DNA from: a virus
Lineage: Duplodnaviria; Caudoviricetes
Virus record (IMG/VR): IMGVR_UViG_3300027571_000004
Span: 1-64,000 of that record
Strand: one strand, 5' to 3'
DNA: 64,000 bases
Shown piece after piece: positions 1 to 64,000 of this stretch. The stretch's first letter is position 1, and every line of letters begins with the position of its first letter. The translations under genes were made by a program, and so were the position numbers. The notes under the pieces were generated by a model. It worked only from the letters and a program-made list of their open reading frames with translations. It was not told the origin of the DNA and made no database searches.

Positions 1-169
1 CAATTAAGCGGTTATAGTCCTCATCATAGGCTGCGTCAATAGCCTCAATACAAGGGGCAACCATTTCTGAGGGTACGGGTGGATAGTGATTACCTTCCAA
101 GTGATAAAGTAATTGTGTTTCAAGGTCTAGTACCTCATCTTTTATTCCTAGTGCTGTTACTGATCCCAT
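1..169 (-). CDS. hypothetical phage protein, 5' part (runs off the window)
   Basis: Hand-translated MGSVTALGIKDEVLDLETQLLYHLEGNHYPPVPSEMVAPCIEAIDAAYDEDYNRLI...; starts 3 nt after the stop of the upstream ORF. Confidence 0.75.
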   Translation of the reverse strand, partial: MGSVTALGIKDEVLDLETQLLYHLEGNHYPPVPSEMVAPCIEAIDAAYDEDYNRLI

Positions 170-172
170 TAT

Positions 173-337
173 TTATACCTCTACGCTTTCGTTGTTGTTA
201 GTTAATTGCTTTATGTCCGCAACATAGACATTATCTTTATCTATTCCATACTTTAATTGGAATTGAAAGACATCTATGGCTTCATCATAGTTTTCTGCTT
301 GGACATCTATGTAGGTTAGAAATTCAAAAGTTTCCAT
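173..337 (-). CDS. small hypothetical protein (54 aa)
   Basis: Hand-translated METFEFLTYIDVQAENYDEAIDVFQFQLKYG...; TAATG coupling to the upstream ORF. Confidence 0.7.
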   Translation of the reverse strand: METFEFLTYIDVQAENYDEAIDVFQFQLKYGIDKDNVYVADIKQLTNNNESVEV

Positions 338-558
338 TATTTTGATACCACCATTCCTGTTGTGTAAAAAGTTTTTGTGTGTAACTTACCTGAAGGTTCA
401 GATAAATTAACTACCCTGTATTCTTTAGCATCTCCATAGTCAATAAAACTATTAAAGACATTTACTGCGTCAAGGGCATTAGAATAGCGTCCAACCCAAA
501 GTGTATTGGTGTCACTATCATTGGTGCTAGTTACTGAGTATAGGTATTCATTATTCAT
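337..558 (-). CDS. hypothetical protein (73 aa)
   Basis: ORF track; AAGGAG RBS; stop/start overlaps on both sides. Confidence 0.8.
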   Translation of the reverse strand: MNNEYLYSVTSTNDSDTNTLWVGRYSNALDAVNVFNSFIDYGDAKEYRVVNLSEPSGKLHTKTFYTTGMVVSK

Positions 559-710
559 TAGTTATTCTCCTTAGTGATAAATAATTGGTGTGGATTACAA
601 TCGCAAGACTCTGTATCAAAGTCCTCACCCTGTGCCCAAAATTGCCAACCTTGCCCATAGCATTTTTCGCAATTTTCTATTTCTGTGTATAGTGTTTTCA
701 TTACTCCCAT
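558..710 (-). CDS. small Zn-finger-like protein (CxxC...CxC, 50 aa)
   Basis: Hand-translated MGVMKTLYTEIENCEKCYGQGW...SCDCNP; fills the gap in the operon exactly. Confidence 0.7.
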   Translation of the reverse strand: MGVMKTLYTEIENCEKCYGQGWQFWAQGEDFDTESCDCNPHQLFITKENN

Positions 711-711
711 T

Positions 712-915
712 TTAATTTTCTACCTTTACTGCTACTGTACGGCATACGACTTTTCCAAAATTATTAGGGCGTACTTCCACTAGATAACTTTCGCAACCCT
801 GATACCATACGGCTTTAGGGTGTATCTCTGCTGAGATAATTTCTCCTGTAAGGGTACGGGAGCGGTATTGTGTTCCTACAAGTAGGTGTTCTATTGTATA
901 GACATTTGCTGACAT
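712..915 (-). CDS. hypothetical protein (67 aa)
   Basis: ORF track; GAGG RBS; first gene after the promoter at 948-972. Confidence 0.8.
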   Translation of the reverse strand: MSANVYTIEHLLVGTQYRSRTLTGEIISAEIHPKAVWYQGCESYLVEVRPNNFGKVVCRTVAVKVEN

Positions 916-947
916 TTGCCAACCTCTTTCTTTTTGTTGTTAATTCT

Positions 948-972
948 ATCCTACCATGAGGGTCTGACATTT
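948..972 (-). promoter_or_regulatory. AAATGTCAG-N7-TGG-TAGGAT promoter (copy 1)
   Basis: Same 25-bp geometry at 2006-2030, 3087-3111 and 3935-3959, each just upstream of an operon. Confidence 0.8.
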
Positions 973-1093
973 CTGCTAGACACGCCCAAAGTAAATAGAC
1001 TTTCTTTTTTTACTTACTATGTAAGTCTAGCCTATTAGACATAAATTATCAACCTACTAGCCAGTAAGTCCAAATGGTGAGACGCTCAAGCCA

Positions 1094-1109
1094 TGTGATA
1101 AATCTCACA
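1094..1109. promoter_or_regulatory. CRP/GlxR-type box TGTGA-N6-TCACA
   Basis: tgtgataaatctcaca, perfect consensus, intergenic. Confidence 0.7.
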
Positions 1110-1132
1110 GCGTGGCAACACGCCCGAACGCG

Positions 1133-1152
1133 TCGATGAAATTTTTATCGGC
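1133..1152. repeat. 20-bp module-boundary repeat TCGATGAAATTTTTATCGGC (copy 1)
   Basis: Identical at 3190-3209; partial copies at 2212-2228, 4025-4032 and 4123-4134. Confidence 0.85.
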
Positions 1153-1190
1153 AAAAAATTGAGCAGTTTTAAATCTTGCTCAGGATTTTT
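1153..1190 (-). terminator. intrinsic terminator, possibly bidirectional
   Basis: tgagca...tgctca stem flanked by an A-run and a T-run, after the operon 1195-1970. Confidence 0.55.
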
Positions 1191-1194
1191 TATT

Positions 1195-1347
1195 TTATTT
1201 ATTAAGTCGTTCAGTTCGCAACGCAACTTGTAATCTGCGAATTTCTTTATGCTGTTCAATATTTTGTTTCCAAAATAAACACATCATAGTTACAGATCCA
1301 GCAAGCGCAATTGTAATTGCGATTAGTGTTCCAGTATCTAAAATCAT
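1195..1347 (-). CDS. small membrane-anchored protein (50 aa)
   Basis: Hand-translated MILDTGTLIAITIALAGSVTMMCLFWKQ...; overlaps the end of the upstream ORF by a few nt. Confidence 0.7.
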   Translation of the reverse strand: MILDTGTLIAITIALAGSVTMMCLFWKQNIEQHKEIRRLQVALRTERLNK

Positions 1348-1544
1348 TTAGTCATCTCCAATTCTTTATAGCAAGCAATAGCAAATTTAGTTGAGTCAAA
1401 TCTTGGGTTATCTGTTTCAAACATTAGAGAAAATTCATCTACTAAGTCAGCAAATAAAATTTCTCCTTGTTCATCAAAAACAGAAGTAGCAAAATAATTG
1501 CTAAGAATTTCAGCAGTAGCAACATAGTCTTTACGGGTCATCAT
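1344..1544 (-). CDS. hypothetical phage protein (MTRKDY...DNPRFD type)
   Basis: ORF track; this motif pattern recurs in small phage proteins. Confidence 0.75.
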   Translation of the reverse strand: MMTRKDYVATAEILSNYFATSVFDEQGEILFADLVDEFSLMFETDNPRFDSTKFAIACYKELEMTK

Positions 1545-1753
1545 TAGTTTGCCACCTTTAGAATTGCGTATGAACCGCGCTCATTGATTTCTTTAAGTTC
1601 AGGCTCTAAGGCAGGCGCAATTAAATCTTTTAGCATACTTTCAAGTAATTGAATTCGTGTGAATTCATCAAGTGCTAAGACCTGTTGAGCGATTGGGTGA
1701 GTTTCATCAAATTCTGTTACGAATTTTAGATTGTGTTCTATTGAGATTGTCAT
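1544..1753 (-). CDS. hypothetical protein (69 aa)
   Basis: ORF track; coupled to the downstream ORF. Confidence 0.75.
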   Translation of the reverse strand: MTISIEHNLKFVTEFDETHPIAQQVLALDEFTRIQLLESMLKDLIAPALEPELKEINERGSYAILKVAN

Positions 1754-1772
1754 TTATTTTATTTCCTATTCT

Positions 1773-1970
1773 TTAGTTTGAGTTTGAGGGGATTAGAGTG
1801 CCACGCATTGTGCCACTAATTCCAAGAGAGTCACAAGCGACTCTAACGGATACGCCAACAGGTAATTGAGTTGGGTAAGTTGAGATGAATTGAGCAACCG
1901 CACCTTTAGAGGGTAGGCTGATTGTTTTTACAGAACCATTAAAGGTTTCTAGTTTTAGAGTGTAAGTCAT
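1773..1970 (-). CDS. hypothetical protein (65 aa)
   Basis: ORF track; AAAGGAAG RBS; downstream of the promoter at 2006-2030. Confidence 0.75.
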   Translation of the reverse strand: MTYTLKLETFNGSVKTISLPSKGAVAQFISTYPTQLPVGVSVRVACDSLGISGTMRGTLIPSNSN

Positions 1971-2005
1971 TATTTGACTTCCTTTCGTTTTTAAGTGATA
2001 AGACT

Positions 2006-2030
2006 ATCTTACCATTAGGGGCTGACATTT
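2006..2030 (-). promoter_or_regulatory. AAATGTCAG-N7-TGG-TAAGAT promoter (copy 2)
   Basis: Conserved motif and spacing. Confidence 0.8.
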
Positions 2031-2037
2031 TGGCTAC

Positions 2038-2089
2038 TTATTTGCTAAGGCTCACTGTGATACTGGTCACATTTATTTGCTTAGGCTCA
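2038..2089 (-). repeat. two TGAGCCT(T/A)AGCAAATAA repeats flanking a perfect CRP-type box (2056-2071)
   Basis: Copies at 2038-2054 and 2073-2089; near-identical motif on + strand at 4243-4258 and 4276-4291. Confidence 0.8.
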
Positions 2090-2131
2090 TTAGCCAATTT
2101 GTCCTTTATTTAATTTTTTTCTATACCTAGA

Positions 2132-2160
2132 AGTATAGCAGACCAAACCCCAAAAGTCAA
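2132..2160 (-). promoter_or_regulatory. sigma70/SigA-type promoter TTGACT-17-TATACT with extended -10
   Basis: Reverse complement TTGACTtttggggtttggtcTGcTATACT; CRP-like box upstream at 2192-2207. Confidence 0.8.
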
Positions 2161-2256
2161 ATTTAGACACGCACAAATCGGACATTTTGACTATGATTTA
2201 CATCACATTTTGCCGATGAAAAAATCGCAGTTTCTACACTGCGACCTTTCTTTTAT

Positions 2257-2400
2257 TTATTCAACAGGTAAAATTTCAAACACATCAAAATTTTCTAATT
2301 CGCTTTCACTAAGTTTAGTAAAAATTTTATTTAAATTAAAAACTGCTTGTAGATCTGTATCTGCTTCAGTTACAAAACTGATTAAAACATTTCTTTTCAT
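2257..2400 (-). CDS. small hypothetical protein (47 aa)
   Basis: Hand-translated MKRNVLISFVTEADTDLQAVF...; followed by hairpin tcgcag...ctgcga at 2225-2244. Confidence 0.65.
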   Translation of the reverse strand: MKRNVLISFVTEADTDLQAVFNLNKIFTKLSESELENFDVFEILPVE

Positions 2401-2565
2401 TTACTTTCCTTTCTTGTATAAGAAATCCCACGCCTTACGGCATAAGATGATTGACTTACAGTTATCACAACAGATAACACCATGAGGGTTTAAGTCAAGG
2501 TCATAGATGTCTATGCTAGTGCTAACCGCACCGCATACTGATTTAATTGGTACATAGGTACTCAT
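2401..2565 (-). CDS. small Cys-rich protein (54 aa)
   Basis: Hand-translated MSTYVPIKSVCGAV...ICCDNCKSIILCRKAW. Confidence 0.65.
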   Translation of the reverse strand: MSTYVPIKSVCGAVSTSIDIYDLDLNPHGVICCDNCKSIILCRKAWDFLYKKGK

Positions 2566-2684
2566 TTATTTTCCTCTTTCATTTTTTCTTGAATTGCTTT
2601 TGATTTCATTAGGGCTTCTAAGCCTTTACCTAATGAGGCAAGGCGTTGAGCCTCTACCATTTGTTTGTATTCATCTAATTTCAT
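2562..2684 (-). CDS. small hypothetical protein (40 aa)
   Basis: Hand-translated MKLDEYKQMVEAQRLASL...; ATGA overlaps on both sides. Confidence 0.65.
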   Translation of the reverse strand: MKLDEYKQMVEAQRLASLGKGLEALMKSKAIQEKMKEENK

Positions 2685-2803
2685 TTAGAGTAACTACCTT
2701 TCTTTATTGCCTCATCTAGCATTTTTGCTAAATCAGGGTGAATTCCTAATGCTGGACTTTCCCAGTAGGTTTCTAATTCTAATTTTTCTACAAAATCTTT
2801 CAT
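2681..2803 (-). CDS. small hypothetical protein (40 aa)
   Basis: Hand-translated MKDFVEKLELETYWESPALG...; GGGAG RBS. Confidence 0.6.
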   Translation of the reverse strand: MKDFVEKLELETYWESPALGIHPDLAKMLDEAIKKGSYSK

Positions 2804-2808
2804 TAGTA

Positions 2809-3033
2809 TTACTCCCAACTTCTATTAGTAGCGTACACCTTGCGAGTGCTAGGTGTGTAGTTTTCTAACTCTGTTAGAGAAACTTCTAGGATAGTACCTT
2901 TAAGAGATACTAAGTCTAGGTATTCGTTAGCGTAGACTTCGCTAGGCACTACTAGAGTCGTAGTGCTAAACTCTCTTGATAGAGGATAGTTAGGGTTAGA
3001 GTTATGCTCTACCTTGTAGGTTAGTGAAAACAT
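2809..3033 (-). CDS. hypothetical protein (74 aa)
   Basis: ORF track; AAAGGA RBS; downstream of the promoter at 3087-3111. Confidence 0.75.
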   Translation of the reverse strand: MFSLTYKVEHNSNPNYPLSREFSTTTLVVPSEVYANEYLDLVSLKGTILEVSLTELENYTPSTRKVYATNRSWE

Positions 3034-3086
3034 TTTGTTTTCCTTTCTTTAAGAGATTTACTTATTGTTCAATCTTTATACTAGTA

Positions 3087-3111
3087 AGTATAGCACGGGG
3101 TACTGACATTT
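3087..3111 (-). promoter_or_regulatory. AAATGTCAG-N7-TGC-TATACT promoter (copy 3)
   Basis: Conserved motif and spacing. Confidence 0.8.
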
Positions 3112-3146
3112 TGACCTGTATTTCGGGCGTGTCTGAAAAGTATTTT

Positions 3147-3187
3147 TGTGATAAACCTCACATAAGTTATACACAGCCTGTGGATAA
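3147..3187. promoter_or_regulatory. perfect CRP-type box (3147-3162) followed by an inverted pair of DnaA boxes (3167-3175, 3179-3187)
   Basis: tgtgataaacctcaca; TTATACACA-gcc-TGTGGATAA. Confidence 0.7.
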
Positions 3188-3189
3188 CC

Positions 3190-3209
3190 TCGATGAAATT
3201 TTTATCGGC
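3190..3209. repeat. 20-bp module-boundary repeat (copy 2)
   Basis: Identical to 1133-1152. Confidence 0.85.
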
Positions 3210-3214
3210 GATTT

Positions 3215-3316
3215 TTATTCACTTTTTACAGATAAATAAAAACCGCTAATTAAACAGATCATAGAAAACCAAAACAATGCGTTTCCACTTTCAAAAAAAG
3301 TTTGATAAAAACTCAT
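3215..3316 (-). CDS. tiny hydrophobic protein (33 aa)
   Basis: Hand-translated MSFYQTFFESGNALFWFSMICLISGFYLSVKSE; ATGA overlap. Confidence 0.55.
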   Translation of the reverse strand: MSFYQTFFESGNALFWFSMICLISGFYLSVKSE

Positions 3317-3453
3317 TTTTTATAAACCTTCTTTCCATAGTATTCATCAAATTCAGTTATAGTCATTAGACCTTTATACTCATTACAGAAACCGCAAAAT
3401 AGCGTTCCCTGAGAATAAGTGTTTTCACAAAAGCAACAAATTAGAGTACTCAT
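3313..3453 (-). CDS. small Zn-ribbon protein (46 aa)
   Basis: Hand-translated MSTLICCFCENTYSQGTLFCGFCNEYKG... Confidence 0.7.
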   Translation of the reverse strand: MSTLICCFCENTYSQGTLFCGFCNEYKGLMTITEFDEYYGKKVYKK

Positions 3454-3641
3454 TATTTAGACACATACCAATCTGTCCACATAGGTAGACGCTCAGGGTC
3501 ACCATCATAGTAGTAACGCTCAATGTTATTTTCACAATCTTGACAGAAAGTAAATTGCTCATCTCCAATTTCTGAGATAGCAGATTTCATTGGATTGTGC
3601 TCTACGCACTTTTTATTTTCTAGTGTTATCATTTTTGACAA
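3453..3641 (-). CDS. hypothetical protein with CxxH/CxxC motifs
   Basis: ORF track; AAAGG RBS. Confidence 0.7.
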   Translation of the reverse strand: MSKMITLENKKCVEHNPMKSAISEIGDEQFTFCQDCENNIERYYYDGDPERLPMWTDWYVSK

Positions 3642-3688
3642 CCTTTCTTTTTTTTATTAGTTAATTTTTATTAAGTTTTTTTATCTAA

Positions 3689-3883
3689 TTACTTAGATGT
3701 TGGAAGTGAGTTACCACAGCGACTATGGTAGCATTTTCTACCATACTTGTCACCTTCTGGTGTACACATTTCGTGGATTGTAGCAGGTGCTAAAACAACC
3801 TGACCACATTGGCAGGTATTCATTAAACCTGCTGGGTAATCGCTTACTGTAGCGAATCCCTGACCAAAGATACTATTTGACAT
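3689..3883 (-). CDS. small Cys/His-rich protein (64 aa)
   Basis: ORF track; AAAGGA RBS; first gene after the promoter at 3935-3959. Confidence 0.7.
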   Translation of the reverse strand: MSNSIFGQGFATVSDYPAGLMNTCQCGQVVLAPATIHEMCTPEGDKYGRKCYHSRCGNSLPTSK

Positions 3884-3934
3884 TTTATGTCCTTTCTAAG
3901 TTTGAGAACCTTTCTCAACTTTCTTTATACTGTA

Positions 3935-3959
3935 AGTATAGCAGGGGGGTCTGACATTT
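3935..3959 (-). promoter_or_regulatory. AAATGTCAG-N7-TGC-TATACT promoter (copy 4)
   Basis: Conserved motif and spacing. Confidence 0.8.
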
Positions 3960-3989
3960 AGGGGGGTATAAAACGGACATTGTGGACAT

Positions 3990-4021
3990 TGTGATGTAGC
4001 ACACATGTGATATAGACCACA
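3990..4021. promoter_or_regulatory. two abutting near-consensus CRP-type boxes
   Basis: TGTGA-tgtagc-ACACA and TGTGA-tataga-CCACA. Confidence 0.55.
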
Positions 4022-4035
4022 TTTGCCGATGATCT

Positions 4036-4122
4036 ATATAGGGGGTATATACATAGGGGGTACCTGTATGGGGGTACCTATATAGGGGTACCTGTATAGG
4101 GGGTGTGTATATAGGGGGGGTA
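4036..4122 (+). repeat. periodic G-tract array (six G4-G7 runs, about 14-15 bp period)
   Basis: Unit approximately (T)ATAGGGGGTACCTG; sits at the divergence point of transcription. Confidence 0.85.
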
Positions 4123-4138
4123 TTTTTTATCGGCGTTT

Positions 4139-4204
4139 TGTGATGGACATCACATGCGACACGCCGTGTTATAACTTGACTTTTAAGGGTAGATGTGTTA
4201 TTAT
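4139..4204 (+). promoter_or_regulatory. perfect CRP-type box (4139-4154), GACACGCC (4158-4165) and TTGACT-17-TATTAT promoter (4176-4204)
   Basis: Read directly; mirrors the arrangement at 2132-2207. Confidence 0.75.
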
Positions 4205-4242
4205 ACTAGTATAAGAAAAATTAAATAGAGTTAAAAGGTCAA

Positions 4243-4458
4243 TGAGCCTAGCAAATAAGATAACAAAAAGTTATATGAGCCTAGCAAATAAGTGACCTAA
4301 ATCACATAGTACACGCTCCACATAGTGAGACTACTAGTGAGTATACTAGACAGTACGGGAAATGTCTGCTAGTATTACTACTATAACAATTAAATAAAAA
4401 AGTTTGAGCCTTTAGGGTGAGCCTCTAGAAATAGAGCAAATAAATCTAAAGCAAATAA
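4243..4458 (+). repeat. TGAGCCTAGCAAATAA x2 plus partial GCAAATAA copies in a long untranslated leader
   Basis: Copies at 4243-4258 and 4276-4291, cores near 4436 and 4451; CRP-like box at 4291-4306. Confidence 0.75.
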
Positions 4459-4498
4459 AACTTAGCCCCTATTAACTAAAAAAGAAAGGTGGTCAAAA

Positions 4499-4708
4499 AT
4501 GACTACATTAAATAACTACTATAACGAAATACGCTCTGATATTGCTAAAGAGTTTGGATTAGAGGCAGCAGGTTACGCCCCTGTCCCTAAGTACGCATTG
4601 ACATTACGCCAATGTCAAATACTAAACAATAAGTACCCTATGGATAAGGCTAAGTATATTGTTAAACGCTACATGTCCCTATATGGTAACAAAAAGGTAG
4701 GTAAGTAA
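4499..4708 (+). CDS. hypothetical protein (69 aa)
   Basis: ORF track; GAAAGGTGG RBS. Confidence 0.75.
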   Translation: MTTLNNYYNEIRSDIAKEFGLEAAGYAPVPKYALTLRQCQILNNKYPMDKAKYIVKRYMSLYGNKKVGK

Positions 4709-4801
4709 ATGAGCCTACCCCTTATTGTCCTAGCCTTGTCAGTGCTATGCGCTATAATTGTACTAATCCCTACTATGTTAGATAAGGATAGCGAATTCTA
4801 A
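4709..4801 (+). CDS. tiny membrane peptide (30 aa)
   Basis: Hand-translated MSLPLIVLALSVLCAIIVLIPTMLDKDSEF. Confidence 0.55.
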   Translation: MSLPLIVLALSVLCAIIVLIPTMLDKDSEF

Positions 4802-4905
4802 TGCACCTATACCTATGTTCATCATGCAACACGCTTGCTATAGTGACACAAAAAAATAAACAAATAACAATCAACCCATGTTCATGCACAACAGAAAAGA
4901 GATAA
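4801..4905 (+). CDS. tiny CxxC...CxC protein (34 aa)
   Basis: Hand-translated MHLYLCSSCNTLAIV...NPCSCTTEKR; TAATG coupling. Confidence 0.55.
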   Translation: MHLYLCSSCNTLAIVTQKNKQITINPCSCTTEKR

Positions 4906-4909
4906 ATAA

Positions 4910-5119
4910 ATGAATACAAATACATGCAAGGTAATTAACTGTGACTCAACAGAATTGGTCTATAGTGGTACAGATGCCTTTATGCTAGGCATTAACACAG
5001 AAACCTATTGCTATAACTGTGCTAACGCATACGCACAGATAGATAGAGTTATGTCTAAGGTACGTCAAGATTACCTAGACTCACTCACTCCAGTATCAAC
5101 ACTCACTACATCAGACTAG
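4910..5119 (+). CDS. small protein with Cys pairs (69 aa)
   Basis: ORF track; CxxxxC and CxxC. Confidence 0.7.
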   Translation: MNTNTCKVINCDSTELVYSGTDAFMLGINTETYCYNCANAYAQIDRVMSKVRQDYLDSLTPVSTLTTSD

Positions 5120-5126
5120 GAGATAC

Positions 5127-5420
5127 ATGTTAGATTTTATTACATCACCATTTGAATGGTTTGCTAATGTAGTCCAATACTCACTTATTTTTATGGCAAT
5201 TATTATGTTAGTACTAACAATAGGCGCGGTAGTTGCAATACCTTTAGGATTAAAACTATTAGGTGTTGCATTTGCTAAAACTATTGTAGTAGAAACTAGT
5301 AAAGTGTTAAAAGATTTAGGTATTAACAAAATAGATGCTAAGCAATCTGAGGACATCAAAACACTCAAATACCACTATGACCAAAAGGTAGTCCCTATTT
5401 TAAGTAGGGTCAAAACATAG
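5127..5420 (+). CDS. membrane protein (97 aa)
   Basis: ORF track; long hydrophobic stretch; AGGAG RBS. Confidence 0.75.
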   Translation: MLDFITSPFEWFANVVQYSLIFMAIIMLVLTIGAVVAIPLGLKLLGVAFAKTIVVETSKVLKDLGINKIDAKQSEDIKTLKYHYDQKVVPILSRVKT

Positions 5421-5472
5421 TTAGTGGGGGCGGTACCATCCAATTAAATGAGGGTGGTACCCTATGCCTCAA

Positions 5473-5506
5473 CAATTTAGCAGATCAATTTAGCAGATCA
5501 ATTTAG
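5473..5506 (+). repeat. 13-bp tandem repeat CAATTTAGCAGAT x2.6
   Basis: Read directly; follows the hairpin ggtaccatcc...gggtggtacc. Confidence 0.7.
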
Positions 5507-5646
5507 TATCTGATCCACAATTATGTGCTCACTATTATTTTGATTTGCTTTTTTTAAAATTATGTATCGTACATTTAATAAAAATATTCAGATTTACCAC
5601 AAAGTGAAAATAAATAATTTTTCAGATTTTGTGCTATACTGAATCT

Positions 5647-5769
5647 ATGAAACTATTCCAGATCCTGTCTCCAAAAAAGGGTACATCTAAAGAAGCAATC
5701 GACATTGTTAAAGAAGAAGGCTGTGGTGGTAACTGTACCTGTAAGACTAATCCTTCTCAGTCTTCTTAA
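5647..5769 (+). CDS. leaderless 40-aa peptide with CGGNCTC motif
   Basis: TGcTATACT (-10 at 5635-5640) 6 nt before ATG; MKLFQILSPKKGTSKEAIDIVKEEGCGGNCTCKTNPSQSS. Confidence 0.5.
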   Translation: MKLFQILSPKKGTSKEAIDIVKEEGCGGNCTCKTNPSQSS

Positions 5770-6460
5770 AATCAGCAAAACGCTTCCTAGCAAGTTTTAA
5801 CTGTATCTCCGATATGTCATTATAGACAGAGTTGCGTCCTGTGCTTTCTGCTGCAAGAACAACAGTTCCTGTTCCTCCAAAGAGTTCTGAAACAGTATCT
5901 CCTTCAAGTGTAAACATCTTAATTAAGTGTTTGGTTAATTCTAATGACATTGCATCTGAGGTATATGCCAGGGTAGCGTATAACTCTCTCAATTGTTCAT
6001 GATCATTCTTAAACTCTAAAATAGGATTAAGGTGTTTGTTAATGTACTCTTTGTCATGTCTGGGAAGTCCTTTTGATAGATGTATAACATATGCGTAAGA
6101 AGGATAGATTCCATCAGCGGTTTCCTGATCATAGTATGACCAGACCATAGTAACATTATGTTGAAGATTTGATTTTTTTGCAACGGTAGATAGATATCTA
6201 TGCATCAAGTCATAATCTGATGATGGCAGAACCATAAGAATGCTTCCATTATGCTTTAAGGCTTTGGCTGCGTTGTGCGTAACCTTGACAAGATTTTTAA
6301 TAAAGGCTTTTTTGTTTTTTACTTTATTTAGTTGTTTTTCAGGTCTAGCATATCTATTGACGTCAACTCCAAAATACGGAGGGTGCAGAATAAACAACTC
6401 AATAGACTCATCTACAACAATTTCTTCCATAGCATCGCCATTTAAATATTCATGCTTCAT
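5747..6460 (-). CDS. N4/N6 amino-methyltransferase-like protein (beta-class motif order) with atypical HPPY motif
   Basis: GDAME...LFILHPPYFG near the N-terminus and ELFGGTGT SAM-binding motif near the C-terminus. Confidence 0.75.
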   Translation of the reverse strand: MKHEYLNGDAMEEIVVDESIELFILHPPYFGVDVNRYARPEKQLNKVKNKKAFIKNLVKVTHNAAKALKHNGSILMVLPSSDYDLMHRYLSTVAKKSNLQHNVTMVWSYYDQETADGIYPSYAYVIHLSKGLPRHDKEYINKHLNPILEFKNDHEQLRELYATLAYTSDAMSLELTKHLIKMFTLEGDTVSELFGGTGTVVLAAESTGRNSVYNDISEIQLKLARKRFADFKKTEKD

Positions 6461-6490
6461 AATTTACCTTATTCTGATCGTATATAAACA

Positions 6491-7489
6491 TTATACCTTA
6501 TAGTGACCTATGATATGTTCACGCTTATCATGCAGGGTAATTCCAGATTTTTCCTGGAACTGATCATATAATTCTTTTGAGCCTATGCCATATACGCCTA
6601 AAGACATATCCCCAGTTAGAATCTTAGCAGCCCTATTATAAGAATGCCCGTTCATGTTATCCCAATCGGGGTTATCATCCCAGTGTAGCCTTCTCTTATC
6701 TGTTCTGTACTCGTCGTTATAGGCATGCCACATATAATGGAAAGATGGGTTGATCAATTTGACTCCCCTGGTATAAAACCTCAAGGCCAAGGTTGGTTCT
6801 TCGCCAATAAAGTACAGTTGATGATCATATGGAATAGCCTTTATAATTTTTGCATCGCAAAACAAGGAGTTAGCACAAAGGAAGTAGGCTTCATATCCGT
6901 ACTTAGAGTACTCAACGTCATACCATATTGGCCATGGCATTGACTCTCCTTCTTTCCAGCCCATAAAACCGACTAGTGGCTTCTTTCCAAAATCATAAAA
7001 GTTTTCTTCTCCAGTTTCGTGGTTTCTTCTAAAACCTCTTGGGTGCATGGTAAAGGCTATATCAGATCCCCAATGTTTTTCACACATAACATAATTTTCA
7101 AGAACAACCTTATCCCAGTTTGGAATAAATCTAGAATGAGAATCTATTTGTAAATAATAATCGTGTTCAATTCTTCTAGATGCAATTTCTCTTGCCCAAC
7201 ATGCTCCCTGGCTTTCTTGCCAAGAAATTTTTTCATATCTTAGTTGTTCTTCTGGAATAAAAGAAAGATCTGGATGTTCTTGTGGGGCAGCCTGGGAAAC
7301 AATAGAAAAAAACAACCTATTTTTAAATGCAGCATTCTCATAGGCATTTCTAACTGTATTCACAAGATCTGGATCTCGATAACTTGCAATAGAAATAAAA
7401 ATTGTTTTTATGTTTTGGTTTGTATTTATCTTTGGAGCATTAACCTTACCAACTAGCGGAGGAATCGAAGGTATACGAATCATTTCCAA
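6491..7489 (-). CDS. GT60-like (GlcNAc transferase family) glycosyltransferase 1
   Basis: IFISIASYRD, SQGACWAR, LQIDSHSRF..NWD, YFIGEEPTLALRFYTRG motifs. Confidence 0.8.
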   Translation of the reverse strand: MEMIRIPSIPPLVGKVNAPKINTNQNIKTIFISIASYRDPDLVNTVRNAYENAAFKNRLFFSIVSQAAPQEHPDLSFIPEEQLRYEKISWQESQGACWAREIASRRIEHDYYLQIDSHSRFIPNWDKVVLENYVMCEKHWGSDIAFTMHPRGFRRNHETGEENFYDFGKKPLVGFMGWKEGESMPWPIWYDVEYSKYGYEAYFLCANSLFCDAKIIKAIPYDHQLYFIGEEPTLALRFYTRGVKLINPSFHYMWHAYNDEYRTDKRRLHWDDNPDWDNMNGHSYNRAAKILTGDMSLGVYGIGSKELYDQFQEKSGITLHDKREHIIGHYKV

Positions 7490-8250
7490 TCAACCTCTTC
7501 ATCATATGTAACAGAATACTCTCCCATATATACTTCAGCATAAGAAATTATATCCTTACTATATCTCATTACCGTGTTAATACCTACCTTGTCGGACACG
7601 TACTTCTTACCGTCTAAAATCGGCTCAAAGGGCACACCAGAGAGTTCAAAGGCATTGTTTAGGGTATCTATGTACCTAGCCTTTCCAAACCTCTTAGAAA
7701 CCAATGCTTGGCTTGTTTGGGTTTTTCTAAATAGATTATCTGCTTCAATAGATTCTGGAGAATTCTCAATAATGTAGTCAATAGAAGGATGGCTCATCCG
7801 AGTAGACCATGCTCGCATATTCCTTGCATACGACTCCATGTTTCTTAGAGTCGAATCTGCATATGCCATGCGTAGATGGTCAGAGTGAGATGTAGGAACC
7901 TCTATCGCGTCGGCGATTAAAAAAGCGGTTGCGTATGGGAACTTGTTAGTGTATATCTTTTCGGCGAAGTGTACATTCGGATTAAACGAGTTTAGTGCCA
8001 TCCCGTCGACTAAAAGCCTCATATGATTTCCGATTGACACATATTCCGAACGATTCATATCGCAATCAACAAACAAACATTCTGACGGATCTATACCATC
8101 GGCGAGACATAAAATATTTTTGTCGTATGTGCCGACGACTTTAGAACCGTTATGTCGATTTAAAAACTCTGCTGAAAGAATTCCATCTGCATCTGGGGAT
8201 ATAATTAGATTTGTCGAATGCTGCAGGGTATTGATTATGGCTGTTTTCAT
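7480..8250 (-). CDS. DHH-superfamily-like phosphoesterase (degenerate)
   Basis: ISPDADGILSA (motif I), FVDCD (motif II), GNH in place of DHH; ATG at 8250 preferred. Confidence 0.5.
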   Translation of the reverse strand: MKTAIINTLQHSTNLIISPDADGILSAEFLNRHNGSKVVGTYDKNILCLADGIDPSECLFVDCDMNRSEYVSIGNHMRLLVDGMALNSFNPNVHFAEKIYTNKFPYATAFLIADAIEVPTSHSDHLRMAYADSTLRNMESYARNMRAWSTRMSHPSIDYIIENSPESIEADNLFRKTQTSQALVSKRFGKARYIDTLNNAFELSGVPFEPILDGKKYVSDKVGINTVMRYSKDIISYAEVYMGEYSVTYDEEVDWK

Positions 8251-8284
8251 TTTATTCAAATACTCCTGTTATAATAATATAGTT

Positions 8285-8551
8285 ATGACAATACAAGACT
8301 GGGCTTCCTTAATCGTAGCGATACTTACAATTGTATCATCAATCGCCTTTTCTATCAAGTGGCTAGTCAAACATTATCTCAGCGAACTTAAGCCTAATTC
8401 TGGATCGAGTCTCAAAGATCAGGTTTCAAGATTAGAAAGTGCTTTAGACGATCAGAGAATTGACTCTATAAAATCTAGAGATCGACAAGAAAAGAAACTT
8501 GATGAAATGTATCAAATTCTAATTAAGCATATTGCTGATAATAGTAAATAA
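8285..8551 (+). CDS. small membrane protein with coiled coil (holin-like/lysis-associated type)
   Basis: N-terminal TM then LKPNSGSSLKDQV; start reset to the ATG after TGtTATAAT at 8270-8275. Confidence 0.7.
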   Translation: MTIQDWASLIVAILTIVSSIAFSIKWLVKHYLSELKPNSGSSLKDQVSRLESALDDQRIDSIKSRDRQEKKLDEMYQILIKHIADNSK

Positions 8552-8760
8552 CCTAATTTGCCTATTTGCTATATATAGTATATAAGATATATAAATATAA
8601 ACCTTTAAAGATAGTTCTTTTTTCTTATATATTTTAAGTATACACTATCCCAGTTTTGACTAAGTATTACAAAGAAGACAAAACGGACATTAACCATTAT
8701 AACAATCTGATAACTTTTAATCTTAGTGTCCAGATTGTACTGATATGATATAATTTAAGT

Positions 8761-8817
8761 TGACTAGTACTCTGGTTTGTCCTTCATACCCACCAGCCTG
8801 AGTACTAGTCTTTTTTT
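8761..8817 (+). ncRNA. candidate ~57-nt small RNA (promoter-hairpin-U tract unit)
   Basis: TGaTATAAT at 8746-8754; 11-bp stem 8762-8772/8800-8810 with an inner stem; T7 run. Confidence 0.4.
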
Positions 8818-8836
8818 ATGGTATAATCTAAGTATT

Positions 8837-9217
8837 ATGAATCTTTGTTCACCTGAGATATTTGGAGCAGATCCAGCCAGAATTAAATGGCAGATTGTTA
8901 GAGGAGATACCTCTCCGCTTCGTGTTGAATTTTTAGAAGATGACGAAGTAACATATTTTGATATATCTGATTGGACATTTGAGGCTACTACTTATGATCC
9001 TCAGTCTGACATTCTTGATTCCCTGGAAGTTTCACGTGGAACAGGATATGTTGATATTCTTGCCCCTGCATCTATTACAGAACTATGGGGGTTTGGTTTT
9101 AAACCAGTTGTAACGGAATTAACTTTTGACCTTCAAGTAACTATTAATGGAGAAACCATTTGGACACCATTGATTGGAACTATCTCTGTCCTTGGAGATA
9201 TTACAGGTAGCCTATAA
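8837..9217 (+). CDS. virion protein, BppU-N-like Ig domain (paralog 1)
   Basis: VRGDT..LRVEF...FDISDW...FDLQV...GTISV; start reset to the ATG after TGGTATAAT. Confidence 0.6.
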   Translation: MNLCSPEIFGADPARIKWQIVRGDTSPLRVEFLEDDEVTYFDISDWTFEATTYDPQSDILDSLEVSRGTGYVDILAPASITELWGFGFKPVVTELTFDLQVTINGETIWTPLIGTISVLGDITGSL

Positions 9218-9303
9218 TGGCAGTTGTAAAAGTATCAACTCCTAGACCTGAGTTGCCAGCAGTAATTAAAATTAAGAACAAAATATTTAAAGTAAAATCA
9301 TAA
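9217..9303 (+). CDS. 28-aa basic peptide
   Basis: MAVVKVSTPRPELPAVIKIKNKIFKVKS; TAATG coupling. Confidence 0.55.
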   Translation: MAVVKVSTPRPELPAVIKIKNKIFKVKS

Positions 9304-9323
9304 TTCCGTGAGATAATCAATCC

Positions 9324-10055
9324 ATGGCTGCTTCTAAATCTATGGACTTTCCCAGTGCAAAAAAGTCTGGCTACGCAGCGCAAGTAGAACAGAATCAAAA
9401 TACATACCAAGAGAATACACTATCATTTCTTCCAGTACCTGGACCACAAGGTCCTCAAGGTCCCGCAGGTAGAGATGGCAAAGATGGAAAAGATGGATCA
9501 GTTGGACCTCAAGGCCCAGAAGGACAAAAGGGACAAAAGGGAGAAAAAGGATCTTCTGGACAAAACGGATTAAGTTCTTTATCTTCTTCAGGTCAACAAG
9601 CAGGTTGGTCTTCATATTTTACAGATTCTGAAATTGAGATTAGGCTAGGAGCAACAAGAGGAACTGACGGATGGGTAAGCCTATACATCTCTGATGGAGA
9701 AAAGAATGAGGAATTTTTGCCAAAGGACTGTGTAAGTCTATGGAATCCACACTCAAGAATGCTAAATTTTAAAGGACTAAAAATAGGATCTCAAGTTTTT
9801 GTAACTTACAACCTAGAGTTGACAACCTTTACTCAAAATACTGAAGTCTGGATGAGAACCTTCTTTCCATCACACGAGCAGGAAATTGCACACCTAGTAG
9901 GGTCTTTTAAATATCAACACACCTACAACATATCTATCACACAGCAGGTATTTATTGAAAACCAAAAAATGTGGGGTAACGGAGCAGTTCCTCAATTAAG
10001 AACAGATTTTGACGCATCCGTAATCCTTAATTCTATCTACGTCAGCGTGGTATAA
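9324..10055 (+). CDS. collagen-repeat (Gly-X-Y) fibre protein
   Basis: GPQGPQGPAGRDGKDGKDG... followed by a globular C-terminal domain. Confidence 0.8.
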   Translation: MAASKSMDFPSAKKSGYAAQVEQNQNTYQENTLSFLPVPGPQGPQGPAGRDGKDGKDGSVGPQGPEGQKGQKGEKGSSGQNGLSSLSSSGQQAGWSSYFTDSEIEIRLGATRGTDGWVSLYISDGEKNEEFLPKDCVSLWNPHSRMLNFKGLKIGSQVFVTYNLELTTFTQNTEVWMRTFFPSHEQEIAHLVGSFKYQHTYNISITQQVFIENQKMWGNGAVPQLRTDFDASVILNSIYVSVV

Positions 10056-10062
10056 TAAAACT

Positions 10063-10494
10063 ATGGCATTTCCAGGAGAATTAAATATTAGTTACTACAA
10101 AGGTGACACCTACGAGTTTAAAATCTACCCTAAAAAGACAGATGGCACAGTTTTTGACCTATCTGCATTTATTCTTTTGTATGACGACGACTCAAACTCA
10201 TCAACACCTCAAGTTGCCTATGACACTTCAAAATTTGTTTTTTCTACATCTAGAGGAGCCTCTGGTGTAGCAAATCAAAGAGCATGCTATTCAAAAATTT
10301 CTGATGACAAAACACATATTGTTTGTGCAATTAGACCAGCAGACGGATTAACAATGACAGCAGGAACACAGTATGTTTACGATGTTCAGGTTTCTACAAA
10401 CACTTCTGCAAATGGCTATCCAGTTGTTCATACTCTTCTAAACGGATTTATAACCGTAACAGATCAAGTCGCAACTGGCTCTGGAACTCCCTGA
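10063..10494 (+). CDS. virion protein, BppU-N-like Ig domain (paralog 2)
   Basis: YKGDTYEFKI...FDLS...YVYDVQV...GFITV; leaderless promoter. Confidence 0.65.
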   Translation: MAFPGELNISYYKGDTYEFKIYPKKTDGTVFDLSAFILLYDDDSNSSTPQVAYDTSKFVFSTSRGASGVANQRACYSKISDDKTHIVCAIRPADGLTMTAGTQYVYDVQVSTNTSANGYPVVHTLLNGFITVTDQVATGSGTP

Positions 10495-10506
10495 TTAAGG
10501 AATAAT

Positions 10507-11085
10507 ATGGCAGACGTACTTTTATCAACAGACGACATGACGGTACTTGGTGGTCCAGCCTCTATTTCTGTTGACCTTGATTTTGGTCCTGCTGGAACAC
10601 GTGGAAGTCTTTGGTATACAAATTCATCAGGCGCCCCAACCTCAACTCTTCCAGTTTCCAATCCAAATGTTTTTGATATTTGTATAAACACAAATCCAGG
10701 GCATGTAGACTATCTATATATTTATCAATACAAAAATGTAAGTGGAACTAATTCTTGGAGCAAGTTGTTTAAACTAATTCCAAATACTTATAGCGTAAAT
10801 AGGTCTGTAACTTTTGCAGCAGGAGAACAAAGAGTCAATATTCCCGTTGCAAGCCTAGTCCCATCTTCTATGATTGGAACAGCAACTTCGGCAAACTTTA
10901 ACATTCAGTACTCAATAACTGGAAATGACGAACCTCTCGCCTCTTCAGTCTCTGTTCTTCCATTGGAGAGCGTAGATACTGTATTATCTCTGCCTTTACT
11001 TTTTAAAGCGGTTGAATATAACGGAACAGGTTGGGTAGATTTGGCTAAATCAGTAACAGTCCATCTATTCATTACCGTGGTATAA
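10507..11085 (+). CDS. putative virion structural protein
   Basis: GPAGTRGSLW...GAP motif typical of fibre junctions; AAGGA RBS. Confidence 0.6.
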   Translation: MADVLLSTDDMTVLGGPASISVDLDFGPAGTRGSLWYTNSSGAPTSTLPVSNPNVFDICINTNPGHVDYLYIYQYKNVSGTNSWSKLFKLIPNTYSVNRSVTFAAGEQRVNIPVASLVPSSMIGTATSANFNIQYSITGNDEPLASSVSVLPLESVDTVLSLPLLFKAVEYNGTGWVDLAKSVTVHLFITVV

Positions 11086-11104
11086 TCTAAAGTGGTGATA
11101 ACTT

Positions 11105-11557
11105 ATGACTGAGAACATTGACGGTACCCCAAACGGAACTGGTTTATTCAATACCAAGATTCCAGCACTTTCAGACGCAGCAGATATACAAGCAGCGCTA
11201 AAGTTATATCACTATGGCTCGTATACTTATGACGGTGCCAATACTAACACTTCTTCTTTGACAACTCCATCTATTGCAAGCCACTTACAGTCATTATCAA
11301 ATAGAGTTACTGCACAAGAAAACCTTGGAGTTGGTTCTGAATATAGCGCAACTTTACCTACAACACCAGTAGAGGGATATATTTGGATGGATTCAAACTC
11401 AACAGCAACAGTTACTCAAATTGTTTCTACTGCAAGTTATCAAACAACCGCTCCAACAAATGGTCTTACTCAAGGAATGCTTTGGGTAGACTCAGACTCA
11501 TCACCACTAAAAATGTATGTATACTCAGGTACTGCCTGGTTAGAGATAGGTGCATAA
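11105..11557 (+). CDS. fibre protein with P..P..G.IW.DS repeats
   Basis: Two repeats, PTTPVEGYIWMDS and PTNGLTQGMLWVDS. Confidence 0.65.
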   Translation: MTENIDGTPNGTGLFNTKIPALSDAADIQAALKLYHYGSYTYDGANTNTSSLTTPSIASHLQSLSNRVTAQENLGVGSEYSATLPTTPVEGYIWMDSNSTATVTQIVSTASYQTTAPTNGLTQGMLWVDSDSSPLKMYVYSGTAWLEIGA

Positions 11558-11673
11558 TGAGTGACGAAAGAGATCAGATGTTAAAAGAAATTGCAATTGC
11601 CAAATTTGTTGAACTAGGATTTACAGAGGCAGAACTAAGAGCATTGGGGTTGAGATCAGATGGCAACAACTAG
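11557..11673 (+). CDS. 38-aa fibre-associated peptide
   Basis: MSDERDQMLKEIAIAKFVELGFTEAELRALGL; TAATG coupling. Confidence 0.6.
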   Translation: MSDERDQMLKEIAIAKFVELGFTEAELRALGLRSDGNN

Positions 11674-12289
11674 TAGCGTTGGTAAAACAGCATACATTTA
11701 TGATCAAGGTACTGATACTTGGTATCCAGTTTCTGGAACTACAAATGCAGCAGCAAATTTTGACTGGTCAGGAGCACACTCATTTGGTTCTACAGTATCT
11801 TTAAATGATGTTGTTGTATCAAAAGCAGGAGTAAATAATTTTGCAACATCAACAGTTAGAGATGCTGTAATCACCGCACCCCCTGAAGGCCTTGTTGTTT
11901 TTGTACGACAAGATGCATCAGGAAATCAAATTAATCAAATTCAATATTATCATGCTGGTAAGTGGAGAAACTATAATGACTCTTGCTGGCTTGAAACCAA
12001 AACTGCAGACTATCAAATAGTTCTTTTAGATGCTGGAAAAACAATTAGAGTTGAGTCATCGTCTAACGTAACAATTACTATTCCATCTTATGCAACAATC
12101 CCATTTGTCGTTGGACAAAAAATTGAGATTGTTAGAAAAGGTAGTGGAGAAGTATCTATCGCACCTGCAGCAGGAGTGACTCTTTATAGCAAGAATTCAA
12201 ATAGAAAAATTGCAGCACAATGGTCTGGCGCTGTTTTAGTAAAAGATGATACAAATGCATGGATTCTTATTGGCGATTTGAAAGCGTAG
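11660..12289 (+). CDS. fibre/adapter protein with a C-terminal W.L.GDL.A domain
   Basis: C-terminal ~90 aa clearly homologous to the C-terminus of 21302-23464. Confidence 0.7.
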   Translation: MATTSSVGKTAYIYDQGTDTWYPVSGTTNAAANFDWSGAHSFGSTVSLNDVVVSKAGVNNFATSTVRDAVITAPPEGLVVFVRQDASGNQINQIQYYHAGKWRNYNDSCWLETKTADYQIVLLDAGKTIRVESSSNVTITIPSYATIPFVVGQKIEIVRKGSGEVSIAPAAGVTLYSKNSNRKIAAQWSGAVLVKDDTNAWILIGDLKA

Positions 12290-12295
12290 GATCAG

Positions 12296-14332
12296 ATGCT
12301 TGGATTCCTTGGCTTATGGTCTTCATCAAAAGGTATGGTCTTAGTACCAAATCTTTCTGGACTTACACAGGCACAAGCAATTTCAGCAATACAATCAGCA
12401 GGACTGACTGTTGCCTCAATTATTTCTACAACCTCAACATCAGACTCTAATCTATCAAATAAGGTTGCACTACAAACTCCTGCATCTGGAACTCTAGTTG
12501 ATTATGAAACCACTGTTGATCTTTCTATTTATAACTATGTAGCAGTAACAACAACTACCACAACAACTTCTGGCGGTGGCAGTGGACCTGTAACAACATC
12601 AGCCCCAGTTGCAACTATAAGTAATTTAACATATACAAAAACTGGTACTACTACTGGAACTCTTTCTTGGTCTGGAAGCAATATAAATAATTATCTGTTT
12701 ACTGGAAACTCATCTTTATATCCATCACCATACAACTATGGAGCATACACTGCAACATGGCCAGGAAACCTTGTTAACTTGACTGAAGGGCAGTCTTATA
12801 CAGTCACTATAACTGTGATAAATAGTGCTGGTGCTGGAAACTCACAAACCATTACTTTTGCTCACCCAGTTGTTACTACAACTACTACTACAGTTGCTCC
12901 TACAACTACAACTACAACAACTACAACAACTGTTGCACCACTTCCAACACTACCAACACCAGTAATTCAAACATATGCTGGCTGGCAAGTTTATCCAGGA
13001 TCAGTATATGCAACATTTAACATAACTAACTTTGATTCAACATATACAACAACTTATACTTCTACTCTTGGAACTCAGAATCCCGAATTCCCCGAAGAAT
13101 TTATTGTTGAAAATTTAACACCAAATCAATCCTATACGGTTTATATAACTGCATCTAAGGATGGGTATACAAGTTCTACTGGTTCATCAACATTTACTGC
13201 AAATCCTGCAAATAATCCTACTACTACCACTACAACGGTTGCCCCTACAACAACTACAACTACCACTACAACGGTTGCCCCTACAACAACTACTACAACA
13301 ACTGCAGCACCAGCAACTGGTACAGCGTATCTATCATATTGCTTCCTCGGAACCCCTGTAGAAGAATCATATCCTGTTAATTCCGATAACACGCTTGTAC
13401 AAGATATTAACCAAGCAATTGCTGCCTACACTTCATTTCTTCAAGGTTTAAATCCTCCAGCAACAAGTATTTCGGTTTCAATAGTTTCTCAGCCTGCAGC
13501 ACCAACAAGTTGTCCACCTGTAAATACAACTACAACTACAACTACTGTAGCACCTACAACTACAACTACAACCACTGTAGCACCAGGTGCATTTACTATT
13601 AGCGGTATATCTTCAACTACAAATTCTGTAACTTATTCTTGGTCAAACCCTCCAGCAGGAACTGCATTCTATACTGTTCAATACTCTGATAATGATGCAG
13701 TCTATCCATCAGAAACAACAGGGTCAACATCTAAGACATTTACTGGTCTTGCTCCAAACACTTTACATACAGTTTTTGTTACCGCAAAAAATTCTAACAA
13801 CGGCTATTTAGCAGATGCCAGTGCTTCTATTTCTACAAGTGGTGCTGCAACAACTACCACAACCACAGTTGCTCCAACTACTACTACAACCACAGTTGCT
13901 CCAACTACTACTACAACCACAGTTGCTCCAACGACTACCACAACTACAGCATCCCCTGCAACCACGACAACGACAACAGCATCCCCTGCAACCACGACAA
14001 CAACAGGCCTTGACTGCTCTGGAAATACTTGCGATCCAGCACGAAGTTACACTGGCACAAGATCTGTTTCAACATCTGTATGTGCTTCTGGAACAATGAA
14101 CACTTATACTTGTTGGACTCCAGGAACATGCGATAATGTTACTACTGACACAGGTTGTGTTGCTACTGGTTCAACTACGACTACAACAACTGCAGCACAA
14201 GAGGTATCCAGACTTTGTACATCATTTAACGTTGCGAACCAAGACTGTGTATCTCAAGGATGCAGCAGCGGAGGTTGCGGTAGCGGTTCAATATGTACAT
14301 CAGGAGTTGAATATAGATGTGCTTACCTATAA
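12296..14332 (+). CDS. mucin-like virion protein: PASTA + three FN3-like domains + poly-Thr linkers + two 6-Cys C-terminal domains
   Basis: VPNLSGLTQAQAISAIQSAGL..QTPASGT (PASTA); NLTPNQSYTVYI and GLAPNTLHTVFV (FN3); repeated TTTTTTVAP. Confidence 0.8.
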   Translation: MLGFLGLWSSSKGMVLVPNLSGLTQAQAISAIQSAGLTVASIISTTSTSDSNLSNKVALQTPASGTLVDYETTVDLSIYNYVAVTTTTTTTSGGGSGPVTTSAPVATISNLTYTKTGTTTGTLSWSGSNINNYLFTGNSSLYPSPYNYGAYTATWPGNLVNLTEGQSYTVTITVINSAGAGNSQTITFAHPVVTTTTTTVAPTTTTTTTTTTVAPLPTLPTPVIQTYAGWQVYPGSVYATFNITNFDSTYTTTYTSTLGTQNPEFPEEFIVENLTPNQSYTVYITASKDGYTSSTGSSTFTANPANNPTTTTTTVAPTTTTTTTTTVAPTTTTTTTAAPATGTAYLSYCFLGTPVEESYPVNSDNTLVQDINQAIAAYTSFLQGLNPPATSISVSIVSQPAAPTSCPPVNTTTTTTTVAPTTTTTTTVAPGAFTISGISSTTNSVTYSWSNPPAGTAFYTVQYSDNDAVYPSETTGSTSKTFTGLAPNTLHTVFVTAKNSNNGYLADASASISTSGAATTTTTTVAPTTTTTTVAPTTTTTTVAPTTTTTTASPATTTTTTASPATTTTTGLDCSGNTCDPARSYTGTRSVSTSVCASGTMNTYTCWTPGTCDNVTTDTGCVATGSTTTTTTAAQEVSRLCTSFNVANQDCVSQGCSSGGCGSGSICTSGVEYRCAYL

Positions 14333-14344
14333 AGGAGAAAATAA

Positions 14345-14725
14345 ATGATTAATGATATAGATATAGAGTTTCAGTCTGATCAAGGTAAGGGGCAGGCATT
14401 AGTGTGGGTGATTGATGGAGAATGTTTGTATGATCTTCCATTAAATAAAAACTATGCAAGCATGTTCTTAGCAACAACTGATATACTTGATGTATCAAAT
14501 GAGTATCCAGATAATGAAGGAATCACTGTGAGATTAATTAATAATGGAGTTACTTTAGAAGATTTTAATACCTCTGAATATTTTGGAAGTATTCTTTTAA
14601 GCAGCCCACAGATATTGGATCTAGCAGACTACCCATATGGCAGGTATGTACAATCTCCAAACGCACAGTTTGATGGTGAGAAGTTTATAATTTTAAATCA
14701 AGACGTTACTGATTTTCTACCGTAG
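14345..14725 (+). CDS. VIDG-family protein (putative fibre chaperone)
   Basis: VWVIDGE...ILLSSPQI...FDGEKF; similar to 25227-25694 and 16135-16344. Confidence 0.6.
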   Translation: MINDIDIEFQSDQGKGQALVWVIDGECLYDLPLNKNYASMFLATTDILDVSNEYPDNEGITVRLINNGVTLEDFNTSEYFGSILLSSPQILDLADYPYGRYVQSPNAQFDGEKFIILNQDVTDFLP

Positions 14726-14738
14726 AATAGGATAAACA

Positions 14739-14966
14739 ATGACAAGTCGTTGGGAAGAATACAAAGCAAAAAATGGAGTAACTCCATTAGATTTGCTTAA
14801 CCCAAAAACAAAAAAAGCAGAAAAGACTTTGGGGGAGGAAAGGTTTGAGATATGCAAAGCCTGCCCAGAATTGATACAGGTAACCTCTCAATGTAAAAAG
14901 TGTGGCTGCTTCATGAAAATCAAAACAGGTCTAGAGGCAGCAACATGTCCAATCGGAAAGTGGTAG
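14739..14966 (+). CDS. small 6-Cys protein (DUF6171-like) paralog 1
   Basis: R.EICKACP...QCKKCGCFM..K.....CPIGKW. Confidence 0.7.
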   Translation: MTSRWEEYKAKNGVTPLDLLNPKTKKAEKTLGEERFEICKACPELIQVTSQCKKCGCFMKIKTGLEAATCPIGKW

Positions 14967-15862
14967 ATAGCATATTTGTTTCTATAGCATCATTCCGTGA
15001 TGCTGAATTAACAAACACCCTGTATAGTCTATTATCTCAAGCAAAAGACTTAGGCAAGATTCACGTTTGTATTTTTTCTCAGGATGAAGATGACAAACAT
15101 CCAAAACTAGAAAATCTGTTTGACCTATTTGGAGTATCAGACTACACATATAAAAAGATCAACTATGTAGATTCTTCTGGAGTAGGATACGCAAGAAATT
15201 ACATTCAAGATTTTATTAAGCCTGAGCATGACTTCTTCTTGCAAATTGATAGCCACTCAAGATTTGCTGAACACTGGGACGAGATGCTTGTTGATGATTA
15301 TAAAAAATGTTATAGTAATTGGACAAGTGAGATCATCCTGACCTCTTACCCACAAGGTTATGTTTATGATGAATATGGAAACACTTATTCTGATAAATTT
15401 GAAAGACCTACTGCAGTAAAGGGGGTAATTTCAGAAAGTGAGACACTAAGATATAACTGTAAATATACAGAGTATATTGGAGAAGATTTTGGAATGCTTA
15501 CTGGATACTTTTGTGCAGGCATGGTTTTTGGAAAAACAGAGTCTTTTTTAAATACTAGATATGATCCATGTATATATTTTAATGGAGAGGAGCAAACCCT
15601 TTCTATTAGGTTTTATGAAAAAGGGGTTAAGTTAATTGCCCCGCCAAGGAATTATATTTTTCATGATTACAGCGGTAAAAAAAGAAAAAGGCAGTGGGAT
15701 GGAGATCAAGAGGCTCACATCAAAAATGACCAGGCATCTGCTCAGAGACTGAATGATTTTTATACTGGTAATTTGGCTGACGAACGATACTCTTTAATAG
15801 ACATCTCTTCACTACAGTCCTGGATAGACTGCTTTGTAGATCAAGATCACCTAGATTCTTGA
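14945..15862 (+). CDS. GT60-like glycosyltransferase 2
   Basis: IFVSIASFRD, GVGYAR, LQIDSHSRFAEHWD, YFNGEEQTLSIRFY; start is ATG 14945 or GTG 14960. Confidence 0.8.
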   Translation: MSNRKVVDSIFVSIASFRDAELTNTLYSLLSQAKDLGKIHVCIFSQDEDDKHPKLENLFDLFGVSDYTYKKINYVDSSGVGYARNYIQDFIKPEHDFFLQIDSHSRFAEHWDEMLVDDYKKCYSNWTSEIILTSYPQGYVYDEYGNTYSDKFERPTAVKGVISESETLRYNCKYTEYIGEDFGMLTGYFCAGMVFGKTESFLNTRYDPCIYFNGEEQTLSIRFYEKGVKLIAPPRNYIFHDYSGKKRKRQWDGDQEAHIKNDQASAQRLNDFYTGNLADERYSLIDISSLQSWIDCFVDQDHLDS

Positions 15863-15892
15863 TATGATATAATTAATAAAAAGGGAGTTTTT

Positions 15893-16135
15893 ATGTCAGA
15901 AGACAAACCAGTAAGACCTTGGGATATGTTTAATAAAAATATTGGTAGGGTCAAGCCAGAGGTTGCAGAAGCAAGACTTGCTGCCTGTCTAGGATGTAAG
16001 CATTTGATTAAGATGACCAAGCAGTGCAAAAAGTGTGGTTGTTTTATGGAAGCAAAAACAAAACTCCCACATGCAGAATGCCCTATAGGAAAATGGGGCA
16101 AAGAGAAAGAACTATATACAGAGGAGATCGAGTAA
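15893..16135 (+). CDS. small 6-Cys protein (DUF6171-like) paralog 2
   Basis: RLAACLGC...QCKKCGCFMEAK...CPIGKW; own TGaTATAAT promoter and GGGAG RBS. Confidence 0.7.
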   Translation: MSEDKPVRPWDMFNKNIGRVKPEVAEARLAACLGCKHLIKMTKQCKKCGCFMEAKTKLPHAECPIGKWGKEKELYTEEIE

Positions 16136-16344
16136 TGACAGAGCCAAGAAGTTTTGCCCTAATAGTAGACAATGTAGTTCAGGCTACATTTGATGTTTCC
16201 CCAGAAGCCGAAGCAGCCTTTATAAAAGAAATATCTGGGCTAAATGATATTCCCGTAGGAACAAAATTTAACCCAGATACTCAGTCTTTTTACTCAGATT
16301 TGTCTGACAATCCTATTCAGGAAAGCGATTCATCCATTCTTTAG
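16135..16344 (+). CDS. short VIDG-like protein
   Basis: MTEPRSFALIVDNVVQ...; TAATG-coupled start reset from the ORF track. Confidence 0.5.
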   Translation: MTEPRSFALIVDNVVQATFDVSPEAEAAFIKEISGLNDIPVGTKFNPDTQSFYSDLSDNPIQESDSSIL

Positions 16345-16861
16345 TTCTTGGAGTCAAGCCTTTCCAGGCTGACCAATCTTTTCCACCGTTTGACATATGA
16401 AATGCAATTTGTGCATTTACAACGGGATTTAGAAGGTCTGAGTTAGTTACAAGGTTAAACTTGTCTCTACGATCAGGACCTAGCATGCCAATCATATTAA
16501 TCTGAAACATACCATAAGAACTGTCGCCAGTCCCAGTATTTCCATTAAATCTGATTGGTTGTCCATTAGACTCTTTTTTGGCTATTGCCCAAGCCTCCTT
16601 TAGATCGTTGCCCCTAAAGCCAACGAGGTATAAAAGTTCCTTGAGTTCACCATCGGTTAGAGAACCCTTATTTTCAAACTTTTTTAATTTTTGCTCTGTA
16701 GAAACACTTAAAGCCTCTTGCGAGGCTTGACTTGTTACAACTACAGGTTTTGTACTTAAGTTGTTGCGTTCACTAGCATTAGCAGCATTTAAACCTTGTG
16801 CTGACATTACTATAATCGTGAGTATTCCGATGAGTTTTTGTTTATCTTGTGTTATGTTCAT
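16313..16861 (-). CDS. lysozyme-like/SLT-type transglycosylase with an N-terminal hydrophobic segment
   Basis: AIAKKES (catalytic Glu), SYGMFQIN, NP..NA, DWSAW; AAGGAGG RBS. Confidence 0.8.
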   Translation of the reverse strand: MNITQDKQKLIGILTIIVMSAQGLNAANASERNNLSTKPVVVTSQASQEALSVSTEQKLKKFENKGSLTDGELKELLYLVGFRGNDLKEAWAIAKKESNGQPIRFNGNTGTGDSSYGMFQINMIGMLGPDRRDKFNLVTNSDLLNPVVNAQIAFHMSNGGKDWSAWKGLTPRTKEWMNRFPE

Positions 16862-16910
16862 CTGTTTCCTCCTTAGAAACGAAAAACCCCTTTCAGGGTT
16901 GTTACTACCA

Positions 16911-16940
16911 AGTATAACATAATTTTACCCCAAAAGTCAA
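16911..16940 (-). promoter_or_regulatory. TTGACT-18-TATACT extended -10 promoter for the transglycosylase
   Basis: Shares TTGACTTTTGGGGT with the promoter at 2132-2160. Confidence 0.7.
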
Positions 16941-17003
16941 TTTTGAGCACATTATTTTTAAAATGGCAAATGTAGACATTGAAAAGTGGTATAATGAATC
17001 ATT

Positions 17004-17513
17004 ATGACAAATACAAGCGGATCTTTCCCATTACCATACCCAGAGTCTTCTGATCCAGTTAATGTTCATGGAGATATTAAAGACTTGGCTTCAGAAGTAA
17101 GTCAAACGCTGAGCGCTTTAAATTTATCTATTATTCAAATTAATGTTATAAATAATTCTGGATCTGCAATTACAGCAGGATCTCCCGTATATGCAACGGG
17201 ATACACAACAGCAACAACAGTTTCAAAAGCAACACCAACAACTTCCCCAATTCTAGGATTAGCAAAACAAGCGATAGCATCAGGTGCATCAGGAGTTGTT
17301 GTAGTTGCAGGAGTTTTAAACAATATTAATACAAGTTCTTTCGCTAACGGAGATGTTCTTTATGTTGGAGCCACTGGAGGCTTGACAAACTCAAGACCTG
17401 CAGGTGGTTCAGGAGCAGTAGGAATAGTAGCACAGGCTGCTACTGCTGGAACAATTATTGTTGAGGCAAAAGGCAACGGTACATGGGGGGCACTAAAGGC
17501 TGGACTAGCCTAA
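17004..17513 (+). CDS. putative capsid decoration/fibre base protein
   Basis: LPYP..SDP N-terminus; G...G..LY.G..G.LT..RP beta-rich domain. Confidence 0.55.
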   Translation: MTNTSGSFPLPYPESSDPVNVHGDIKDLASEVSQTLSALNLSIIQINVINNSGSAITAGSPVYATGYTTATTVSKATPTTSPILGLAKQAIASGASGVVVVAGVLNNINTSSFANGDVLYVGATGGLTNSRPAGGSGAVGIVAQAATAGTIIVEAKGNGTWGALKAGLA

Positions 17514-17530
17514 TAGTGATATAATAAACC

Positions 17531-17947
17531 ATGGCAACTTTAAGAGGATCTCAAACATCATACGACATAGGAAATAAACCTCCTACAGTTGTTTGGACTG
17601 TAGTTCGTGGAGATACTTCTGGCTTTAAGGTTTATGTAACTGATGATGCAAAGGTCCCGCTAATTTTAAAGGGTGCTGGATCTGAATGGGACATCGCTAT
17701 GAAGATTAAAAGACCAACCCTTGCAGCAGACAAAGGAGTCATCACTGATAACGCAACTACAATCATGGCATTGCATCCAGTTGCAGATGAAGACGATTTA
17801 GTTGGAGAGTTTACAGTTTGGCTTACAGCAGAAGAGTCTAATGTCTTACAAACAGGAGACATCTTTGATATTCAAGTGTCAGACCCAACAAGAGTTTGGA
17901 CAGTTGCTCAGGGCAGCATGAAAATTCTTGAAGATGTAACAGATTAA
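17531..17947 (+). CDS. virion protein, BppU-N-like Ig domain (paralog 3)
   Basis: WTVVRGDTSGFKV...FDIQV...VWTVAQGSM; leaderless start. Confidence 0.6.
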   Translation: MATLRGSQTSYDIGNKPPTVVWTVVRGDTSGFKVYVTDDAKVPLILKGAGSEWDIAMKIKRPTLAADKGVITDNATTIMALHPVADEDDLVGEFTVWLTAEESNVLQTGDIFDIQVSDPTRVWTVAQGSMKILEDVTD

Positions 17948-18171
17948 TGGCCACAGCAATAATTCTTGATGAACTAAGTAACAACACAAAACGAATTTTC
18001 CCAATTGACTACCCAGTAGTTCAAATAGAAAACCTTGAAAGAACTGTATCTATAAGCGAAGTATTACCCTTTAGGGTTCGTTTTACAGCAATACAGGTAC
18101 AGGCAATTGGCTTAGGAAATACCCCAGCAATTCCCCTACAAGTAATTGGATACAGCAATTACATTCTTTAA
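17947..18171 (+). CDS. hypothetical structural protein (74 aa)
   Basis: ORF track; TAATG coupling. Confidence 0.65.
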   Translation: MATAIILDELSNNTKRIFPIDYPVVQIENLERTVSISEVLPFRVRFTAIQVQAIGLGNTPAIPLQVIGYSNYIL

Positions 18172-18201
18172 TTAGTTAGAAATAGATGCTATAATACCAT
18201 T

Positions 18202-18651
18202 ATGGCTAAGATATCAGTTTCAAGCGTTAAGGGGTTATTCCAAACAGGTGATAGACCCACTCAAGAAAATTATGTAGATTTAATTGATACCCTTTCATCC
18301 CAAGCAACAGAGTTGGGATCAGCAGGTAACAACAACGAAAATACAATTGCGGATATTCAAAACGTAACTGTAATTGATAATTTTGATGCCACACAATGGC
18401 GAATGGTCAAGTATATTATTTCAATATCCAAGACTACAGCAGGGGACAATAAGTTCTATGCAACCGAAATAAGTATTCTTGTTGACGGTACAGATGTATC
18501 TGTTAATGAGTATGGAACAATCGACAATGATGGGAATATTGGCACCATTAATGTCTCTCGCACTGGAAATACCGTGGCTTTATCAGTCACTCCAGATCCT
18601 GCGATCAAGCCAGTCACCGTACGATATGCTCGTATGGGACTTAAGGCATAA
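18202..18651 (+). CDS. fibre adapter protein
   Basis: F.TGDRPTQENY.DLID N-terminus; C-terminal domain (..EYG.I) homologous to the C-terminus of 18669-20762. Confidence 0.65.
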   Translation: MAKISVSSVKGLFQTGDRPTQENYVDLIDTLSSQATELGSAGNNNENTIADIQNVTVIDNFDATQWRMVKYIISISKTTAGDNKFYATEISILVDGTDVSVNEYGTIDNDGNIGTINVSRTGNTVALSVTPDPAIKPVTVRYARMGLKA

Positions 18652-18668
18652 CTAAGGAGATATAAAAA

Positions 18669-20762
18669 ATGGCAACAGTAAATAAAGATTTTAAAATTAA
18701 GAGTGGTCTCATTGTTGAAGGTACAACAGCGACAGTCAACAACTTTGACGTTCTTACAAAGAAAACAGCAGATCAAAATTATATTATTGATCTTATTGGT
18801 GGTACAGCAACATCTGCTAACACAGCAAACACAGTTGTAAAGCGTGATGCTACTGGAGATTTTGCTGCTGGTGATATTACAGCAGACTTGATTGGTAACG
18901 TAACTGGTACAGTATCAGATATTTCAAACCACGATACCGATGATCTTGGTGAGGGCACAATTAACCAATATTTCACAAACCAAAGAGCACTTGATGCAAC
19001 TAACGCTGCATATGATGCAGCAGGTACAGGAGCAGCAGAAGCAGATGTAGTAGCAGGAGATCTTTCAGATCACGAAGCAGCAACAGCAGCACACGGTGCA
19101 ACAGGTGCGGTAGTTGGAACAACGAACACACAGACATTAACAAATAAGACTATTGGAGATACACTTAACTTCACTGGGGCAGGAGCAATGACAATCAACT
19201 CTGATTCTCATATCGTTCTTACTCCAGCAGCAGGCTCTTCTGTTAAGTGGGGTGCAGATGTTCTTGCAACTCGTGGTTACGCAGATCAAGCAGAAGCAGA
19301 TGCAATTTCAACAGCATCAGCAGATGCTACAACTAAGGCTGACGCAGCAGAAGCAGACGCTATCTCAGCAGCAGCAACAGATGCAACTAACAAAGTAGCA
19401 GCAGAAGCAGCACTTAGAGTTTCTGGAGATTCAGCATCAGTTGCTACAGCATCAGCAGACGCTACTTCAAAGGCAAATGCTGCACAAGCAGCAGCAGAAG
19501 CAACAGCAGCAGCAGATGCTACTGCAAAAGCAGATGCAGCACAAGCAGCAGCAAATGCTTACACAGATGCCGAAGTTGCAGCACTTGTTGACTCAGCACC
19601 AGCACTTCTTGATACACTTAATGAATTAGCAGCAGCAATTTCAGATAATCCAAATTATGCAACAGACCTTGCTACAGCAGTTGGTGAAAAGGTAGCAAAG
19701 GCTGGCGACACAATGACTGGAGCCTTGACATTGTCAGGTGCCCCTACATCATCATTACATGCAGCAACTAAGGGTTATGTAGATACAGCAGAATCAAACG
19801 CTGCATCAGACGCTACTTCAAAGGCAAATGCTGCACAAGCAGCAGCAGAGGCTACAGCATCAGCAGACGCAACTACAAAGGCTAACAATGCTAAGTCAGG
19901 TGCAGAAGCAACTGCTTCATCAGATGCAACTTCAAAGGTTGCTGCAGAAGCAGCACTTAGAGTATCAGGTGATTCAGCCTCAGTAGCAACTGCTTCAGCA
20001 GATGCAACAAGCAAGGCAAACGCTGCACAAGCAGCAGCAGAAGCAACTGCTTCAGCAGATGCAACAAGCAAGGCTAACGCAGCAAAGTCTGCAGCAGAGG
20101 CCACAGCATCAGCAGACGCTACTTCAAAGGCAAATGCTGCACAAGCAGCAGCAATTGCACACGCAGATGCACTTGATACAGATGATGTTGCAGAAGGAAC
20201 AGCACAGTACTTTACAGATGCTCGTGCCAAGGCTTCAGCAGCAGATCTTTTGACTGGCGCTACAAAGACTAACATTACCATAACAGGTTCAGGTTCAGGC
20301 CTTGTTATTACCGCAGAAAACGGTGTAGCAGATTCTGATACTGATGATCTTGATGAGGGTACAACAAACCTTTACTTCACAGATGTCCGTGCAGTAGATG
20401 CTCTTGAAGCAGTTGTTCCAAACTTCACAGCAGTTGAGTTAAACTCAGTTGCTAAGCAAGTTGCAGCAACACTCTCAGCACCAACAGCAGGAGTTCAGAC
20501 AGCCCACGCTTTTGCAAAGGCTGACTACCGTTCAGCAGAATACCTTGTAAAGGTTGCCTACGGAACACATACTGAAATCTCAAAGGTCCTCTTGACACTT
20601 GATACTTCAGACAACATTGCAATTACTGAATACGGAATTGTCGGAACAAATGGCTCAGCGTCATCAGTTTCAGCAGGTATTTCAGGATCAAACGTACAAC
20701 TTCAGGTTACAACCGTTAACAATAACTCAACAGTTACTGTTGTCGGAACACTTGTTGCGTAA
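18669..20762 (+). CDS. long Ala-rich coiled-coil fibre protein
   Basis: ADATSKANAAQAAAEATAS repeats; TDDL.EG..N.YFT..RA repeats; APALLDTLNELAAA. Confidence 0.8.
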   Translation: MATVNKDFKIKSGLIVEGTTATVNNFDVLTKKTADQNYIIDLIGGTATSANTANTVVKRDATGDFAAGDITADLIGNVTGTVSDISNHDTDDLGEGTINQYFTNQRALDATNAAYDAAGTGAAEADVVAGDLSDHEAATAAHGATGAVVGTTNTQTLTNKTIGDTLNFTGAGAMTINSDSHIVLTPAAGSSVKWGADVLATRGYADQAEADAISTASADATTKADAAEADAISAAATDATNKVAAEAALRVSGDSASVATASADATSKANAAQAAAEATAAADATAKADAAQAAANAYTDAEVAALVDSAPALLDTLNELAAAISDNPNYATDLATAVGEKVAKAGDTMTGALTLSGAPTSSLHAATKGYVDTAESNAASDATSKANAAQAAAEATASADATTKANNAKSGAEATASSDATSKVAAEAALRVSGDSASVATASADATSKANAAQAAAEATASADATSKANAAKSAAEATASADATSKANAAQAAAIAHADALDTDDVAEGTAQYFTDARAKASAADLLTGATKTNITITGSGSGLVITAENGVADSDTDDLDEGTTNLYFTDVRAVDALEAVVPNFTAVELNSVAKQVAATLSAPTAGVQTAHAFAKADYRSAEYLVKVAYGTHTEISKVLLTLDTSDNIAITEYGIVGTNGSASSVSAGISGSNVQLQVTTVNNNSTVTVVGTLVA

Positions 20763-20797
20763 TAAAAAATAAAAATAGTTGGAAGAGGGAGTAGTAA

Positions 20798-21247
20798 ATG
20801 GCAACAGTCGCAAAAGACTTCAAGGTAAAGAATGGACTCATCGTTGCAAACGGTGGTTCTTTTGGCGGGACAGTTGAGGTAGCAACACCTACATCAAATA
20901 GCCACGCAGCAACCAAGGAGTATGTTGACTCAAGATCAATGGCTGTTGGCGCTACTGCTCCTTCTTCACCAACTAATGGAACAATGTGGTTAGACACTGC
21001 AACAAACAGAGTTAACTTCTATTACGATGGAACTTGGTATACCCAAGCAACTATTGATGATACAAATAATCTTCCAGAACACATTCACGATACTGCAATT
21101 GATGGAACAGGTTTCATCGTTTCGCAGTTCTATAATGGAGGAAGTTTTAACAGCCCATTGGGTGTAGGATTAGATGCAGGTGGACCAGACTCAACAGTTT
21201 GGACAGTTGTTTTTGATGGCGGTAGTGCAGTAGATAACTTCAATTAA
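20798..21247 (+). CDS. fibre segment protein
   Basis: N-terminus MATVAKDFKVKNGL matches 18669; HAATKEYVD; PSSPTNGTMW. Confidence 0.7.
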   Translation: MATVAKDFKVKNGLIVANGGSFGGTVEVATPTSNSHAATKEYVDSRSMAVGATAPSSPTNGTMWLDTATNRVNFYYDGTWYTQATIDDTNNLPEHIHDTAIDGTGFIVSQFYNGGSFNSPLGVGLDAGGPDSTVWTVVFDGGSAVDNFN

Positions 21248-21301
21248 ATTGATGTTATAATAAGATAGATAATAATGGGCAGCACCCATAAGGAGATATA
21301 A

Positions 21302-23464
21302 ATGGCAACTAGAATGCAACAGCGCAGAGGAACTGCGACACAATGGACAACAGCAAACCCAACTTTAGCCCCAGGCGAAATTGGATTCGAAACAGATACC
21401 AACCAGTTTAAAATTGGTGACGGTGTTAATCAGTGGGAAGACCTATCTTACTTCAAGAACCTTGAAGATCTAGGTGGCTCACTAGATGATTATGTCCCTC
21501 TTACTACAAAAGGCCAAGCAAATGGCGTTGCCTCTCTTAATGCTCAAGGAGTCATTCCTTCTGAGCAAATTCCTTCTCTAGTCGGCCTTGATACAGAAAT
21601 TACAACTGCTGTAAATAATGCAGTTACCGCACTTGTTGATGGCGCTCCTTTAGCCCTTAATACACTTAACGAGTTGGCAGCAGCAGTAAATGATGACGCA
21701 TCATACGCTGCATCAATGACTCTTATTACTGACCAACTAGCAGAAAATTTAAGTGATCACGAAGTAGATACTACAACACACGGCGCAACAGGAGCAGTTG
21801 TTGGAACAACTAACACTCAGACATTAACTAATAAGACAATGTCTGGTGCAAGCAATACTTTTAGCGCAATCCCACAATCAGCAGTTACTGATTTGGTTTC
21901 AGATATCTCAACAATTGAGACTGACATTACTACTATTGAAGGAAACATTTCTGGCCTAAATACTGCTGTAGGACTTCGTGCCACATCAGCAGACCCAACA
22001 TTCACAGGAACAGTTATTCTTCCAGCAACAACATCAATTGGTACACTTACTTCAACAGAACTAGGATATCTTGATGGAATTACTTCATCAGTTCAAACAC
22101 AACTAGATGCTAAAGCAGAGTCTTCTTCAATTACTGAAGCAGCACAAGAAGCAGTAAACGCTGCCCTAGTTGCGGGTACAGGATTAGACAAGACCTATGA
22201 TGATGAAGCAAATACAATTACTATTGACATAGATTCAACAGTAGCAACTAAGACTTATGCAGATAATGCAGTAACAACTCACAAAGATGCTACAACAAAT
22301 ATTCACGGCATTGTAGACACTGCAGCACTCGCAACTAAGACTTATTCGGACTCAGCAGTAAGCACACACTCTATTGATACAACAGATGTACATGGTATTG
22401 CAGATACTTCAGCACTAGCATTGACAGCGACAGTTAACACAGCGCTTGATCTAAAAGCACCCCTAGCATCCCCTACTTTTACAGGTACGGTATCTGGTGT
22501 TACTAAGACACATGTAGGCCTAGGAAATGTTGATAACACAACAGATGCACTAAAGCCAGTTTCAACTGCTACACAGACAGCACTTGATGCAAAACTTGAT
22601 TCCTTAACTGCTTCAACAACATATGCACCATTATCTTCTCCAACATTTACAGGGACTGTAACACTTCCTGCTAATACAATTTCACAATCAATGATGAGTG
22701 ACGATTCGGTTGGAACAAACGAAATTGTTGCACTTGCAGTAACAGAAGGAAAAATTGCAGACGGAGCAATAACAAACGCAAAAGTTTCAGCCACTGCAGC
22801 AATTGCAACATCTAAAATTTCAGGACTTGACACAGCCCTTGGACTACTAGCACCAATCGCTTCTCCTACTTTTACTGGCACAGTTGCTGGTATTACTAAA
22901 GGAATGGTTGGGCTTGGTCTTGTAGATAATACTGCAGATACAAGTAAGCCAGTTTCAACAGCCCAGGCTTCAGCAATTGCTACTGCTAAATCAGAAGCAA
23001 TCGCAGATGCTACATCACAAGTAAATGCTCTTCTCACAGGAGCACCAGCAGCACTCAACACTCTTGATGAGTTAGCAGCAGCCCTTGGTGATGACGCAAA
23101 CTTTGCTTCAACAGTTACAACATCACTTGCTGCAAAGACTCCAGAACTTTATACATTTACACCTGATGCAACAACAACAAGAGTTCTTGCTCTTGGCGAT
23201 AAGTTCGCATCAATTAAATTTACAGGAGCAACAGCAACAAGTATTACTGTACCAACCAACGCATCAGTAGCGTTCCCAGTCGGAACGTACATTGAATTTT
23301 ATCAATTTGGTGCAGGACAACTAACAGTAACTGCAGTAACTCCAGGAACAACATCAATTAGATCAACAGATTCTCAGAATAAGTCAAGAACTCAGTACTC
23401 ATCTATGGTTTTAGTCAAGGTAGATACTGATGAATGGCTACTTACTGGAGATCTAACAGCATAA
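21302..23464 (+). CDS. fibre protein with an Mtd/hyaluronidase-type N-terminal domain
   Basis: RRGTATQW..ANPTLAPGEIGFETDT..FKIGDG; APLASPTFTGTV and VGLGNVDNT repeats; C-terminal WLLTGDLTA. Confidence 0.8.
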   Translation: MATRMQQRRGTATQWTTANPTLAPGEIGFETDTNQFKIGDGVNQWEDLSYFKNLEDLGGSLDDYVPLTTKGQANGVASLNAQGVIPSEQIPSLVGLDTEITTAVNNAVTALVDGAPLALNTLNELAAAVNDDASYAASMTLITDQLAENLSDHEVDTTTHGATGAVVGTTNTQTLTNKTMSGASNTFSAIPQSAVTDLVSDISTIETDITTIEGNISGLNTAVGLRATSADPTFTGTVILPATTSIGTLTSTELGYLDGITSSVQTQLDAKAESSSITEAAQEAVNAALVAGTGLDKTYDDEANTITIDIDSTVATKTYADNAVTTHKDATTNIHGIVDTAALATKTYSDSAVSTHSIDTTDVHGIADTSALALTATVNTALDLKAPLASPTFTGTVSGVTKTHVGLGNVDNTTDALKPVSTATQTALDAKLDSLTASTTYAPLSSPTFTGTVTLPANTISQSMMSDDSVGTNEIVALAVTEGKIADGAITNAKVSATAAIATSKISGLDTALGLLAPIASPTFTGTVAGITKGMVGLGLVDNTADTSKPVSTAQASAIATAKSEAIADATSQVNALLTGAPAALNTLDELAAALGDDANFASTVTTSLAAKTPELYTFTPDATTTRVLALGDKFASIKFTGATATSITVPTNASVAFPVGTYIEFYQFGAGQLTVTAVTPGTTSIRSTDSQNKSRTQYSSMVLVKVDTDEWLLTGDLTA

Positions 23465-23498
23465 CAGTATTAAAAAAAACGAAACCAGGGAGATTTAA

Positions 23499-25226
23499 AT
23501 GCCAAGAAAAACAGGAGGAAGATCCGCAAAGGTATCTTCAAGATTAAAGGCCTTAAAGAATGTTATAGAAACATTTGTTCGTTCTGACTCTGCCAGTCTT
23601 GGCAAGACAGCAACAGGGGCTTCTTGGTCCAATGTTCGTGGATCTTGGGGTATTTCATCAAACATGGCATCGTCTTCTGATTCAGGATCATCATACCCAC
23701 TAGCAACCCTCAACTTTTCTGAACAAGATGTAACCATAACAGCCAAGGGCGTAGGCCCAGGAGTTGGAACAGCCTTTTGGGTAACAGACTCAAATAACTG
23801 GTGGGGAACATATGTTGATACAGAGCAAGTTTGTCAAACATGTTCATCTGGCGGAAACTGTTCTACTTATGGAACTGTTTTAAATCAAGCATCTACTTGT
23901 TCAACTTACGGAACTGTTTTAAATCAAGCATCTACTTGTTCTACTTATGGAACTCAAGTTAATGCTAACTCTACCTGTGCTACTTACGGAAATGTAATGA
24001 ATGTGGCACCATCTTGTTCAACTTACGGAACTGTAATGAACGTTGCATCAAACTGTGCTACATACGGAACAAACTACGGAGTAGGAAACTGTGCTTCTTA
24101 TGGTACAAACTATTCTGGTGGTAACTGTGCAGCATATGGAGTTGTTTCATACTCTGGTGGTAACTGTGCAGCATATGGTGTAACCTCTTATAGCGGTGGA
24201 GGATGTACCTCTTATGGAGTTTCTGGTTACAGTGGAGGAGGATGTACCTCTTATGGAGTTTCTGGTTACGGTGGAGGAGGATGTTCTGCTTATGGAACTG
24301 TCATGAACTCAGCAGGTGGCTGTTCAACATATGGTCAAGGCGCAGTTACTTATGGATTAGTAGCAACAGGTACACCTTACGGTGGCAGTGGTGGAAATGC
24401 TTCCCCATGTTCAAACTGTGGATCATGTCCAACAGGAACATCTTGTCGAAACCTTGGTAGACCAACTACATGTAACGCATATTCAGCAGCAGCATATGGA
24501 ATTACTTGTAACGCAACTGCTGCAACAAACGTATCTTACGGATGTACAGGATATGCTCCAACAAACGTAAACTATGGCTGTGCATCATTTGCTGCAACAA
24601 GCGCAGTATATGGATGTACTTCAACAAATGCAGTAAATCCAAACTATGGATGTACTTCAGCCAATGCAACTGTGGCCTCTACATTCTGTGCAAGCACAAA
24701 CTACACATCAGCAACTTTCTGTGCAACAGCAAATTCCGCAGTGTATGGAACTCAGTGTAATGCTAACAACGCAGCAGTATATGGCACACAGTGTAATGTT
24801 TACAACGCAACAGTCTATGGAACAGTATGTAATGCTAACAACGCAGCAGTATATGGCACACAGTGTAATGCTACCAATACAGCAGTATATGGAACTCAAT
24901 GTAATGCCACCAACGCTCTTGTATACTCAGCCTGTAACTGTGTAAATAATGACAAGGTTAAGATTATTAAAAATGTTGCGGGAACCATTTCAACAGTGGC
25001 AACCCTAGCATTTGCTGGAACAATCGCAGCAATTAAAACAGTACTATCTGGAAACTCAGTAACTGTATCAGCATATTCTAATACAGGTGCTACCACTCAA
25101 ATTGGATCAAGCCAAGCAACTACGATCTCTGGTCAAACAAAGAGCAAAGTTCATGGTATACTTAAGGGAGCAGTTACTTATGGCGCTGCTGCCACAAGTA
25201 CTATTGATCAATTTGAGGTGAGTTAA
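23499..25226 (+). CDS. virion protein: beta-sandwich-like domain split by a ~370-aa Cys-repeat insertion
   Basis: ETFVRSD..LG....W...RGSW N-half; 34 Cys between 23832 and 24941; HGI...IDQF C-half. Confidence 0.75.
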   Translation: MPRKTGGRSAKVSSRLKALKNVIETFVRSDSASLGKTATGASWSNVRGSWGISSNMASSSDSGSSYPLATLNFSEQDVTITAKGVGPGVGTAFWVTDSNNWWGTYVDTEQVCQTCSSGGNCSTYGTVLNQASTCSTYGTVLNQASTCSTYGTQVNANSTCATYGNVMNVAPSCSTYGTVMNVASNCATYGTNYGVGNCASYGTNYSGGNCAAYGVVSYSGGNCAAYGVTSYSGGGCTSYGVSGYSGGGCTSYGVSGYGGGGCSAYGTVMNSAGGCSTYGQGAVTYGLVATGTPYGGSGGNASPCSNCGSCPTGTSCRNLGRPTTCNAYSAAAYGITCNATAATNVSYGCTGYAPTNVNYGCASFAATSAVYGCTSTNAVNPNYGCTSANATVASTFCASTNYTSATFCATANSAVYGTQCNANNAAVYGTQCNVYNATVYGTVCNANNAAVYGTQCNATNTAVYGTQCNATNALVYSACNCVNNDKVKIIKNVAGTISTVATLAFAGTIAAIKTVLSGNSVTVSAYSNTGATTQIGSSQATTISGQTKSKVHGILKGAVTYGAAATSTIDQFEVS

Positions 25227-25694
25227 TTGGACGAGTATAAAAAATTATCTAAGCAGTTTAAAAAGCAAAAGAGATCTGATGCTTTGGGTCGCCTTGCTCA
25301 TAAAACTAGAAGAATAAACCCCTACCCAAGATTAAAGTATAAGTATCTTACTAAGAAAAACATTGCCCCAGATGTTTCTACTATCACTGAAAATATTGCA
25401 TTTGTAATTGATGGTCAAGTTGTAGAAATTATTCATTGTCAGCCAAAAATGGCTGCAATCCTTCTTAGTTCTCCAGAGATAGTTCAAGTCCCAGAAGGAC
25501 AGGTAATAAAGCCAGGGTTTAAATATGAAGATGGAAAGTTTGACCTTCCTGATGAGCCAACACAGCCTCAACAAGAAGATGACGACCTACCAACATTTAA
25601 AGATTATCTGAGTAGACTTAATGCTGGTTTACCACAACTACCCAAGTTATCAACTTTTAAAGATTATGTTTCAAAACTAAAAGAAAGAGTTTAG
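25227..25694 (+). CDS. VIDG-family protein (putative fibre chaperone)
   Basis: IAFVIDGQVV...AAILLSSPEIV...YEDGKF; C-terminal TFKDY repeat. Confidence 0.6.
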   Translation: MDEYKKLSKQFKKQKRSDALGRLAHKTRRINPYPRLKYKYLTKKNIAPDVSTITENIAFVIDGQVVEIIHCQPKMAAILLSSPEIVQVPEGQVIKPGFKYEDGKFDLPDEPTQPQQEDDDLPTFKDYLSRLNAGLPQLPKLSTFKDYVSKLKERV

Positions 25695-25695
25695 A

Positions 25696-26451
25696 ATGAA
25701 AAGAGTAGTATTTAATTTAGATCCTAATAGCGATCCAAGAATTATTTTACCTCCACAGCCATCAAGCCAGTTTGTTCCAGAATGGTATCGTCAAGGTGAG
25801 CGTTTTATAAATAAAGAAGATGGGTCTTTAAATATTCCAGATCCAAGTTTACGTGCAGGAGGATTAAAGTCCTGCAATCCTTTCCTTGATTCTATAATCG
25901 CTGGATATATACAACCTCTTTCATGCGCCATTGAAATTCTTAAGAATGACGGTTCAAGTAATCTTGAGTGGAGATACGTAGAACTTGATGCAAATGGAGA
26001 GTATGTTCAAGTAGAGGATATAGGCCTAATTGAAGAAAGATCAGGGTCAATTGGTCATACTGTTCCAAGACCTCATGGACATGCTCAAAACCATATGGTT
26101 TGGTCAGGGCATTGGGGATGGAAATTGCCAAGAGGATACAGCATGATTATTACACATCCAATGAATCAGTTTCAGTTGCCTTTTACAACCTCTTCAGGCT
26201 TCATGGAAAGCGATAGATTCATTGCGGGGGGTAGAATTCCCTGGTATATTAAAGAAGGCTGGACAGGTATCATTCCAAAGGGAACAGCAATGTACCAGAT
26301 AATCCCAGTAAAAAGAAAGAAGTGGCTAGGAGTTGTTCCAGTAAATGTTGTTAGCAAAAAGGGACAGTTTATAACAGTAAAAGCCAGAGAAGTTTTGTAT
26401 GGTTTTTACAGAGACAACTTATGGGTAAAAAAAGTCTATGAAATGGAATAA
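25696..26451 (+). CDS. uncharacterised enzyme-like protein (dUTPase-like beta fold suspected), paralog 1
   Basis: PEWY..K.C.PFLD...GY; P.GYS..ITHP; G.IPKGT..YQIIP.KR..W. Confidence 0.5.
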   Translation: MKRVVFNLDPNSDPRIILPPQPSSQFVPEWYRQGERFINKEDGSLNIPDPSLRAGGLKSCNPFLDSIIAGYIQPLSCAIEILKNDGSSNLEWRYVELDANGEYVQVEDIGLIEERSGSIGHTVPRPHGHAQNHMVWSGHWGWKLPRGYSMIITHPMNQFQLPFTTSSGFMESDRFIAGGRIPWYIKEGWTGIIPKGTAMYQIIPVKRKKWLGVVPVNVVSKKGQFITVKAREVLYGFYRDNLWVKKVYEME

Positions 26452-27214
26452 AAAGCCAGCAAAAAGAGTAGATACCTATACTCCTTCAGAAGAAGGCGTC
26501 ATAGAGTTCATGAATATAGATAAGCAATTTCACCTAGTTCCACAAAAAATATCTCTTCCAAAATGGTACAAAGATATGCCAGGAATAAAACAATTAGGGC
26601 CTGGACTACAAGACGATCTAACTATAAAGAAGTGTATACCAATATTAGATGCATTAACAATGGGATATTATTTAGTTACAAAAGAAGAGTATAGTTTTTC
26701 ATATGATAAAGAACTAAAGGAGTCAAAATTTATTGGTCCTGCAAAAATTATGAATGAGGAGCCAATTTCACGACATCCCATAACTCAGATCAATACAGTC
26801 TCTTTATCTCCAGAATATATTGAAGAAGCCTTTAAGTGGAAAAACTCCTGGCTAATCAAAACTCCCCCAGGATATAGTTGCCTATTTACCCACCCACTAG
26901 ATGGAATAGAAGCACCATTTAAGACCCTTGACGGGGTAGTGGACACAGATAACTTCTTTATGCCAGTGCTGTTCCCATTCTTAATGAAAAATAGTTTTGA
27001 GGGAGTAATACCAGCAGGTACACCAGTTGTTCAGATAATTCCATTTAAGCGTACAAACTGGACTATGAAAGTCAACGAAGATCTTAGCAAAGATTTAGAA
27101 ACTAACTATCATGCTGAAAAAACATTCTATATGAGTGAACAGTATAATAAAGACGGAAGCCCCAATCCAGGCAAATACAAAAGAGAATATAGGGTTAAGA
27201 AAAGATATACGTAA
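26438..27214 (+). CDS. uncharacterised enzyme-like protein, paralog 2
   Basis: PKWYK..TIKKCIPILDA..GY; TPPGYSCLFTHP; GVVDTD; IPAGTPVVQIIPFKR. Confidence 0.5.
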   Translation: MKWNKKPAKRVDTYTPSEEGVIEFMNIDKQFHLVPQKISLPKWYKDMPGIKQLGPGLQDDLTIKKCIPILDALTMGYYLVTKEEYSFSYDKELKESKFIGPAKIMNEEPISRHPITQINTVSLSPEYIEEAFKWKNSWLIKTPPGYSCLFTHPLDGIEAPFKTLDGVVDTDNFFMPVLFPFLMKNSFEGVIPAGTPVVQIIPFKRTNWTMKVNEDLSKDLETNYHAEKTFYMSEQYNKDGSPNPGKYKREYRVKKRYT

Positions 27215-27241
27215 CATTTTGTTACAGTTTATTTTATTAGT

Positions 27242-27280
27242 AAACTCTCCACTATTAGTTTAGGGAGAGTTTTGCTTTTT
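27242..27280 (+). terminator. intrinsic terminator
   Basis: aaactctcc...ggagagttt stem followed by a T-rich tail. Confidence 0.6.
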
Positions 27281-27332
27281 ATAAAACTCTGCTATACTTA
27301 ACACTTAATCCGTTTTTGAAAGGACGAATCAC

Positions 27333-29363
27333 ATGTCAGATTTTTTTAGTTTTAAACTTCCAGAGGACTTCGTAGAAAAGTACAAGAGCCAAGAAAGCCC
27401 ATTTGGGTTTAAGGATGCAGCAGAAAATTCACTTGGAGAAATTACTTTTATTCGTACATATTCTCGCATGAAGGAAAATGGAACTAAGGAAAGATGGCAC
27501 GAAGTTTGTCGTCGTGTAATCGAGGGGATGTATTCAGTACAAAAGAATCATGCTAAAGAAAATCGTTTACCCTGGAATGACTATAAGGCTCAGAAGTCTG
27601 CACAAGAAGCATTTCAAAGAATGTTTGAATTAAAGTGGACTCCACCAGGTCGCGGTATGTGGACATTTGGAACTCCTATGACTATGGAGAAGAAGAACTC
27701 TGCAGCACTACAAAACTGTGCAATGGTATCTACAAAAGACCTTGACAAGAACGATCCTGGTGCATTGTTTGCTTGGGTTATGGATGCTTTGATGCTAGGA
27801 ATTGGTGTAGGGTTTGACACTGTAGGACAGGAAAAGAATTTTCAAATCTATTCCCCTACAGAGCCAGAAGAGGTGTTTGAAATTCCAGACACCCGTGAAG
27901 GTTGGGTAGACTCAGTTCGTCTTTTGTTAAACTCCTACCTAAGACCAAATCAGTCTATTCAGAAGTTTAACTATGACCTCATCCGTCCTCTAGGAGCACC
28001 AATTAAAGGCTTTGGAGGGGTCGCCAGCGGTCCAGCACCACTTATTCAACTACATACACAGATAGACAAGGTCATTGGCGGTAGAGCAGGAGAAACCCTA
28101 GATAGCCGTGCCATTACAGATATTATTAATCTTATTGGAACCTGTGTAGTTTCAGGAAATGTTCGTCGTTCTGCAACCTTGGCTCTAGGAGCAGCAGGAG
28201 ATGAAGACTTCATTAATTTAAAAAATGCTGAGGTTTTTCCAGAGCGTAACTCCTTTGACTCAGAAAATCCAGGGTGGGCTTGGATGTCCAATAACTCAAT
28301 TTCTGCAACAGTTGGAATGGAATACGAAAAGTATACTGATCTAATTGTTAACAATGGAGAGCCAGGATTTATTTGGCTTGATGTTGCTCGTAACTATGGT
28401 CGTCTATTAGATCCAGCAGATGGAAAAGACTATCGTGTTATGGGCTTTAATCCTTGTGCGGAGCAGCCATTGGAATCTTACGAACTTTGTACACTTGTAG
28501 AAGTGCACTTAAATCGTCATGAATCCAAGGAAGACTTCCTCAAGACATTAAAGTTTGCATATCTTTATGGTAAGACTGTCACTCTTCTTCCAACACACTG
28601 GCCACAAACAAACGGTATCATGCAACGTAATCGTCGTATTGGTACGTCTCTCACTGGTATTGCATCTTTTGCAGATCAAAAAGGATTGCCTGCAGTTCGT
28701 GAATGGATGGACGAGGGATACAACAAGATTCGTCACTATGACCACCAGTATTCAGAATGGCTATGTGTTCGTGAATCAATTCGTGTAACAACAGTTAAGC
28801 CATCAGGATCAGTTTCAATTCTTTCTGGTGCAACTCCTGGAGTTCACTGGGGGGTCCAGGTGGAGAATTTTCTTCGTGCAATCCGATTTGGAGATACTGA
28901 TCCAATGCTGCATTTGTTTAAGGCAGCAAATTATAATGTTGAAAAAGATGTTGTTTCAGCAAATACATCAGTGGTTTACTTTCCAATCAAATCAGGCCAA
29001 AAGCGTTCTGAAAAAGATGTAACATTGTTTGAAAAGATTGCTTTAGCAGCAACTGCTCAAAAGTACTGGTCAGACAACGGAGTATCTGTCACACTTTCAT
29101 TTGACAAAGAAACAGAATCAAAGCATGTTGCATCTGCTCTTCATATGTATGAAGGTCAATTAAAGGCTGTATCATTCTTGCCAATGGGAAACACTGTTTA
29201 TCCACAGCAACCATACACAGGAATTACGGAAGAGCAGTATGAGTCTTATATTGGCAAAATAAAGCACATTGACTTTTCTGCTATTTATGACGGGGTAGAT
29301 AATCTTGAGGCTCAAGGCGAAGCCTACTGCACAACAGACTATTGTGAGATTAAAATCAAGTAG
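27333..29363 (+). CDS. nrdJ: class II (adenosylcobalamin) ribonucleotide reductase, monomeric RTPR type
   Basis: PPGRG, LQNC, GIGVGFD, SGNVRRSA, GFNPCAEQPL, ELC, TTVKPSG, C-terminal CTTDYC. Confidence 0.92.
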   Translation: MSDFFSFKLPEDFVEKYKSQESPFGFKDAAENSLGEITFIRTYSRMKENGTKERWHEVCRRVIEGMYSVQKNHAKENRLPWNDYKAQKSAQEAFQRMFELKWTPPGRGMWTFGTPMTMEKKNSAALQNCAMVSTKDLDKNDPGALFAWVMDALMLGIGVGFDTVGQEKNFQIYSPTEPEEVFEIPDTREGWVDSVRLLLNSYLRPNQSIQKFNYDLIRPLGAPIKGFGGVASGPAPLIQLHTQIDKVIGGRAGETLDSRAITDIINLIGTCVVSGNVRRSATLALGAAGDEDFINLKNAEVFPERNSFDSENPGWAWMSNNSISATVGMEYEKYTDLIVNNGEPGFIWLDVARNYGRLLDPADGKDYRVMGFNPCAEQPLESYELCTLVEVHLNRHESKEDFLKTLKFAYLYGKTVTLLPTHWPQTNGIMQRNRRIGTSLTGIASFADQKGLPAVREWMDEGYNKIRHYDHQYSEWLCVRESIRVTTVKPSGSVSILSGATPGVHWGVQVENFLRAIRFGDTDPMLHLFKAANYNVEKDVVSANTSVVYFPIKSGQKRSEKDVTLFEKIALAATAQKYWSDNGVSVTLSFDKETESKHVASALHMYEGQLKAVSFLPMGNTVYPQQPYTGITEEQYESYIGKIKHIDFSAIYDGVDNLEAQGEAYCTTDYCEIKIK

Positions 29364-29386
29364 TCATGTGGTAAAATAGACTTATA

Positions 29387-32300
29387 ATGTCTAACCCATC
29401 AAACCTATATGCTGAAAAGATTTTTGCTGAACATCCAGCAACTCTTTGGGCTTTAGACGATCAGGTAGACTATCTTTCCTTAGTCTCAGAAGAAGAAAGA
29501 ACTGTTTCTTCCTGGAAAGATATATCAGGAAACTCACTTGGTCTTTCTGCTGTAACTGTTACAGATGTTCTTGACCAGCCATTTCCTACCAGTAATGTTA
29601 CAAAGATAACAGGAGAAATTCCTACTGGAGACAGCGGTGAAATTACCTGCATCAGTCTTCCTATTAAAAAATTTACACAGTTTGATTATGAATTAGGAAC
29701 CTTTGCTATTGGTGGATACTTTTATGCAAAAAGTCCTTTCATTACTGGAATCCATATCGGCTATGAGTATCGTGATGACACAAGTGGAGAGAAAATAACA
29801 AAGTTAAAATACTTTGAAACATTAGTATCAAACGAATGGATATTTCTTTCAGAAACTTTTCAAGTTCCACTAGAAGACTCTGAAATGAGTATAGTTATAA
29901 AGATAAATTATCGTGCAGGATCTGAGGTAGAGGAAGATTATGTATTTTTTACAAACGGAATTACATTGGGACAATGGTCAGAAGAATTTTGTGCAACCTC
30001 TCTAGGATCAACAAAAACATTACTTCCTTCATCAATCGCCATTGAATCCCCAACAACGTTTTCGATTGAAGCAAAGTCTTACGGATTACAGGAAAATCCT
30101 GGATACTATATTATTAACAACAACTTTTTACTGGCAAAAAATAGCGGGATCCCCATGGTTTATGGTGCTTCTAATGTAACAGTCTTATCTCCCAACCCAG
30201 ATCCATTTTATCCTTCATTGATAATTCCAGGACTAGGATTTTTAAATAAAGAAGGTCAATACAATAGTTACACTCTTGAGTTTTGGATAAGAATAAACTC
30301 AGACGCTACTCTAGTACCACTAAGAATTGTTGGCCCCATAGGTTCATCCGATGGAATATATGTTGATGGTCCATTTCTAAAGTTAAAAATTGGTAACACA
30401 TCTGGTTCATATTTTATTGGTGAATGGACTAGACCAATGCTAGTAGACTTAGTAATAAAAAATGATTCTGCAAATTTGTTAATAAATGGAGAGTCCGTAA
30501 TATCTCTTTCCTATACAACTTCTGACCTTGACCTTCCCTACAAATTAAATAATGGTAAAAATCAAGACTGGGTAGGTTTTTATGCCTGGGAAAATGTTGC
30601 ACCAATAGAGATTGATTGTGTTGCAATATATACATATGAAGTTCCTTCTATCGTAGCAAAAAGAAGGTTTGTTTATGGTCAGGGTGTAGAATTTCCAGAA
30701 GGTATTAATCAAGCGTATAGCGGATCTTCTATATATATAGATTATCCCTTTGCAGACTATACAAACAATTATTCTTATCCAAATATTGGCAAATGGCAAC
30801 AGGGTAAACTAAACAATCTATCTGCTGCTAACAATGTTCTATCTACACCAGACTATGAATTGCCAGAAATATACTTATCTAATTCAGACACCGTATCTAT
30901 ATATGCAGATAACGATCTTGTGCAACAAGAAAATGATTTGTTCTTTTCTTTTAGGCCATCTACCACATGGGCACAGCAACATGGATACTTGTTATTCAGT
31001 AATTTAAATATGTTGCGTGAAAAGGTAAGATCTTTTTATGGAACATTTAAAGTAAAAAGTTTGTCAACAAGTGACGAAGTATTATTTTTAATAAAGTCAG
31101 GTGTTACAACAAATACTTTATCTATTGTTCTTAATAATACAACTATCAACTATGTTTTAAACTATAATGGACAAGAGTCAGTGATTCATTCTTCATACAA
31201 TGTTTATCCTGGAGAACCTTTTTCTGTTGCTATGGATCTAGACTTGTTCTCTGCTAATTTTGGCGGAGACGTAGAATCTTTTTTAGCAAACTTTAACAGC
31301 CTAGAACTATATGTTGGTGGAAAAAGCAATCTTTCAAATACTTTTAGTGGTAACATCTATAACATTGGATTCTGTAACGAGTCAAATCACTCAAAGATAC
31401 AAGATCTTTTTAACGAAATCGGAACTTCAAAAGACTACGAAAACCTTTTTAACAACTATACAAATTCAGTAAATCATGATGGAGGAAACTCTTATTTTGG
31501 AACAGAGGGGTGGTACTATAACTCAGAGAACGAACTTCAGAGAGTCGGATCTTCACAGTTCTGGGACTACTACCTTGACGGAGGAAACCCAGGGTCTTAC
31601 TCAACATTTAAATTTAAAGATCACACAGCAAGTTATACACTAAGGCCAAAGGTTTATTTTGAGGAATACTCATTAGACATAGATGTTAGTTGCTCTTGGG
31701 AAGATTATGTCCCACTTACTTATTTTTCTCAATATGTAAAAGATGCTCGTGGCGATGACTATTATGATTTAGACTTTATTCAGTTTAACATCAACTATCC
31801 TTCTCCATCAAAGTTTTTAGAAGAAGAGCAAACTGGCTCTTGGACATACGCAGAACTTCAGAATGATTACTCAAACCCAATTCAAAGAACTTATGATTCA
31901 CTAGACAATCAACTTTTTACTGGTTATATGGACTACTCTGACTTAAAGAATAAATCAACCAAAAACTATAAATATAATACATCTTTTTCTTTGGTTAGGT
32001 CTTATGTTACATTTCAGTATATTGAGTCAGGGGCAAATGCGGTAGATGGGTATTTTATTAATAAAGAACTTCCACCAAAAGAAGGAGTCGTTAATCCAGG
32101 GAATAACTGGATGAATACAAAATATGAGGTTATAAATAATATGATTATCTATCCACCCTCTACAGCAGATACAAAAGATTTGGCCATCGTTACTCACCTT
32201 GAGTTTTTAGTTCCTGGAATCTTAAGAAATAAAGTCTCAATTAAAAGCCTTGAGTATGCGTCTCAATCATTTAATGAGTCATCCCCAAATCCAATTGGGA

Positions 32301-33154
32301 CTAGGTTTGGAAACTCTTTATATCCATACACAATGGCTGGAGACTATTTTGATTATAAGTCTAAAAACCCTTTTACAATTTACAAGGGGAGTTCCCCATA
32401 TCTATATTTGACAAGAACTAGCGGGATAGAGTTAAAAGGAACATACGATCCTTTAATTAGTAGGGGCCTTTCAATTCCAATAAATGAGAATGTCTCTTCA
32501 GATTATAAAATTATGGCAATGCAAAGTGCAATAAGGTTTGATCAAGACTTTTTCCCGTATGCTCCTACAGAGATTTTTGAGATTGAATCAGAAAGTGCAC
32601 ACATTAAGTTTTTTATTGTTGCAAATGGCCCAGATGGAAAGAGGGCAAAGATTTATGCTATAAATGCTCGAAGCGGACAACTAGAAGACGGTATAGCGTT
32701 TTACTGGAACGGAAAGTTAGTAAAAGAGCCAACTCTGACAGTAAAGGAGTGGGGATTCCTTGGTGTCTATTTCCCAGTCCTACTTGATTTTAAAAATATG
32801 GTCGGATCTCTTAGGATTAATGGTCCAATAACCTTTAACACAATTTCATATTATAAATCCACAAACCTTATAGAAAATCAAAGGATTATAACTAGGCCAT
32901 GGTTTAACGTAAAGACTGGCCCAAACAGTCCTATTGAGTGGGCTTTCTGGGCACCAGAAGGTATCTTGTGGCGTGGGGTACTTATTAGATCATCAACAAG
33001 CCCTGGAGGAGTCAACCCGTCTACAATCTATAAGAGTTACACAGGAACAAATAAAATAATTGTTGATAGTGAAAAGATTTTAAGATTAAAAGACTACAAG
33101 TATAGTCTTTATAGCCAAGTCACTTGGACACAAAGCACTAACACCGCCGTTTAA
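29387..33154 (+). CDS. large virion structural protein (concanavalin-like domain suspected)
   Basis: EHP..LW.LDD N-terminus; YTLEFWI...L.INGE; located before the portal. Confidence 0.6.
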   Translation: MSNPSNLYAEKIFAEHPATLWALDDQVDYLSLVSEEERTVSSWKDISGNSLGLSAVTVTDVLDQPFPTSNVTKITGEIPTGDSGEITCISLPIKKFTQFDYELGTFAIGGYFYAKSPFITGIHIGYEYRDDTSGEKITKLKYFETLVSNEWIFLSETFQVPLEDSEMSIVIKINYRAGSEVEEDYVFFTNGITLGQWSEEFCATSLGSTKTLLPSSIAIESPTTFSIEAKSYGLQENPGYYIINNNFLLAKNSGIPMVYGASNVTVLSPNPDPFYPSLIIPGLGFLNKEGQYNSYTLEFWIRINSDATLVPLRIVGPIGSSDGIYVDGPFLKLKIGNTSGSYFIGEWTRPMLVDLVIKNDSANLLINGESVISLSYTTSDLDLPYKLNNGKNQDWVGFYAWENVAPIEIDCVAIYTYEVPSIVAKRRFVYGQGVEFPEGINQAYSGSSIYIDYPFADYTNNYSYPNIGKWQQGKLNNLSAANNVLSTPDYELPEIYLSNSDTVSIYADNDLVQQENDLFFSFRPSTTWAQQHGYLLFSNLNMLREKVRSFYGTFKVKSLSTSDEVLFLIKSGVTTNTLSIVLNNTTINYVLNYNGQESVIHSSYNVYPGEPFSVAMDLDLFSANFGGDVESFLANFNSLELYVGGKSNLSNTFSGNIYNIGFCNESNHSKIQDLFNEIGTSKDYENLFNNYTNSVNHDGGNSYFGTEGWYYNSENELQRVGSSQFWDYYLDGGNPGSYSTFKFKDHTASYTLRPKVYFEEYSLDIDVSCSWEDYVPLTYFSQYVKDARGDDYYDLDFIQFNINYPSPSKFLEEEQTGSWTYAELQNDYSNPIQRTYDSLDNQLFTGYMDYSDLKNKSTKNYKYNTSFSLVRSYVTFQYIESGANAVDGYFINKELPPKEGVVNPGNNWMNTKYEVINNMIIYPPSTADTKDLAIVTHLEFLVPGILRNKVSIKSLEYASQSFNESSPNPIGTRFGNSLYPYTMAGDYFDYKSKNPFTIYKGSSPYLYLTRTSGIELKGTYDPLISRGLSIPINENVSSDYKIMAMQSAIRFDQDFFPYAPTEIFEIESESAHIKFFIVANGPDGKRAKIYAINARSGQLEDGIAFYWNGKLVKEPTLTVKEWGFLGVYFPVLLDFKNMVGSLRINGPITFNTISYYKSTNLIENQRIITRPWFNVKTGPNSPIEWAFWAPEGILWRGVLIRSSTSPGGVNPSTIYKSYTGTNKIIVDSEKILRLKDYKYSLYSQVTWTQSTNTAV

Positions 33155-33172
33155 TATGGTATACTTGTGTAT

Positions 33173-33577
33173 ATGAATATGGAAAAACCAACCAAAAAGC
33201 GTAAGCAAGCGCCCAGAATGAAAGGGCAAGTGGGAGACTCCCGCGTAAAAGTTATTGAAAAGCACTACGAATGGGGTCTTTATGTTTACAAAAAGTCTAA
33301 TGGAAAATGGTTTACAGACGGCACAGGCTCAGTATTAAATATTGAATCAATGCGGGGAGACATTCTTCAGATATCAAAACTAAAAGAGGCAGCAAGACAC
33401 TTTGGAGATGAAGGAGATGGCGAGTGCGTCTTCGTCCCAGGACTTACAAGAATTTCAGAAGAAGAATATTCTGAACAAAAACAAAGACTGTCAGAAGGCC
33501 TTATTCCTTCTATGAACGATCTTGGTGCAGTACAGGCAGCCAAAGATACTATTGCAAAATATGGAAGTGATGACTAA
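33173..33577 (+). CDS. hypothetical protein upstream of the portal
   Basis: ORF track; TGGTATACT 7 nt before ATG; coupled to the portal. Confidence 0.75.
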   Translation: MNMEKPTKKRKQAPRMKGQVGDSRVKVIEKHYEWGLYVYKKSNGKWFTDGTGSVLNIESMRGDILQISKLKEAARHFGDEGDGECVFVPGLTRISEEEYSEQKQRLSEGLIPSMNDLGAVQAAKDTIAKYGSDD

Positions 33578-35187
33578 TGTCAGAAGATAGACAAGAGTAT
33601 GTTAGAATTAAAATGGATGACACTCCAGAAGAAATAAATGTCTTTCAAGCACAAGATCCATTCAACAAAACTTGGGATGAACTAAAAGATTTATCTGGAC
33701 TAGACAACAACTTTAAACGCAGAACCTCCAGGGTAGTTAAATCTGAATCCATAGAGATGGGAAAAGTAGATGCATCTCAAGGATACATTGACTCTGCTCG
33801 TGCAGTAAACACTGGTATTAATGGAACAGCATCTAAAGAGATTAACCCAGGATTAATTTATCGTAATGGCTATGGCCTGTTTGATGTAATTACACCACCA
33901 TGGAACTTGTACGAATTAGCAAACTACTACGACACATCATTTGCAAACCATGCAGCCATTGACGCCAAGGTAGAAAACATTGTAGGACTTGGATACGATT
34001 TCAAGATAGCAGCAAGAACTATGCTTAAGTTAGAGGGATCTGAAGCAAAAGCAGCAGAGGCTGCAAGAAAAAGAATTGAAAGAGCCAAGATTGAACTTCG
34101 TGATTGGCTAGAGTCTTTAAATAATGATGATTCATTTACATCAAGCATGGAAAAAGTATTTACTGATCTTCAGGCAACTGGTAATGCCTACCTTGAAGTT
34201 GGAAGAACCGTAACAGGAGACATTGGATATGTTGGACATATTCCATCAACAACTATGCGTGTTCGCAGACTTCGTGATGGTTACGTACAGGTTATTGGAA
34301 ACAAGGTTGTATACTTCCGTAACTTTGGAGCAACGAATCCTAATCCACTTGGAACGGACCCAAGACCAAATGAGATTATTCACTTTAAAGAATACTCACC
34401 TCTAAATACATTCTATGGAGTTCCAGATATTCTTTCTGCAATTAATGCTCTTTATGGTGATGCTTTGGCTTCACAATACAACATTGATTTCTTTAGCAAC
34501 AAAGCAGTCCCAAGATATGTAGTAACTCTTAAGGGTGCAAAGTTATCTCCAGAAGCAGAAGACAAGATGTTTAGATTCTTGCAGACTGGACTCAAAGGAC
34601 AAAACCACAGAACATTATATATTCCTTTGCCAGCCGACTCAGACACAAACAAGGTTGAATTTAAAATGGAGCCTATTGAAAACGGTATCCAAGAAGGATC
34701 ATTTAGAGACTACCGCAAGTCTAATCGTGATGATATTCTTGTTGCTCACCAAGTTCCTCTTTCAAAGTTAGGTGGATCAGATTCAGCAGCAATTGCTGCA
34801 GCCCTAGCACAGGATAGAACTTTCAAGGAGCAGGTAGCAAGACCAGCACAACGTAATCTTGAAAAGATGATTAATAAGATAGTTCGTGAAAAGACAGACA
34901 TTGTTGATTTTAAGTTTAATGAACTTACCCTTACAGATGAAATCGCTCAATCTCAAATTTTAGAACGATACATTAAGACACAGATTATGGTTCCTAATGA
35001 AGCAAGAGAAGTTCTAGGTTTACCACAAAGAGATGGAGGAAACGAGCCTTTCCAACCTAAGCCACAAGATACTGCAAATGACAACGCAGATCGTGCACGG
35101 GATGGAGAAAGACTAAACAACCAATCCGATGGGTCTGCTACAGTAAGTGGTAGAAATCCCAAAGGTGAAGGACGAGCATCTCAATAG
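33577..35187 (+). CDS. portal protein
   Basis: GNAYLEV.R, EIIHFK, FYGVP, FFSNKAVP, AHQVP, PNEARE.LGLP motifs. Confidence 0.92.
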   Translation: MSEDRQEYVRIKMDDTPEEINVFQAQDPFNKTWDELKDLSGLDNNFKRRTSRVVKSESIEMGKVDASQGYIDSARAVNTGINGTASKEINPGLIYRNGYGLFDVITPPWNLYELANYYDTSFANHAAIDAKVENIVGLGYDFKIAARTMLKLEGSEAKAAEAARKRIERAKIELRDWLESLNNDDSFTSSMEKVFTDLQATGNAYLEVGRTVTGDIGYVGHIPSTTMRVRRLRDGYVQVIGNKVVYFRNFGATNPNPLGTDPRPNEIIHFKEYSPLNTFYGVPDILSAINALYGDALASQYNIDFFSNKAVPRYVVTLKGAKLSPEAEDKMFRFLQTGLKGQNHRTLYIPLPADSDTNKVEFKMEPIENGIQEGSFRDYRKSNRDDILVAHQVPLSKLGGSDSAAIAAALAQDRTFKEQVARPAQRNLEKMINKIVREKTDIVDFKFNELTLTDEIAQSQILERYIKTQIMVPNEAREVLGLPQRDGGNEPFQPKPQDTANDNADRARDGERLNNQSDGSATVSGRNPKGEGRASQ

Positions 35188-35223
35188 TTGAGATATCGTA
35201 AAAAAAGGCTCTATAATATACTT

Positions 35224-36609
35224 GTGACTAATATCTTCAAAGCCCATTGGAATTCAGATGGGGATAACATACGACTATCTATGCCTCTAACAAAGGTTGA
35301 CAAAGAACGTCGAATTGTTTCTGGTTTTGCATCATTAGATAACGTTGATAAGCAAGATGATATTGTAACAGCAGAAGCATCTATGGATGCATTTGCAAAG
35401 TTTCGTGGTAACATCAGAGAAATGCACCAACCATCAGCAGTAGGAAAGATGGTTTCATTTAAAGAAGATAAGTATTTTGATCCAGAATCAAAGAAGTTTT
35501 ATAAGGGTGTTTTTGTGTCTGCCTATATTTCAAAGGGAGCACAAGATGCATGGGAAAAGGTTATTGATGGAACATATACAGGATTTTCAATTGGCGGAAG
35601 AATGAACAAGTGGGATGATGCTTATGATGAGAAGTCAGATAAGTCAATTAGAGTTATTAAAGAATATGATTTGGTAGAGTTGAGTCTTGTTGATTCCCCT
35701 GCTAATCAGTTTGCAAACATTGTATCTGTTGAAAAAGTTGACGGAGTAGATGTTATTAAAGTTGACGAAACAGTTTTAGAGAATGTTTTTTATGATAAAG
35801 AATCAGGCCTTGTAATGGTTTCAGAGAATGAATCTGAAGTTAGTCCAACATCAGGTGAAGATATGGTGAATATAGGTTTCGTTGAAAAAACGGATAACGA
35901 AAAACTAAATATGATAAAGTTCTTAGTCGATAGTGCTAAAGGCATTAATACTTCTAAGATTAACAAGGAGGCAAATCCTATGGCAAAAACAACAAAAAAC
36001 GTAACAGAAGAAATCGTTGAGAAATCAGAAGTTGCAGTTGAAGCAGTAGAGATCGCTCCAGAGGCAGTTGCCGTTGCGGAAGCAACAGAAGCAGTCGAAG
36101 AAGCAGTAGCAAAGTCTGATACAGAGAAAGCAGTAATGCCATCTCATGGTAAAGATGATGCTGAAGAAGATGCAGAAGAATCAACAGAAAAGGCTGCAAA
36201 GCCAATGACTGATGAAGAAATTGCACTTGCTGAAGAGGCTGAGGCAAAGAAGCCAATGGCTCCTAAGTCAGACGAAGTTACTGCAGATGCAGATAACACT
36301 GTCGATCTTAACCAAGCCTTTAGCGATCTAGTATCAACAGTAAAATCATTGCAGGCAGAAGTAGAAATGCTTAAGTCTTCAAAGGTAGATGTTGAAGTAG
36401 CAAAAGAGTCATTTGAAGCAGTTGCAAAAGATATTGCATCAGCAACAAATACATTCAATGAATTTGGTAAGCGAGTGGAACTTGTAGAGCAAGACACTGC
36501 TTTCCGAAAGTCTGGCGATCTCGGCGAGATAGTACAGAATCAGCCTGAAACGGTTGAAAAATCCCTATGGGGCGGTAGTTTCCTCAAAACAGCCGATCTA
36601 TTCATTTAG
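35224..36609 (+). CDS. prohead maturation protease fused to an acidic scaffold domain
   Basis: RIVSGFAS, REMH, GFSIGG, ELSLVDSPAN; Glu/Ala-rich C-terminal half; GTG start 6 nt after TATAAT. Confidence 0.88.
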   Translation: MTNIFKAHWNSDGDNIRLSMPLTKVDKERRIVSGFASLDNVDKQDDIVTAEASMDAFAKFRGNIREMHQPSAVGKMVSFKEDKYFDPESKKFYKGVFVSAYISKGAQDAWEKVIDGTYTGFSIGGRMNKWDDAYDEKSDKSIRVIKEYDLVELSLVDSPANQFANIVSVEKVDGVDVIKVDETVLENVFYDKESGLVMVSENESEVSPTSGEDMVNIGFVEKTDNEKLNMIKFLVDSAKGINTSKINKEANPMAKTTKNVTEEIVEKSEVAVEAVEIAPEAVAVAEATEAVEEAVAKSDTEKAVMPSHGKDDAEEDAEESTEKAAKPMTDEEIALAEEAEAKKPMAPKSDEVTADADNTVDLNQAFSDLVSTVKSLQAEVEMLKSSKVDVEVAKESFEAVAKDIASATNTFNEFGKRVELVEQDTAFRKSGDLGEIVQNQPETVEKSLWGGSFLKTADLFI

Positions 36610-36632
36610 AAAAAATCACAGGAGGTGACAAT

Positions 36633-37781
36633 ATGTCGGAACAAAATATAGAAAAGAACCAGCCTGGAACATCAGGTCAACTTGGTGGCACAGCCCCAGG
36701 TTTGTATCAAGGACAAGGAGCATTTGCTTCAGGTTCAGATGCAGGTTCAAATGTACCAGGTAATTACACTGATGGTGGTGTATTGGGTAATATCCCAACA
36801 GCACTAGCAGGAGTAAACTCTGGTCCAAATGCAGTTAACCCTTCAGGTGAGGCTGGATCAGGTATCCTACGCCCAGAGCAAGCACGTCGTTTTATCGACT
36901 ACGTGTGGGATGCTACCATTCTCGCCCAAGATGGCCGTCGTGTTACTATGAGAGCCAATACAATGGAACTCGAAAAGGTAAACGTCGGAGAGCGTGTTAT
37001 TCGTGCAGCAGCGCAAGCAGTTGGCGATTACACAAACGCAGGTGCAACATTCTCAAAGGTTGAATTGACTACAAAGAAGATTCGTCTTGACTGGGAAGTA
37101 TCTGCAGAATCACTAGAAGATAATATCGAAGGTGCACAACTAGAAGACCACATTGTTCGTTTGATGACAAATGCTTTCGGTAATGATATCGAAGACCTTG
37201 CAATCAACGGAACAGGATCTGGTTCAGATGCATTCCTAGGAATTATGAACGGATTCGTAAACCGTGTAAAGACAGACGGAGATGCTCATGAGTCAGTTGT
37301 AACAGTCGCTAATAACGCCTGGACAACAGATGTAATGCAGGACATCATCCTTGCAATGCCACGTAAGTATCGTGCTATCAAGTCTAACTTGAAGTTCTAT
37401 GCTGGTACAGACGCATTCCAGGGAATCGTTAAGAATAACGGTACTCTAGCAGACGCAGTCGCAGAAGCATTTGCTTCTCAGGCTGGCGGTACTCCAACAA
37501 ATCGTCAAGCATATCTTGACGGTGGAGCACAGACATTCGGTGGAGCACGTACAACTCGTGTCCTAGGAATTGACGTACAAGAAGTTCCTTACTACCCTGC
37601 AGGATATGTCGACTTGACATTCCCACAGAACCGTGTATGGGGCTTCCAGCGTGATATCACTGTTAACCGTGAATACAGAGCAAAGAAGGACACTGTAGAA
37701 TATACAGTATTCGTACGCTTTGGACTTCAATGGGAAGAACAAGATGCTATCGCATTCGCTGATGCTGCAGCAGACGCATAA
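36633..37781 (+). CDS. major capsid protein (HK97 fold)
   Basis: GILRPEQARRFID, ESLEDNIEG, DIEDLAING; GGAGG RBS; strongly biased codons; followed by a terminator. Confidence 0.9.
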   Translation: MSEQNIEKNQPGTSGQLGGTAPGLYQGQGAFASGSDAGSNVPGNYTDGGVLGNIPTALAGVNSGPNAVNPSGEAGSGILRPEQARRFIDYVWDATILAQDGRRVTMRANTMELEKVNVGERVIRAAAQAVGDYTNAGATFSKVELTTKKIRLDWEVSAESLEDNIEGAQLEDHIVRLMTNAFGNDIEDLAINGTGSGSDAFLGIMNGFVNRVKTDGDAHESVVTVANNAWTTDVMQDIILAMPRKYRAIKSNLKFYAGTDAFQGIVKNNGTLADAVAEAFASQAGGTPTNRQAYLDGGAQTFGGARTTRVLGIDVQEVPYYPAGYVDLTFPQNRVWGFQRDITVNREYRAKKDTVEYTVFVRFGLQWEEQDAIAFADAAADA

Positions 37782-37802
37782 TCTGTAAACAGTAAATTTT
37801 AG

Positions 37803-37838
37803 GGGGAGTAGGAGTTAGTTCTCCTGCTCCCCTTATTA
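37803..37838 (+). terminator. intrinsic terminator after the capsid gene
   Basis: ggggagtaggag/ctcctgctcccc stem. Confidence 0.7.
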
Positions 37839-37873
37839 ACTTATAATGATATAATACTATTTAGGAGGAAATA

Positions 37874-38329
37874 ATGGAAAATATAAATGAAAATCCAGCA
37901 ACAGAGCCAGAAGTATTTGAGACTCCAGTAATTGTTGAAGAGCCAATTGTTGAACAATGGCATCCACCAGTTTTTGAAGAACCAGTACACGTAGAGCCTG
38001 CAGTGGAAGAAGTTCCTGTTGAAGCACCAGCAGAAGTCATTCATGCACCAGCATATCCAACAGAGCCAGAAGTTCAGGCTTTAGGAAATGTAAACGGAGC
38101 AATTGGTGTAACAACTGCACCAGTAACAAGAAAGATTTCTTCAAAGAAGTCAACAGAGCCAAAAGAAACAGTTGCACTTAGATCTACAAAAAATGTAACT
38201 TGGCCAGGAGTAGGCAAGATCTACAACGGTATCAATATTGTTGAAAAAGATGCTGCTGATCAGTGGCTAACTCGTTCACATGTTACGCTTGCAACACCAG
38301 AAGAAGTTGCCAAGGAATTTGGTAAGTAA
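37874..38329 (+). CDS. Glu/Pro/Val-rich head-associated protein
   Basis: ORF track; own promoter and AGGAGG RBS. Confidence 0.65.
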   Translation: MENINENPATEPEVFETPVIVEEPIVEQWHPPVFEEPVHVEPAVEEVPVEAPAEVIHAPAYPTEPEVQALGNVNGAIGVTTAPVTRKISSKKSTEPKETVALRSTKNVTWPGVGKIYNGINIVEKDAADQWLTRSHVTLATPEEVAKEFGK

Positions 38330-38332
38330 TTC

Positions 38333-39250
38333 ATGGAAATATTGAGGGTTCCGCCATACGAAACAATTGCAGTAAATTTTGTTGTCCCAGCAGGGTACAT
38401 CAATGTAGACATCTATGCAAGAGTTACGGACATGGCGGATCTTTCAATCCAGGATATAGAGTTTTTAGATTCATCTACAGGAGATGATTTAGAAATTTCT
38501 CTTCCTGGAAGATACGACAATAACTACAGAGTAGAACTTTTTAAAATTGTTAGCGGTACAGAAGTTTTAATCTACGAAGAGTTTTATGAATTAATAAGAC
38601 CATATGTAGATCCAAATACATTAGGAACAACAGCATCAGAAATTGCTGAGTACACAACTCTAGAACTAGTAGCAAGATCAATCATTGACACCTTTGCTAC
38701 AGATGGATTTTATAATAAAAAAATTACTTTAGTTGAAACTGGTAACGGTTCCGACTACCTTCATTTATGGAACAAGGCTTACAGAGTTTTTAAAGTATAC
38801 GAGAATAACGAACTAGTCTATGACAGATCGACTCCAGATACAAATAAATATGATTACGCAATAACATCAGACAAGACTGCAATACAGAAAACCTATGCTG
38901 GACAATTCAACAGGTCTGAATCTACTGGACCAAATCTTATTTCTGCAAGAGGAGACCTTGGAGAATATGGTTATGGAGGGGCTTCTTTCCCTCAAGGACA
39001 TGATTACAAAATTGTTGTTGATCAGGGATATCTCACAGTTCCAGCAGACATTGAATATGCCTCAAAACTTTTGATTGAAGATTTAAAGTGTGGCAAGTTG
39101 GATTACTATAAGAGATACGTAACTGCATACAACACAGATCAATTTAGAATTCAATTTGATAAGACTATGTTTAACGGTACTGGTAACTTCTTGGTAGATA
39201 AGATACTGGAGAAGTATGTTAAGACCATTGTCAAGCCAGGGATAATTTAA
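38333..39250 (+). CDS. head-tail adaptor (putative)
   Basis: Position; AR.IID...GY..VPADI..A...LI pattern. Confidence 0.6.
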   Translation: MEILRVPPYETIAVNFVVPAGYINVDIYARVTDMADLSIQDIEFLDSSTGDDLEISLPGRYDNNYRVELFKIVSGTEVLIYEEFYELIRPYVDPNTLGTTASEIAEYTTLELVARSIIDTFATDGFYNKKITLVETGNGSDYLHLWNKAYRVFKVYENNELVYDRSTPDTNKYDYAITSDKTAIQKTYAGQFNRSESTGPNLISARGDLGEYGYGGASFPQGHDYKIVVDQGYLTVPADIEYASKLLIEDLKCGKLDYYKRYVTAYNTDQFRIQFDKTMFNGTGNFLVDKILEKYVKTIVKPGII

Positions 39251-39696
39251 TGATATGCGAATCAACAGACTTTATTTTCCCAATGCAAGCGGATATATTC
39301 TATCCTATAGTTGAGCAAGGCGCATACGGAGATTTAAAAAAGACTTGGATTATTGATAGAACTATTGCCTGTAATTTTTCACATGCAGGCTCTGCAACAA
39401 AAGAAGAAGTCACCCCCAATGTAAACATAACACAAGAAAATCTTTTAATAGGTAGATCAAAAACTGATGTAAGAATTTCTAGTTTAGACTCAAAGAACTC
39501 AGTAACTAATATCGTTATAAGCAATATAAAAGATAAGTCTGGCAATCAGGTTTATATAGAAACCGCTGGAATCAGATCTGGCAAAGCAACCCTTTTTGAG
39601 ATAGCATCCGTACAACCATTTCTTGGTCCATTTGGCAATGTTGAATATTACAATGTTCTTATACGTCGTTCTGAAAATCAGGCGGTAGACCTATGA
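39250..39696 (+). CDS. head closure protein (putative)
   Basis: Position and size; GAYG....W motif. Confidence 0.55.
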   Translation: MICESTDFIFPMQADIFYPIVEQGAYGDLKKTWIIDRTIACNFSHAGSATKEEVTPNVNITQENLLIGRSKTDVRISSLDSKNSVTNIVISNIKDKSGNQVYIETAGIRSGKATLFEIASVQPFLGPFGNVEYYNVLIRRSENQAVDL

Positions 39697-40367
39697 TATC
39701 CTTAAAATTTGATAGCAAAATGTTTAAGAAGGAAATGGACAATATAATGGAGTACTCTGTTGGATTTGTTGATGGGTTTGTAAGTGGAAGAAAAGAGTTT
39801 TTAAATAATCTTGGACCAGAAGTTGCAGAATTAGCCTCACAGTTTATTGATACTAATGCAAGAGTAAGCCCTGCTACACTGCACCATGTTTATGAATGGA
39901 CAAAGGTTGGAAGCCCAGGAGCAAGATTGTTTGATATTAAATACTCAATAAACTCTTCTGGTTTATCTTTTAACTCTAGTTTTAAACAGTCTGATAGCAT
40001 TAAGCAGGGGTCTAGCGTTCCTTTCTATAACAAAGCACAGATCATGGAAAGTGGAACAGCCGTGACCATCTCTCCAAAAGAAGGACAGTCTTTGGTGTTT
40101 GAAGTTAATGGAGAAACAATTTTTACAAAGGGTTCTGTGGTTGTAGAAAACCCAGGGGGAGACGTTCAAGGTCAATACTCAGATGTATTCGATGTATTCT
40201 TTAGTAGATATTTTTCTCAAGCATTTTTAAAGACTAGCGGACTATATCAATACTTTAATAACCCAGTAGTATATAAAGCAAACCTTCGTAAAGGTAAAAG
40301 ATCTGGTAGAAGTGCTGGACTTTCCACGGGATACAAGTGGGTTGCAGGAGCAAGGATAGGTGCATAA
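39693..40367 (+). CDS. neck/tail completion protein (putative)
   Basis: Position in the siphovirus neck module. Confidence 0.5.
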   Translation: MISLKFDSKMFKKEMDNIMEYSVGFVDGFVSGRKEFLNNLGPEVAELASQFIDTNARVSPATLHHVYEWTKVGSPGARLFDIKYSINSSGLSFNSSFKQSDSIKQGSSVPFYNKAQIMESGTAVTISPKEGQSLVFEVNGETIFTKGSVVVENPGGDVQGQYSDVFDVFFSRYFSQAFLKTSGLYQYFNNPVVYKANLRKGKRSGRSAGLSTGYKWVAGARIGA

Positions 40368-40996
40368 TGGCTAATGACTCAACACTAAATACCCCAGTTA
40401 TCTGGATCAACAAATACCTTCAGCATAAGATTGCTGAACTAACTAGTAATCAAGATACAGACCTAACTAAGGGTTTTGGTATTCCTATTTTCCCGTCAAG
40501 CCCATCAACGATAGACGATCTAACAGAAACCTTTATTAAGATTAATGGAGAGAACTATTCGTATTCAGGTATCGCAGCCTACTGGGATAGACTTGCCAAG
40601 ATGAACAAGTCTGGATTCCCACATATTAAGTGTGAGCAGATACTATATTATTTTTATTCAACACAAGAAAATGTAATTGAAAAACTAGTCAGAACTCAGG
40701 AGGCCGTCCTTAGACTTATGGATCGAGGAGATGAAACGGCTGAGGAAATAAACGACTGGTGTAAACACAGACAGGTAAACCTTGGAGGAGAACTCGTAGA
40801 CAATATGTTCTATTTCCATAACTTCAAGGTGTACCAACTAGAGGAGACCAGAGACATTATTGACTTTGGCTCAGCCCGTACCTATGGTGGCAACAAATTT
40901 ATCATTGACTACGATTATCATCAAATGCCAGAATTAACCAATAATGCCTGGCAGCCAGAAGTTCGTCCAGCAGGACAAGATAAATATATAGTTTAA
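40367..40996 (+). CDS. tail terminator (putative)
   Basis: Position before the tail tube; TAATG-coupled start reset. Confidence 0.5.
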   Translation: MANDSTLNTPVIWINKYLQHKIAELTSNQDTDLTKGFGIPIFPSSPSTIDDLTETFIKINGENYSYSGIAAYWDRLAKMNKSGFPHIKCEQILYYFYSTQENVIEKLVRTQEAVLRLMDRGDETAEEINDWCKHRQVNLGGELVDNMFYFHNFKVYQLEETRDIIDFGSARTYGGNKFIIDYDYHQMPELTNNAWQPEVRPAGQDKYIV

Positions 40997-41062
40997 AAGG
41001 GATGTTATAATTATCATGAGGAAACAAGCCCTTTAATCTAAAAGAAAAAAGAGGTGAAATAC

Positions 41063-41692
41063 ATGGCATATACACGTGGTAGTTCAAACGATATTATCGT
41101 TGGAGCAGCAGCACTCTTCACATACGAAGCAGGCGCACTTGCAGACGCAGATCTTCCAGCATACGTATCAGGAACTTCATACAAGGAGACACTTGCAGCA
41201 CCTGCAAACTCCGATGAATTCCGCAATGTTGGATACACAATGAATGGTTTGGAAATACAATTCCAACCAGATTTCGGCGAAGTAGCAGTAGACCAGGTAC
41301 TTGACGTTGCTAAGTTATTTAAGCAAGGCATGCAAGTAAATCTGAATACTACATTCGCAGAATCAACACTAGAGAACCTTCTATTTGCATTAGCAGGTAA
41401 AGATTCATCTATGACTACAGTATCAGGAAACCCAACACTTAATCTTTCAGCAGGAGACATCGGAGATGTTCCAGTCGAGCGCGGTTTGGTTGCAGTTGGT
41501 CCAGGAACTGGAGACGCTTCAGAAAATATTGAGCGCGTCTACGTTGCATACCGTGCACTTTCAATCGAAAGCGTATCAGTATCAGCAAAGAGAGACGAAG
41601 CGACAATGTTCGAAGTATCATTCCGTCTTCTTCCAAATGATAATGCATCATACGGTAAGATCGTAGATCGTACTGTTGGCGTAGCATCATAA
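41063..41692 (+). CDS. major tail tube protein
   Basis: IIVGAA, VGYT..G, VDQ, AE.TLENL; GAGGTG RBS; followed by a terminator. Confidence 0.85.
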   Translation: MAYTRGSSNDIIVGAAALFTYEAGALADADLPAYVSGTSYKETLAAPANSDEFRNVGYTMNGLEIQFQPDFGEVAVDQVLDVAKLFKQGMQVNLNTTFAESTLENLLFALAGKDSSMTTVSGNPTLNLSAGDIGDVPVERGLVAVGPGTGDASENIERVYVAYRALSIESVSVSAKRDEATMFEVSFRLLPNDNASYGKIVDRTVGVAS

Positions 41693-41714
41693 TACAACTT
41701 AATATATACAGTTT

Positions 41715-41745
41715 GACCCAGACCCTAAAAAGTCTGGGTCTTTCT
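41715..41745 (+). terminator. intrinsic terminator after the tail tube gene
   Basis: gacccagac/gtctgggtc stem plus tttct. Confidence 0.75.
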
Positions 41746-41759
41746 GTTATACTATATGT

Positions 41760-42449
41760 ATGGCAACAACTGTTTATAAAACTGGATTAATCACATTAAT
41801 GGATGGGACAGAGTTAGAACTGTCTCCTCTTAAAATTAAACATCTAAGATATTTTATGGATAAATTTGAAAATGTTAAATCCGCACAAGACGACATAGAG
41901 GCAATAGAAGCCTTGTCTGATTGTGCACAAATTTGTATGAAACAGTTTAAGCCAGAGATCGCTATTTCAAAAGAAATATTTGAAGAGTACGTTGATATAA
42001 AAACTGTATACGCAATTCTTGACATTACTGCTGGTATTAAGATTGATAAAGAATCAGAAGAACCAGTAAAAAAGCAAGCAGTGGATTCAGGTTCAACATG
42101 GGAAACCTTAGACTTAGCAACATTAGAGTCTGAGGTTTTTTTGCTCGGCATCTGGAAAGACTATGAAGAACTTGAACTATCCTTATCTATGTCAGAATTA
42201 ACGGCTACATTAAACATAAGTCGTGACTTAGACTATCAAGGAAAGAAATTTATGGCAGCAATTCAAGGTGTTGACCTAGATAAGCAAAGCGGTAGAGATC
42301 AAGGAAATGCCTGGGAAGAAATGAAAGCAAGGGTATATTCTAAGGGTCAGGCAAGTAACGCAAAAGACATACTCGCACTACAAGGCGCAAACGCAGCAAA
42401 GGCTGGATTCGGTATTGGTATGGGATTATCATACGAAAAGATTGAATAA
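41760..42449 (+). CDS. tail assembly chaperone, long (GT-like) form
   Basis: Between tube and tape measure; N-terminal ~95 aa homologous to the next gene. Confidence 0.7.
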   Translation: MATTVYKTGLITLMDGTELELSPLKIKHLRYFMDKFENVKSAQDDIEAIEALSDCAQICMKQFKPEIAISKEIFEEYVDIKTVYAILDITAGIKIDKESEEPVKKQAVDSGSTWETLDLATLESEVFLLGIWKDYEELELSLSMSELTATLNISRDLDYQGKKFMAAIQGVDLDKQSGRDQGNAWEEMKARVYSKGQASNAKDILALQGANAAKAGFGIGMGLSYEKIE

Positions 42450-42498
42450 AAATAAGCCTGTTTGTGGTATAATTAACTAACCTACATTGGAGGAACAA

Positions 42499-42816
42499 AT
42501 GACAGACCAGAATAACAGCATCCACCTTATGGATGAAACAGAAATAAAGATCAGACCGCTAAAGATATCTCTACTAAAGCCATTCCTAAAAGAATTTAAA
42601 AGCCTAGAGAAGGTTGCGGATAATGATGAAAAATCTATGGACGTTTTGCTTAACTGTGTTCAAATTGCACTTAAGCAGTATGCTCCAGAATTAGCAGAGG
42701 ACAGAGCAAAGATTGAGGACAGTATTGACCTTCCTACAATCTACAAGATTATTGACGTTGCTTCAGGTATTAACTTAACTGACACAGCATCACTTCTTGG
42801 TTCAGTCCCAAAGTAA
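42499..42816 (+). CDS. tail assembly chaperone, short (G-like) form
   Basis: LMDETEIKIRPLKI... paralogous to the preceding gene; GGAGG RBS; start reset. Confidence 0.7.
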   Translation: MTDQNNSIHLMDETEIKIRPLKISLLKPFLKEFKSLEKVADNDEKSMDVLLNCVQIALKQYAPELAEDRAKIEDSIDLPTIYKIIDVASGINLTDTASLLGSVPK

Positions 42817-42829
42817 GAGGGTGTTATGA

Positions 42830-45800
42830 TTGTCTGACGTAAATGCTAATATAGGTATTAATTTTGATACCCAGCAAGCACTTGCATCTTTACGTCAGTT
42901 ACAGGCGGGACTTAGCCGTTTCAATCAATCCCTAACACAGGGGAATATCGCTGCTGAGAATGCACAAAAGGGTTTAAATGCCCAATTGATGCAGTCTATC
43001 AATGCCACTGGAAAGTTTGTAGCATCTCAAAAAGTTGTTGCAGGCAGTACATCAGCATTTACAACAGCCTTAGAAAAGAATCAACTCTCTATGGGAGAGT
43101 ACTTTAGATTTACTGCAGCAGCAGCGACAGCAAACACTAAAGTCTTTTCTAAGATGTTTGCTCATGAACGAGACATATTTAATCGTGCTCGTAAGGATAG
43201 AGTAAAGTCTTTACAGACTCAATACATACAATTAACTAGCGCCAATGGTGAACTAGTAAAGGTTCTTCAGGTAGTTCCAAAGCACCTTCAGATGGTCAAT
43301 GGCAAGTATGCAGACTATGCTACAAGAACTCAGATGGCTGCACAAAGACAACAGATGATGAATCAGTTGCTCAAGCAAGGTTCGACTCAACTTCTAAACT
43401 TTGGTAAGAATACTCAATGGGCAGGTCGCCAGTTGATGGTTGGTCTTACAGTCCCTCTCACAATGCTTGGAGGATTTGCCTCTAAGGTTTTCAGGGAGAT
43501 GGAACAGTCAGTAATCGCATTCACAAGAGTTTATGGAGACATGACTACAAGTGGAGATGCAACTAATAAAGCAATTGCAGACATCCAAAGACTTGCAAAA
43601 GAATTTACAAAGTATGGAATCGCAGCAAAAGATACTATAGAGATGGCTGCCAAAGCAGCAGCAATGGGTTTAACTGGAAACGATTTAAATGCACAAGTAA
43701 TATCAGCAACAAGGCTTGCTGTTCTTGGTCAAGTGGAACAACAACAAGCACTCGAAACAACTATTTCTCTTCAAAACGCTTTTGGAATTTCTTCAGAACA
43801 ACTTGCAGAAAAGATTAACTTTCTTAACGCAGTAGAAAACCAGACAGTACTTTCTATTGAAGACTTAACTATTGCAGTTCCAAAGGCTGGACCAGTTATA
43901 AAGCAACTAGGTGGATCTGTAGAAGATCTTGCATTCTTTATGACTGCAATGAAGGAAGGTGGAATCAACGCATCAGAAGGTGCTAACGCACTTAAGTCTG
44001 GTCTTGCTTCTATGATTAATCCTTCTAAGAAGGCAGCAGGATTCCTTGCAGATCTTGGTATCAACATAAAGGGTCTTGTTGAAGCAAACGCTGGAAACCT
44101 TAAAGGAACAGTCATTGGTTTTGCAAAAGCACTTGACACACTAGATCCACTAAATAGAGCAAGAGCAATTGAACAAATGTTTGGTAAGTTCCAATTTGCT
44201 CGTCTATCAACATTATTTCAAAACGTAACAAAAGATAGTTCTCAGGCTGCTAGAGCACTTGGACTTGCTGGAGCATCAGTTGAAGAATTAGCAATCTTAT
44301 CTGAGAGAGAACTTGGAAAAGTAGAAGATGCTGTTGGAGTTAAATTCCAAAAAAGTATTGAACAATTAAAATTAGAACTCATTCCAATTGGAAAGACATT
44401 CCTACAAGCGCTAACACCAGTAGTTGAATTTCTTGGTAAGATTTTAGCGAAGTTTAATAACTTTAGCGATGGAACTAAAAAGGCTTTTGCAATTATTATT
44501 GGAGTTGTAGGGGGACTTGCCCCAGTTGCACTGATGACATTTGGTCTATTCATGAACGCTATTGCAAACGGCATTAAGTTATTTGCTGCCCTTCGTAGTG
44601 GAATGGCAAAACTAAATGGTCAGAACAATGTACTAGGTGGAGGATTTGATTACCTTACACAACAAGAGATTGAACAACTAGCACAGACTAACGCCCTTCA
44701 CACATCTCACCAACAATTAATTAGCACATTTAATGTGGAGTCTGGAGCAGTTAATGCTCTTGCTGCAGCCTATGCAAATGCAGCAAGCCAAGCAAGAACT
44801 CTTGCAGCATCATCACCAGGATTATTTAATACAGTTCCAGGACCAGTAGGCGCAGTTGCAGGTTTACCACCTGTTCAAAAGTTTGCAAAAGGCGGAGTTG
44901 TTCCAGGTACAGGAAATAAAGACACCGTACCTTCAATGCTTACTCCTGGAGAAGTTGTACTAACTACAGATACTGTAAAAAAGAATCCAGAACTTGTTGC
45001 AGCACTTCTTACTGGCACTGTAAAGAAGTATGGTACAAGTACTCAGTCTGAAGGTGGAGGAATGAAGCCTCCTAAACTAGGCATAGCAAGTGTTACAGAA
45101 ATGATGTCTATGGGTATAGATGATTTTGCAGCAGAGATTGGAAAACTTGGAAAAGGTGCTTCTCAAGCAACAGCCATTGCAGAAGTTAAGTTAGAATTAA
45201 CTAAAGCGACAGACCGTGCAGGAGAAGATATGGCAAATGCAATTAAAAGAATGCTTGCAGAAGCAGCACAGTCTGTTGAAAAGGTATCTGCTGATTGGGT
45301 AAAAAATAGAGCAAAAGATATTAATCCAGAAACTGGGGAACAGTGGAGAGCGCCATATGCAAATACATCTTCAACACCATGGCAGCCAAGTGATCCAGCA
45401 AGAGCACAAGTAGAACCAGGCGGTAGATATGTTGCTGCTCACATGGAAGCACCAAAGCCAAAGATTACAGACAAAGCCGAGTTAGAACGTCTTGCAGTTC
45501 TTGCTGGAAAATCAGGCCTAGGCGAAGCCCTTGCTCTCGCAGCAAAACATGGTGGCTCTGCAACACCAATGGGCAGTTTTACAGCGATGCTTCCAGAAGA
45601 AGCAAACAAAACAACTGCTTTAAATTTGTCTGACCCTAACGATGTAGCGATCCACTCTCAACTTGCAGCAAGAAGAGGGTTAGCGCCAGCACAATTTTCT
45701 GGTGACGATGCAAAAGTATTTGAAATGCCTAAGTCTGGAATACAGGATTTATTTAGTGGAGAAGATGCAGGTAAGTCTCTTTCTCCAGTAATGAGAGAAA

Positions 45801-48800
45801 TTGCAAGACTTCATGGCAAAACCTTTGAACAAGGTCTTAACGACCCAGCAATTATGTCAGAGATGACTGCTGGTGTTGATAAGTTTGGTGGATTTATTGC
45901 AGAAGAGATGGACCAACTTCCAGATAAATTTGGAGAAGAAGATTTTTATGCAGCGGTGCAAAGAGCAAAAGATAGACTCACTCAAGCAGACGGAAAATTA
46001 AAAGAAGCAGTAGATAATCTAGGATTAACAACTACTTACTCAGTAACTACAAATGCGCCTAAAGAAGACGGCTCAAGAGATAGAAGAGCAAACAGAAAAG
46101 ATGTTCCACAAAAGGCCCCCGCATTAAGAGACGAACTTGGACTTACAGATGCAGGAGTTGCAACAACAACACCTAAAGGAAAAACAAAAGTAATTCCTTT
46201 TGGCTCTTATCAAAAAAAGAATACAGACAATTTAGATTCTGGAGACATTATAGATCAACAAAGAGAGAAAGATAATGCTCCAACTGTTGAGGCTACCCCA
46301 GAAGAAATAGCAGCAGCAGAAGCAGCAGGTGCAGAGATTGGTAAAGCAGCAGCAGACGGAGTAAGAAGTACAGAAGGAACAGATGCAGACTCTCCATCTA
46401 AAAAGGGTATCAAGGCTGGTAAAGAAGTTGCAGACGGAATTATCCAAGGAATGAAAGAAGGAGAAGCAGCAGTAACTACGCAGGCTTCGCAACTTGGAGA
46501 TGCAGCAGTACCAACAGCAGCAGAAACACAAGCAAGAGTTGATAGGATGGATCTTGGTAACAAGGCGTTCTATGATGATCTCAATACCCCAGAGATGCGT
46601 GATGAAAGACAAATACTTAAGTCTCAAGATAGACAAAGAAGAAAACTAGGCGCTACAGCAACAGTAGATTCTGTATCTGACACTCCAGTTTCTGCACAAA
46701 CTTCATCTGTAACTGTTGCTTCATCAAAGAGGGTAGCAGAAGCAACAACGAAACTAGCAGTAAAAACTGAAGAAGCCGTGACTGCTCAATCACAAGTTGT
46801 TCAACAGATTAAAGATGAAAGCAGATCAAGAGTTACGATTAAAGGCAACACTGTTAATATTCAGAAGGCTAGGGAAGATGCTGATAAGGCTGAAAATGAA
46901 GCAGCGATTACAAGAGCAAGAGCAGCAGCCCTTGAAAAGGAGCAAGCAAAGCAAAAGAAAACTGGATCTCCAACTACCATTACTGACGAGCAAGTTCTTG
47001 CTGCTAAAGAAAAGGCTAATGCTGCAGAACTAGAGTACGCAAGAGTAAGACAAGAATTGGCAGAGCAGGGAATTACTGCAGCACAGCCAGGGGAAATGCA
47101 AGAAATTATTAATCAAGATCCAGTAAAGACTCCATCAAAGGTTAAAAAGGCAGAAGAAATTATGTCTAACGGAACCGTTGAAGCAGGAGATGGAATGCGA
47201 CGAATTGTTGACGGGACAAATGACACAGCAGACTCAACCCTATTAGTTGCAGATCAAACAGGCGATCTTGCAGATGCAACTGGAGAAGCATTTATTACTC
47301 AAACAGGAAGCAATCAAAACCTACTAACGGCTTCTCAACTAGCAAGCGTAACTGCTGGAAATCTTGGTGATGTGGCTAATGCAACAGATCTAACAGGAAA
47401 TGCTCAGCAAGATGTGCTTGAGTCAACACAGGCCATTGATGAACAAAATAGAAAAATTGAAGAACATAAGCGAATGCAACTCAAGGTAATGCAAGAAGAG
47501 TTTGCTAGAAGAGAAGCAATTGCTAATGCTCCTGTAATACCAGAAGGAACTCAATCAGGGAATCCTGTACTGGGTCCAAATCCTATGGACAGATTAGAGG
47601 CCTACGACTATGCAATGGGTAGAGATCCAGGAACATATGGACCAGATGATCTGGGAGAACAAGGATTCACAAGAGACCGAAAAGGTCGTATTGTTATGGA
47701 TCCAGAAAAAGATGCTAAGGGAAAATATAATCCAACAAAGATGTCTTTGAAGCAAGTTAAAGAAAAGAAGCGTGGCATGCGTAGAGCAGCCGTTGGTCAG
47801 TTTTCTGGAAAAGTTTCAGGTGGACTTGGAACTGCAGCAATGGTTGCTGGTATGGCAGGAGCACCACCACAAGTTACAGCAGCACTTGGTACTGCAGCGA
47901 CAGTAGCACAGTTTGCTCCAATGATTGCGGGGACTGGACCAATTGGTCTTGCAGTAGGAGCAGTAGTAGCATTAGGAGCAGCAGCATATCTAGTAAACAA
48001 ACACTTTAATCAGGTGGCTGCAAAGGCAGCACAGTTCGCAAAAGACTTATCAGCAACTAGAGATGGATTAAAAGCAATAGGAGAAATGTCTGGCAAGGTT
48101 GGGTCTTCTCAAAAGATGGACAAGCGCAGATCAAAGACTCAGTATACAAAATATACTGACGCTGTAAAGATTGATAATACTTTTGGCAAGAACTACATGG
48201 CTTCTGATATTGGTAAAAAAGAAAAGAAACTATTTAAAGAAAACATGGAAAAGTTTGGAAAGAGCAAAGCCGTTAGTGATCTAACTTTAAAACTTGCCAC
48301 GGCTGTTGCAGATGGAGTTATTGATGCTGACCAAGCAAACAGTATTGCAGCAGGCCTTGCCTTACAACTTAAAGACACATCAATTGAAATGCAGGTTGTT
48401 GGTCAACTATCAATGATCCTTGGCCCAGACGGTAAAAATCTAAAAGACAACCCAATGTCTACAAGGATCTTGCTTATGGGCAAGGCAAACCAAAGAACTG
48501 CAAAACTTGAAAAAGACATTTCTAAAAAGTCTGGGTTTGGAGAAAGTTCAAGAGAAGAAGTAGCACAACTTGCAGCCCTTGGCATGAACAATATGGAAAT
48601 GGCTACTATGATGGCAGATCAAATTCAAGTAGAGTATGAGGCTGCAAAACAAAAATTAGAAACAGAGTTAGCATCAACAGCAAATGCACAAAAGAAACTG
48701 GAGATTGAACAACAACTTTCTGATCTTAATTCAGAGAATCTAAAAAATTCTCAATTTATGAATGATCAAATCTTTTCTCAGATAATGAAAAATCAGCAGA

Positions 48801-51800
48801 GTTTTGATAAAGTCTGGAGCGGTTCTGTTTGGGGCAAGCAGGCTATGCGTGAAGATGCATTCTTTGATGCATCAAGATCACAAGTTACCTCAACCTATAA
48901 AGGAACAGACCAAGAAGATGCTGCTAAAAAGTTCTTAAATAAAACAGAGGCACTTTCAAATGATACAACCACTGGAAAGTATAACTCTAAGACTGGTGAG
49001 TATGTAAAGACTGGATTGGGTACTGCTCAAAATGCACAGAGGTTCCAGGCAAAGATGGAAATGCTTGTTGGAAGTAAAGTCTTAACTCCTACACAAGCAA
49101 CAAGTTACATGGACCTATTTAGTGGCAAATTAAATGAGTTCGACTTCTTACTTAATGCTAGCATTAAAACAAAGGGAACAGCAAAAACTAAAGAGTTGTT
49201 TGATTCATTTGCAGGCTTCAAGAGTACAAAAGGAAGGCAGCAAGCAACAAACATCATTACAGAAATGACAATGAGAAAGAAAGATCCAAAAGAATTTGAT
49301 GCAATTATGGAAACTATCAGAAGCCTACAGGCTTTAGATGGAAATACCATTGACTTTGAGATTTTGATTACAAAGGTTGGAATGAAGGGCCTTCAGAAAA
49401 TCAGGAAAGAGCAAGAAGCAATCGAAAAAATAAAAGAAGCAGCAGAAAAAGAAGGCAAAAAATCTCTTGTTTCAAAAGATGCTACTGGAAAAGAAACTGT
49501 TGATCCACGAGTAGCAGGAGTTAGCGCAGATATTTCAGAAGGAATTGCTGCGTTACAGAAAAATGAAAAAAGGTTTACCGCATTTAAAAACGCAAGCACA
49601 GCAGCCCAAGCGGATTACTTACAGGCACTATCAGCAAATATTTTATGGGAATCAACCGCTAATGCTGCAGAGCGAGATGCAGATATTGCATTTATGGCAG
49701 AGCAGTATGCATTAGATCAAGCAATGACTCACAACTTCTCTACAACTAGCCAGCGATACATTGATCTAGTAGCACAGAAAATTGCAGACCTTAAGGCTTT
49801 AAGTCCAACAGAATATGCAGTTGAAAAAACTGGTATTTCATGGAACCCTGGTGTAACTTATACATCCCCACCACCAACAACAAGCAAGGGTCCTGGCACA
49901 GGTAGTGATCCTCTAGACTTCCTAGACGAACTTGCAATGAGAATTAAGAATGTTCGTGATGGCGCATTTGATGCAACTAAGCCTCTTCAATCAATGATTG
50001 CAGCCTTTACTAGCAAGAAAGCCAAAAAAGATGTATCAGCAATGTTTGACATGTTTGATGGCTTGCAACACAGATTACTTAAATTAAAAGTTCCACAAGA
50101 AATGAGAGACGTTATCTCTGGTATGAGTTCAGAAGAGTTTACAAAGTTCTCTAACTTGGGCAAGGGAAAGAATTTATTTACTTATGATAAATACACCTCT
50201 GGGCCAAACAAGGGTAAAGAAAAGCCAAAAACAAAGAAAAATATTAAGGGACTAACCAATGAAGGTAAGGCTGTTATGGCTACCTACCGTGAAGCAAATG
50301 TAGGTGCCTCACAACTAGTAAATAAAGAAACTGTTGTAAATGTTAATGAACAAAAGAAGGCCATGAACATGCTCATGTCTGCTGGTCTATCAGCAAAGGA
50401 TGCTTTAGCAGCAGTTGAAGATCAGTTAGTGGCATCGGCTATTGCTAATGGTGCTATGGGAGAATCTGGAACTAAAGAGTTTAAAGAATACAAGAAGGCT
50501 ATTGTAGAGGCTAATAGCGCTCTTGAAAGACAAGCCATTCTTCAAAACTTAACTCAAAAGAATGCAGATTTTAAATTTTCCGTACAAGCCCAAGATTTTG
50601 CAAAAGCCTTTGCAGATGCAGGTCTATCTATTGAACAAATTAATGAAGTGCTTGAAGACCCACAACTTACTGGTCAACTTATAGACGATCTTAAAAATGG
50701 TAGAGTTGCTGCAGAACATATAAGAGACTACATAAACTCAATACCTAAAAGACTTGAAGTATCTTTGACGACTAAAATCAATTCAGGAGATCTAAAGGGC
50801 GGAGCAGAGCCAGGTCTTGAAATTGTTGATCAAATGTTTTCAATCCAAGAAGCACTAATCCGTGCAGGCGCTGCCGATGCTGCATCCGCAGCCAATGTTA
50901 AAATAATTGAAGAGAATGAGAAATTAATTGAACAAGAAGAAGCAAAACTACGTGCTTTGCAAGAGACTCAAGTTGTAAGAGAAAGTCTTGCTGGAGTTTT
51001 AAAGGGTACTGCAGCAGGGGCTTTTGAAGGCACAAAAATGAATTATCAAGACCTACAGGATGCTGCTAAAGCAATGAGCGATCAAATTGAAGTAGCACAA
51101 AGAGACCTTGAAATGAATGCTGAGTACGGATCAAGAGCAATAGACGATCTAAATGAAAGTGTAAACGATTTAAACAGAGACATGGAAATGAATAAGGACT
51201 GGGGTTCTAGAGCAGTTCAAGCATTACAAGATGAGTCAGGGGTCTTGTCACATGACTTAGATTTAATTAATAAGGCTGCAGAAGGTGTTAATGAAAAATA
51301 CGATAAACAAGCAGAGGCCCTTCAAAAAGTTCAACAGATTAATCAAAATATTCTTGCTTTGCAACAAGATCAATTAGACCTTGCTGGTGCTTTAACTTCT
51401 GGAGATATTTCTTCGGCAGCAAAGGCTGCTCAAAAGATGAGAGCCACTGCTGCTGGACAATTTGCTTCAGGACAAACTGATGCACTTGAGCAAGCAAGAA
51501 AGAATTCTATAGACTCTCTAAAGAGTGGATCTGGAATGACAAGCAAGCAGATCCAAGACAGACAGTACGAGATTGCTGAAAAGATTTATAAGATGGAAAC
51601 CCACCCTGATAAACTTAAAACGCAAAAGCAAATTCAAGAAACTCAAGATAAGATTTATACTCTTGAAGAAAAGCGTAAACTCAAGATGGACGAAATTCAG
51701 AAAATTGAAGATGCTATTTATCTTGTTAATAAAGAACTTGCAAAAGACGACGGGGCTATTGACAAGATAAACAGAAAACTAACTAGTTACAACACAGCCC

Positions 51801-53056
51801 TCAGCGATGCACAAAAAGCAATTGATAAGCAAGTGGCAGAGATTACGGTAATGGGTACTGATAAAAAAGGTTGGGATTTAGTAAAGACTAAGTTAGAGGC
51901 CTATGATCTTGCTAAGAATTGGGAAAGTGTAAAAACTAAGTTGGCTGGACTTCTTGCGTCTACTACTGCTATGGAAAAAGACTGGGGAAATATTCACAAT
52001 TGGCTAGACCAGTTTATGAAGATGCCTGCTGATAAAAAAGTAAATATTAATGTTATAACAAAGTATACCTATGAAGGAACTCCTCCTCCTGGAGCAGACA
52101 ATGTAACTCTAGACGGCTGCCCTGAAGGAATGGTAGCAGATGCAAATGGATGGTGTGTAAATGTTCACAAGGTTCTACCTTCTGGTACACCTAATTCATC
52201 AGGAACGCCAACGCCTTCACCAAGCAAGACTGCTTCTCCAACACCAACAACTACGACTTCTCCAAAACCATCAACTACTTCAACACCAACAAAGAGTACA
52301 ACATCGACCCCAACATCATCTGGAACACCAACACCAACACCGACTGGCCCAAAGGTCGGAGACACAAAGTATGTCGGTTCGATGTTAATGACATGGAATG
52401 GCACAATGTGGATGGATCAAGTTGCATATAATAATGCAAAGGTTGCTCCAAAAGTTGGAGAAACAAAGTATGTAGGTTCCGACCTAATGACCTGGAATGG
52501 TTCACAGTGGGTTACTCAAGTTGCATATAATGCTAAGAAGATTGCAGATCAAAAGGCTAAAGACTTAGCAGAGAAAGTAGCAGCAGAACAAGCAAAAAAT
52601 AGAGCACTTGTTGCAGCACTTGAGGCCAAGGCAGCATTAATTCCAAAATCACGCACTAAGCCAGGAACTGGAACTTATCTTGGCGGAATGTTTATTCCAC
52701 CAGTAACACAATATTTGCAACCAGGAACTGGAGTTGTAGTTAACGGTGTATTGAGAGATCCAGTATACAAGTATTCTGGAGGTTTGATTGGTATGACCCC
52801 ACGTGGATCAGACACTGTTCCAGCAATGCTTACACCAGGAGAGTTTATTATGAGCAAGTATGCTGTTGATAACTTTGGAGTAAATAACTTAAAGGCCATT
52901 AACAGCGGATCTACAAGTGTCGGTGGAGACTCAGTGTATAATTATAACCTAACAGTAAATGCAAAATCTAATGCCAGCCCAGATGATATTGCAAGAACTG
53001 TTATGGCTCAGATCCAACAGATTGATTCACAAAGAATTCGGGGAGTAAGAATATAA
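42830..53056 (+). CDS. tape measure protein (3408 aa)
   Basis: TP901-like core (GKNTQWAGRQL, ASEGANALKS), coiled coils, hydrophobic segments, DTVPAMLTPGE motif; TTG start. Confidence 0.92.
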   Translation: MSDVNANIGINFDTQQALASLRQLQAGLSRFNQSLTQGNIAAENAQKGLNAQLMQSINATGKFVASQKVVAGSTSAFTTALEKNQLSMGEYFRFTAAAATANTKVFSKMFAHERDIFNRARKDRVKSLQTQYIQLTSANGELVKVLQVVPKHLQMVNGKYADYATRTQMAAQRQQMMNQLLKQGSTQLLNFGKNTQWAGRQLMVGLTVPLTMLGGFASKVFREMEQSVIAFTRVYGDMTTSGDATNKAIADIQRLAKEFTKYGIAAKDTIEMAAKAAAMGLTGNDLNAQVISATRLAVLGQVEQQQALETTISLQNAFGISSEQLAEKINFLNAVENQTVLSIEDLTIAVPKAGPVIKQLGGSVEDLAFFMTAMKEGGINASEGANALKSGLASMINPSKKAAGFLADLGINIKGLVEANAGNLKGTVIGFAKALDTLDPLNRARAIEQMFGKFQFARLSTLFQNVTKDSSQAARALGLAGASVEELAILSERELGKVEDAVGVKFQKSIEQLKLELIPIGKTFLQALTPVVEFLGKILAKFNNFSDGTKKAFAIIIGVVGGLAPVALMTFGLFMNAIANGIKLFAALRSGMAKLNGQNNVLGGGFDYLTQQEIEQLAQTNALHTSHQQLISTFNVESGAVNALAAAYANAASQARTLAASSPGLFNTVPGPVGAVAGLPPVQKFAKGGVVPGTGNKDTVPSMLTPGEVVLTTDTVKKNPELVAALLTGTVKKYGTSTQSEGGGMKPPKLGIASVTEMMSMGIDDFAAEIGKLGKGASQATAIAEVKLELTKATDRAGEDMANAIKRMLAEAAQSVEKVSADWVKNRAKDINPETGEQWRAPYANTSSTPWQPSDPARAQVEPGGRYVAAHMEAPKPKITDKAELERLAVLAGKSGLGEALALAAKHGGSATPMGSFTAMLPEEANKTTALNLSDPNDVAIHSQLAARRGLAPAQFSGDDAKVFEMPKSGIQDLFSGEDAGKSLSPVMREIARLHGKTFEQGLNDPAIMSEMTAGVDKFGGFIAEEMDQLPDKFGEEDFYAAVQRAKDRLTQADGKLKEAVDNLGLTTTYSVTTNAPKEDGSRDRRANRKDVPQKAPALRDELGLTDAGVATTTPKGKTKVIPFGSYQKKNTDNLDSGDIIDQQREKDNAPTVEATPEEIAAAEAAGAEIGKAAADGVRSTEGTDADSPSKKGIKAGKEVADGIIQGMKEGEAAVTTQASQLGDAAVPTAAETQARVDRMDLGNKAFYDDLNTPEMRDERQILKSQDRQRRKLGATATVDSVSDTPVSAQTSSVTVASSKRVAEATTKLAVKTEEAVTAQSQVVQQIKDESRSRVTIKGNTVNIQKAREDADKAENEAAITRARAAALEKEQAKQKKTGSPTTITDEQVLAAKEKANAAELEYARVRQELAEQGITAAQPGEMQEIINQDPVKTPSKVKKAEEIMSNGTVEAGDGMRRIVDGTNDTADSTLLVADQTGDLADATGEAFITQTGSNQNLLTASQLASVTAGNLGDVANATDLTGNAQQDVLESTQAIDEQNRKIEEHKRMQLKVMQEEFARREAIANAPVIPEGTQSGNPVLGPNPMDRLEAYDYAMGRDPGTYGPDDLGEQGFTRDRKGRIVMDPEKDAKGKYNPTKMSLKQVKEKKRGMRRAAVGQFSGKVSGGLGTAAMVAGMAGAPPQVTAALGTAATVAQFAPMIAGTGPIGLAVGAVVALGAAAYLVNKHFNQVAAKAAQFAKDLSATRDGLKAIGEMSGKVGSSQKMDKRRSKTQYTKYTDAVKIDNTFGKNYMASDIGKKEKKLFKENMEKFGKSKAVSDLTLKLATAVADGVIDADQANSIAAGLALQLKDTSIEMQVVGQLSMILGPDGKNLKDNPMSTRILLMGKANQRTAKLEKDISKKSGFGESSREEVAQLAALGMNNMEMATMMADQIQVEYEAAKQKLETELASTANAQKKLEIEQQLSDLNSENLKNSQFMNDQIFSQIMKNQQSFDKVWSGSVWGKQAMREDAFFDASRSQVTSTYKGTDQEDAAKKFLNKTEALSNDTTTGKYNSKTGEYVKTGLGTAQNAQRFQAKMEMLVGSKVLTPTQATSYMDLFSGKLNEFDFLLNASIKTKGTAKTKELFDSFAGFKSTKGRQQATNIITEMTMRKKDPKEFDAIMETIRSLQALDGNTIDFEILITKVGMKGLQKIRKEQEAIEKIKEAAEKEGKKSLVSKDATGKETVDPRVAGVSADISEGIAALQKNEKRFTAFKNASTAAQADYLQALSANILWESTANAAERDADIAFMAEQYALDQAMTHNFSTTSQRYIDLVAQKIADLKALSPTEYAVEKTGISWNPGVTYTSPPPTTSKGPGTGSDPLDFLDELAMRIKNVRDGAFDATKPLQSMIAAFTSKKAKKDVSAMFDMFDGLQHRLLKLKVPQEMRDVISGMSSEEFTKFSNLGKGKNLFTYDKYTSGPNKGKEKPKTKKNIKGLTNEGKAVMATYREANVGASQLVNKETVVNVNEQKKAMNMLMSAGLSAKDALAAVEDQLVASAIANGAMGESGTKEFKEYKKAIVEANSALERQAILQNLTQKNADFKFSVQAQDFAKAFADAGLSIEQINEVLEDPQLTGQLIDDLKNGRVAAEHIRDYINSIPKRLEVSLTTKINSGDLKGGAEPGLEIVDQMFSIQEALIRAGAADAASAANVKIIEENEKLIEQEEAKLRALQETQVVRESLAGVLKGTAAGAFEGTKMNYQDLQDAAKAMSDQIEVAQRDLEMNAEYGSRAIDDLNESVNDLNRDMEMNKDWGSRAVQALQDESGVLSHDLDLINKAAEGVNEKYDKQAEALQKVQQINQNILALQQDQLDLAGALTSGDISSAAKAAQKMRATAAGQFASGQTDALEQARKNSIDSLKSGSGMTSKQIQDRQYEIAEKIYKMETHPDKLKTQKQIQETQDKIYTLEEKRKLKMDEIQKIEDAIYLVNKELAKDDGAIDKINRKLTSYNTALSDAQKAIDKQVAEITVMGTDKKGWDLVKTKLEAYDLAKNWESVKTKLAGLLASTTAMEKDWGNIHNWLDQFMKMPADKKVNINVITKYTYEGTPPPGADNVTLDGCPEGMVADANGWCVNVHKVLPSGTPNSSGTPTPSPSKTASPTPTTTTSPKPSTTSTPTKSTTSTPTSSGTPTPTPTGPKVGDTKYVGSMLMTWNGTMWMDQVAYNNAKVAPKVGETKYVGSDLMTWNGSQWVTQVAYNAKKIADQKAKDLAEKVAAEQAKNRALVAALEAKAALIPKSRTKPGTGTYLGGMFIPPVTQYLQPGTGVVVNGVLRDPVYKYSGGLIGMTPRGSDTVPAMLTPGEFIMSKYAVDNFGVNNLKAINSGSTSVGGDSVYNYNLTVNAKSNASPDDIARTVMAQIQQIDSQRIRGVRI

Positions 53057-53739
53057 TGGCAACAGCAGCATATATTAATGGTAGAAGAAAATACCAAAGA
53101 CCACAGGCAATGCTATGGTCTGACAATCCTGGCACTCTTGTAGCCTCTCCAACAACTGCTTATCCTGATAGGAAAATGTATGTTCCAACTGGCTATGAGA
53201 CAGGCTTTAATACCCCCGTAGGAACCGATACAAGCCTCATTAACGAGTTTTTAATCCTGTCAGATGATAATAGATCGGCCATAGACTTTAAGCCCTCTAG
53301 AATTGAAATACGTGAAAGAATGATCAATGGACGCATGAGGTCTTATCACACTGCAGACAAACTACAGATTAGCACTTCTTGGGATATGCTACCATCAAGA
53401 TCTTTTGCTATAAAACCAGATTTTAATGACGCTGGAAAATCAGACATGACTGGACAAAGAGGTTTGGCTAATTATCCCGATATGGAATACACTACTGATG
53501 GTGGTGCTGGCGGAGCAGAGTTGTTTGAATGGTACAACAATCACCCAGGATCTTTCTGGGTATTTTTAGCCTATGACAATTATCCAAACTTTGGCAATGA
53601 CGATGCTGCATACGGTCATCTAGATCAATATAACGAAGTGATAGAGGTTTTCTTTACTGACTTTTCCTACTCTGTTCAAAAACGTGGCGGGTATAAGCAT
53701 GACTTTTGGAATGTTTCTGTATCGCTGGAAGAGGCATAA
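53056..53739 (+). CDS. distal tail protein (putative)
   Basis: Follows the tape measure; RMINGRMR, SWDMLP, WNVSVSLEE. Confidence 0.65.
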   Translation: MATAAYINGRRKYQRPQAMLWSDNPGTLVASPTTAYPDRKMYVPTGYETGFNTPVGTDTSLINEFLILSDDNRSAIDFKPSRIEIRERMINGRMRSYHTADKLQISTSWDMLPSRSFAIKPDFNDAGKSDMTGQRGLANYPDMEYTTDGGAGGAELFEWYNNHPGSFWVFLAYDNYPNFGNDDAAYGHLDQYNEVIEVFFTDFSYSVQKRGGYKHDFWNVSVSLEEA

Positions 53740-56700
53740 TGTTTCAAAATGAAGAACTTAAGAATCACCTAGAAACTAGTTCTGTTGTATCTACTCAGAC
53801 TGCTGTGATTGCTGAATGGAATATGAACATTCCAACAAATATTTTTACAATAGGAAACTATAGGTATAGACCCACATCAACGAAGCCATCCGATGTAAAA
53901 TATACATCTCTTCCAAATACTTTTGATGCAAACGATGATGGTAATTTTTACAAAGGCGCTACAGATGCTGATGTATTAATTGATGGAGGATTTACTGATG
54001 CTGGAGCACCAACTACTTTAACAGTTCTTAAAGATAGAGTCAAGATGCTTTATTCTTTAGAAGATTGCTTTAGACCTTTCAGACCAAGGTCAGGAATTAA
54101 TAAAGCAAGGTACATTCCTGGTTCATATATTCATAGCCCTAATGCTAACATGGCTAGAAGACCTAGATATTACCTTTCAGATAAAAACGATAAGTTTAAA
54201 TACTGGTCATCATATAGAACAGAGGGTACTTCAACGTACGGAATCTCTAGTAACAATATAGTCTCTGGCAGATACATAATTGAAGATGCGGTTCCGTTTG
54301 TTGTGTATAATGAAAAGATTCCAACAAATAGGCTAGTTATAAAGATGCAGACAAATGTTGGAGATATTGATCTTGGAACTTCCGATCCACTTTATGGAGA
54401 TAACAATAGAACAGTTCCCAATAAGTGGAAGGTTCAATCATTAAAAGATAATAATTGGGTAGACTTGTTTTCATTTAACGAGGGTACAAAAAGATCAGAC
54501 GGAACAAATGTAATTAAGCATGATGGCTATGTAGAGTTATCTTATGGATTAATCGTTCCAAGCAAGTATAAAGACATGTTTATTTACGCAGAGACTCTCC
54601 TGTCTGAAACATTAAAGCCAATTAAGGCAGTACACGGATATGCTTATTTAATTAAATCAAGTGTATCAGATATTGGTGTTTTTCATATCTGGAATAAAGA
54701 CAAGTGGGAATTATTTACTCCAGTTTATGGTTGGCAACTAGAAGAAGAGACGGTTGATAGACTGACTAACTTTGTAACAGATCTAACAAGCCCAATAGCC
54801 TACACCTTAGCAGCAGATGGAACTCAAAAATATAGAGAGTTTGAGTATCTTAAAGGAGTTCGTATTGTTGTTGACAACATGGTAAAGGCAAATTCTTCAT
54901 TTGATCTAATTGAAATTTCTCCAAGACTTACAGTAAACTTAACAGACAAGGTTACAGATATCTCTGTAAAGAAGAGTGCATCAGATTTAGGAACTAGCGG
55001 TATGCCAGTTGGACAACTCTTGGCTTCAACAGGATCTTTGAGTCTTTTTGATTATGATGATTCTTTTAATCCAAATAATTCTTCTAGTATAATCAATAAC
55101 TATATAACTAGGAATCTTCAAATAAAGATATATGACATTATCGTTAATGTAGATGGGTATGATTATTTTGTTCCAATTAAAACAATGTACTCAGAAGGCT
55201 TTCCTACACTGGATAATAAAACAAAAAGAGTTGAGTTAAGTCTGCGTGACTTATACTTTTATTTTGAATCAACGCTAGCACCACAAACCCTTTCTACTGG
55301 AGTATCTTTAAGTTCTGCAGTTTCAATGCTTTTGGATTCTATTGGTTTTTCAAACTATGCTTTTAAGCGAGTTGCTGGCGAAACAGAAATCACAATCCCA
55401 TATTTCCATATTCCACCAGAAACAAGTATTGCCCAAGTTCTGCAAGATTTGGCGGTATCAAGCCAGACAGCAATGTTCTTTGATGAATACAATAACTTTA
55501 TCATGATGAGTAAAAACTACATGATGCCTACAGAATTACAAAGAGCAACAGATATAACTCTCTATGGATCAGCAGATTCTGAAGATACTGGGGTAGTTAG
55601 AAACAGCCAAACAAAACCCAAACTTGCAAACATTGCAGAGATTACTACACAGGACAATCAACTATATAATAGCGGTAAGATTACTTATAGTTCAAAATAC
55701 ATTCAAAGATCTCTTGGTAGCATTAAGCAGGCTAGTTTAATTGATAATGAACAGTCTTGGATATATAAGCCAGTCCTATTATGGGAAGTTTCTGGCGAGA
55801 GCAATACAAAGTCTGTTAATGGTGAGGTAGGAAACCAATCCACATATGTTCTTAGTGCTATACCACTTAACTCAGATCTATCAGACACAAAGCCTTTTGT
55901 TTCAAATAATCAAATAAAAAATAACGTTATGGATTTTGGAGAAGGAGTTTATTGGATCACAAGATACAATGGATACTTCTATGCCAATGGAGAAATAATT
56001 AAGTATGATGCTGTTGAGTATAGCGTCCCAGGTGTTGGAAATGTTTGGATTAATAACGTTCAAGAGTATGAGTACTACTTTGCTAAACTTCCATTTAATG
56101 GAAAGATATATCCAACAGGCCTTGTAAGAATTTACTCTGAACCAAACTATGAAGAGGTTCAGGGGGTTTTAAGATTAAAAAATGGAGAAGTTTCTAAGCA
56201 TGGTAGAGGACAGTTTGGAACAACACCTGTTTATCATGTTGCTGGATTAAACCCATATTGGGCAGATAATGCAAATGTTCGTGGTTGCACAATGAGAAGT
56301 GAGTTTTTATTTAATCCACTAAGAACCACTACTCTCACCAATGTAAATTCAACGGGATCTACTCTTACAGTATCTTCTACCTCTTCTATTTCAGTAGGAC
56401 AACAGTTGACCATGCTTAGTGGAACTGGAAAGTTATCAACAATACAAAAAACTTTAGTTATAGCAAAGCCAACAGAGACAACTTTGCTAGTTAGTCCAGC
56501 GCCTACCACTGCTCTTCTTGACGCAACTATTTATTTTGAGACTCTAGTTCCAACAACGATTGATGCTCCAGCAGGAATTAATAACACACTGGCTCAGCAA
56601 ACAACAAGAAATGGAATTATTAAAAACTTCTTCGCTTCTAATTATATTGAAGATTCAAAAGTAAGAGCAATGCTAAGTACTCAATCGGGAACTCTTCAAT

Positions 56701-58217
56701 CTTCTGCTTTAGTCATGACTGGACCAGGGTTTACAAGTACAGAAAAGCCTAGAGATTTTGTTTCTTATGTTTATAAAAAATTAACAGATAAGTTTACTCA
56801 TTTTGGAACCAGAATTAGAATAGTTGGAAAAATTGAGAATGACGCATCTCGTGGACAAACCCCAGTAGGATCTACAGCATATTTTGTAATCCCAGGAACA
56901 ACTCCAGACAAAGATATTAGTATCATTGGCGGTAGTGGTGGAATGGCAGTAATGATTAATCCAGAATCAAATAGTGGATATTATTTTGAAATTGTAGCCC
57001 TTGGTTCAAGTTCTTTGACTAGTGAAGAACAACAGAATGTAAACAACTTGCTATTCTATAAAGTAGGGCAATCAGGCACAGACGCTGTTCCAACTATTCT
57101 TTGGCAAGGACTTGCAAATGTTATTGTTGATGATGGAAAGTTTACTGGTCAATATAGAATGGTTACTGAAGAAAATCCAACAGTCTATGATCTTGCTGTA
57201 GAGTATCAAGATATTGGAAGTTTTAGAAAGTTCTTCTTGTATGTAAACAACAACTTGGTAGCCACGGCTATTGACGAAAACCCTATTAAAGCATACAATA
57301 ATATGGCATTATTTACTCGTGGATCTTCCAGGGTAATGTTTGAAAACATCTATGCTATTACTAATAACTATAGTCAAAACACTGCTTTTGCCGTTAATAC
57401 CCCAATCAATTCTATTTTTGGAGACACAGAAATAAACGTAAGTGAGTCTTTGAGAAAATATGCAATGAGTGGAGCAATCCAATCTACCTATCTTTCTGGA
57501 ATAAGTTCTTCATCCCCACCCTCATATAATATATACTTTGAAGAGTTTGGCAGTATAATGAGAGAGGCAGCATCGTTTAATGTTAAATATGATAAAGCCT
57601 ACCCAGCGCTTTACGCAAAGATGTCACCAACTTTTAATTCTATAAAAGGGTATACGGTTTCAGGATTTAGAGCAGGTTCGTATGGGGCAGAGTTTATGGT
57701 ATTCAACGCAACCGACACCGCTTTAAGCCTAGATGAAACAACGGGTAACTATTTAAGAATTCAAGGAATAACGTTTACACAGCAATCAAATAATGATTTA
57801 ACTGTTGACGAGTATTTTTCAAAGAACTCTGACTTTACTGATCCACAATTTGTTGGCTCAACGCTAGTGTCTTCTCCGTTTAAAATAAAGAAAGACTACG
57901 AAGACATTAAACTAAGCAGACTAACCTACGGAGTAAAAGACTTTGCTCTAACCGTCCCTTACCTTCAAACAGCAGACGATGCAAACGATCTTATGAAGTG
58001 GATGGTTTCAAAGGTAATGAAACCAAGGAAGTCAGTCGGAATAAAGATTTTTTCTAACCCTACTATTCAATTAGGAGATATTGTTAATATAGACTACTTT
58101 GAAAATGGAATAGACAAGGTTGATTCAAAAGATAAACGCTTTGTAGTGTATAATATAGATTATTCAAAAAGTTTGCAGGGACCAAGCATGACCATTTACG
58201 TAAGTGAGGTAGCCTAA
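53739..58217 (+). CDS. tail tip/baseplate hub protein
   Basis: Position; FFDEY and NPTIQLGDIV motifs; TAATG-coupled start reset. Confidence 0.7.
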   Translation: MFQNEELKNHLETSSVVSTQTAVIAEWNMNIPTNIFTIGNYRYRPTSTKPSDVKYTSLPNTFDANDDGNFYKGATDADVLIDGGFTDAGAPTTLTVLKDRVKMLYSLEDCFRPFRPRSGINKARYIPGSYIHSPNANMARRPRYYLSDKNDKFKYWSSYRTEGTSTYGISSNNIVSGRYIIEDAVPFVVYNEKIPTNRLVIKMQTNVGDIDLGTSDPLYGDNNRTVPNKWKVQSLKDNNWVDLFSFNEGTKRSDGTNVIKHDGYVELSYGLIVPSKYKDMFIYAETLLSETLKPIKAVHGYAYLIKSSVSDIGVFHIWNKDKWELFTPVYGWQLEEETVDRLTNFVTDLTSPIAYTLAADGTQKYREFEYLKGVRIVVDNMVKANSSFDLIEISPRLTVNLTDKVTDISVKKSASDLGTSGMPVGQLLASTGSLSLFDYDDSFNPNNSSSIINNYITRNLQIKIYDIIVNVDGYDYFVPIKTMYSEGFPTLDNKTKRVELSLRDLYFYFESTLAPQTLSTGVSLSSAVSMLLDSIGFSNYAFKRVAGETEITIPYFHIPPETSIAQVLQDLAVSSQTAMFFDEYNNFIMMSKNYMMPTELQRATDITLYGSADSEDTGVVRNSQTKPKLANIAEITTQDNQLYNSGKITYSSKYIQRSLGSIKQASLIDNEQSWIYKPVLLWEVSGESNTKSVNGEVGNQSTYVLSAIPLNSDLSDTKPFVSNNQIKNNVMDFGEGVYWITRYNGYFYANGEIIKYDAVEYSVPGVGNVWINNVQEYEYYFAKLPFNGKIYPTGLVRIYSEPNYEEVQGVLRLKNGEVSKHGRGQFGTTPVYHVAGLNPYWADNANVRGCTMRSEFLFNPLRTTTLTNVNSTGSTLTVSSTSSISVGQQLTMLSGTGKLSTIQKTLVIAKPTETTLLVSPAPTTALLDATIYFETLVPTTIDAPAGINNTLAQQTTRNGIIKNFFASNYIEDSKVRAMLSTQSGTLQSSALVMTGPGFTSTEKPRDFVSYVYKKLTDKFTHFGTRIRIVGKIENDASRGQTPVGSTAYFVIPGTTPDKDISIIGGSGGMAVMINPESNSGYYFEIVALGSSSLTSEEQQNVNNLLFYKVGQSGTDAVPTILWQGLANVIVDDGKFTGQYRMVTEENPTVYDLAVEYQDIGSFRKFFLYVNNNLVATAIDENPIKAYNNMALFTRGSSRVMFENIYAITNNYSQNTAFAVNTPINSIFGDTEINVSESLRKYAMSGAIQSTYLSGISSSSPPSYNIYFEEFGSIMREAASFNVKYDKAYPALYAKMSPTFNSIKGYTVSGFRAGSYGAEFMVFNATDTALSLDETTGNYLRIQGITFTQQSNNDLTVDEYFSKNSDFTDPQFVGSTLVSSPFKIKKDYEDIKLSRLTYGVKDFALTVPYLQTADDANDLMKWMVSKVMKPRKSVGIKIFSNPTIQLGDIVNIDYFENGIDKVDSKDKRFVVYNIDYSKSLQGPSMTIYVSEVA

Positions 58218-58750
58218 TGGCAACTGACGCAACACCAAACTCTTTTGCTATGAGTGCAACCGAGCAAGCATTAGCACAAGCAGCAATAAAAATAGCCACA
58301 CCAGCCCTGGTAGCATTAGGCAGTCCAACTCTAAACATAGAGTACATGACAGACCTAATCTTTGAAGACATTGGTGGACAAGAACTAATTAATATCTCAA
58401 GAGGAGATATTATTAATGGTCAAAATATCATGTACCAGCCAATTAAAAATTTGACAAATATTCTGTTCCAATATAATCCACAGAATATATTAAAACTACA
58501 GGATACTTCAGCAACATACTTTAAGAATTTTCCAATAAGACTTGAAACCAAGATCCCCAATTGTGGAACTGGGTTTGCATATGTAAGTGGACAGAGGGTT
58601 GACAACTGCAAGATAGTTTATATGGACAAAGATCCAAACTCAATCACTTATGGAAGCATTATTATAGACTTAATCAATCTTCAATCAGATGAACAGGTAG
58701 AAGTGCAGGTGTTGTCTTCAGGGGCAATACTTAGTGATACAATATACTAG
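58217..58750 (+). CDS. tail-associated protein
   Basis: ORF track; operon context. Confidence 0.55.
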   Translation: MATDATPNSFAMSATEQALAQAAIKIATPALVALGSPTLNIEYMTDLIFEDIGGQELINISRGDIINGQNIMYQPIKNLTNILFQYNPQNILKLQDTSATYFKNFPIRLETKIPNCGTGFAYVSGQRVDNCKIVYMDKDPNSITYGSIIIDLINLQSDEQVEVQVLSSGAILSDTIY

Positions 58751-58759
58751 GGGAAAAAT

Positions 58760-60208
58760 ATGATAACTAACACTGGCAAAAGCATTATAGCAAAATACCT
58801 TGTGGGGCAGGCACCAGCCTATGCTTCTTACATTGCCATTGGCTGTGGGCCAATACCAATTAACTCAAATGCTACTCTGGGAGACTATTCTTCAAAAACT
58901 TCATTAGACTTTGAAATGTTTAGAGTTCCAATAACTTCACGAGGTTTTATCAATGAAGATGGAGTAAATAAAATTGTATTGACAGCAGAACTACCCACAG
59001 AAGAAAGGTATGAAATTTCTGAGGTAGGACTATATTCTGCTGGATCAAACCCTTCAGTTGGAGCATATGACAGCAAGACTGTCTATATATTTAATGATTC
59101 TGAAGGTTGGGAATATCACCCACAGAACAGTACGCCATCAACCATCTCTTCTATATTTGTTCCAATCGGAGGGGAGAGTGGATTAATCTCTGGAGAATAT
59201 CCAATAAACACAACAACAAGAGCGTACGATTCTAACGGAACATTAACAAAACTACCCGTGTTTAAAACAAGCGCAGACAATAAAACTTTTACTGATGAGG
59301 TAAGAATTAACAGATATGAAAGATCTAGATTTTTAAATAGCGTAATTCTTATTCAAGGAGATAACTCAGGACTATCTGTTGAAGTAGATGGAGGAATTAA
59401 AAGACTTAAGGTTCAGTCACAGTCAAACCACATTCACTTAACTGGAGCAAATTTAGACTTTAGCAAGAACGCCCCTTCAGATGAATTAAAACTAGCATTT
59501 TCTATAATAAGCAAAAGTCAACTAGTATCAGCACCAGCCCCAGATCGTGTTAGAATACTTTTTGAGTTTGCATCAAGTGATATTCATGGTGCAGGACAAT
59601 GGGCAAGGTTTGAAGTAGACGTTGACGATACAGCCTTTGCAGCAACTAATCCAACAGAGGCATCAACAACTACTCATAACTTTACAACTAGCAGATATAT
59701 TACAGTTGCTAAGCAACTACAAGATTTAAGAAAAAGTTCTGGGTTTACTTGGGCCGAAGTCGATGTAGCAAAAGTTTATGTTTCTGTAATAAAAGGAACT
59801 GCTCTAGTTAGCAATAAAGCAGCAACTTCTACAACTGTAACTCTAACAACATCCGCAACACACGGATTTAGTGTTGGTGATCAGATACTTGTTAATGGAT
59901 TAGGAAACTCTGCAAGGTTTGACGGATTGTTTTCAATTACTGAAGTTACACCTACTACTATCAAATATTTTAAAACAGGCTCAGTTGTTGCCTCAACTGC
60001 GGTTTCTCCAACAATAAGGATTGAATCTCCAAGTGATGACTACTATGTTGCTTTAGATGCATTTAGATTAGATAATAAATCACAAGCAAACCCCCTATAT
60101 GGACTTACTGGATATTCTGTTATAAAAAACACTGGGGCAAGAACAATAGTTAAAGATGCAAATACAACTAATTATGTTGAATTTAGATTTGGCATGGATG
60201 TAGTCTAA
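58760..60208 (+). CDS. tail fibre-anchor/baseplate protein
   Basis: MITNTGK..IA....IAIG.G..L..E..R...ISEVGLY N-terminal pattern; THGFSVGD.I.V.G beta-barrel insert. Confidence 0.6.
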   Translation: MITNTGKSIIAKYLVGQAPAYASYIAIGCGPIPINSNATLGDYSSKTSLDFEMFRVPITSRGFINEDGVNKIVLTAELPTEERYEISEVGLYSAGSNPSVGAYDSKTVYIFNDSEGWEYHPQNSTPSTISSIFVPIGGESGLISGEYPINTTTRAYDSNGTLTKLPVFKTSADNKTFTDEVRINRYERSRFLNSVILIQGDNSGLSVEVDGGIKRLKVQSQSNHIHLTGANLDFSKNAPSDELKLAFSIISKSQLVSAPAPDRVRILFEFASSDIHGAGQWARFEVDVDDTAFAATNPTEASTTTHNFTTSRYITVAKQLQDLRKSSGFTWAEVDVAKVYVSVIKGTALVSNKAATSTTVTLTTSATHGFSVGDQILVNGLGNSARFDGLFSITEVTPTTIKYFKTGSVVASTAVSPTIRIESPSDDYYVALDAFRLDNKSQANPLYGLTGYSVIKNTGARTIVKDANTTNYVEFRFGMDVV

Positions 60209-60651
60209 TGGCAGACAGTGGCATCAAGAAAGCAATTATTTCAAAGGAAAAATTAGGAACAGTAATCGCGTCCAACGAATATGTTGTTCGATATAGAGTT
60301 GTTTCAGAAGATAAAAATAGGGCATCTCATTGGTCCCAAAACCATATTGTGCTTTCCACACCTATTGAGACTGTTCTTGGAAATGTAAGCATCTCAAAAG
60401 AGAGCGTAAGCGTAACCTGGCAAAACCCAATACAAAGACCAGAATTTGATGTTTTTGTAGGTTTCAATAATGTTAGCCCAACATGGCATGGATCAACATT
60501 AACAAACACTTATCAGTTTATCAAAACAGGAACCCTGCCAGTAAGAGTCATAGTTCAGATAAAGTATACTGGCAATCTTAATAATGGTATATTCTCTAAA
60601 GAACTAAACTCTGATTTAGCGGTATATGATTCTGGACAGGTTCTGGTATAA
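60208..60651 (+). CDS. tail-associated Ig-like protein
   Basis: YVVRYRVVSED.NR.S.WS motif. Confidence 0.55.
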   Translation: MADSGIKKAIISKEKLGTVIASNEYVVRYRVVSEDKNRASHWSQNHIVLSTPIETVLGNVSISKESVSVTWQNPIQRPEFDVFVGFNNVSPTWHGSTLTNTYQFIKTGTLPVRVIVQIKYTGNLNNGIFSKELNSDLAVYDSGQVLV

Positions 60652-60661
60652 TAGAATAACC

Positions 60662-61099
60662 ATGTCAATCATCCCATTACCAGAACGAGGCCAACCACTA
60701 GATGTGACCTACATCTATCAACTTGCTAGTGCAGTAAATCAGTTAGCAACAACTACTCCTGCTACAGATAAGCGTGTTCACATTAATATAGGCGGTAGTG
60801 TAGACAATAAAAACATTAATGATTTAAGGATTGTGGCTTCCGAAGTTACAATTGCAAAGCAGACAACTACAGCAGGGGAAGAGTTCACATTTCCTATCCC
60901 CTACCCATTTGAATTTAGACATAGACCAATCATAACTGCAACACCAGTAAACGTTAGAAATACTCCAGCAGGTAAAAATGTAACAGTTGTTCTTAATGAT
61001 ATAACTACATCTTCTGCTCAAGGAACTGTGCGATTTGGCACAAGCGGAGACCTATCTGTTGCCGTTCACATTCTTATAATGGGCATACCAAATCAATGA
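60662..61099 (+). CDS. minor tail protein (small beta-sandwich, H-type lectin-like pattern)
   Basis: F...F...P.ITAT...IT.....V....MG; start reset after TGGTATAAT. Confidence 0.5.
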   Translation: MSIIPLPERGQPLDVTYIYQLASAVNQLATTTPATDKRVHINIGGSVDNKNINDLRIVASEVTIAKQTTTAGEEFTFPIPYPFEFRHRPIITATPVNVRNTPAGKNVTVVLNDITTSSAQGTVRFGTSGDLSVAVHILIMGIPNQ

Positions 61100-61287
61100 T
61101 CAAGTGTATAAAATGCAGGTCCAGAATGTTTATTGATCGTCAATATAGTTCTGCTATGCACCTAGAAATGTATTGTTTGTATTGTGGATCAAGAAGATTT
61201 TTTAATCCACCTCAAAGTACTGCGGAGGGTAGATGGCTACTAAAAAAGGAACAATTGAGAGCGAAGGCTACAATCTCCTCCCTATAA
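61096..61287 (+). CDS. Zn-ribbon protein
   Basis: CIKC...CLYCG. Confidence 0.6.
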   Translation: MIKCIKCRSRMFIDRQYSSAMHLEMYCLYCGSRRFFNPPQSTAEGRWLLKKEQLRAKATISSL

Positions 61288-61775
61288 TTCCAGGGAATAA
61301 AAAAGTTTGGTTTTTAAATGGTAGTCTTGTTAGAATCCATCACTTAAATAAATCTAACGGAATAATGTCTGTTTATAATATTACTAATGATCAAATTGAA
61401 AGTTGTTTAATTAGTGATTTTAAAAATAAAAGAGAACGAGCATACACCGTAGGGCAGACTGCTGATTTAGTTAATCGTCACAAAAAGTATATGCCATCAC
61501 TAATGAAACGAGGAGTCATCCCATTTCCAACGGGATCTCAAAAGGGTGGGGCTAGAGGATTTCAAATAAGATCATACTATTCAGAATCACAGGTAAGAGC
61601 CATACGTGATATACTTGCTTCATACCATATTGGTAGACCAAGAAAAGATAAATTAATAACAAATGATATTACGCCTAGCAAACAAGAGTTGACACGTAGA
61701 ATGGGCGATGGTATACTTACATATACGAGAACTGAAGATGGTCGATTCATTCCAATCTGGTCTGAATCTATTTAA
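61233..61775 (+). CDS. MerR-like HTH DNA-binding protein
   Basis: AYTVGQTADLVNRH....L..RGVIP...RSYYSESQV. Confidence 0.6.
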   Translation: MATKKGTIESEGYNLLPIIPGNKKVWFLNGSLVRIHHLNKSNGIMSVYNITNDQIESCLISDFKNKRERAYTVGQTADLVNRHKKYMPSLMKRGVIPFPTGSQKGGARGFQIRSYYSESQVRAIRDILASYHIGRPRKDKLITNDITPSKQELTRRMGDGILTYTRTEDGRFIPIWSESI

Positions 61776-61783
61776 CGAAGGGT

Positions 61784-61996
61784 ATGAAGATGGAAAATGA
61801 TTTAACTAAGGTATCTGTAACACTGGGGTACACACTTAACCTAGGAAACTTTCAATCACTAAGACTTGATCTTGGTATTGTAGATTCTAAGCGTGGTGAC
61901 GAAAGCACAAACGATGCGTTTGAGCGTGTTTATAAATTTGTTGAAGATAAACTTGCTGAAAAGATTAACGAAGCAAAGTCTGAAATCAACGAGTAA
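61784..61996 (+). CDS. phage protein (TLNLGNFQSLRLD type)
   Basis: ORF track; this motif recurs in phage replication regions. Confidence 0.7.
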   Translation: MKMENDLTKVSVTLGYTLNLGNFQSLRLDLGIVDSKRGDESTNDAFERVYKFVEDKLAEKINEAKSEINE

Positions 61997-62304
61997 TGGC
62001 CGAACGCAAAGACCGAATGGCTTTGCTTTCACGCTACAGTAAACACCATACTGCAAAGTATGAGCAAAAGCCATCACTAAATTTAAATGTAGAACAATGG
62101 GCAGCAGATGCCCTTATAGAGTCCTACGGCATGCCAATGCTGTATGATTTGCTAGAGCACTATTTTAATGTAGCACAGACACCTACTTGGAATTATTTTG
62201 CATACAATGCAGAAAAAATATTGCAGGCACAAAGAGATAAACAACAAGATGACAAAGAGAGAGCAGAGCGTAGACGAATGGCAAAGGAGTGGCTAAGTGA
62301 ATAA
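61996..62304 (+). CDS. hypothetical protein preceding the helicase
   Basis: ORF track; coupled on both sides. Confidence 0.7.
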   Translation: MAERKDRMALLSRYSKHHTAKYEQKPSLNLNVEQWAADALIESYGMPMLYDLLEHYFNVAQTPTWNYFAYNAEKILQAQRDKQQDDKERAERRRMAKEWLSE

Positions 62305-63520
62305 TACAGAAGCAAAATTAATCTCTGCAGTCCTTAACGATAAGCAGGTTCACGTTCTTCTCCAAGCAAATGTGGATAACTTACTAAGAACCCACAACGA
62401 TGTTTGGAACTTTATAAGAAACTATTTTGAGCATAATAAGTCTATTCCACCACTCGATCTTGTTGTAGACAAGTTTAGAGATTTTCAACCCATTGATGGA
62501 GTCGGTGCAACAAAACATCATCTTGAAGAGTTACAGTCAGAGTACCTCACTGATAGCCTAAAAGATATTATCCGAACTGCAGCAACCGAGATTCAGACTG
62601 GTAATGGTGGGGAGGCTCTTGACCAACTCATTACTAAGACATCTGAGTTAAAGAAAAACACTTCAGCAATCCGTGATATTGATGTAACTGATCTTCAGTC
62701 CGCAATAGCGTACTTTGAAAATTTAAAAGAGCAACAGGCTCTAGGTCATGTTGGAATTAAAACCAACCTACCAGGATTTGATAACTACCTACCCTCTGGA
62801 ATTATGCCAGGGCAGTTAGGAGTCTTCTTAGCATACCCAGGTATAGGAAAGTCATGGATGGCTCTATACTTCGCTGTACAGGCCTGGAAACAGGGTAAGA
62901 CACCCCTTGTAATCTCCCTTGAGATGTCAGAGACAGAAGTTCGTAACCGTGTATTTACAATCATGGGTGAAGGCTTGTGGTCTCATAGAAAACTCAGTAA
63001 TGGTGAGATTGAAGTGGAAACCCTAAAGATGTGGCATGCTAAACATCTACAAGGTAAGCCAGAGTTTCACATTATTTCAAATGACCAAGGTGGCGAGATT
63101 AACCCCTCAGTCCTTCGTGGAAAGATTGATCAGTACAAGCCAGACTTTGTAATCGTTGACTACCTTCAGTTGATGGCTCCCAATCAGAAGTCAGATAATG
63201 AAACGGTACGAATGAAGAACCTTTCAAGAGAACTTAAACTAATGGCTATTGGCGAAGAGGTTCCTATTATTGCTATCTCCTCTGCCACACCAGATGATGT
63301 TAATGATCTTAGTGGGGTTCCTACTCTTGGTCAGACTGCTTGGTCTAGACAGATTGCTTATGATGCTGACTGGGTTATTGCCCTAGGCCGTGCAACAAAT
63401 AGTGATATCATTGAATGTGCTTTCCGTAAAAACCGTAATGGTTTTATGGGAGACTTTCTAGTCCAAGTCGATTTTGACAAGGGATACTACAGATATAAAG
63501 ACTTTGAGGATAAAAATTGA
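62297..63520 (+). CDS. dnaB: DnaB-like replicative helicase
   Basis: AYPGIGKS (Walker A), SLEM, IVDYLQLM, DAD, KNRNG. Confidence 0.92.
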   Translation: MNNTEAKLISAVLNDKQVHVLLQANVDNLLRTHNDVWNFIRNYFEHNKSIPPLDLVVDKFRDFQPIDGVGATKHHLEELQSEYLTDSLKDIIRTAATEIQTGNGGEALDQLITKTSELKKNTSAIRDIDVTDLQSAIAYFENLKEQQALGHVGIKTNLPGFDNYLPSGIMPGQLGVFLAYPGIGKSWMALYFAVQAWKQGKTPLVISLEMSETEVRNRVFTIMGEGLWSHRKLSNGEIEVETLKMWHAKHLQGKPEFHIISNDQGGEINPSVLRGKIDQYKPDFVIVDYLQLMAPNQKSDNETVRMKNLSRELKLMAIGEEVPIIAISSATPDDVNDLSGVPTLGQTAWSRQIAYDADWVIALGRATNSDIIECAFRKNRNGFMGDFLVQVDFDKGYYRYKDFEDKN

Positions 63521-63541
63521 CATAAGTAGTTATAATATGAT

Positions 63542-63868
63542 GTGCCTAATTATCACCATAAGCCAATTAAGAAGTTCTCTTTAGATGGAGTCATCCATGA
63601 TGAAGCCTCTATTGGAAGATTAAAGATTGAATATATTAGGCTAGTAGTATCAGAAATGAGATTAAATGGATATGTGCCAAGGTTTGACATAGATCCAGAT
63701 TTTACGATAGACTATAATGAAGTAAAGAAAAGTTTTTATTTTGCATTGACAGTACATGGAGTTCACGTAGGGAAAAGGAAAAGCGAATGGATATCAGGAA
63801 TAGACGGCACCAAACCAATCTATATACAAAAGAGCAAATCAAAAGAGTCATTACAGGCTCAGGTCTAA
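63542..63868 (+). CDS. hypothetical protein
   Basis: ORF track; TATAAT 5 nt before GTG. Confidence 0.65.
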   Translation: MPNYHHKPIKKFSLDGVIHDEASIGRLKIEYIRLVVSEMRLNGYVPRFDIDPDFTIDYNEVKKSFYFALTVHGVHVGKRKSEWISGIDGTKPIYIQKSKSKESLQAQV

Positions 63869-64000
63869 CTATTGAGTCAGAGGTCGACTCTGATTATATT
63901 CTTTTTTGCCCATTCCATAATAATAACCGTACGCCTGCAGGAGAAGTAGATAAAAATAACGGAACCTTCTTTTGTTTTTCTTGTCATAAAATTGCAGACC
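63787..64000 (+). CDS. dnaG: DNA primase, N-terminal CHC2 zinc finger (truncated by the window end)
   Basis: Hand-translated MDIRNRR...ILFCPFHNNNRTPA...FFCFSCHK; follows the helicase. Confidence 0.8.
   Translation, partial: MDIRNRRHQTNLYTKEQIKRVITGSGLTIESEVDSDYILFCPFHNNNRTPAGEVDKNNGTFFCFSCHKIAD

What the first reader, a model, noticed from the sequence alone, without database searches (positions are those of the whole stretch)
23832..24941. Mirror-symmetric cysteine ladder: a stalk-and-knob insertion with 13+13 matched repeats
Seen: CQTC, then 13 Cys spaced 12-13 aa, a central CSNCGSCPTGTSC knob (24408-24446), 13 Cys spaced 11-12 aa, then CNC. Repeat subtypes mirror exactly. Outgoing: 5x YGTVxN, 2x YGTNY, 4x YGVxxY, 1x YGTVMN. 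Returning: 1x YGIT, 4x YG-C, 2x TF-C, 5x VYGTQ/V. Inference: the arms pair as one long antiparallel hairpin, up to roughly 45-50 nm if extended, cross-linked by 13 disulfides. It would project a knob from a beta-sandwich base, like bovine ultralong CDR-H3 on a much larger scale. Growth would need matched duplications at two distant DNA sites.
Basis: partly seen in the sequence, partly recalled or inferred. Interest (0 to 1): 0.88.

Follow-up and report, generated by a model that had tools for sequence, protein, structure and literature searches.

The report
Cysteine-laddered hairpin stalk on phage lectin
A tail-fibre-cluster protein of an uncultured phage is a sugar-binding-type beta-sandwich from which a 370-residue loop runs out and back as two complementary repeat arms whose cysteines match one for one, a probable disulfide-runged probe for host recognition that I could not find described in print.

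Summary
ORF 23499-25226 (575 aa) holds 34 Cys, all between residues 112 and 481: CQTC, 13 Cys spaced 12-13, a 4-Cys tip, 13 Cys spaced 11-12, then CNC. The repeat types mirror as 5-2-4-1 against 1-4-2-5.

The mirror is a family property. Of 218 full-length relatives, 214 have an even Cys count. Rung lengths on the two arms correlate at r = 0.70 in mirrored register, against 0.00-0.18 in slid or same-direction controls.

AlphaFold2 models the two flanks with high confidence (pLDDT above 90) as one ConA-like lectin sandwich. Its nearest structures are CBM66 and actinophage receptor-binding modules. The stalk itself is not predicted (pLDDT below 50), even in a short relative.

The gene follows a tail fibre gene, and this order recurs in 53 of 80 viral loci.

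Disulfides, the extended geometry and the function are inferred, not shown. The knob is not hypervariable: it is a cassette shared with distant relatives, while the closest relatives carry another tip.

Six literature searches found no description. This scan has already reported the same design on other DNA.

The parts
23499..25226 (+). Whole gene, 575 aa plus stop: lectin-fold base with inserted two-armed Cys stalk
   Evidence: ORF list. 77 relatives. 339 cluster representatives at E<=1e-3. No Pfam, PHROG or NCBIfam family.
23499..23831 (+). N-terminal half of the base domain (residues 1-111), no Cys
   Evidence: AF2 pLDDT 95-98 for residues 21-110. Together with the C-terminal half it aligns to ConA-like CBMs: 4b1m Z 16.1, 9n6a Z 15.0, 8zdo_a Z 14.5.
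23832..23843 (+). Base clamp, out side: C112-Q-T-C115
   Evidence: CxxC...CxC or CxC...CxxC frames the insert in 146 of 218 relatives. AF2 block means for this part of the strand are pLDDT 97 (residues 101-110) and 89 (111-120).
23859..24323 (+). Out arm: 13 Cys (C121..C275), 12 units of 12-13 aa, types a x5, b x2, c x4, a x1
   Evidence: Tandem DNA period 39. Units 121/134 are 94% and units 236/249 are 97% identical in DNA.
24324..24407 (+). Distal out-arm segment (residues 276-303) leading into the tip
   Evidence: Together with the tip it is conserved in P0041, P0016 and P0014.
24408..24446 (+). Four-Cys tip (C304, C307, C310, C316)
   Evidence: Tip type shared with P0041 (29 of 48 residues identical) although the bases are only 51% identical.
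24447..24470 (+). Tip exit segment (residues 317-324) holding the only two charged residues of the insert (R317, R321)
   Evidence: The motif C-[KRQ]-N-[LIVM]-G is found in 5 of 218 relatives.
24471..24902 (+). Return arm: 13 Cys (C325..C468), units of 11-12 aa, types d', c' x4, b' x2, a' x5 read tip to base
   Evidence: DNA periods 36 and 72. Units ending at C432 and C456 are 100% identical in DNA.
24933..24941 (+). Base clamp, return side: C479-N-C481
   Evidence: AF2 pLDDT 91 for residues 471-480.
24942..25226 (+). C-terminal half of the base domain (residues 482-575) and stop
   Evidence: AF2 pLDDT 90-98. VIA alignments run to residue 575.
21302..23464 (+). Upstream tail fibre gene (720 aa). 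Its last ~90-120 aa recur directly upstream of the ladder gene in relatives.
   Evidence: Mtd_N at E 2.7e-14. 44 PHROG families matched, and most of the 25 shown are tail or tail-fibre families. A match is found in 53 of 80 viral loci; in most of these it is the C-terminal domain lying just upstream of the ladder gene, in a few it lies elsewhere in the locus.
25227..25694 (+). Small downstream protein (155 aa), conserved neighbour, function unknown
   Evidence: Found in 38 of 80 loci. No family match.
25696..27214 (+). Two paralogous phrog_7084 / DUF6065-like genes (251 and 258 aa), conserved neighbours, function unknown
   Evidence: phrog_7084 at E 2.4e-26 and 8.6e-41. Found in 61 and 60 of 80 loci. 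DUF6065 scores 20.9 bits, below its cut-off of 26.6.

Best explanation
This is a virion tail protein of receptor-binding type from an uncultured siphovirus-like phage, probably of a Gram-positive (actinobacterial) host.

Its two flanks (residues 1-111 and 482-575) form one ConA-like carbohydrate-binding sandwich. Between two neighbouring strands of that sandwich, the chain leaves as an out arm, turns in a small four-Cys tip, and comes back as a return arm. The two arms lie side by side, antiparallel and in register. Each out unit faces a return unit of the complementary type and of equal length (within one residue). Each rung is pinned by one Cys from each arm, most likely as a disulfide that forms once the virion is in oxic water.

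Nested pairing would give 17 bonds: 2 at the CxxC/CxC clamp, 13 rungs and 2 in the tip. The result would be a thin, uncharged, covalently braced probe rich in Tyr, Asn, Thr and Gly. Its length is set by the number and size of the rungs, and its tip is an exchangeable cassette. It would serve host-surface recognition together with, or projecting from, the glycan-binding base.

Shown: the sequence anatomy, the family-wide arm matching, the predicted base fold and the gene neighbourhood.

Inferred: arm-to-arm pairing, disulfide chemistry, extended shape, oligomeric state and function.
For: Anatomy and mirrored types.

Parity: 214 of 218 full-length relatives have an even Cys number.

Register:
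- Mirrored rung lengths correlate at r = 0.70 over 1753 rungs, against 0.00-0.17 when slid and 0.18 in same-direction order.
- 54% of 1977 rungs agree within one residue, against 27-38% when slid and a shuffle mean of 605 and maximum of 650 against 1068 observed.
- Arm lengths correlate at 0.955.
- Relatives with very uneven rungs keep register throughout. L003 has 17 of 17 rungs with 9 different lengths. P0001 runs 7, 18, 7, 12, 18, 13... and is mirrored. P0124 has an offset of 0 at every rung.

Complementary unit types hold whichever arm carries them. In P0003 the 10-aa out type faces the 10-aa return type in both orientations, and a self-complementary unit faces itself. P0001 rung 6 has the two types swapped between arms.

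Close relatives (80% base identity) have 11, 15 and 17 nested pairs, and their arms stay matched.

Base fold:
- AF2 pLDDT is above 90 for 190 residues.
- VIA-align gives CBM66 Z 16.1, TM4 gp23 receptor-binding domain Z 15.0 and Douge 8zdo_a residues 116-308 Z 14.5.
- That Douge module is the BppU carbohydrate-binding module, reported to bind the M. smegmatis surface and arabinomannan fragments (PMC13033339, passages read).
- BFVD matches, after family members, are minor tail proteins of Gordonia, Arthrobacter, Rhodococcus and Streptomyces phages.

AF2 continues the sandwich strands into the first rungs as a beta-hairpin: E101-129 with E463-493, pLDDT 78-91.

Context:
- A tail fibre gene lies directly upstream, and its C-terminal domain recurs in 53 of 80 loci.
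- The window also holds a portal, a protease, a capsid protein and a 3408-aa tape measure.
- The portal is 44.6% identical to those of Streptomyces phages.
- A PASTA-domain protein lies in the same window.

The insert has 2 charged residues in 370 and no His.
Against: - There is no structural support for the stalk. AF2 pLDDT is below 50 for residues 133-457, and also for the stalk of the 333-aa relative P0055.
- No solved or Pfam family matches the stalk.
- Many rung lengths are odd (5, 7, 11, 13), and some arms differ systematically by one residue per rung: 13 against 12 here, 4 against 5 in P0092. A regular two-stranded beta-ribbon with a disulfide at every rung cannot accommodate this without bulges.
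- A residue-level test for aromatic-opposite-small pairing in the mirrored register gave no signal: 0.143, against 0.15 for random same-length partners.
- Only 47 of 183 relatives with 12 or more Cys beat 99% of their own shuffles. Many shorter relatives have Cys patterns with CC doublets that nested pairing does not describe well.
- Four relatives have odd Cys counts.
- The protein is made in a reducing cytoplasm, and no sulfhydryl oxidase was found in the record. That search was uninformative because its controls did not ring.
- Function and host are inferred from fold and neighbours only.
Confidence: 0.6

Rival explanations
1. Compact stacked form. The arms are still paired, but each unit is a short layer (beta-roll or solenoid-like, about 0.5 nm rise per rung), so the insert is a rod or knob of roughly 7-10 nm and not a 50-60 nm filament. 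The Cys still link the arms.
For: - In this protein the units are nearly uniform (12-13 and 11-12 aa), close to the coil sizes of small beta-solenoid antifreeze proteins (recalled).
- One relative's return arm (P0045, residues 294-355) matches Pfam PF21300, the grass antifreeze beta roll, at 30.2 bits against a cut-off of 30.
- The composition is rich in Thr, Asn, Gly and Tyr and has no charge.
- Odd rung lengths are no problem for this model.
Against: - Only 1 of 73 members scanned matches PF21300. The near-identical-type proteins P0032, P0047 and P0029 do not, and neither does the query.
- Relatives mix rungs of 7 and 18, or of 9, 12 and 21 residues, within one stalk, and others have rungs of 4-5 residues. 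None of these can form stacked coils of one size.
- The rule that rung lengths match across arms while varying along the stalk (r = 0.70) is a geometric necessity for side-by-side extended arms, but is unexplained for stacked layers.
- AF2, which usually recognises solenoids, gives no confident model.
Confidence: 0.17
2. Metal-braced oligomer. The matched Cys do not form disulfides. Instead, in a dimer or trimer, they bind metal ions level by level, as the His-Fe sites brace the out-and-back needle of the T4 long tail fibre tip.
For: - T4 gp37 has a needle domain inserted in domain D10 (residues 811-881 and 1010-1026) with seven iron atoms along it, bound by His of the three chains (PMC6957217, passages read).
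- Phage fibres are usually trimers (established knowledge).
- The CxxC/CxC clamp resembles a four-Cys metal site (inference).
- Metal sites could form in the reducing cytoplasm.
Against: - Two Cys per level and chain give six thiolates per level in a trimer, an unusual ligand set.
- There is no His, Asp or Glu in the stalk to complete sites.
- Rungs with CC doublets facing Cys six residues apart (P0032, P0041) look like disulfide knots.
- The oligomeric state was not tested.
Confidence: 0.06
3. Local loops. Each Cys bonds its neighbour on the same arm, giving a string of 12-13-residue disulfide-closed loops. The arms need not touch.
For: - An even total Cys count is also compatible with neighbour pairing.
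- Loops of 10-13 residues closed by a disulfide are common (established knowledge).
Against: - Neighbour pairing does not explain equal rung numbers, mirrored rung lengths or mirrored unit types.
- Each half of this protein holds 17 Cys, an odd number, so at least one bond must cross the middle.
Confidence: 0.05
4. Disordered low-complexity linker. The insert has no fixed structure, and the Cys pattern is a by-product of tandem repeat expansion.
For: - AF2 pLDDT is 33-49 throughout the stalk.
- The composition is of low complexity.
- The DNA is tandemly repeated, with units up to 100% identical.
Against: - Independent repeat expansion in two arms that share no DNA similarity (33-63% identity; no inverted repeats) would not keep counts, lengths and types mirrored in 188 distinct patterns.
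- It would also not keep the Cys number even in 214 of 218 relatives.
Confidence: 0.05

Closest known systems
ConA-like carbohydrate-binding modules in phage receptor-binding proteins: CBM66 (PDB 4b1m), TM4 gp23 C-terminal receptor-binding domain (9n6a), Douge BppU carbohydrate-binding module (8zdo chain a)
   Same: The predicted base is the same beta-sandwich: Z 16.1, 15.0 and 14.5 with 147-169 residues aligned. It sits in a tail gene cluster of a phage whose portal is nearest to actinophage portals.
   Different: - Sequence identity is 8-17% and there is no Pfam hit.
- None of these carries a long Cys-rich insertion between two strands.
- Sugar binding by this base is untested.
T4 long tail fibre tip, gp37 needle (domain D11 inserted in D10)
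   Same: It is an out-and-back elongated element inserted in a base domain of a phage fibre tip, braced at regular levels and used for receptor contact (PMC6957217, passages read).
   Different: - The braces there are His-Fe sites shared by three chains. Here there is no His, but paired Cys.
- There is no sequence or fold match.
- Trimerisation here is unknown.
- The base fold differs.
Cystine ladders of small peptides (theta-defensin type; recalled, no paper read)
   Same: Two antiparallel strands with Cys at mirrored positions, forming parallel cross-strand disulfide rungs.
   Different: - Those have three rungs two residues apart in an 18-residue cyclic peptide.
- Here there are 13 rungs (17 pairs in all), 11-13 residues apart, in a 370-residue insert of a 575-aa protein.
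- The bonds here are not demonstrated.
Bovine ultralong CDR-H3 'stalk and knob'
   Same: A two-stranded stalk with a distal Cys-containing mini-domain, projecting from a beta-sandwich. Those CDRs reach up to 70 aa (PMC5994613 abstract) or more than 50 residues, with stalk length critical (PMC8602281 abstract; both from the listing).
   Different: - There the disulfides are in the knob and the knob is the diversified part.
- Here 30 of 34 Cys are in the stalk and clamps, the stalk is the most variable part, and the tip is a conserved cassette.
- This insert is about five times longer, sits in a non-Ig base, and has no somatic or DGR diversification.
Beta-solenoid antifreeze proteins (Pfam PF21300 grass antifreeze beta roll; insect 12-residue Cys-containing beta-helices, recalled)
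   Same: Short Thr/Asn/Gly-rich tandem units of 12-15 residues with regularly placed Cys. One relative's arm touches PF21300 at its cut-off.
   Different: - The query has no match.
- It has one Cys per unit, not two.
- It has two arms that must return to the same base.
- Rung lengths vary from 4 to 21 within the family.

Membership tests
ConA-like lectin/glucanase-fold carbohydrate-binding module | Two-sheet jelly-roll beta-sandwich of about 150-220 residues | tested here: met
   AF2 model of the flanks, pLDDT above 90. VIA-align gives Z 16.1 (4b1m, rmsd 2.5, 147 aligned), 15.7, 15.0 and 14.5, and 108 chains score Z>=8. This rests on a predicted model only. Foldseek on the whole model gave no hit at E<=0.001.
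ConA-like lectin/glucanase-fold carbohydrate-binding module | Sequence membership in a curated family | tested here: not met
   0 Pfam, 0 PHROG and 0 NCBIfam families for the 575-aa protein.
ConA-like lectin/glucanase-fold carbohydrate-binding module | Binds a glycan | not testable with these tools
   Needs glycan arrays or cell-wall binding assays, as done for Douge BppU-CBM (PMC13033339).
Cystine ladder | Cys at mirrored positions on two antiparallel segments | tested here: met
   Nested offsets stay within -4 to +7 over 15 rungs. Family-wide mirrored correlation is 0.70. That the segments are antiparallel follows from chain topology: an insert must leave and return to one base.
Cystine ladder | Cross-strand disulfide bonds actually formed | not testable with these tools
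   An even Cys count in 214 of 218 relatives is indirect support only.
Bovine-type stalk-and-knob insertion | Disulfides confined to a diversified distal knob on a Cys-free stalk | tested here: not met
   30 of 34 Cys lie in the arms and clamps. The tip type is conserved in relatives whose base is 51-57% identical.
T4 gp37-type needle | Out-and-back insert in a fibre-tip base domain | tested here: met
   The insert lies between residues 111 and 482 of one predicted domain.
T4 gp37-type needle | His-metal braces shared by three chains | tested here: not met
   No His in the 370-residue insert. The oligomeric state was not tested.
Beta-solenoid / beta-roll repeat protein | Coils of one constant length stacked along an axis | tested here: inconclusive
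   The query's units are nearly constant (11-13 aa). However, close relatives mix 7-, 12-, 13- and 18-residue rungs, and others use 4-5 residues. PF21300 is matched by 1 of 73 members, at its cut-off. AF2 gives no confident solenoid.
Diversity-generating retroelement target protein | Reverse transcriptase and template repeat in the same genome | tested here: not met
   RVT_1 gave 0 matches in the 92,289-base record, which is estimated 85% complete. The Mtd_N hit is on the upstream fibre's N-terminus only.

The most novel reading that the evidence does not exclude
The stalk is a self-registering protein zipper. It is built from a small alphabet of repeat units that pair only with a complementary unit on the opposite arm (a with a', b with b', c with c', and some units with themselves). 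Each pair is locked by one disulfide, giving a covalently runged filament about 1-2 nm thick and 50-60 nm long.

Because the distal part of a hairpin is contiguous in the gene, phages can lengthen, shorten or re-tip the probe in single recombination events without losing register. This would be a length-programmable reach for receptors buried under a host's surface layers, and a new natural scaffold for building rigid nanoscale rods.
Probability: 0.3. Interest if true: 0.85.

Novelty: new variant of a known kind. Interest (0 to 1): 0.68.

Why it matters
Receptor-binding proteins decide which hosts a phage can infect. For the abundant uncultured phages of aquatic bacteria they are almost unknown.

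This family has 339 cluster representatives at 50% identity and is encoded on 129 viral contigs. It shows a way of building a long projection that matches no Pfam family or solved sequence and that AlphaFold2 does not model with confidence. Two arms made of different repeats are kept complementary in number, length and type, most likely as a ladder of up to 23 disulfide pairs in the longest relative.

If the extended model holds, it would be among the longest two-stranded covalently braced protein elements known. It would also be a clear case of co-evolution between two distant segments of one gene. A structure would tell how rungs of 4 to 21 residues fit one design.

Tried and rejected
- Whole-protein tblastn, a 10-kb megablast and tblastn of the N-terminal 115 aa against 50,697 phage records gave no match. 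Records near the window's own genome may be left out of that collection.
- Foldseek of the full model against PDB gave nothing at E<=0.001. The base fold came only from VIA-align.
- The ESM Atlas gave no usable hit for the stalk.
- phmmer of the stalk against PDB sequences gave only griffithsin at E 0.8-9.5, which is not significant.
- Two AF2 jobs were run, on the query with 73 sequences and on the short relative P0055 with 140 sequences. Both left the stalk below pLDDT 50, so no Cys-Cys distances could be read.
- Complex prediction was run on residues 116-190 against residues 405-478. It returned no answer (score 0.00, mark 0.34). This is no evidence either way.
- The residue-level idea that Tyr faces Gly/Ala/Ser across the arms was tested on 517 equal-length rungs and rejected. 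The frequency was 0.143 in register, 0.09-0.15 when slid, and 0.148 with random partners.
- Matched ages of duplications were not found. The youngest out-arm pairs (94% and 97% DNA identity) face return units that are only 83% and 69% identical. Local gene conversion or unequal timing is therefore likelier than simultaneous duplication.
- A DGR was rejected.
- A DNA palindrome was rejected.
- Search for a sulfhydryl oxidase: Evr1_Alr found nothing, but its controls rang nowhere, so this is uninformative. Two thioredoxin-fold ORFs lie at 84.8-85.4 kb of the record, far from this gene.
- Host from cellular genomes: one hit only, on a 12-kb contig of a MAG labelled Bacteroidetes. This is not usable as host evidence.
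- Reads: contigs of two DNA runs and two lake-water RNA libraries cover the gene (30, 27, 30 and 27 of 30 bins). RNA-library contigs do not prove transcription.
- One DNA contig skips 72 nt, equal to two return-arm units. The skip lies inside a perfect 72-nt tandem repeat, so I read it as assembly collapse and not as an unequal-armed variant.
- Literature: six searches listed no paper describing this family or a Cys-laddered phage stalk. In one search only the 15 best of 3,591 papers were seen, and none of those used the ladder terms. Supplements were not consulted.
- The second Cys-rich protein of the window (12296-14332) is not of this kind: 14 Cys with no mirror.
Full report
**1. What is in the sequence.**

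The finding lies in one open reading frame, window 23499-25226 on the plus strand, 575 aa. The 205 flanking residues have none.

The order of the cysteines is as follows:
- C112-Q-T-C115.
- Thirteen Cys from 121 to 275, with spacings 13x5, 12x2, 13x5.
- A 29-residue segment.
- Four Cys at 304, 307, 310 and 316 (24408-24446).
- Thirteen Cys from 325 to 468, with spacings 12x6, 11, 12x5.
- C479-N-C481.

Typing the units by simple patterns gives, from base to tip, a a a a a b b c c c c a on the out arm and a'x5, b'x2, c'x4, d' on the return arm. The 5-2-4-1 / 1-4-2-5 mirror is therefore real. The lone distal return unit d' keeps its Tyr four residues before the Cys, as the a' units do, so even that rung follows the a:a' rule.

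The insert is 92% Thr, Gly, Ala, Ser, Asn, Tyr, Val and Cys. It has two charged residues, both beside the tip, and no His.

The mirror exists only in the protein. There are no inverted DNA repeats. The arms are 33-63% identical in DNA, which is about background.

**2. Is it more than chance?**

Within this one protein the spacings are so uniform that a shuffle test is weak. 13 of 16 nested spacings agree within one residue, against a shuffle mean of 8.6 and maximum of 12. The mirrored block pattern is 1 of 165 possible partitions. The decisive evidence is comparative.

The sequence set:
- A word-indexed search found 77 relatives.
- An exhaustive HMMER search found 339 cluster representatives at E<=1e-3, of which 138 were at E<=1e-10.
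- 129 viral contigs encode a relative, and 80 loci were fetched.
- From these I took 218 distinct full-length proteins that have the conserved N-terminal motif, both flanks and at least 6 Cys.

The results:
- 214 of the 218 have an even number of Cys. The four odd ones are P0004, P0015, P0058 and P0148.
- I paired the first Cys with the last, the second with the second-last, and so on. The distance between successive Cys on the out arm then correlates with the mirrored distance on the return arm at Pearson 0.70 (Spearman 0.62). This covers 1753 rungs from 188 distinct spacing patterns. The correlation is 0.00-0.17 when the return arm is slid by one to three rungs, and 0.18 when it is read in the same direction.
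- 1068 of 1977 rungs agree within one residue, against 605 on average and 650 at most in 200 shuffles, and against 27-38% when slid.
- Arm lengths correlate at 0.955.

Results against the reading:
- The pattern is not universal. Only 47 of 183 proteins with 12 or more Cys beat 99% of their own shuffles.
- Many shorter relatives have denser patterns with CC doublets that simple nesting describes poorly.

**3. The most telling relatives.**

L003 comes from a contig whose ribonucleotide reductase is 86% identical to the window's. It has 36 Cys and rungs of 17, 17, 17, 14, 18, 18, 9, 12, 9, 12, 21, 13, 11, 10, 13, 13, 9 residues. The return arm answers with 16, 16, 16, 14, 19, 19, 10, 11, 10, 11, 21, 13, 11, 9, 14, 13, 9.

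P0001 and P0002 have bases 80% identical to the query. They have 15 and 11 nested pairs against the query's 17. In all three the arms stay in step, with offsets within a few residues along the whole stalk. So rungs have been gained or lost on both arms between close relatives.

Unit types are complementary whichever arm carries them:
- In P0003, five out units of one 10-aa type face five return units of a second 10-aa type.
- Further up the stalk, two units of the second type on the out arm face two of the first type on the return arm.
- An 11-residue two-Cys unit faces a copy of itself.
- In P0001, rung 6 has the usual out and return types exchanged.

Other relatives use rungs of 5+5 (P0066, 13 in a row), 8+8 (P0070) or 4 against 5 (P0092).

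**4. What the flanks are.**

AlphaFold2 with a 73-sequence alignment gives pLDDT above 90 for 190 residues. These cover essentially residues 20-130 and 460-575, which form one all-beta domain. Residues 133-457 are below 50.

- Foldseek on the whole model found nothing significant.
- VIA-align against 48,161 chains gave CBM66 (4b1m) at Z 16.1, the lectin domain of galactocerebrosidase at 15.7, the TM4 gp23 C-terminal receptor-binding domain (9n6a) at 15.0, and Douge baseplate chain 8zdo_a residues 116-308 at 14.5. Many ConA-like lectins and glucanases followed.
- The Douge segment is the carbohydrate-binding module of BppU. The authors report that it binds the M. smegmatis surface and arabinomannan/lipoarabinomannan fragments (PMC13033339, passages read).
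- A second model, of the 333-aa relative P0055, matched in BFVD first six uncharacterised proteins of uncultured Caudovirales. It then matched minor tail proteins of Gordonia, Arthrobacter, Rhodococcus and Streptomyces phages.

The base is thus a ConA-like sandwich of the kind that actinophage tail proteins use to bind glycans, on the strength of a predicted structure. No sequence family covers it.

AF2 extends the two sandwich strands into the first rungs as a hairpin: strands 101-129 with 463-493, pLDDT 78-91. This is the only structural hint for the stalk.

**5. Surroundings.**

The window belongs to a 92,289-base viral record estimated 85% complete. It encodes:
- a portal, a prohead protease and an HK97-type capsid protein;
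- a 3408-aa tape-measure-like protein and further tail proteins;
- a ribonucleotide reductase.

The portal is at best 44.6% identical to portals of Streptomyces phages, and 127 of 248 matching records are Streptomyces phages. A neighbouring structural protein carries a PASTA domain. PASTA is a domain of Gram-positive cell-wall proteins (established knowledge). Together with the fold matches, this makes an actinobacterial host plausible but unproven. The only hit in cellular genomes is a short MAG contig.

Directly upstream lies a 720-aa tail fibre gene: Mtd_N at its N-terminus and many tail-fibre PHROGs. In the 80 viral loci:
- The fibre matches in 53; in most of these it is the C-terminal ~100 residues, lying just upstream of the ladder gene, and in a few the match lies elsewhere in the locus.
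- A small downstream protein recurs in 38.
- The two paralogous phrog_7084/DUF6065-like genes recur in 61 and 60.

The function of these neighbours is unknown. Their other relatives are in haloarchaeal tailed viruses.

**6. The tip.**

It is not, in the sense of a rapidly mutating patch.
- The query's tip and the segment before it recur in P0041, with 29 of 48 residues identical. They recur in P0016 and P0014 as well. The bases of these three are only 51-57% identical to the query's.
- P0001 and P0002, with 80% base identity, carry a different tip.
- L003 has no knob at all, only a 10-residue turn.
- No reverse transcriptase is present.

Tips therefore behave as exchangeable cassettes. The most variable part of the family is the stalk. 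The insert ranges from 41 to 475 residues with a median of 149; the query's 370 is near the top.

**7. How it most likely works.**

Topology forces the insert to leave and re-enter the base at adjacent strands, so the arms are antiparallel. Three rules hold: equal numbers, equal rung lengths and complementary types. They hold even where rung length changes from 7 to 18, or from 9 to 21, along one stalk. These rules are what one expects if the two arms run side by side over their whole length, so that each segment must span the same distance as its partner.

One Cys per arm per rung, plus the near-absolute even count, points to a cross-arm bond at every rung. For a virion protein released into oxic water, the simplest such bond is a disulfide.

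With 163-192 residues per arm, a fully extended form would be roughly 52-65 nm. This is an upper bound.

I rate this model at 0.6. The steps from 'matched' to 'paired', from 'paired' to 'disulfide', and from there to 'extended' are inferences.

Against a textbook beta-ribbon:
- Many rungs have odd lengths.
- One arm is often one residue longer per rung: 13 against 12 here.
- My residue-level test for aromatic-over-small pairing failed.

**8. Rivals.**

- A compact layered or beta-roll form (0.17). It is suggested by the uniform 12-13-residue units here, and by a single relative's arm touching Pfam PF21300 at its cut-off. It does not explain why rung lengths match across arms yet vary along the stalk, nor the 4-5-residue rungs.
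- Metal bracing in an oligomer, by analogy with T4 gp37 (0.06). It lacks suitable ligand sets.
- Neighbour disulfide loops (0.05). These do not explain the mirror.
- Disorder (0.05). This does not explain the mirror either.

**9. Evolution.**

The youngest duplicates in one arm are not mirrored by equally young duplicates opposite them:
- Out units at 121/134 are 94% identical in DNA, and those at 236/249 are 97% identical.
- Return units ending at C432 and C456 are 100% identical, within a 72-nt period.
- The units facing the two young out-arm pairs are only 83% and 69% identical to each other.

So local conversion, or stepwise gain followed by compensation, is likelier than simultaneous events. 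P0015, with one extra return unit and 37 Cys, could be such an intermediate or an assembly error.

Because the distal hairpin is contiguous in the gene, one deletion or exchange can shorten or re-tip the stalk without breaking register. P0004 looks like a deletion between the two copies of a self-complementary unit, leaving five out units facing five return units. It comes from a single contig, so it may be an artefact.

**10. Presence elsewhere.**

Near-identical sequence is held by runs labelled marine metagenome and lake water metagenome, including RNA libraries. Contigs from two DNA runs and two RNA libraries cover the gene. This shows presence, not transcription.

**11. Novelty.**

- No Pfam, PHROG or NCBIfam model, no solved sequence and no ESM Atlas cluster describes the stalk.
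- Six full-text searches listed no description.
- Earlier notes of this same scan describe the same design in at least eight other genomes, with the same reading. Another note on this window points out the fibre/Cys-protein/small-protein/enzyme gene order. These are unchecked AI notes. I took from them the gp37 comparison, which I then read up, and the idea of swappable tips, which I tested.
- I class the finding as a new variant of a known kind: a lectin-fold phage receptor-binding protein with an undescribed stalk architecture.

Noticed in passing
window 12296-14332 (+): A 678-aa protein with an N-terminal PASTA domain (E 1.8e-10), an fn3 domain, several long poly-Thr linkers and a C-terminal stretch with 12 Cys in about 100 residues. 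It follows a short fibre-like gene (11660-12289) whose C-terminus resembles that of the 720-aa fibre. PASTA hints at a Gram-positive host.
   Followed up: partly
window 25696-26451 and 26438-27214 (+): Two overlapping paralogous genes of phrog_7084 / weak DUF6065. They lie next to the ladder gene in 61 and 60 of 80 viral loci. Their other relatives are in haloarchaeal tailed viruses (HF1, HRTV, HCTV). No function, no solved relative and no paper mentions DUF6065.
   Followed up: partly
window 25227-25694 (+): A 155-aa protein conserved just downstream of the ladder gene in 38 of 80 loci. A similar small protein follows the other Cys-rich protein at about 14345. It is a possible assembly factor, with no family match.
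   Followed up: partly
window 42830-53056 (+): A 3408-aa protein with a PhageMin_Tail domain, presumably a very long tape measure. This implies an unusually long tail.
   Followed up: no
window 14900-15862 (+): A GlcNAc-type glycosyltransferase (PF11397, E 1.4e-41) inside the fibre region. It might glycosylate the Thr-rich structural protein next to it.
   Followed up: no
G000 84847-85397 (outside the window; loci L082, L083): Two adjacent thioredoxin-fold ORFs (E 6e-19 and 6e-9). They more likely serve the ribonucleotide reductase than disulfide formation in the stalk.
   Followed up: no
window 24756-24827: One contig of DNA run X5 skips exactly 72 nt, equal to two return-arm units. This would leave 13 out-arm against 11 return-arm rungs. 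The skip lies in a perfect 72-nt tandem repeat, so assembly collapse is likelier than a real variant.
   Followed up: partly
P0045 residues 294-355 (a relative, not the window): The return arm of this relative reaches Pfam PF21300 (grass antifreeze beta roll) at 30.2 bits, with a cut-off of 30. Three proteins with the same kind of 15-residue units do not reach it.
   Followed up: partly
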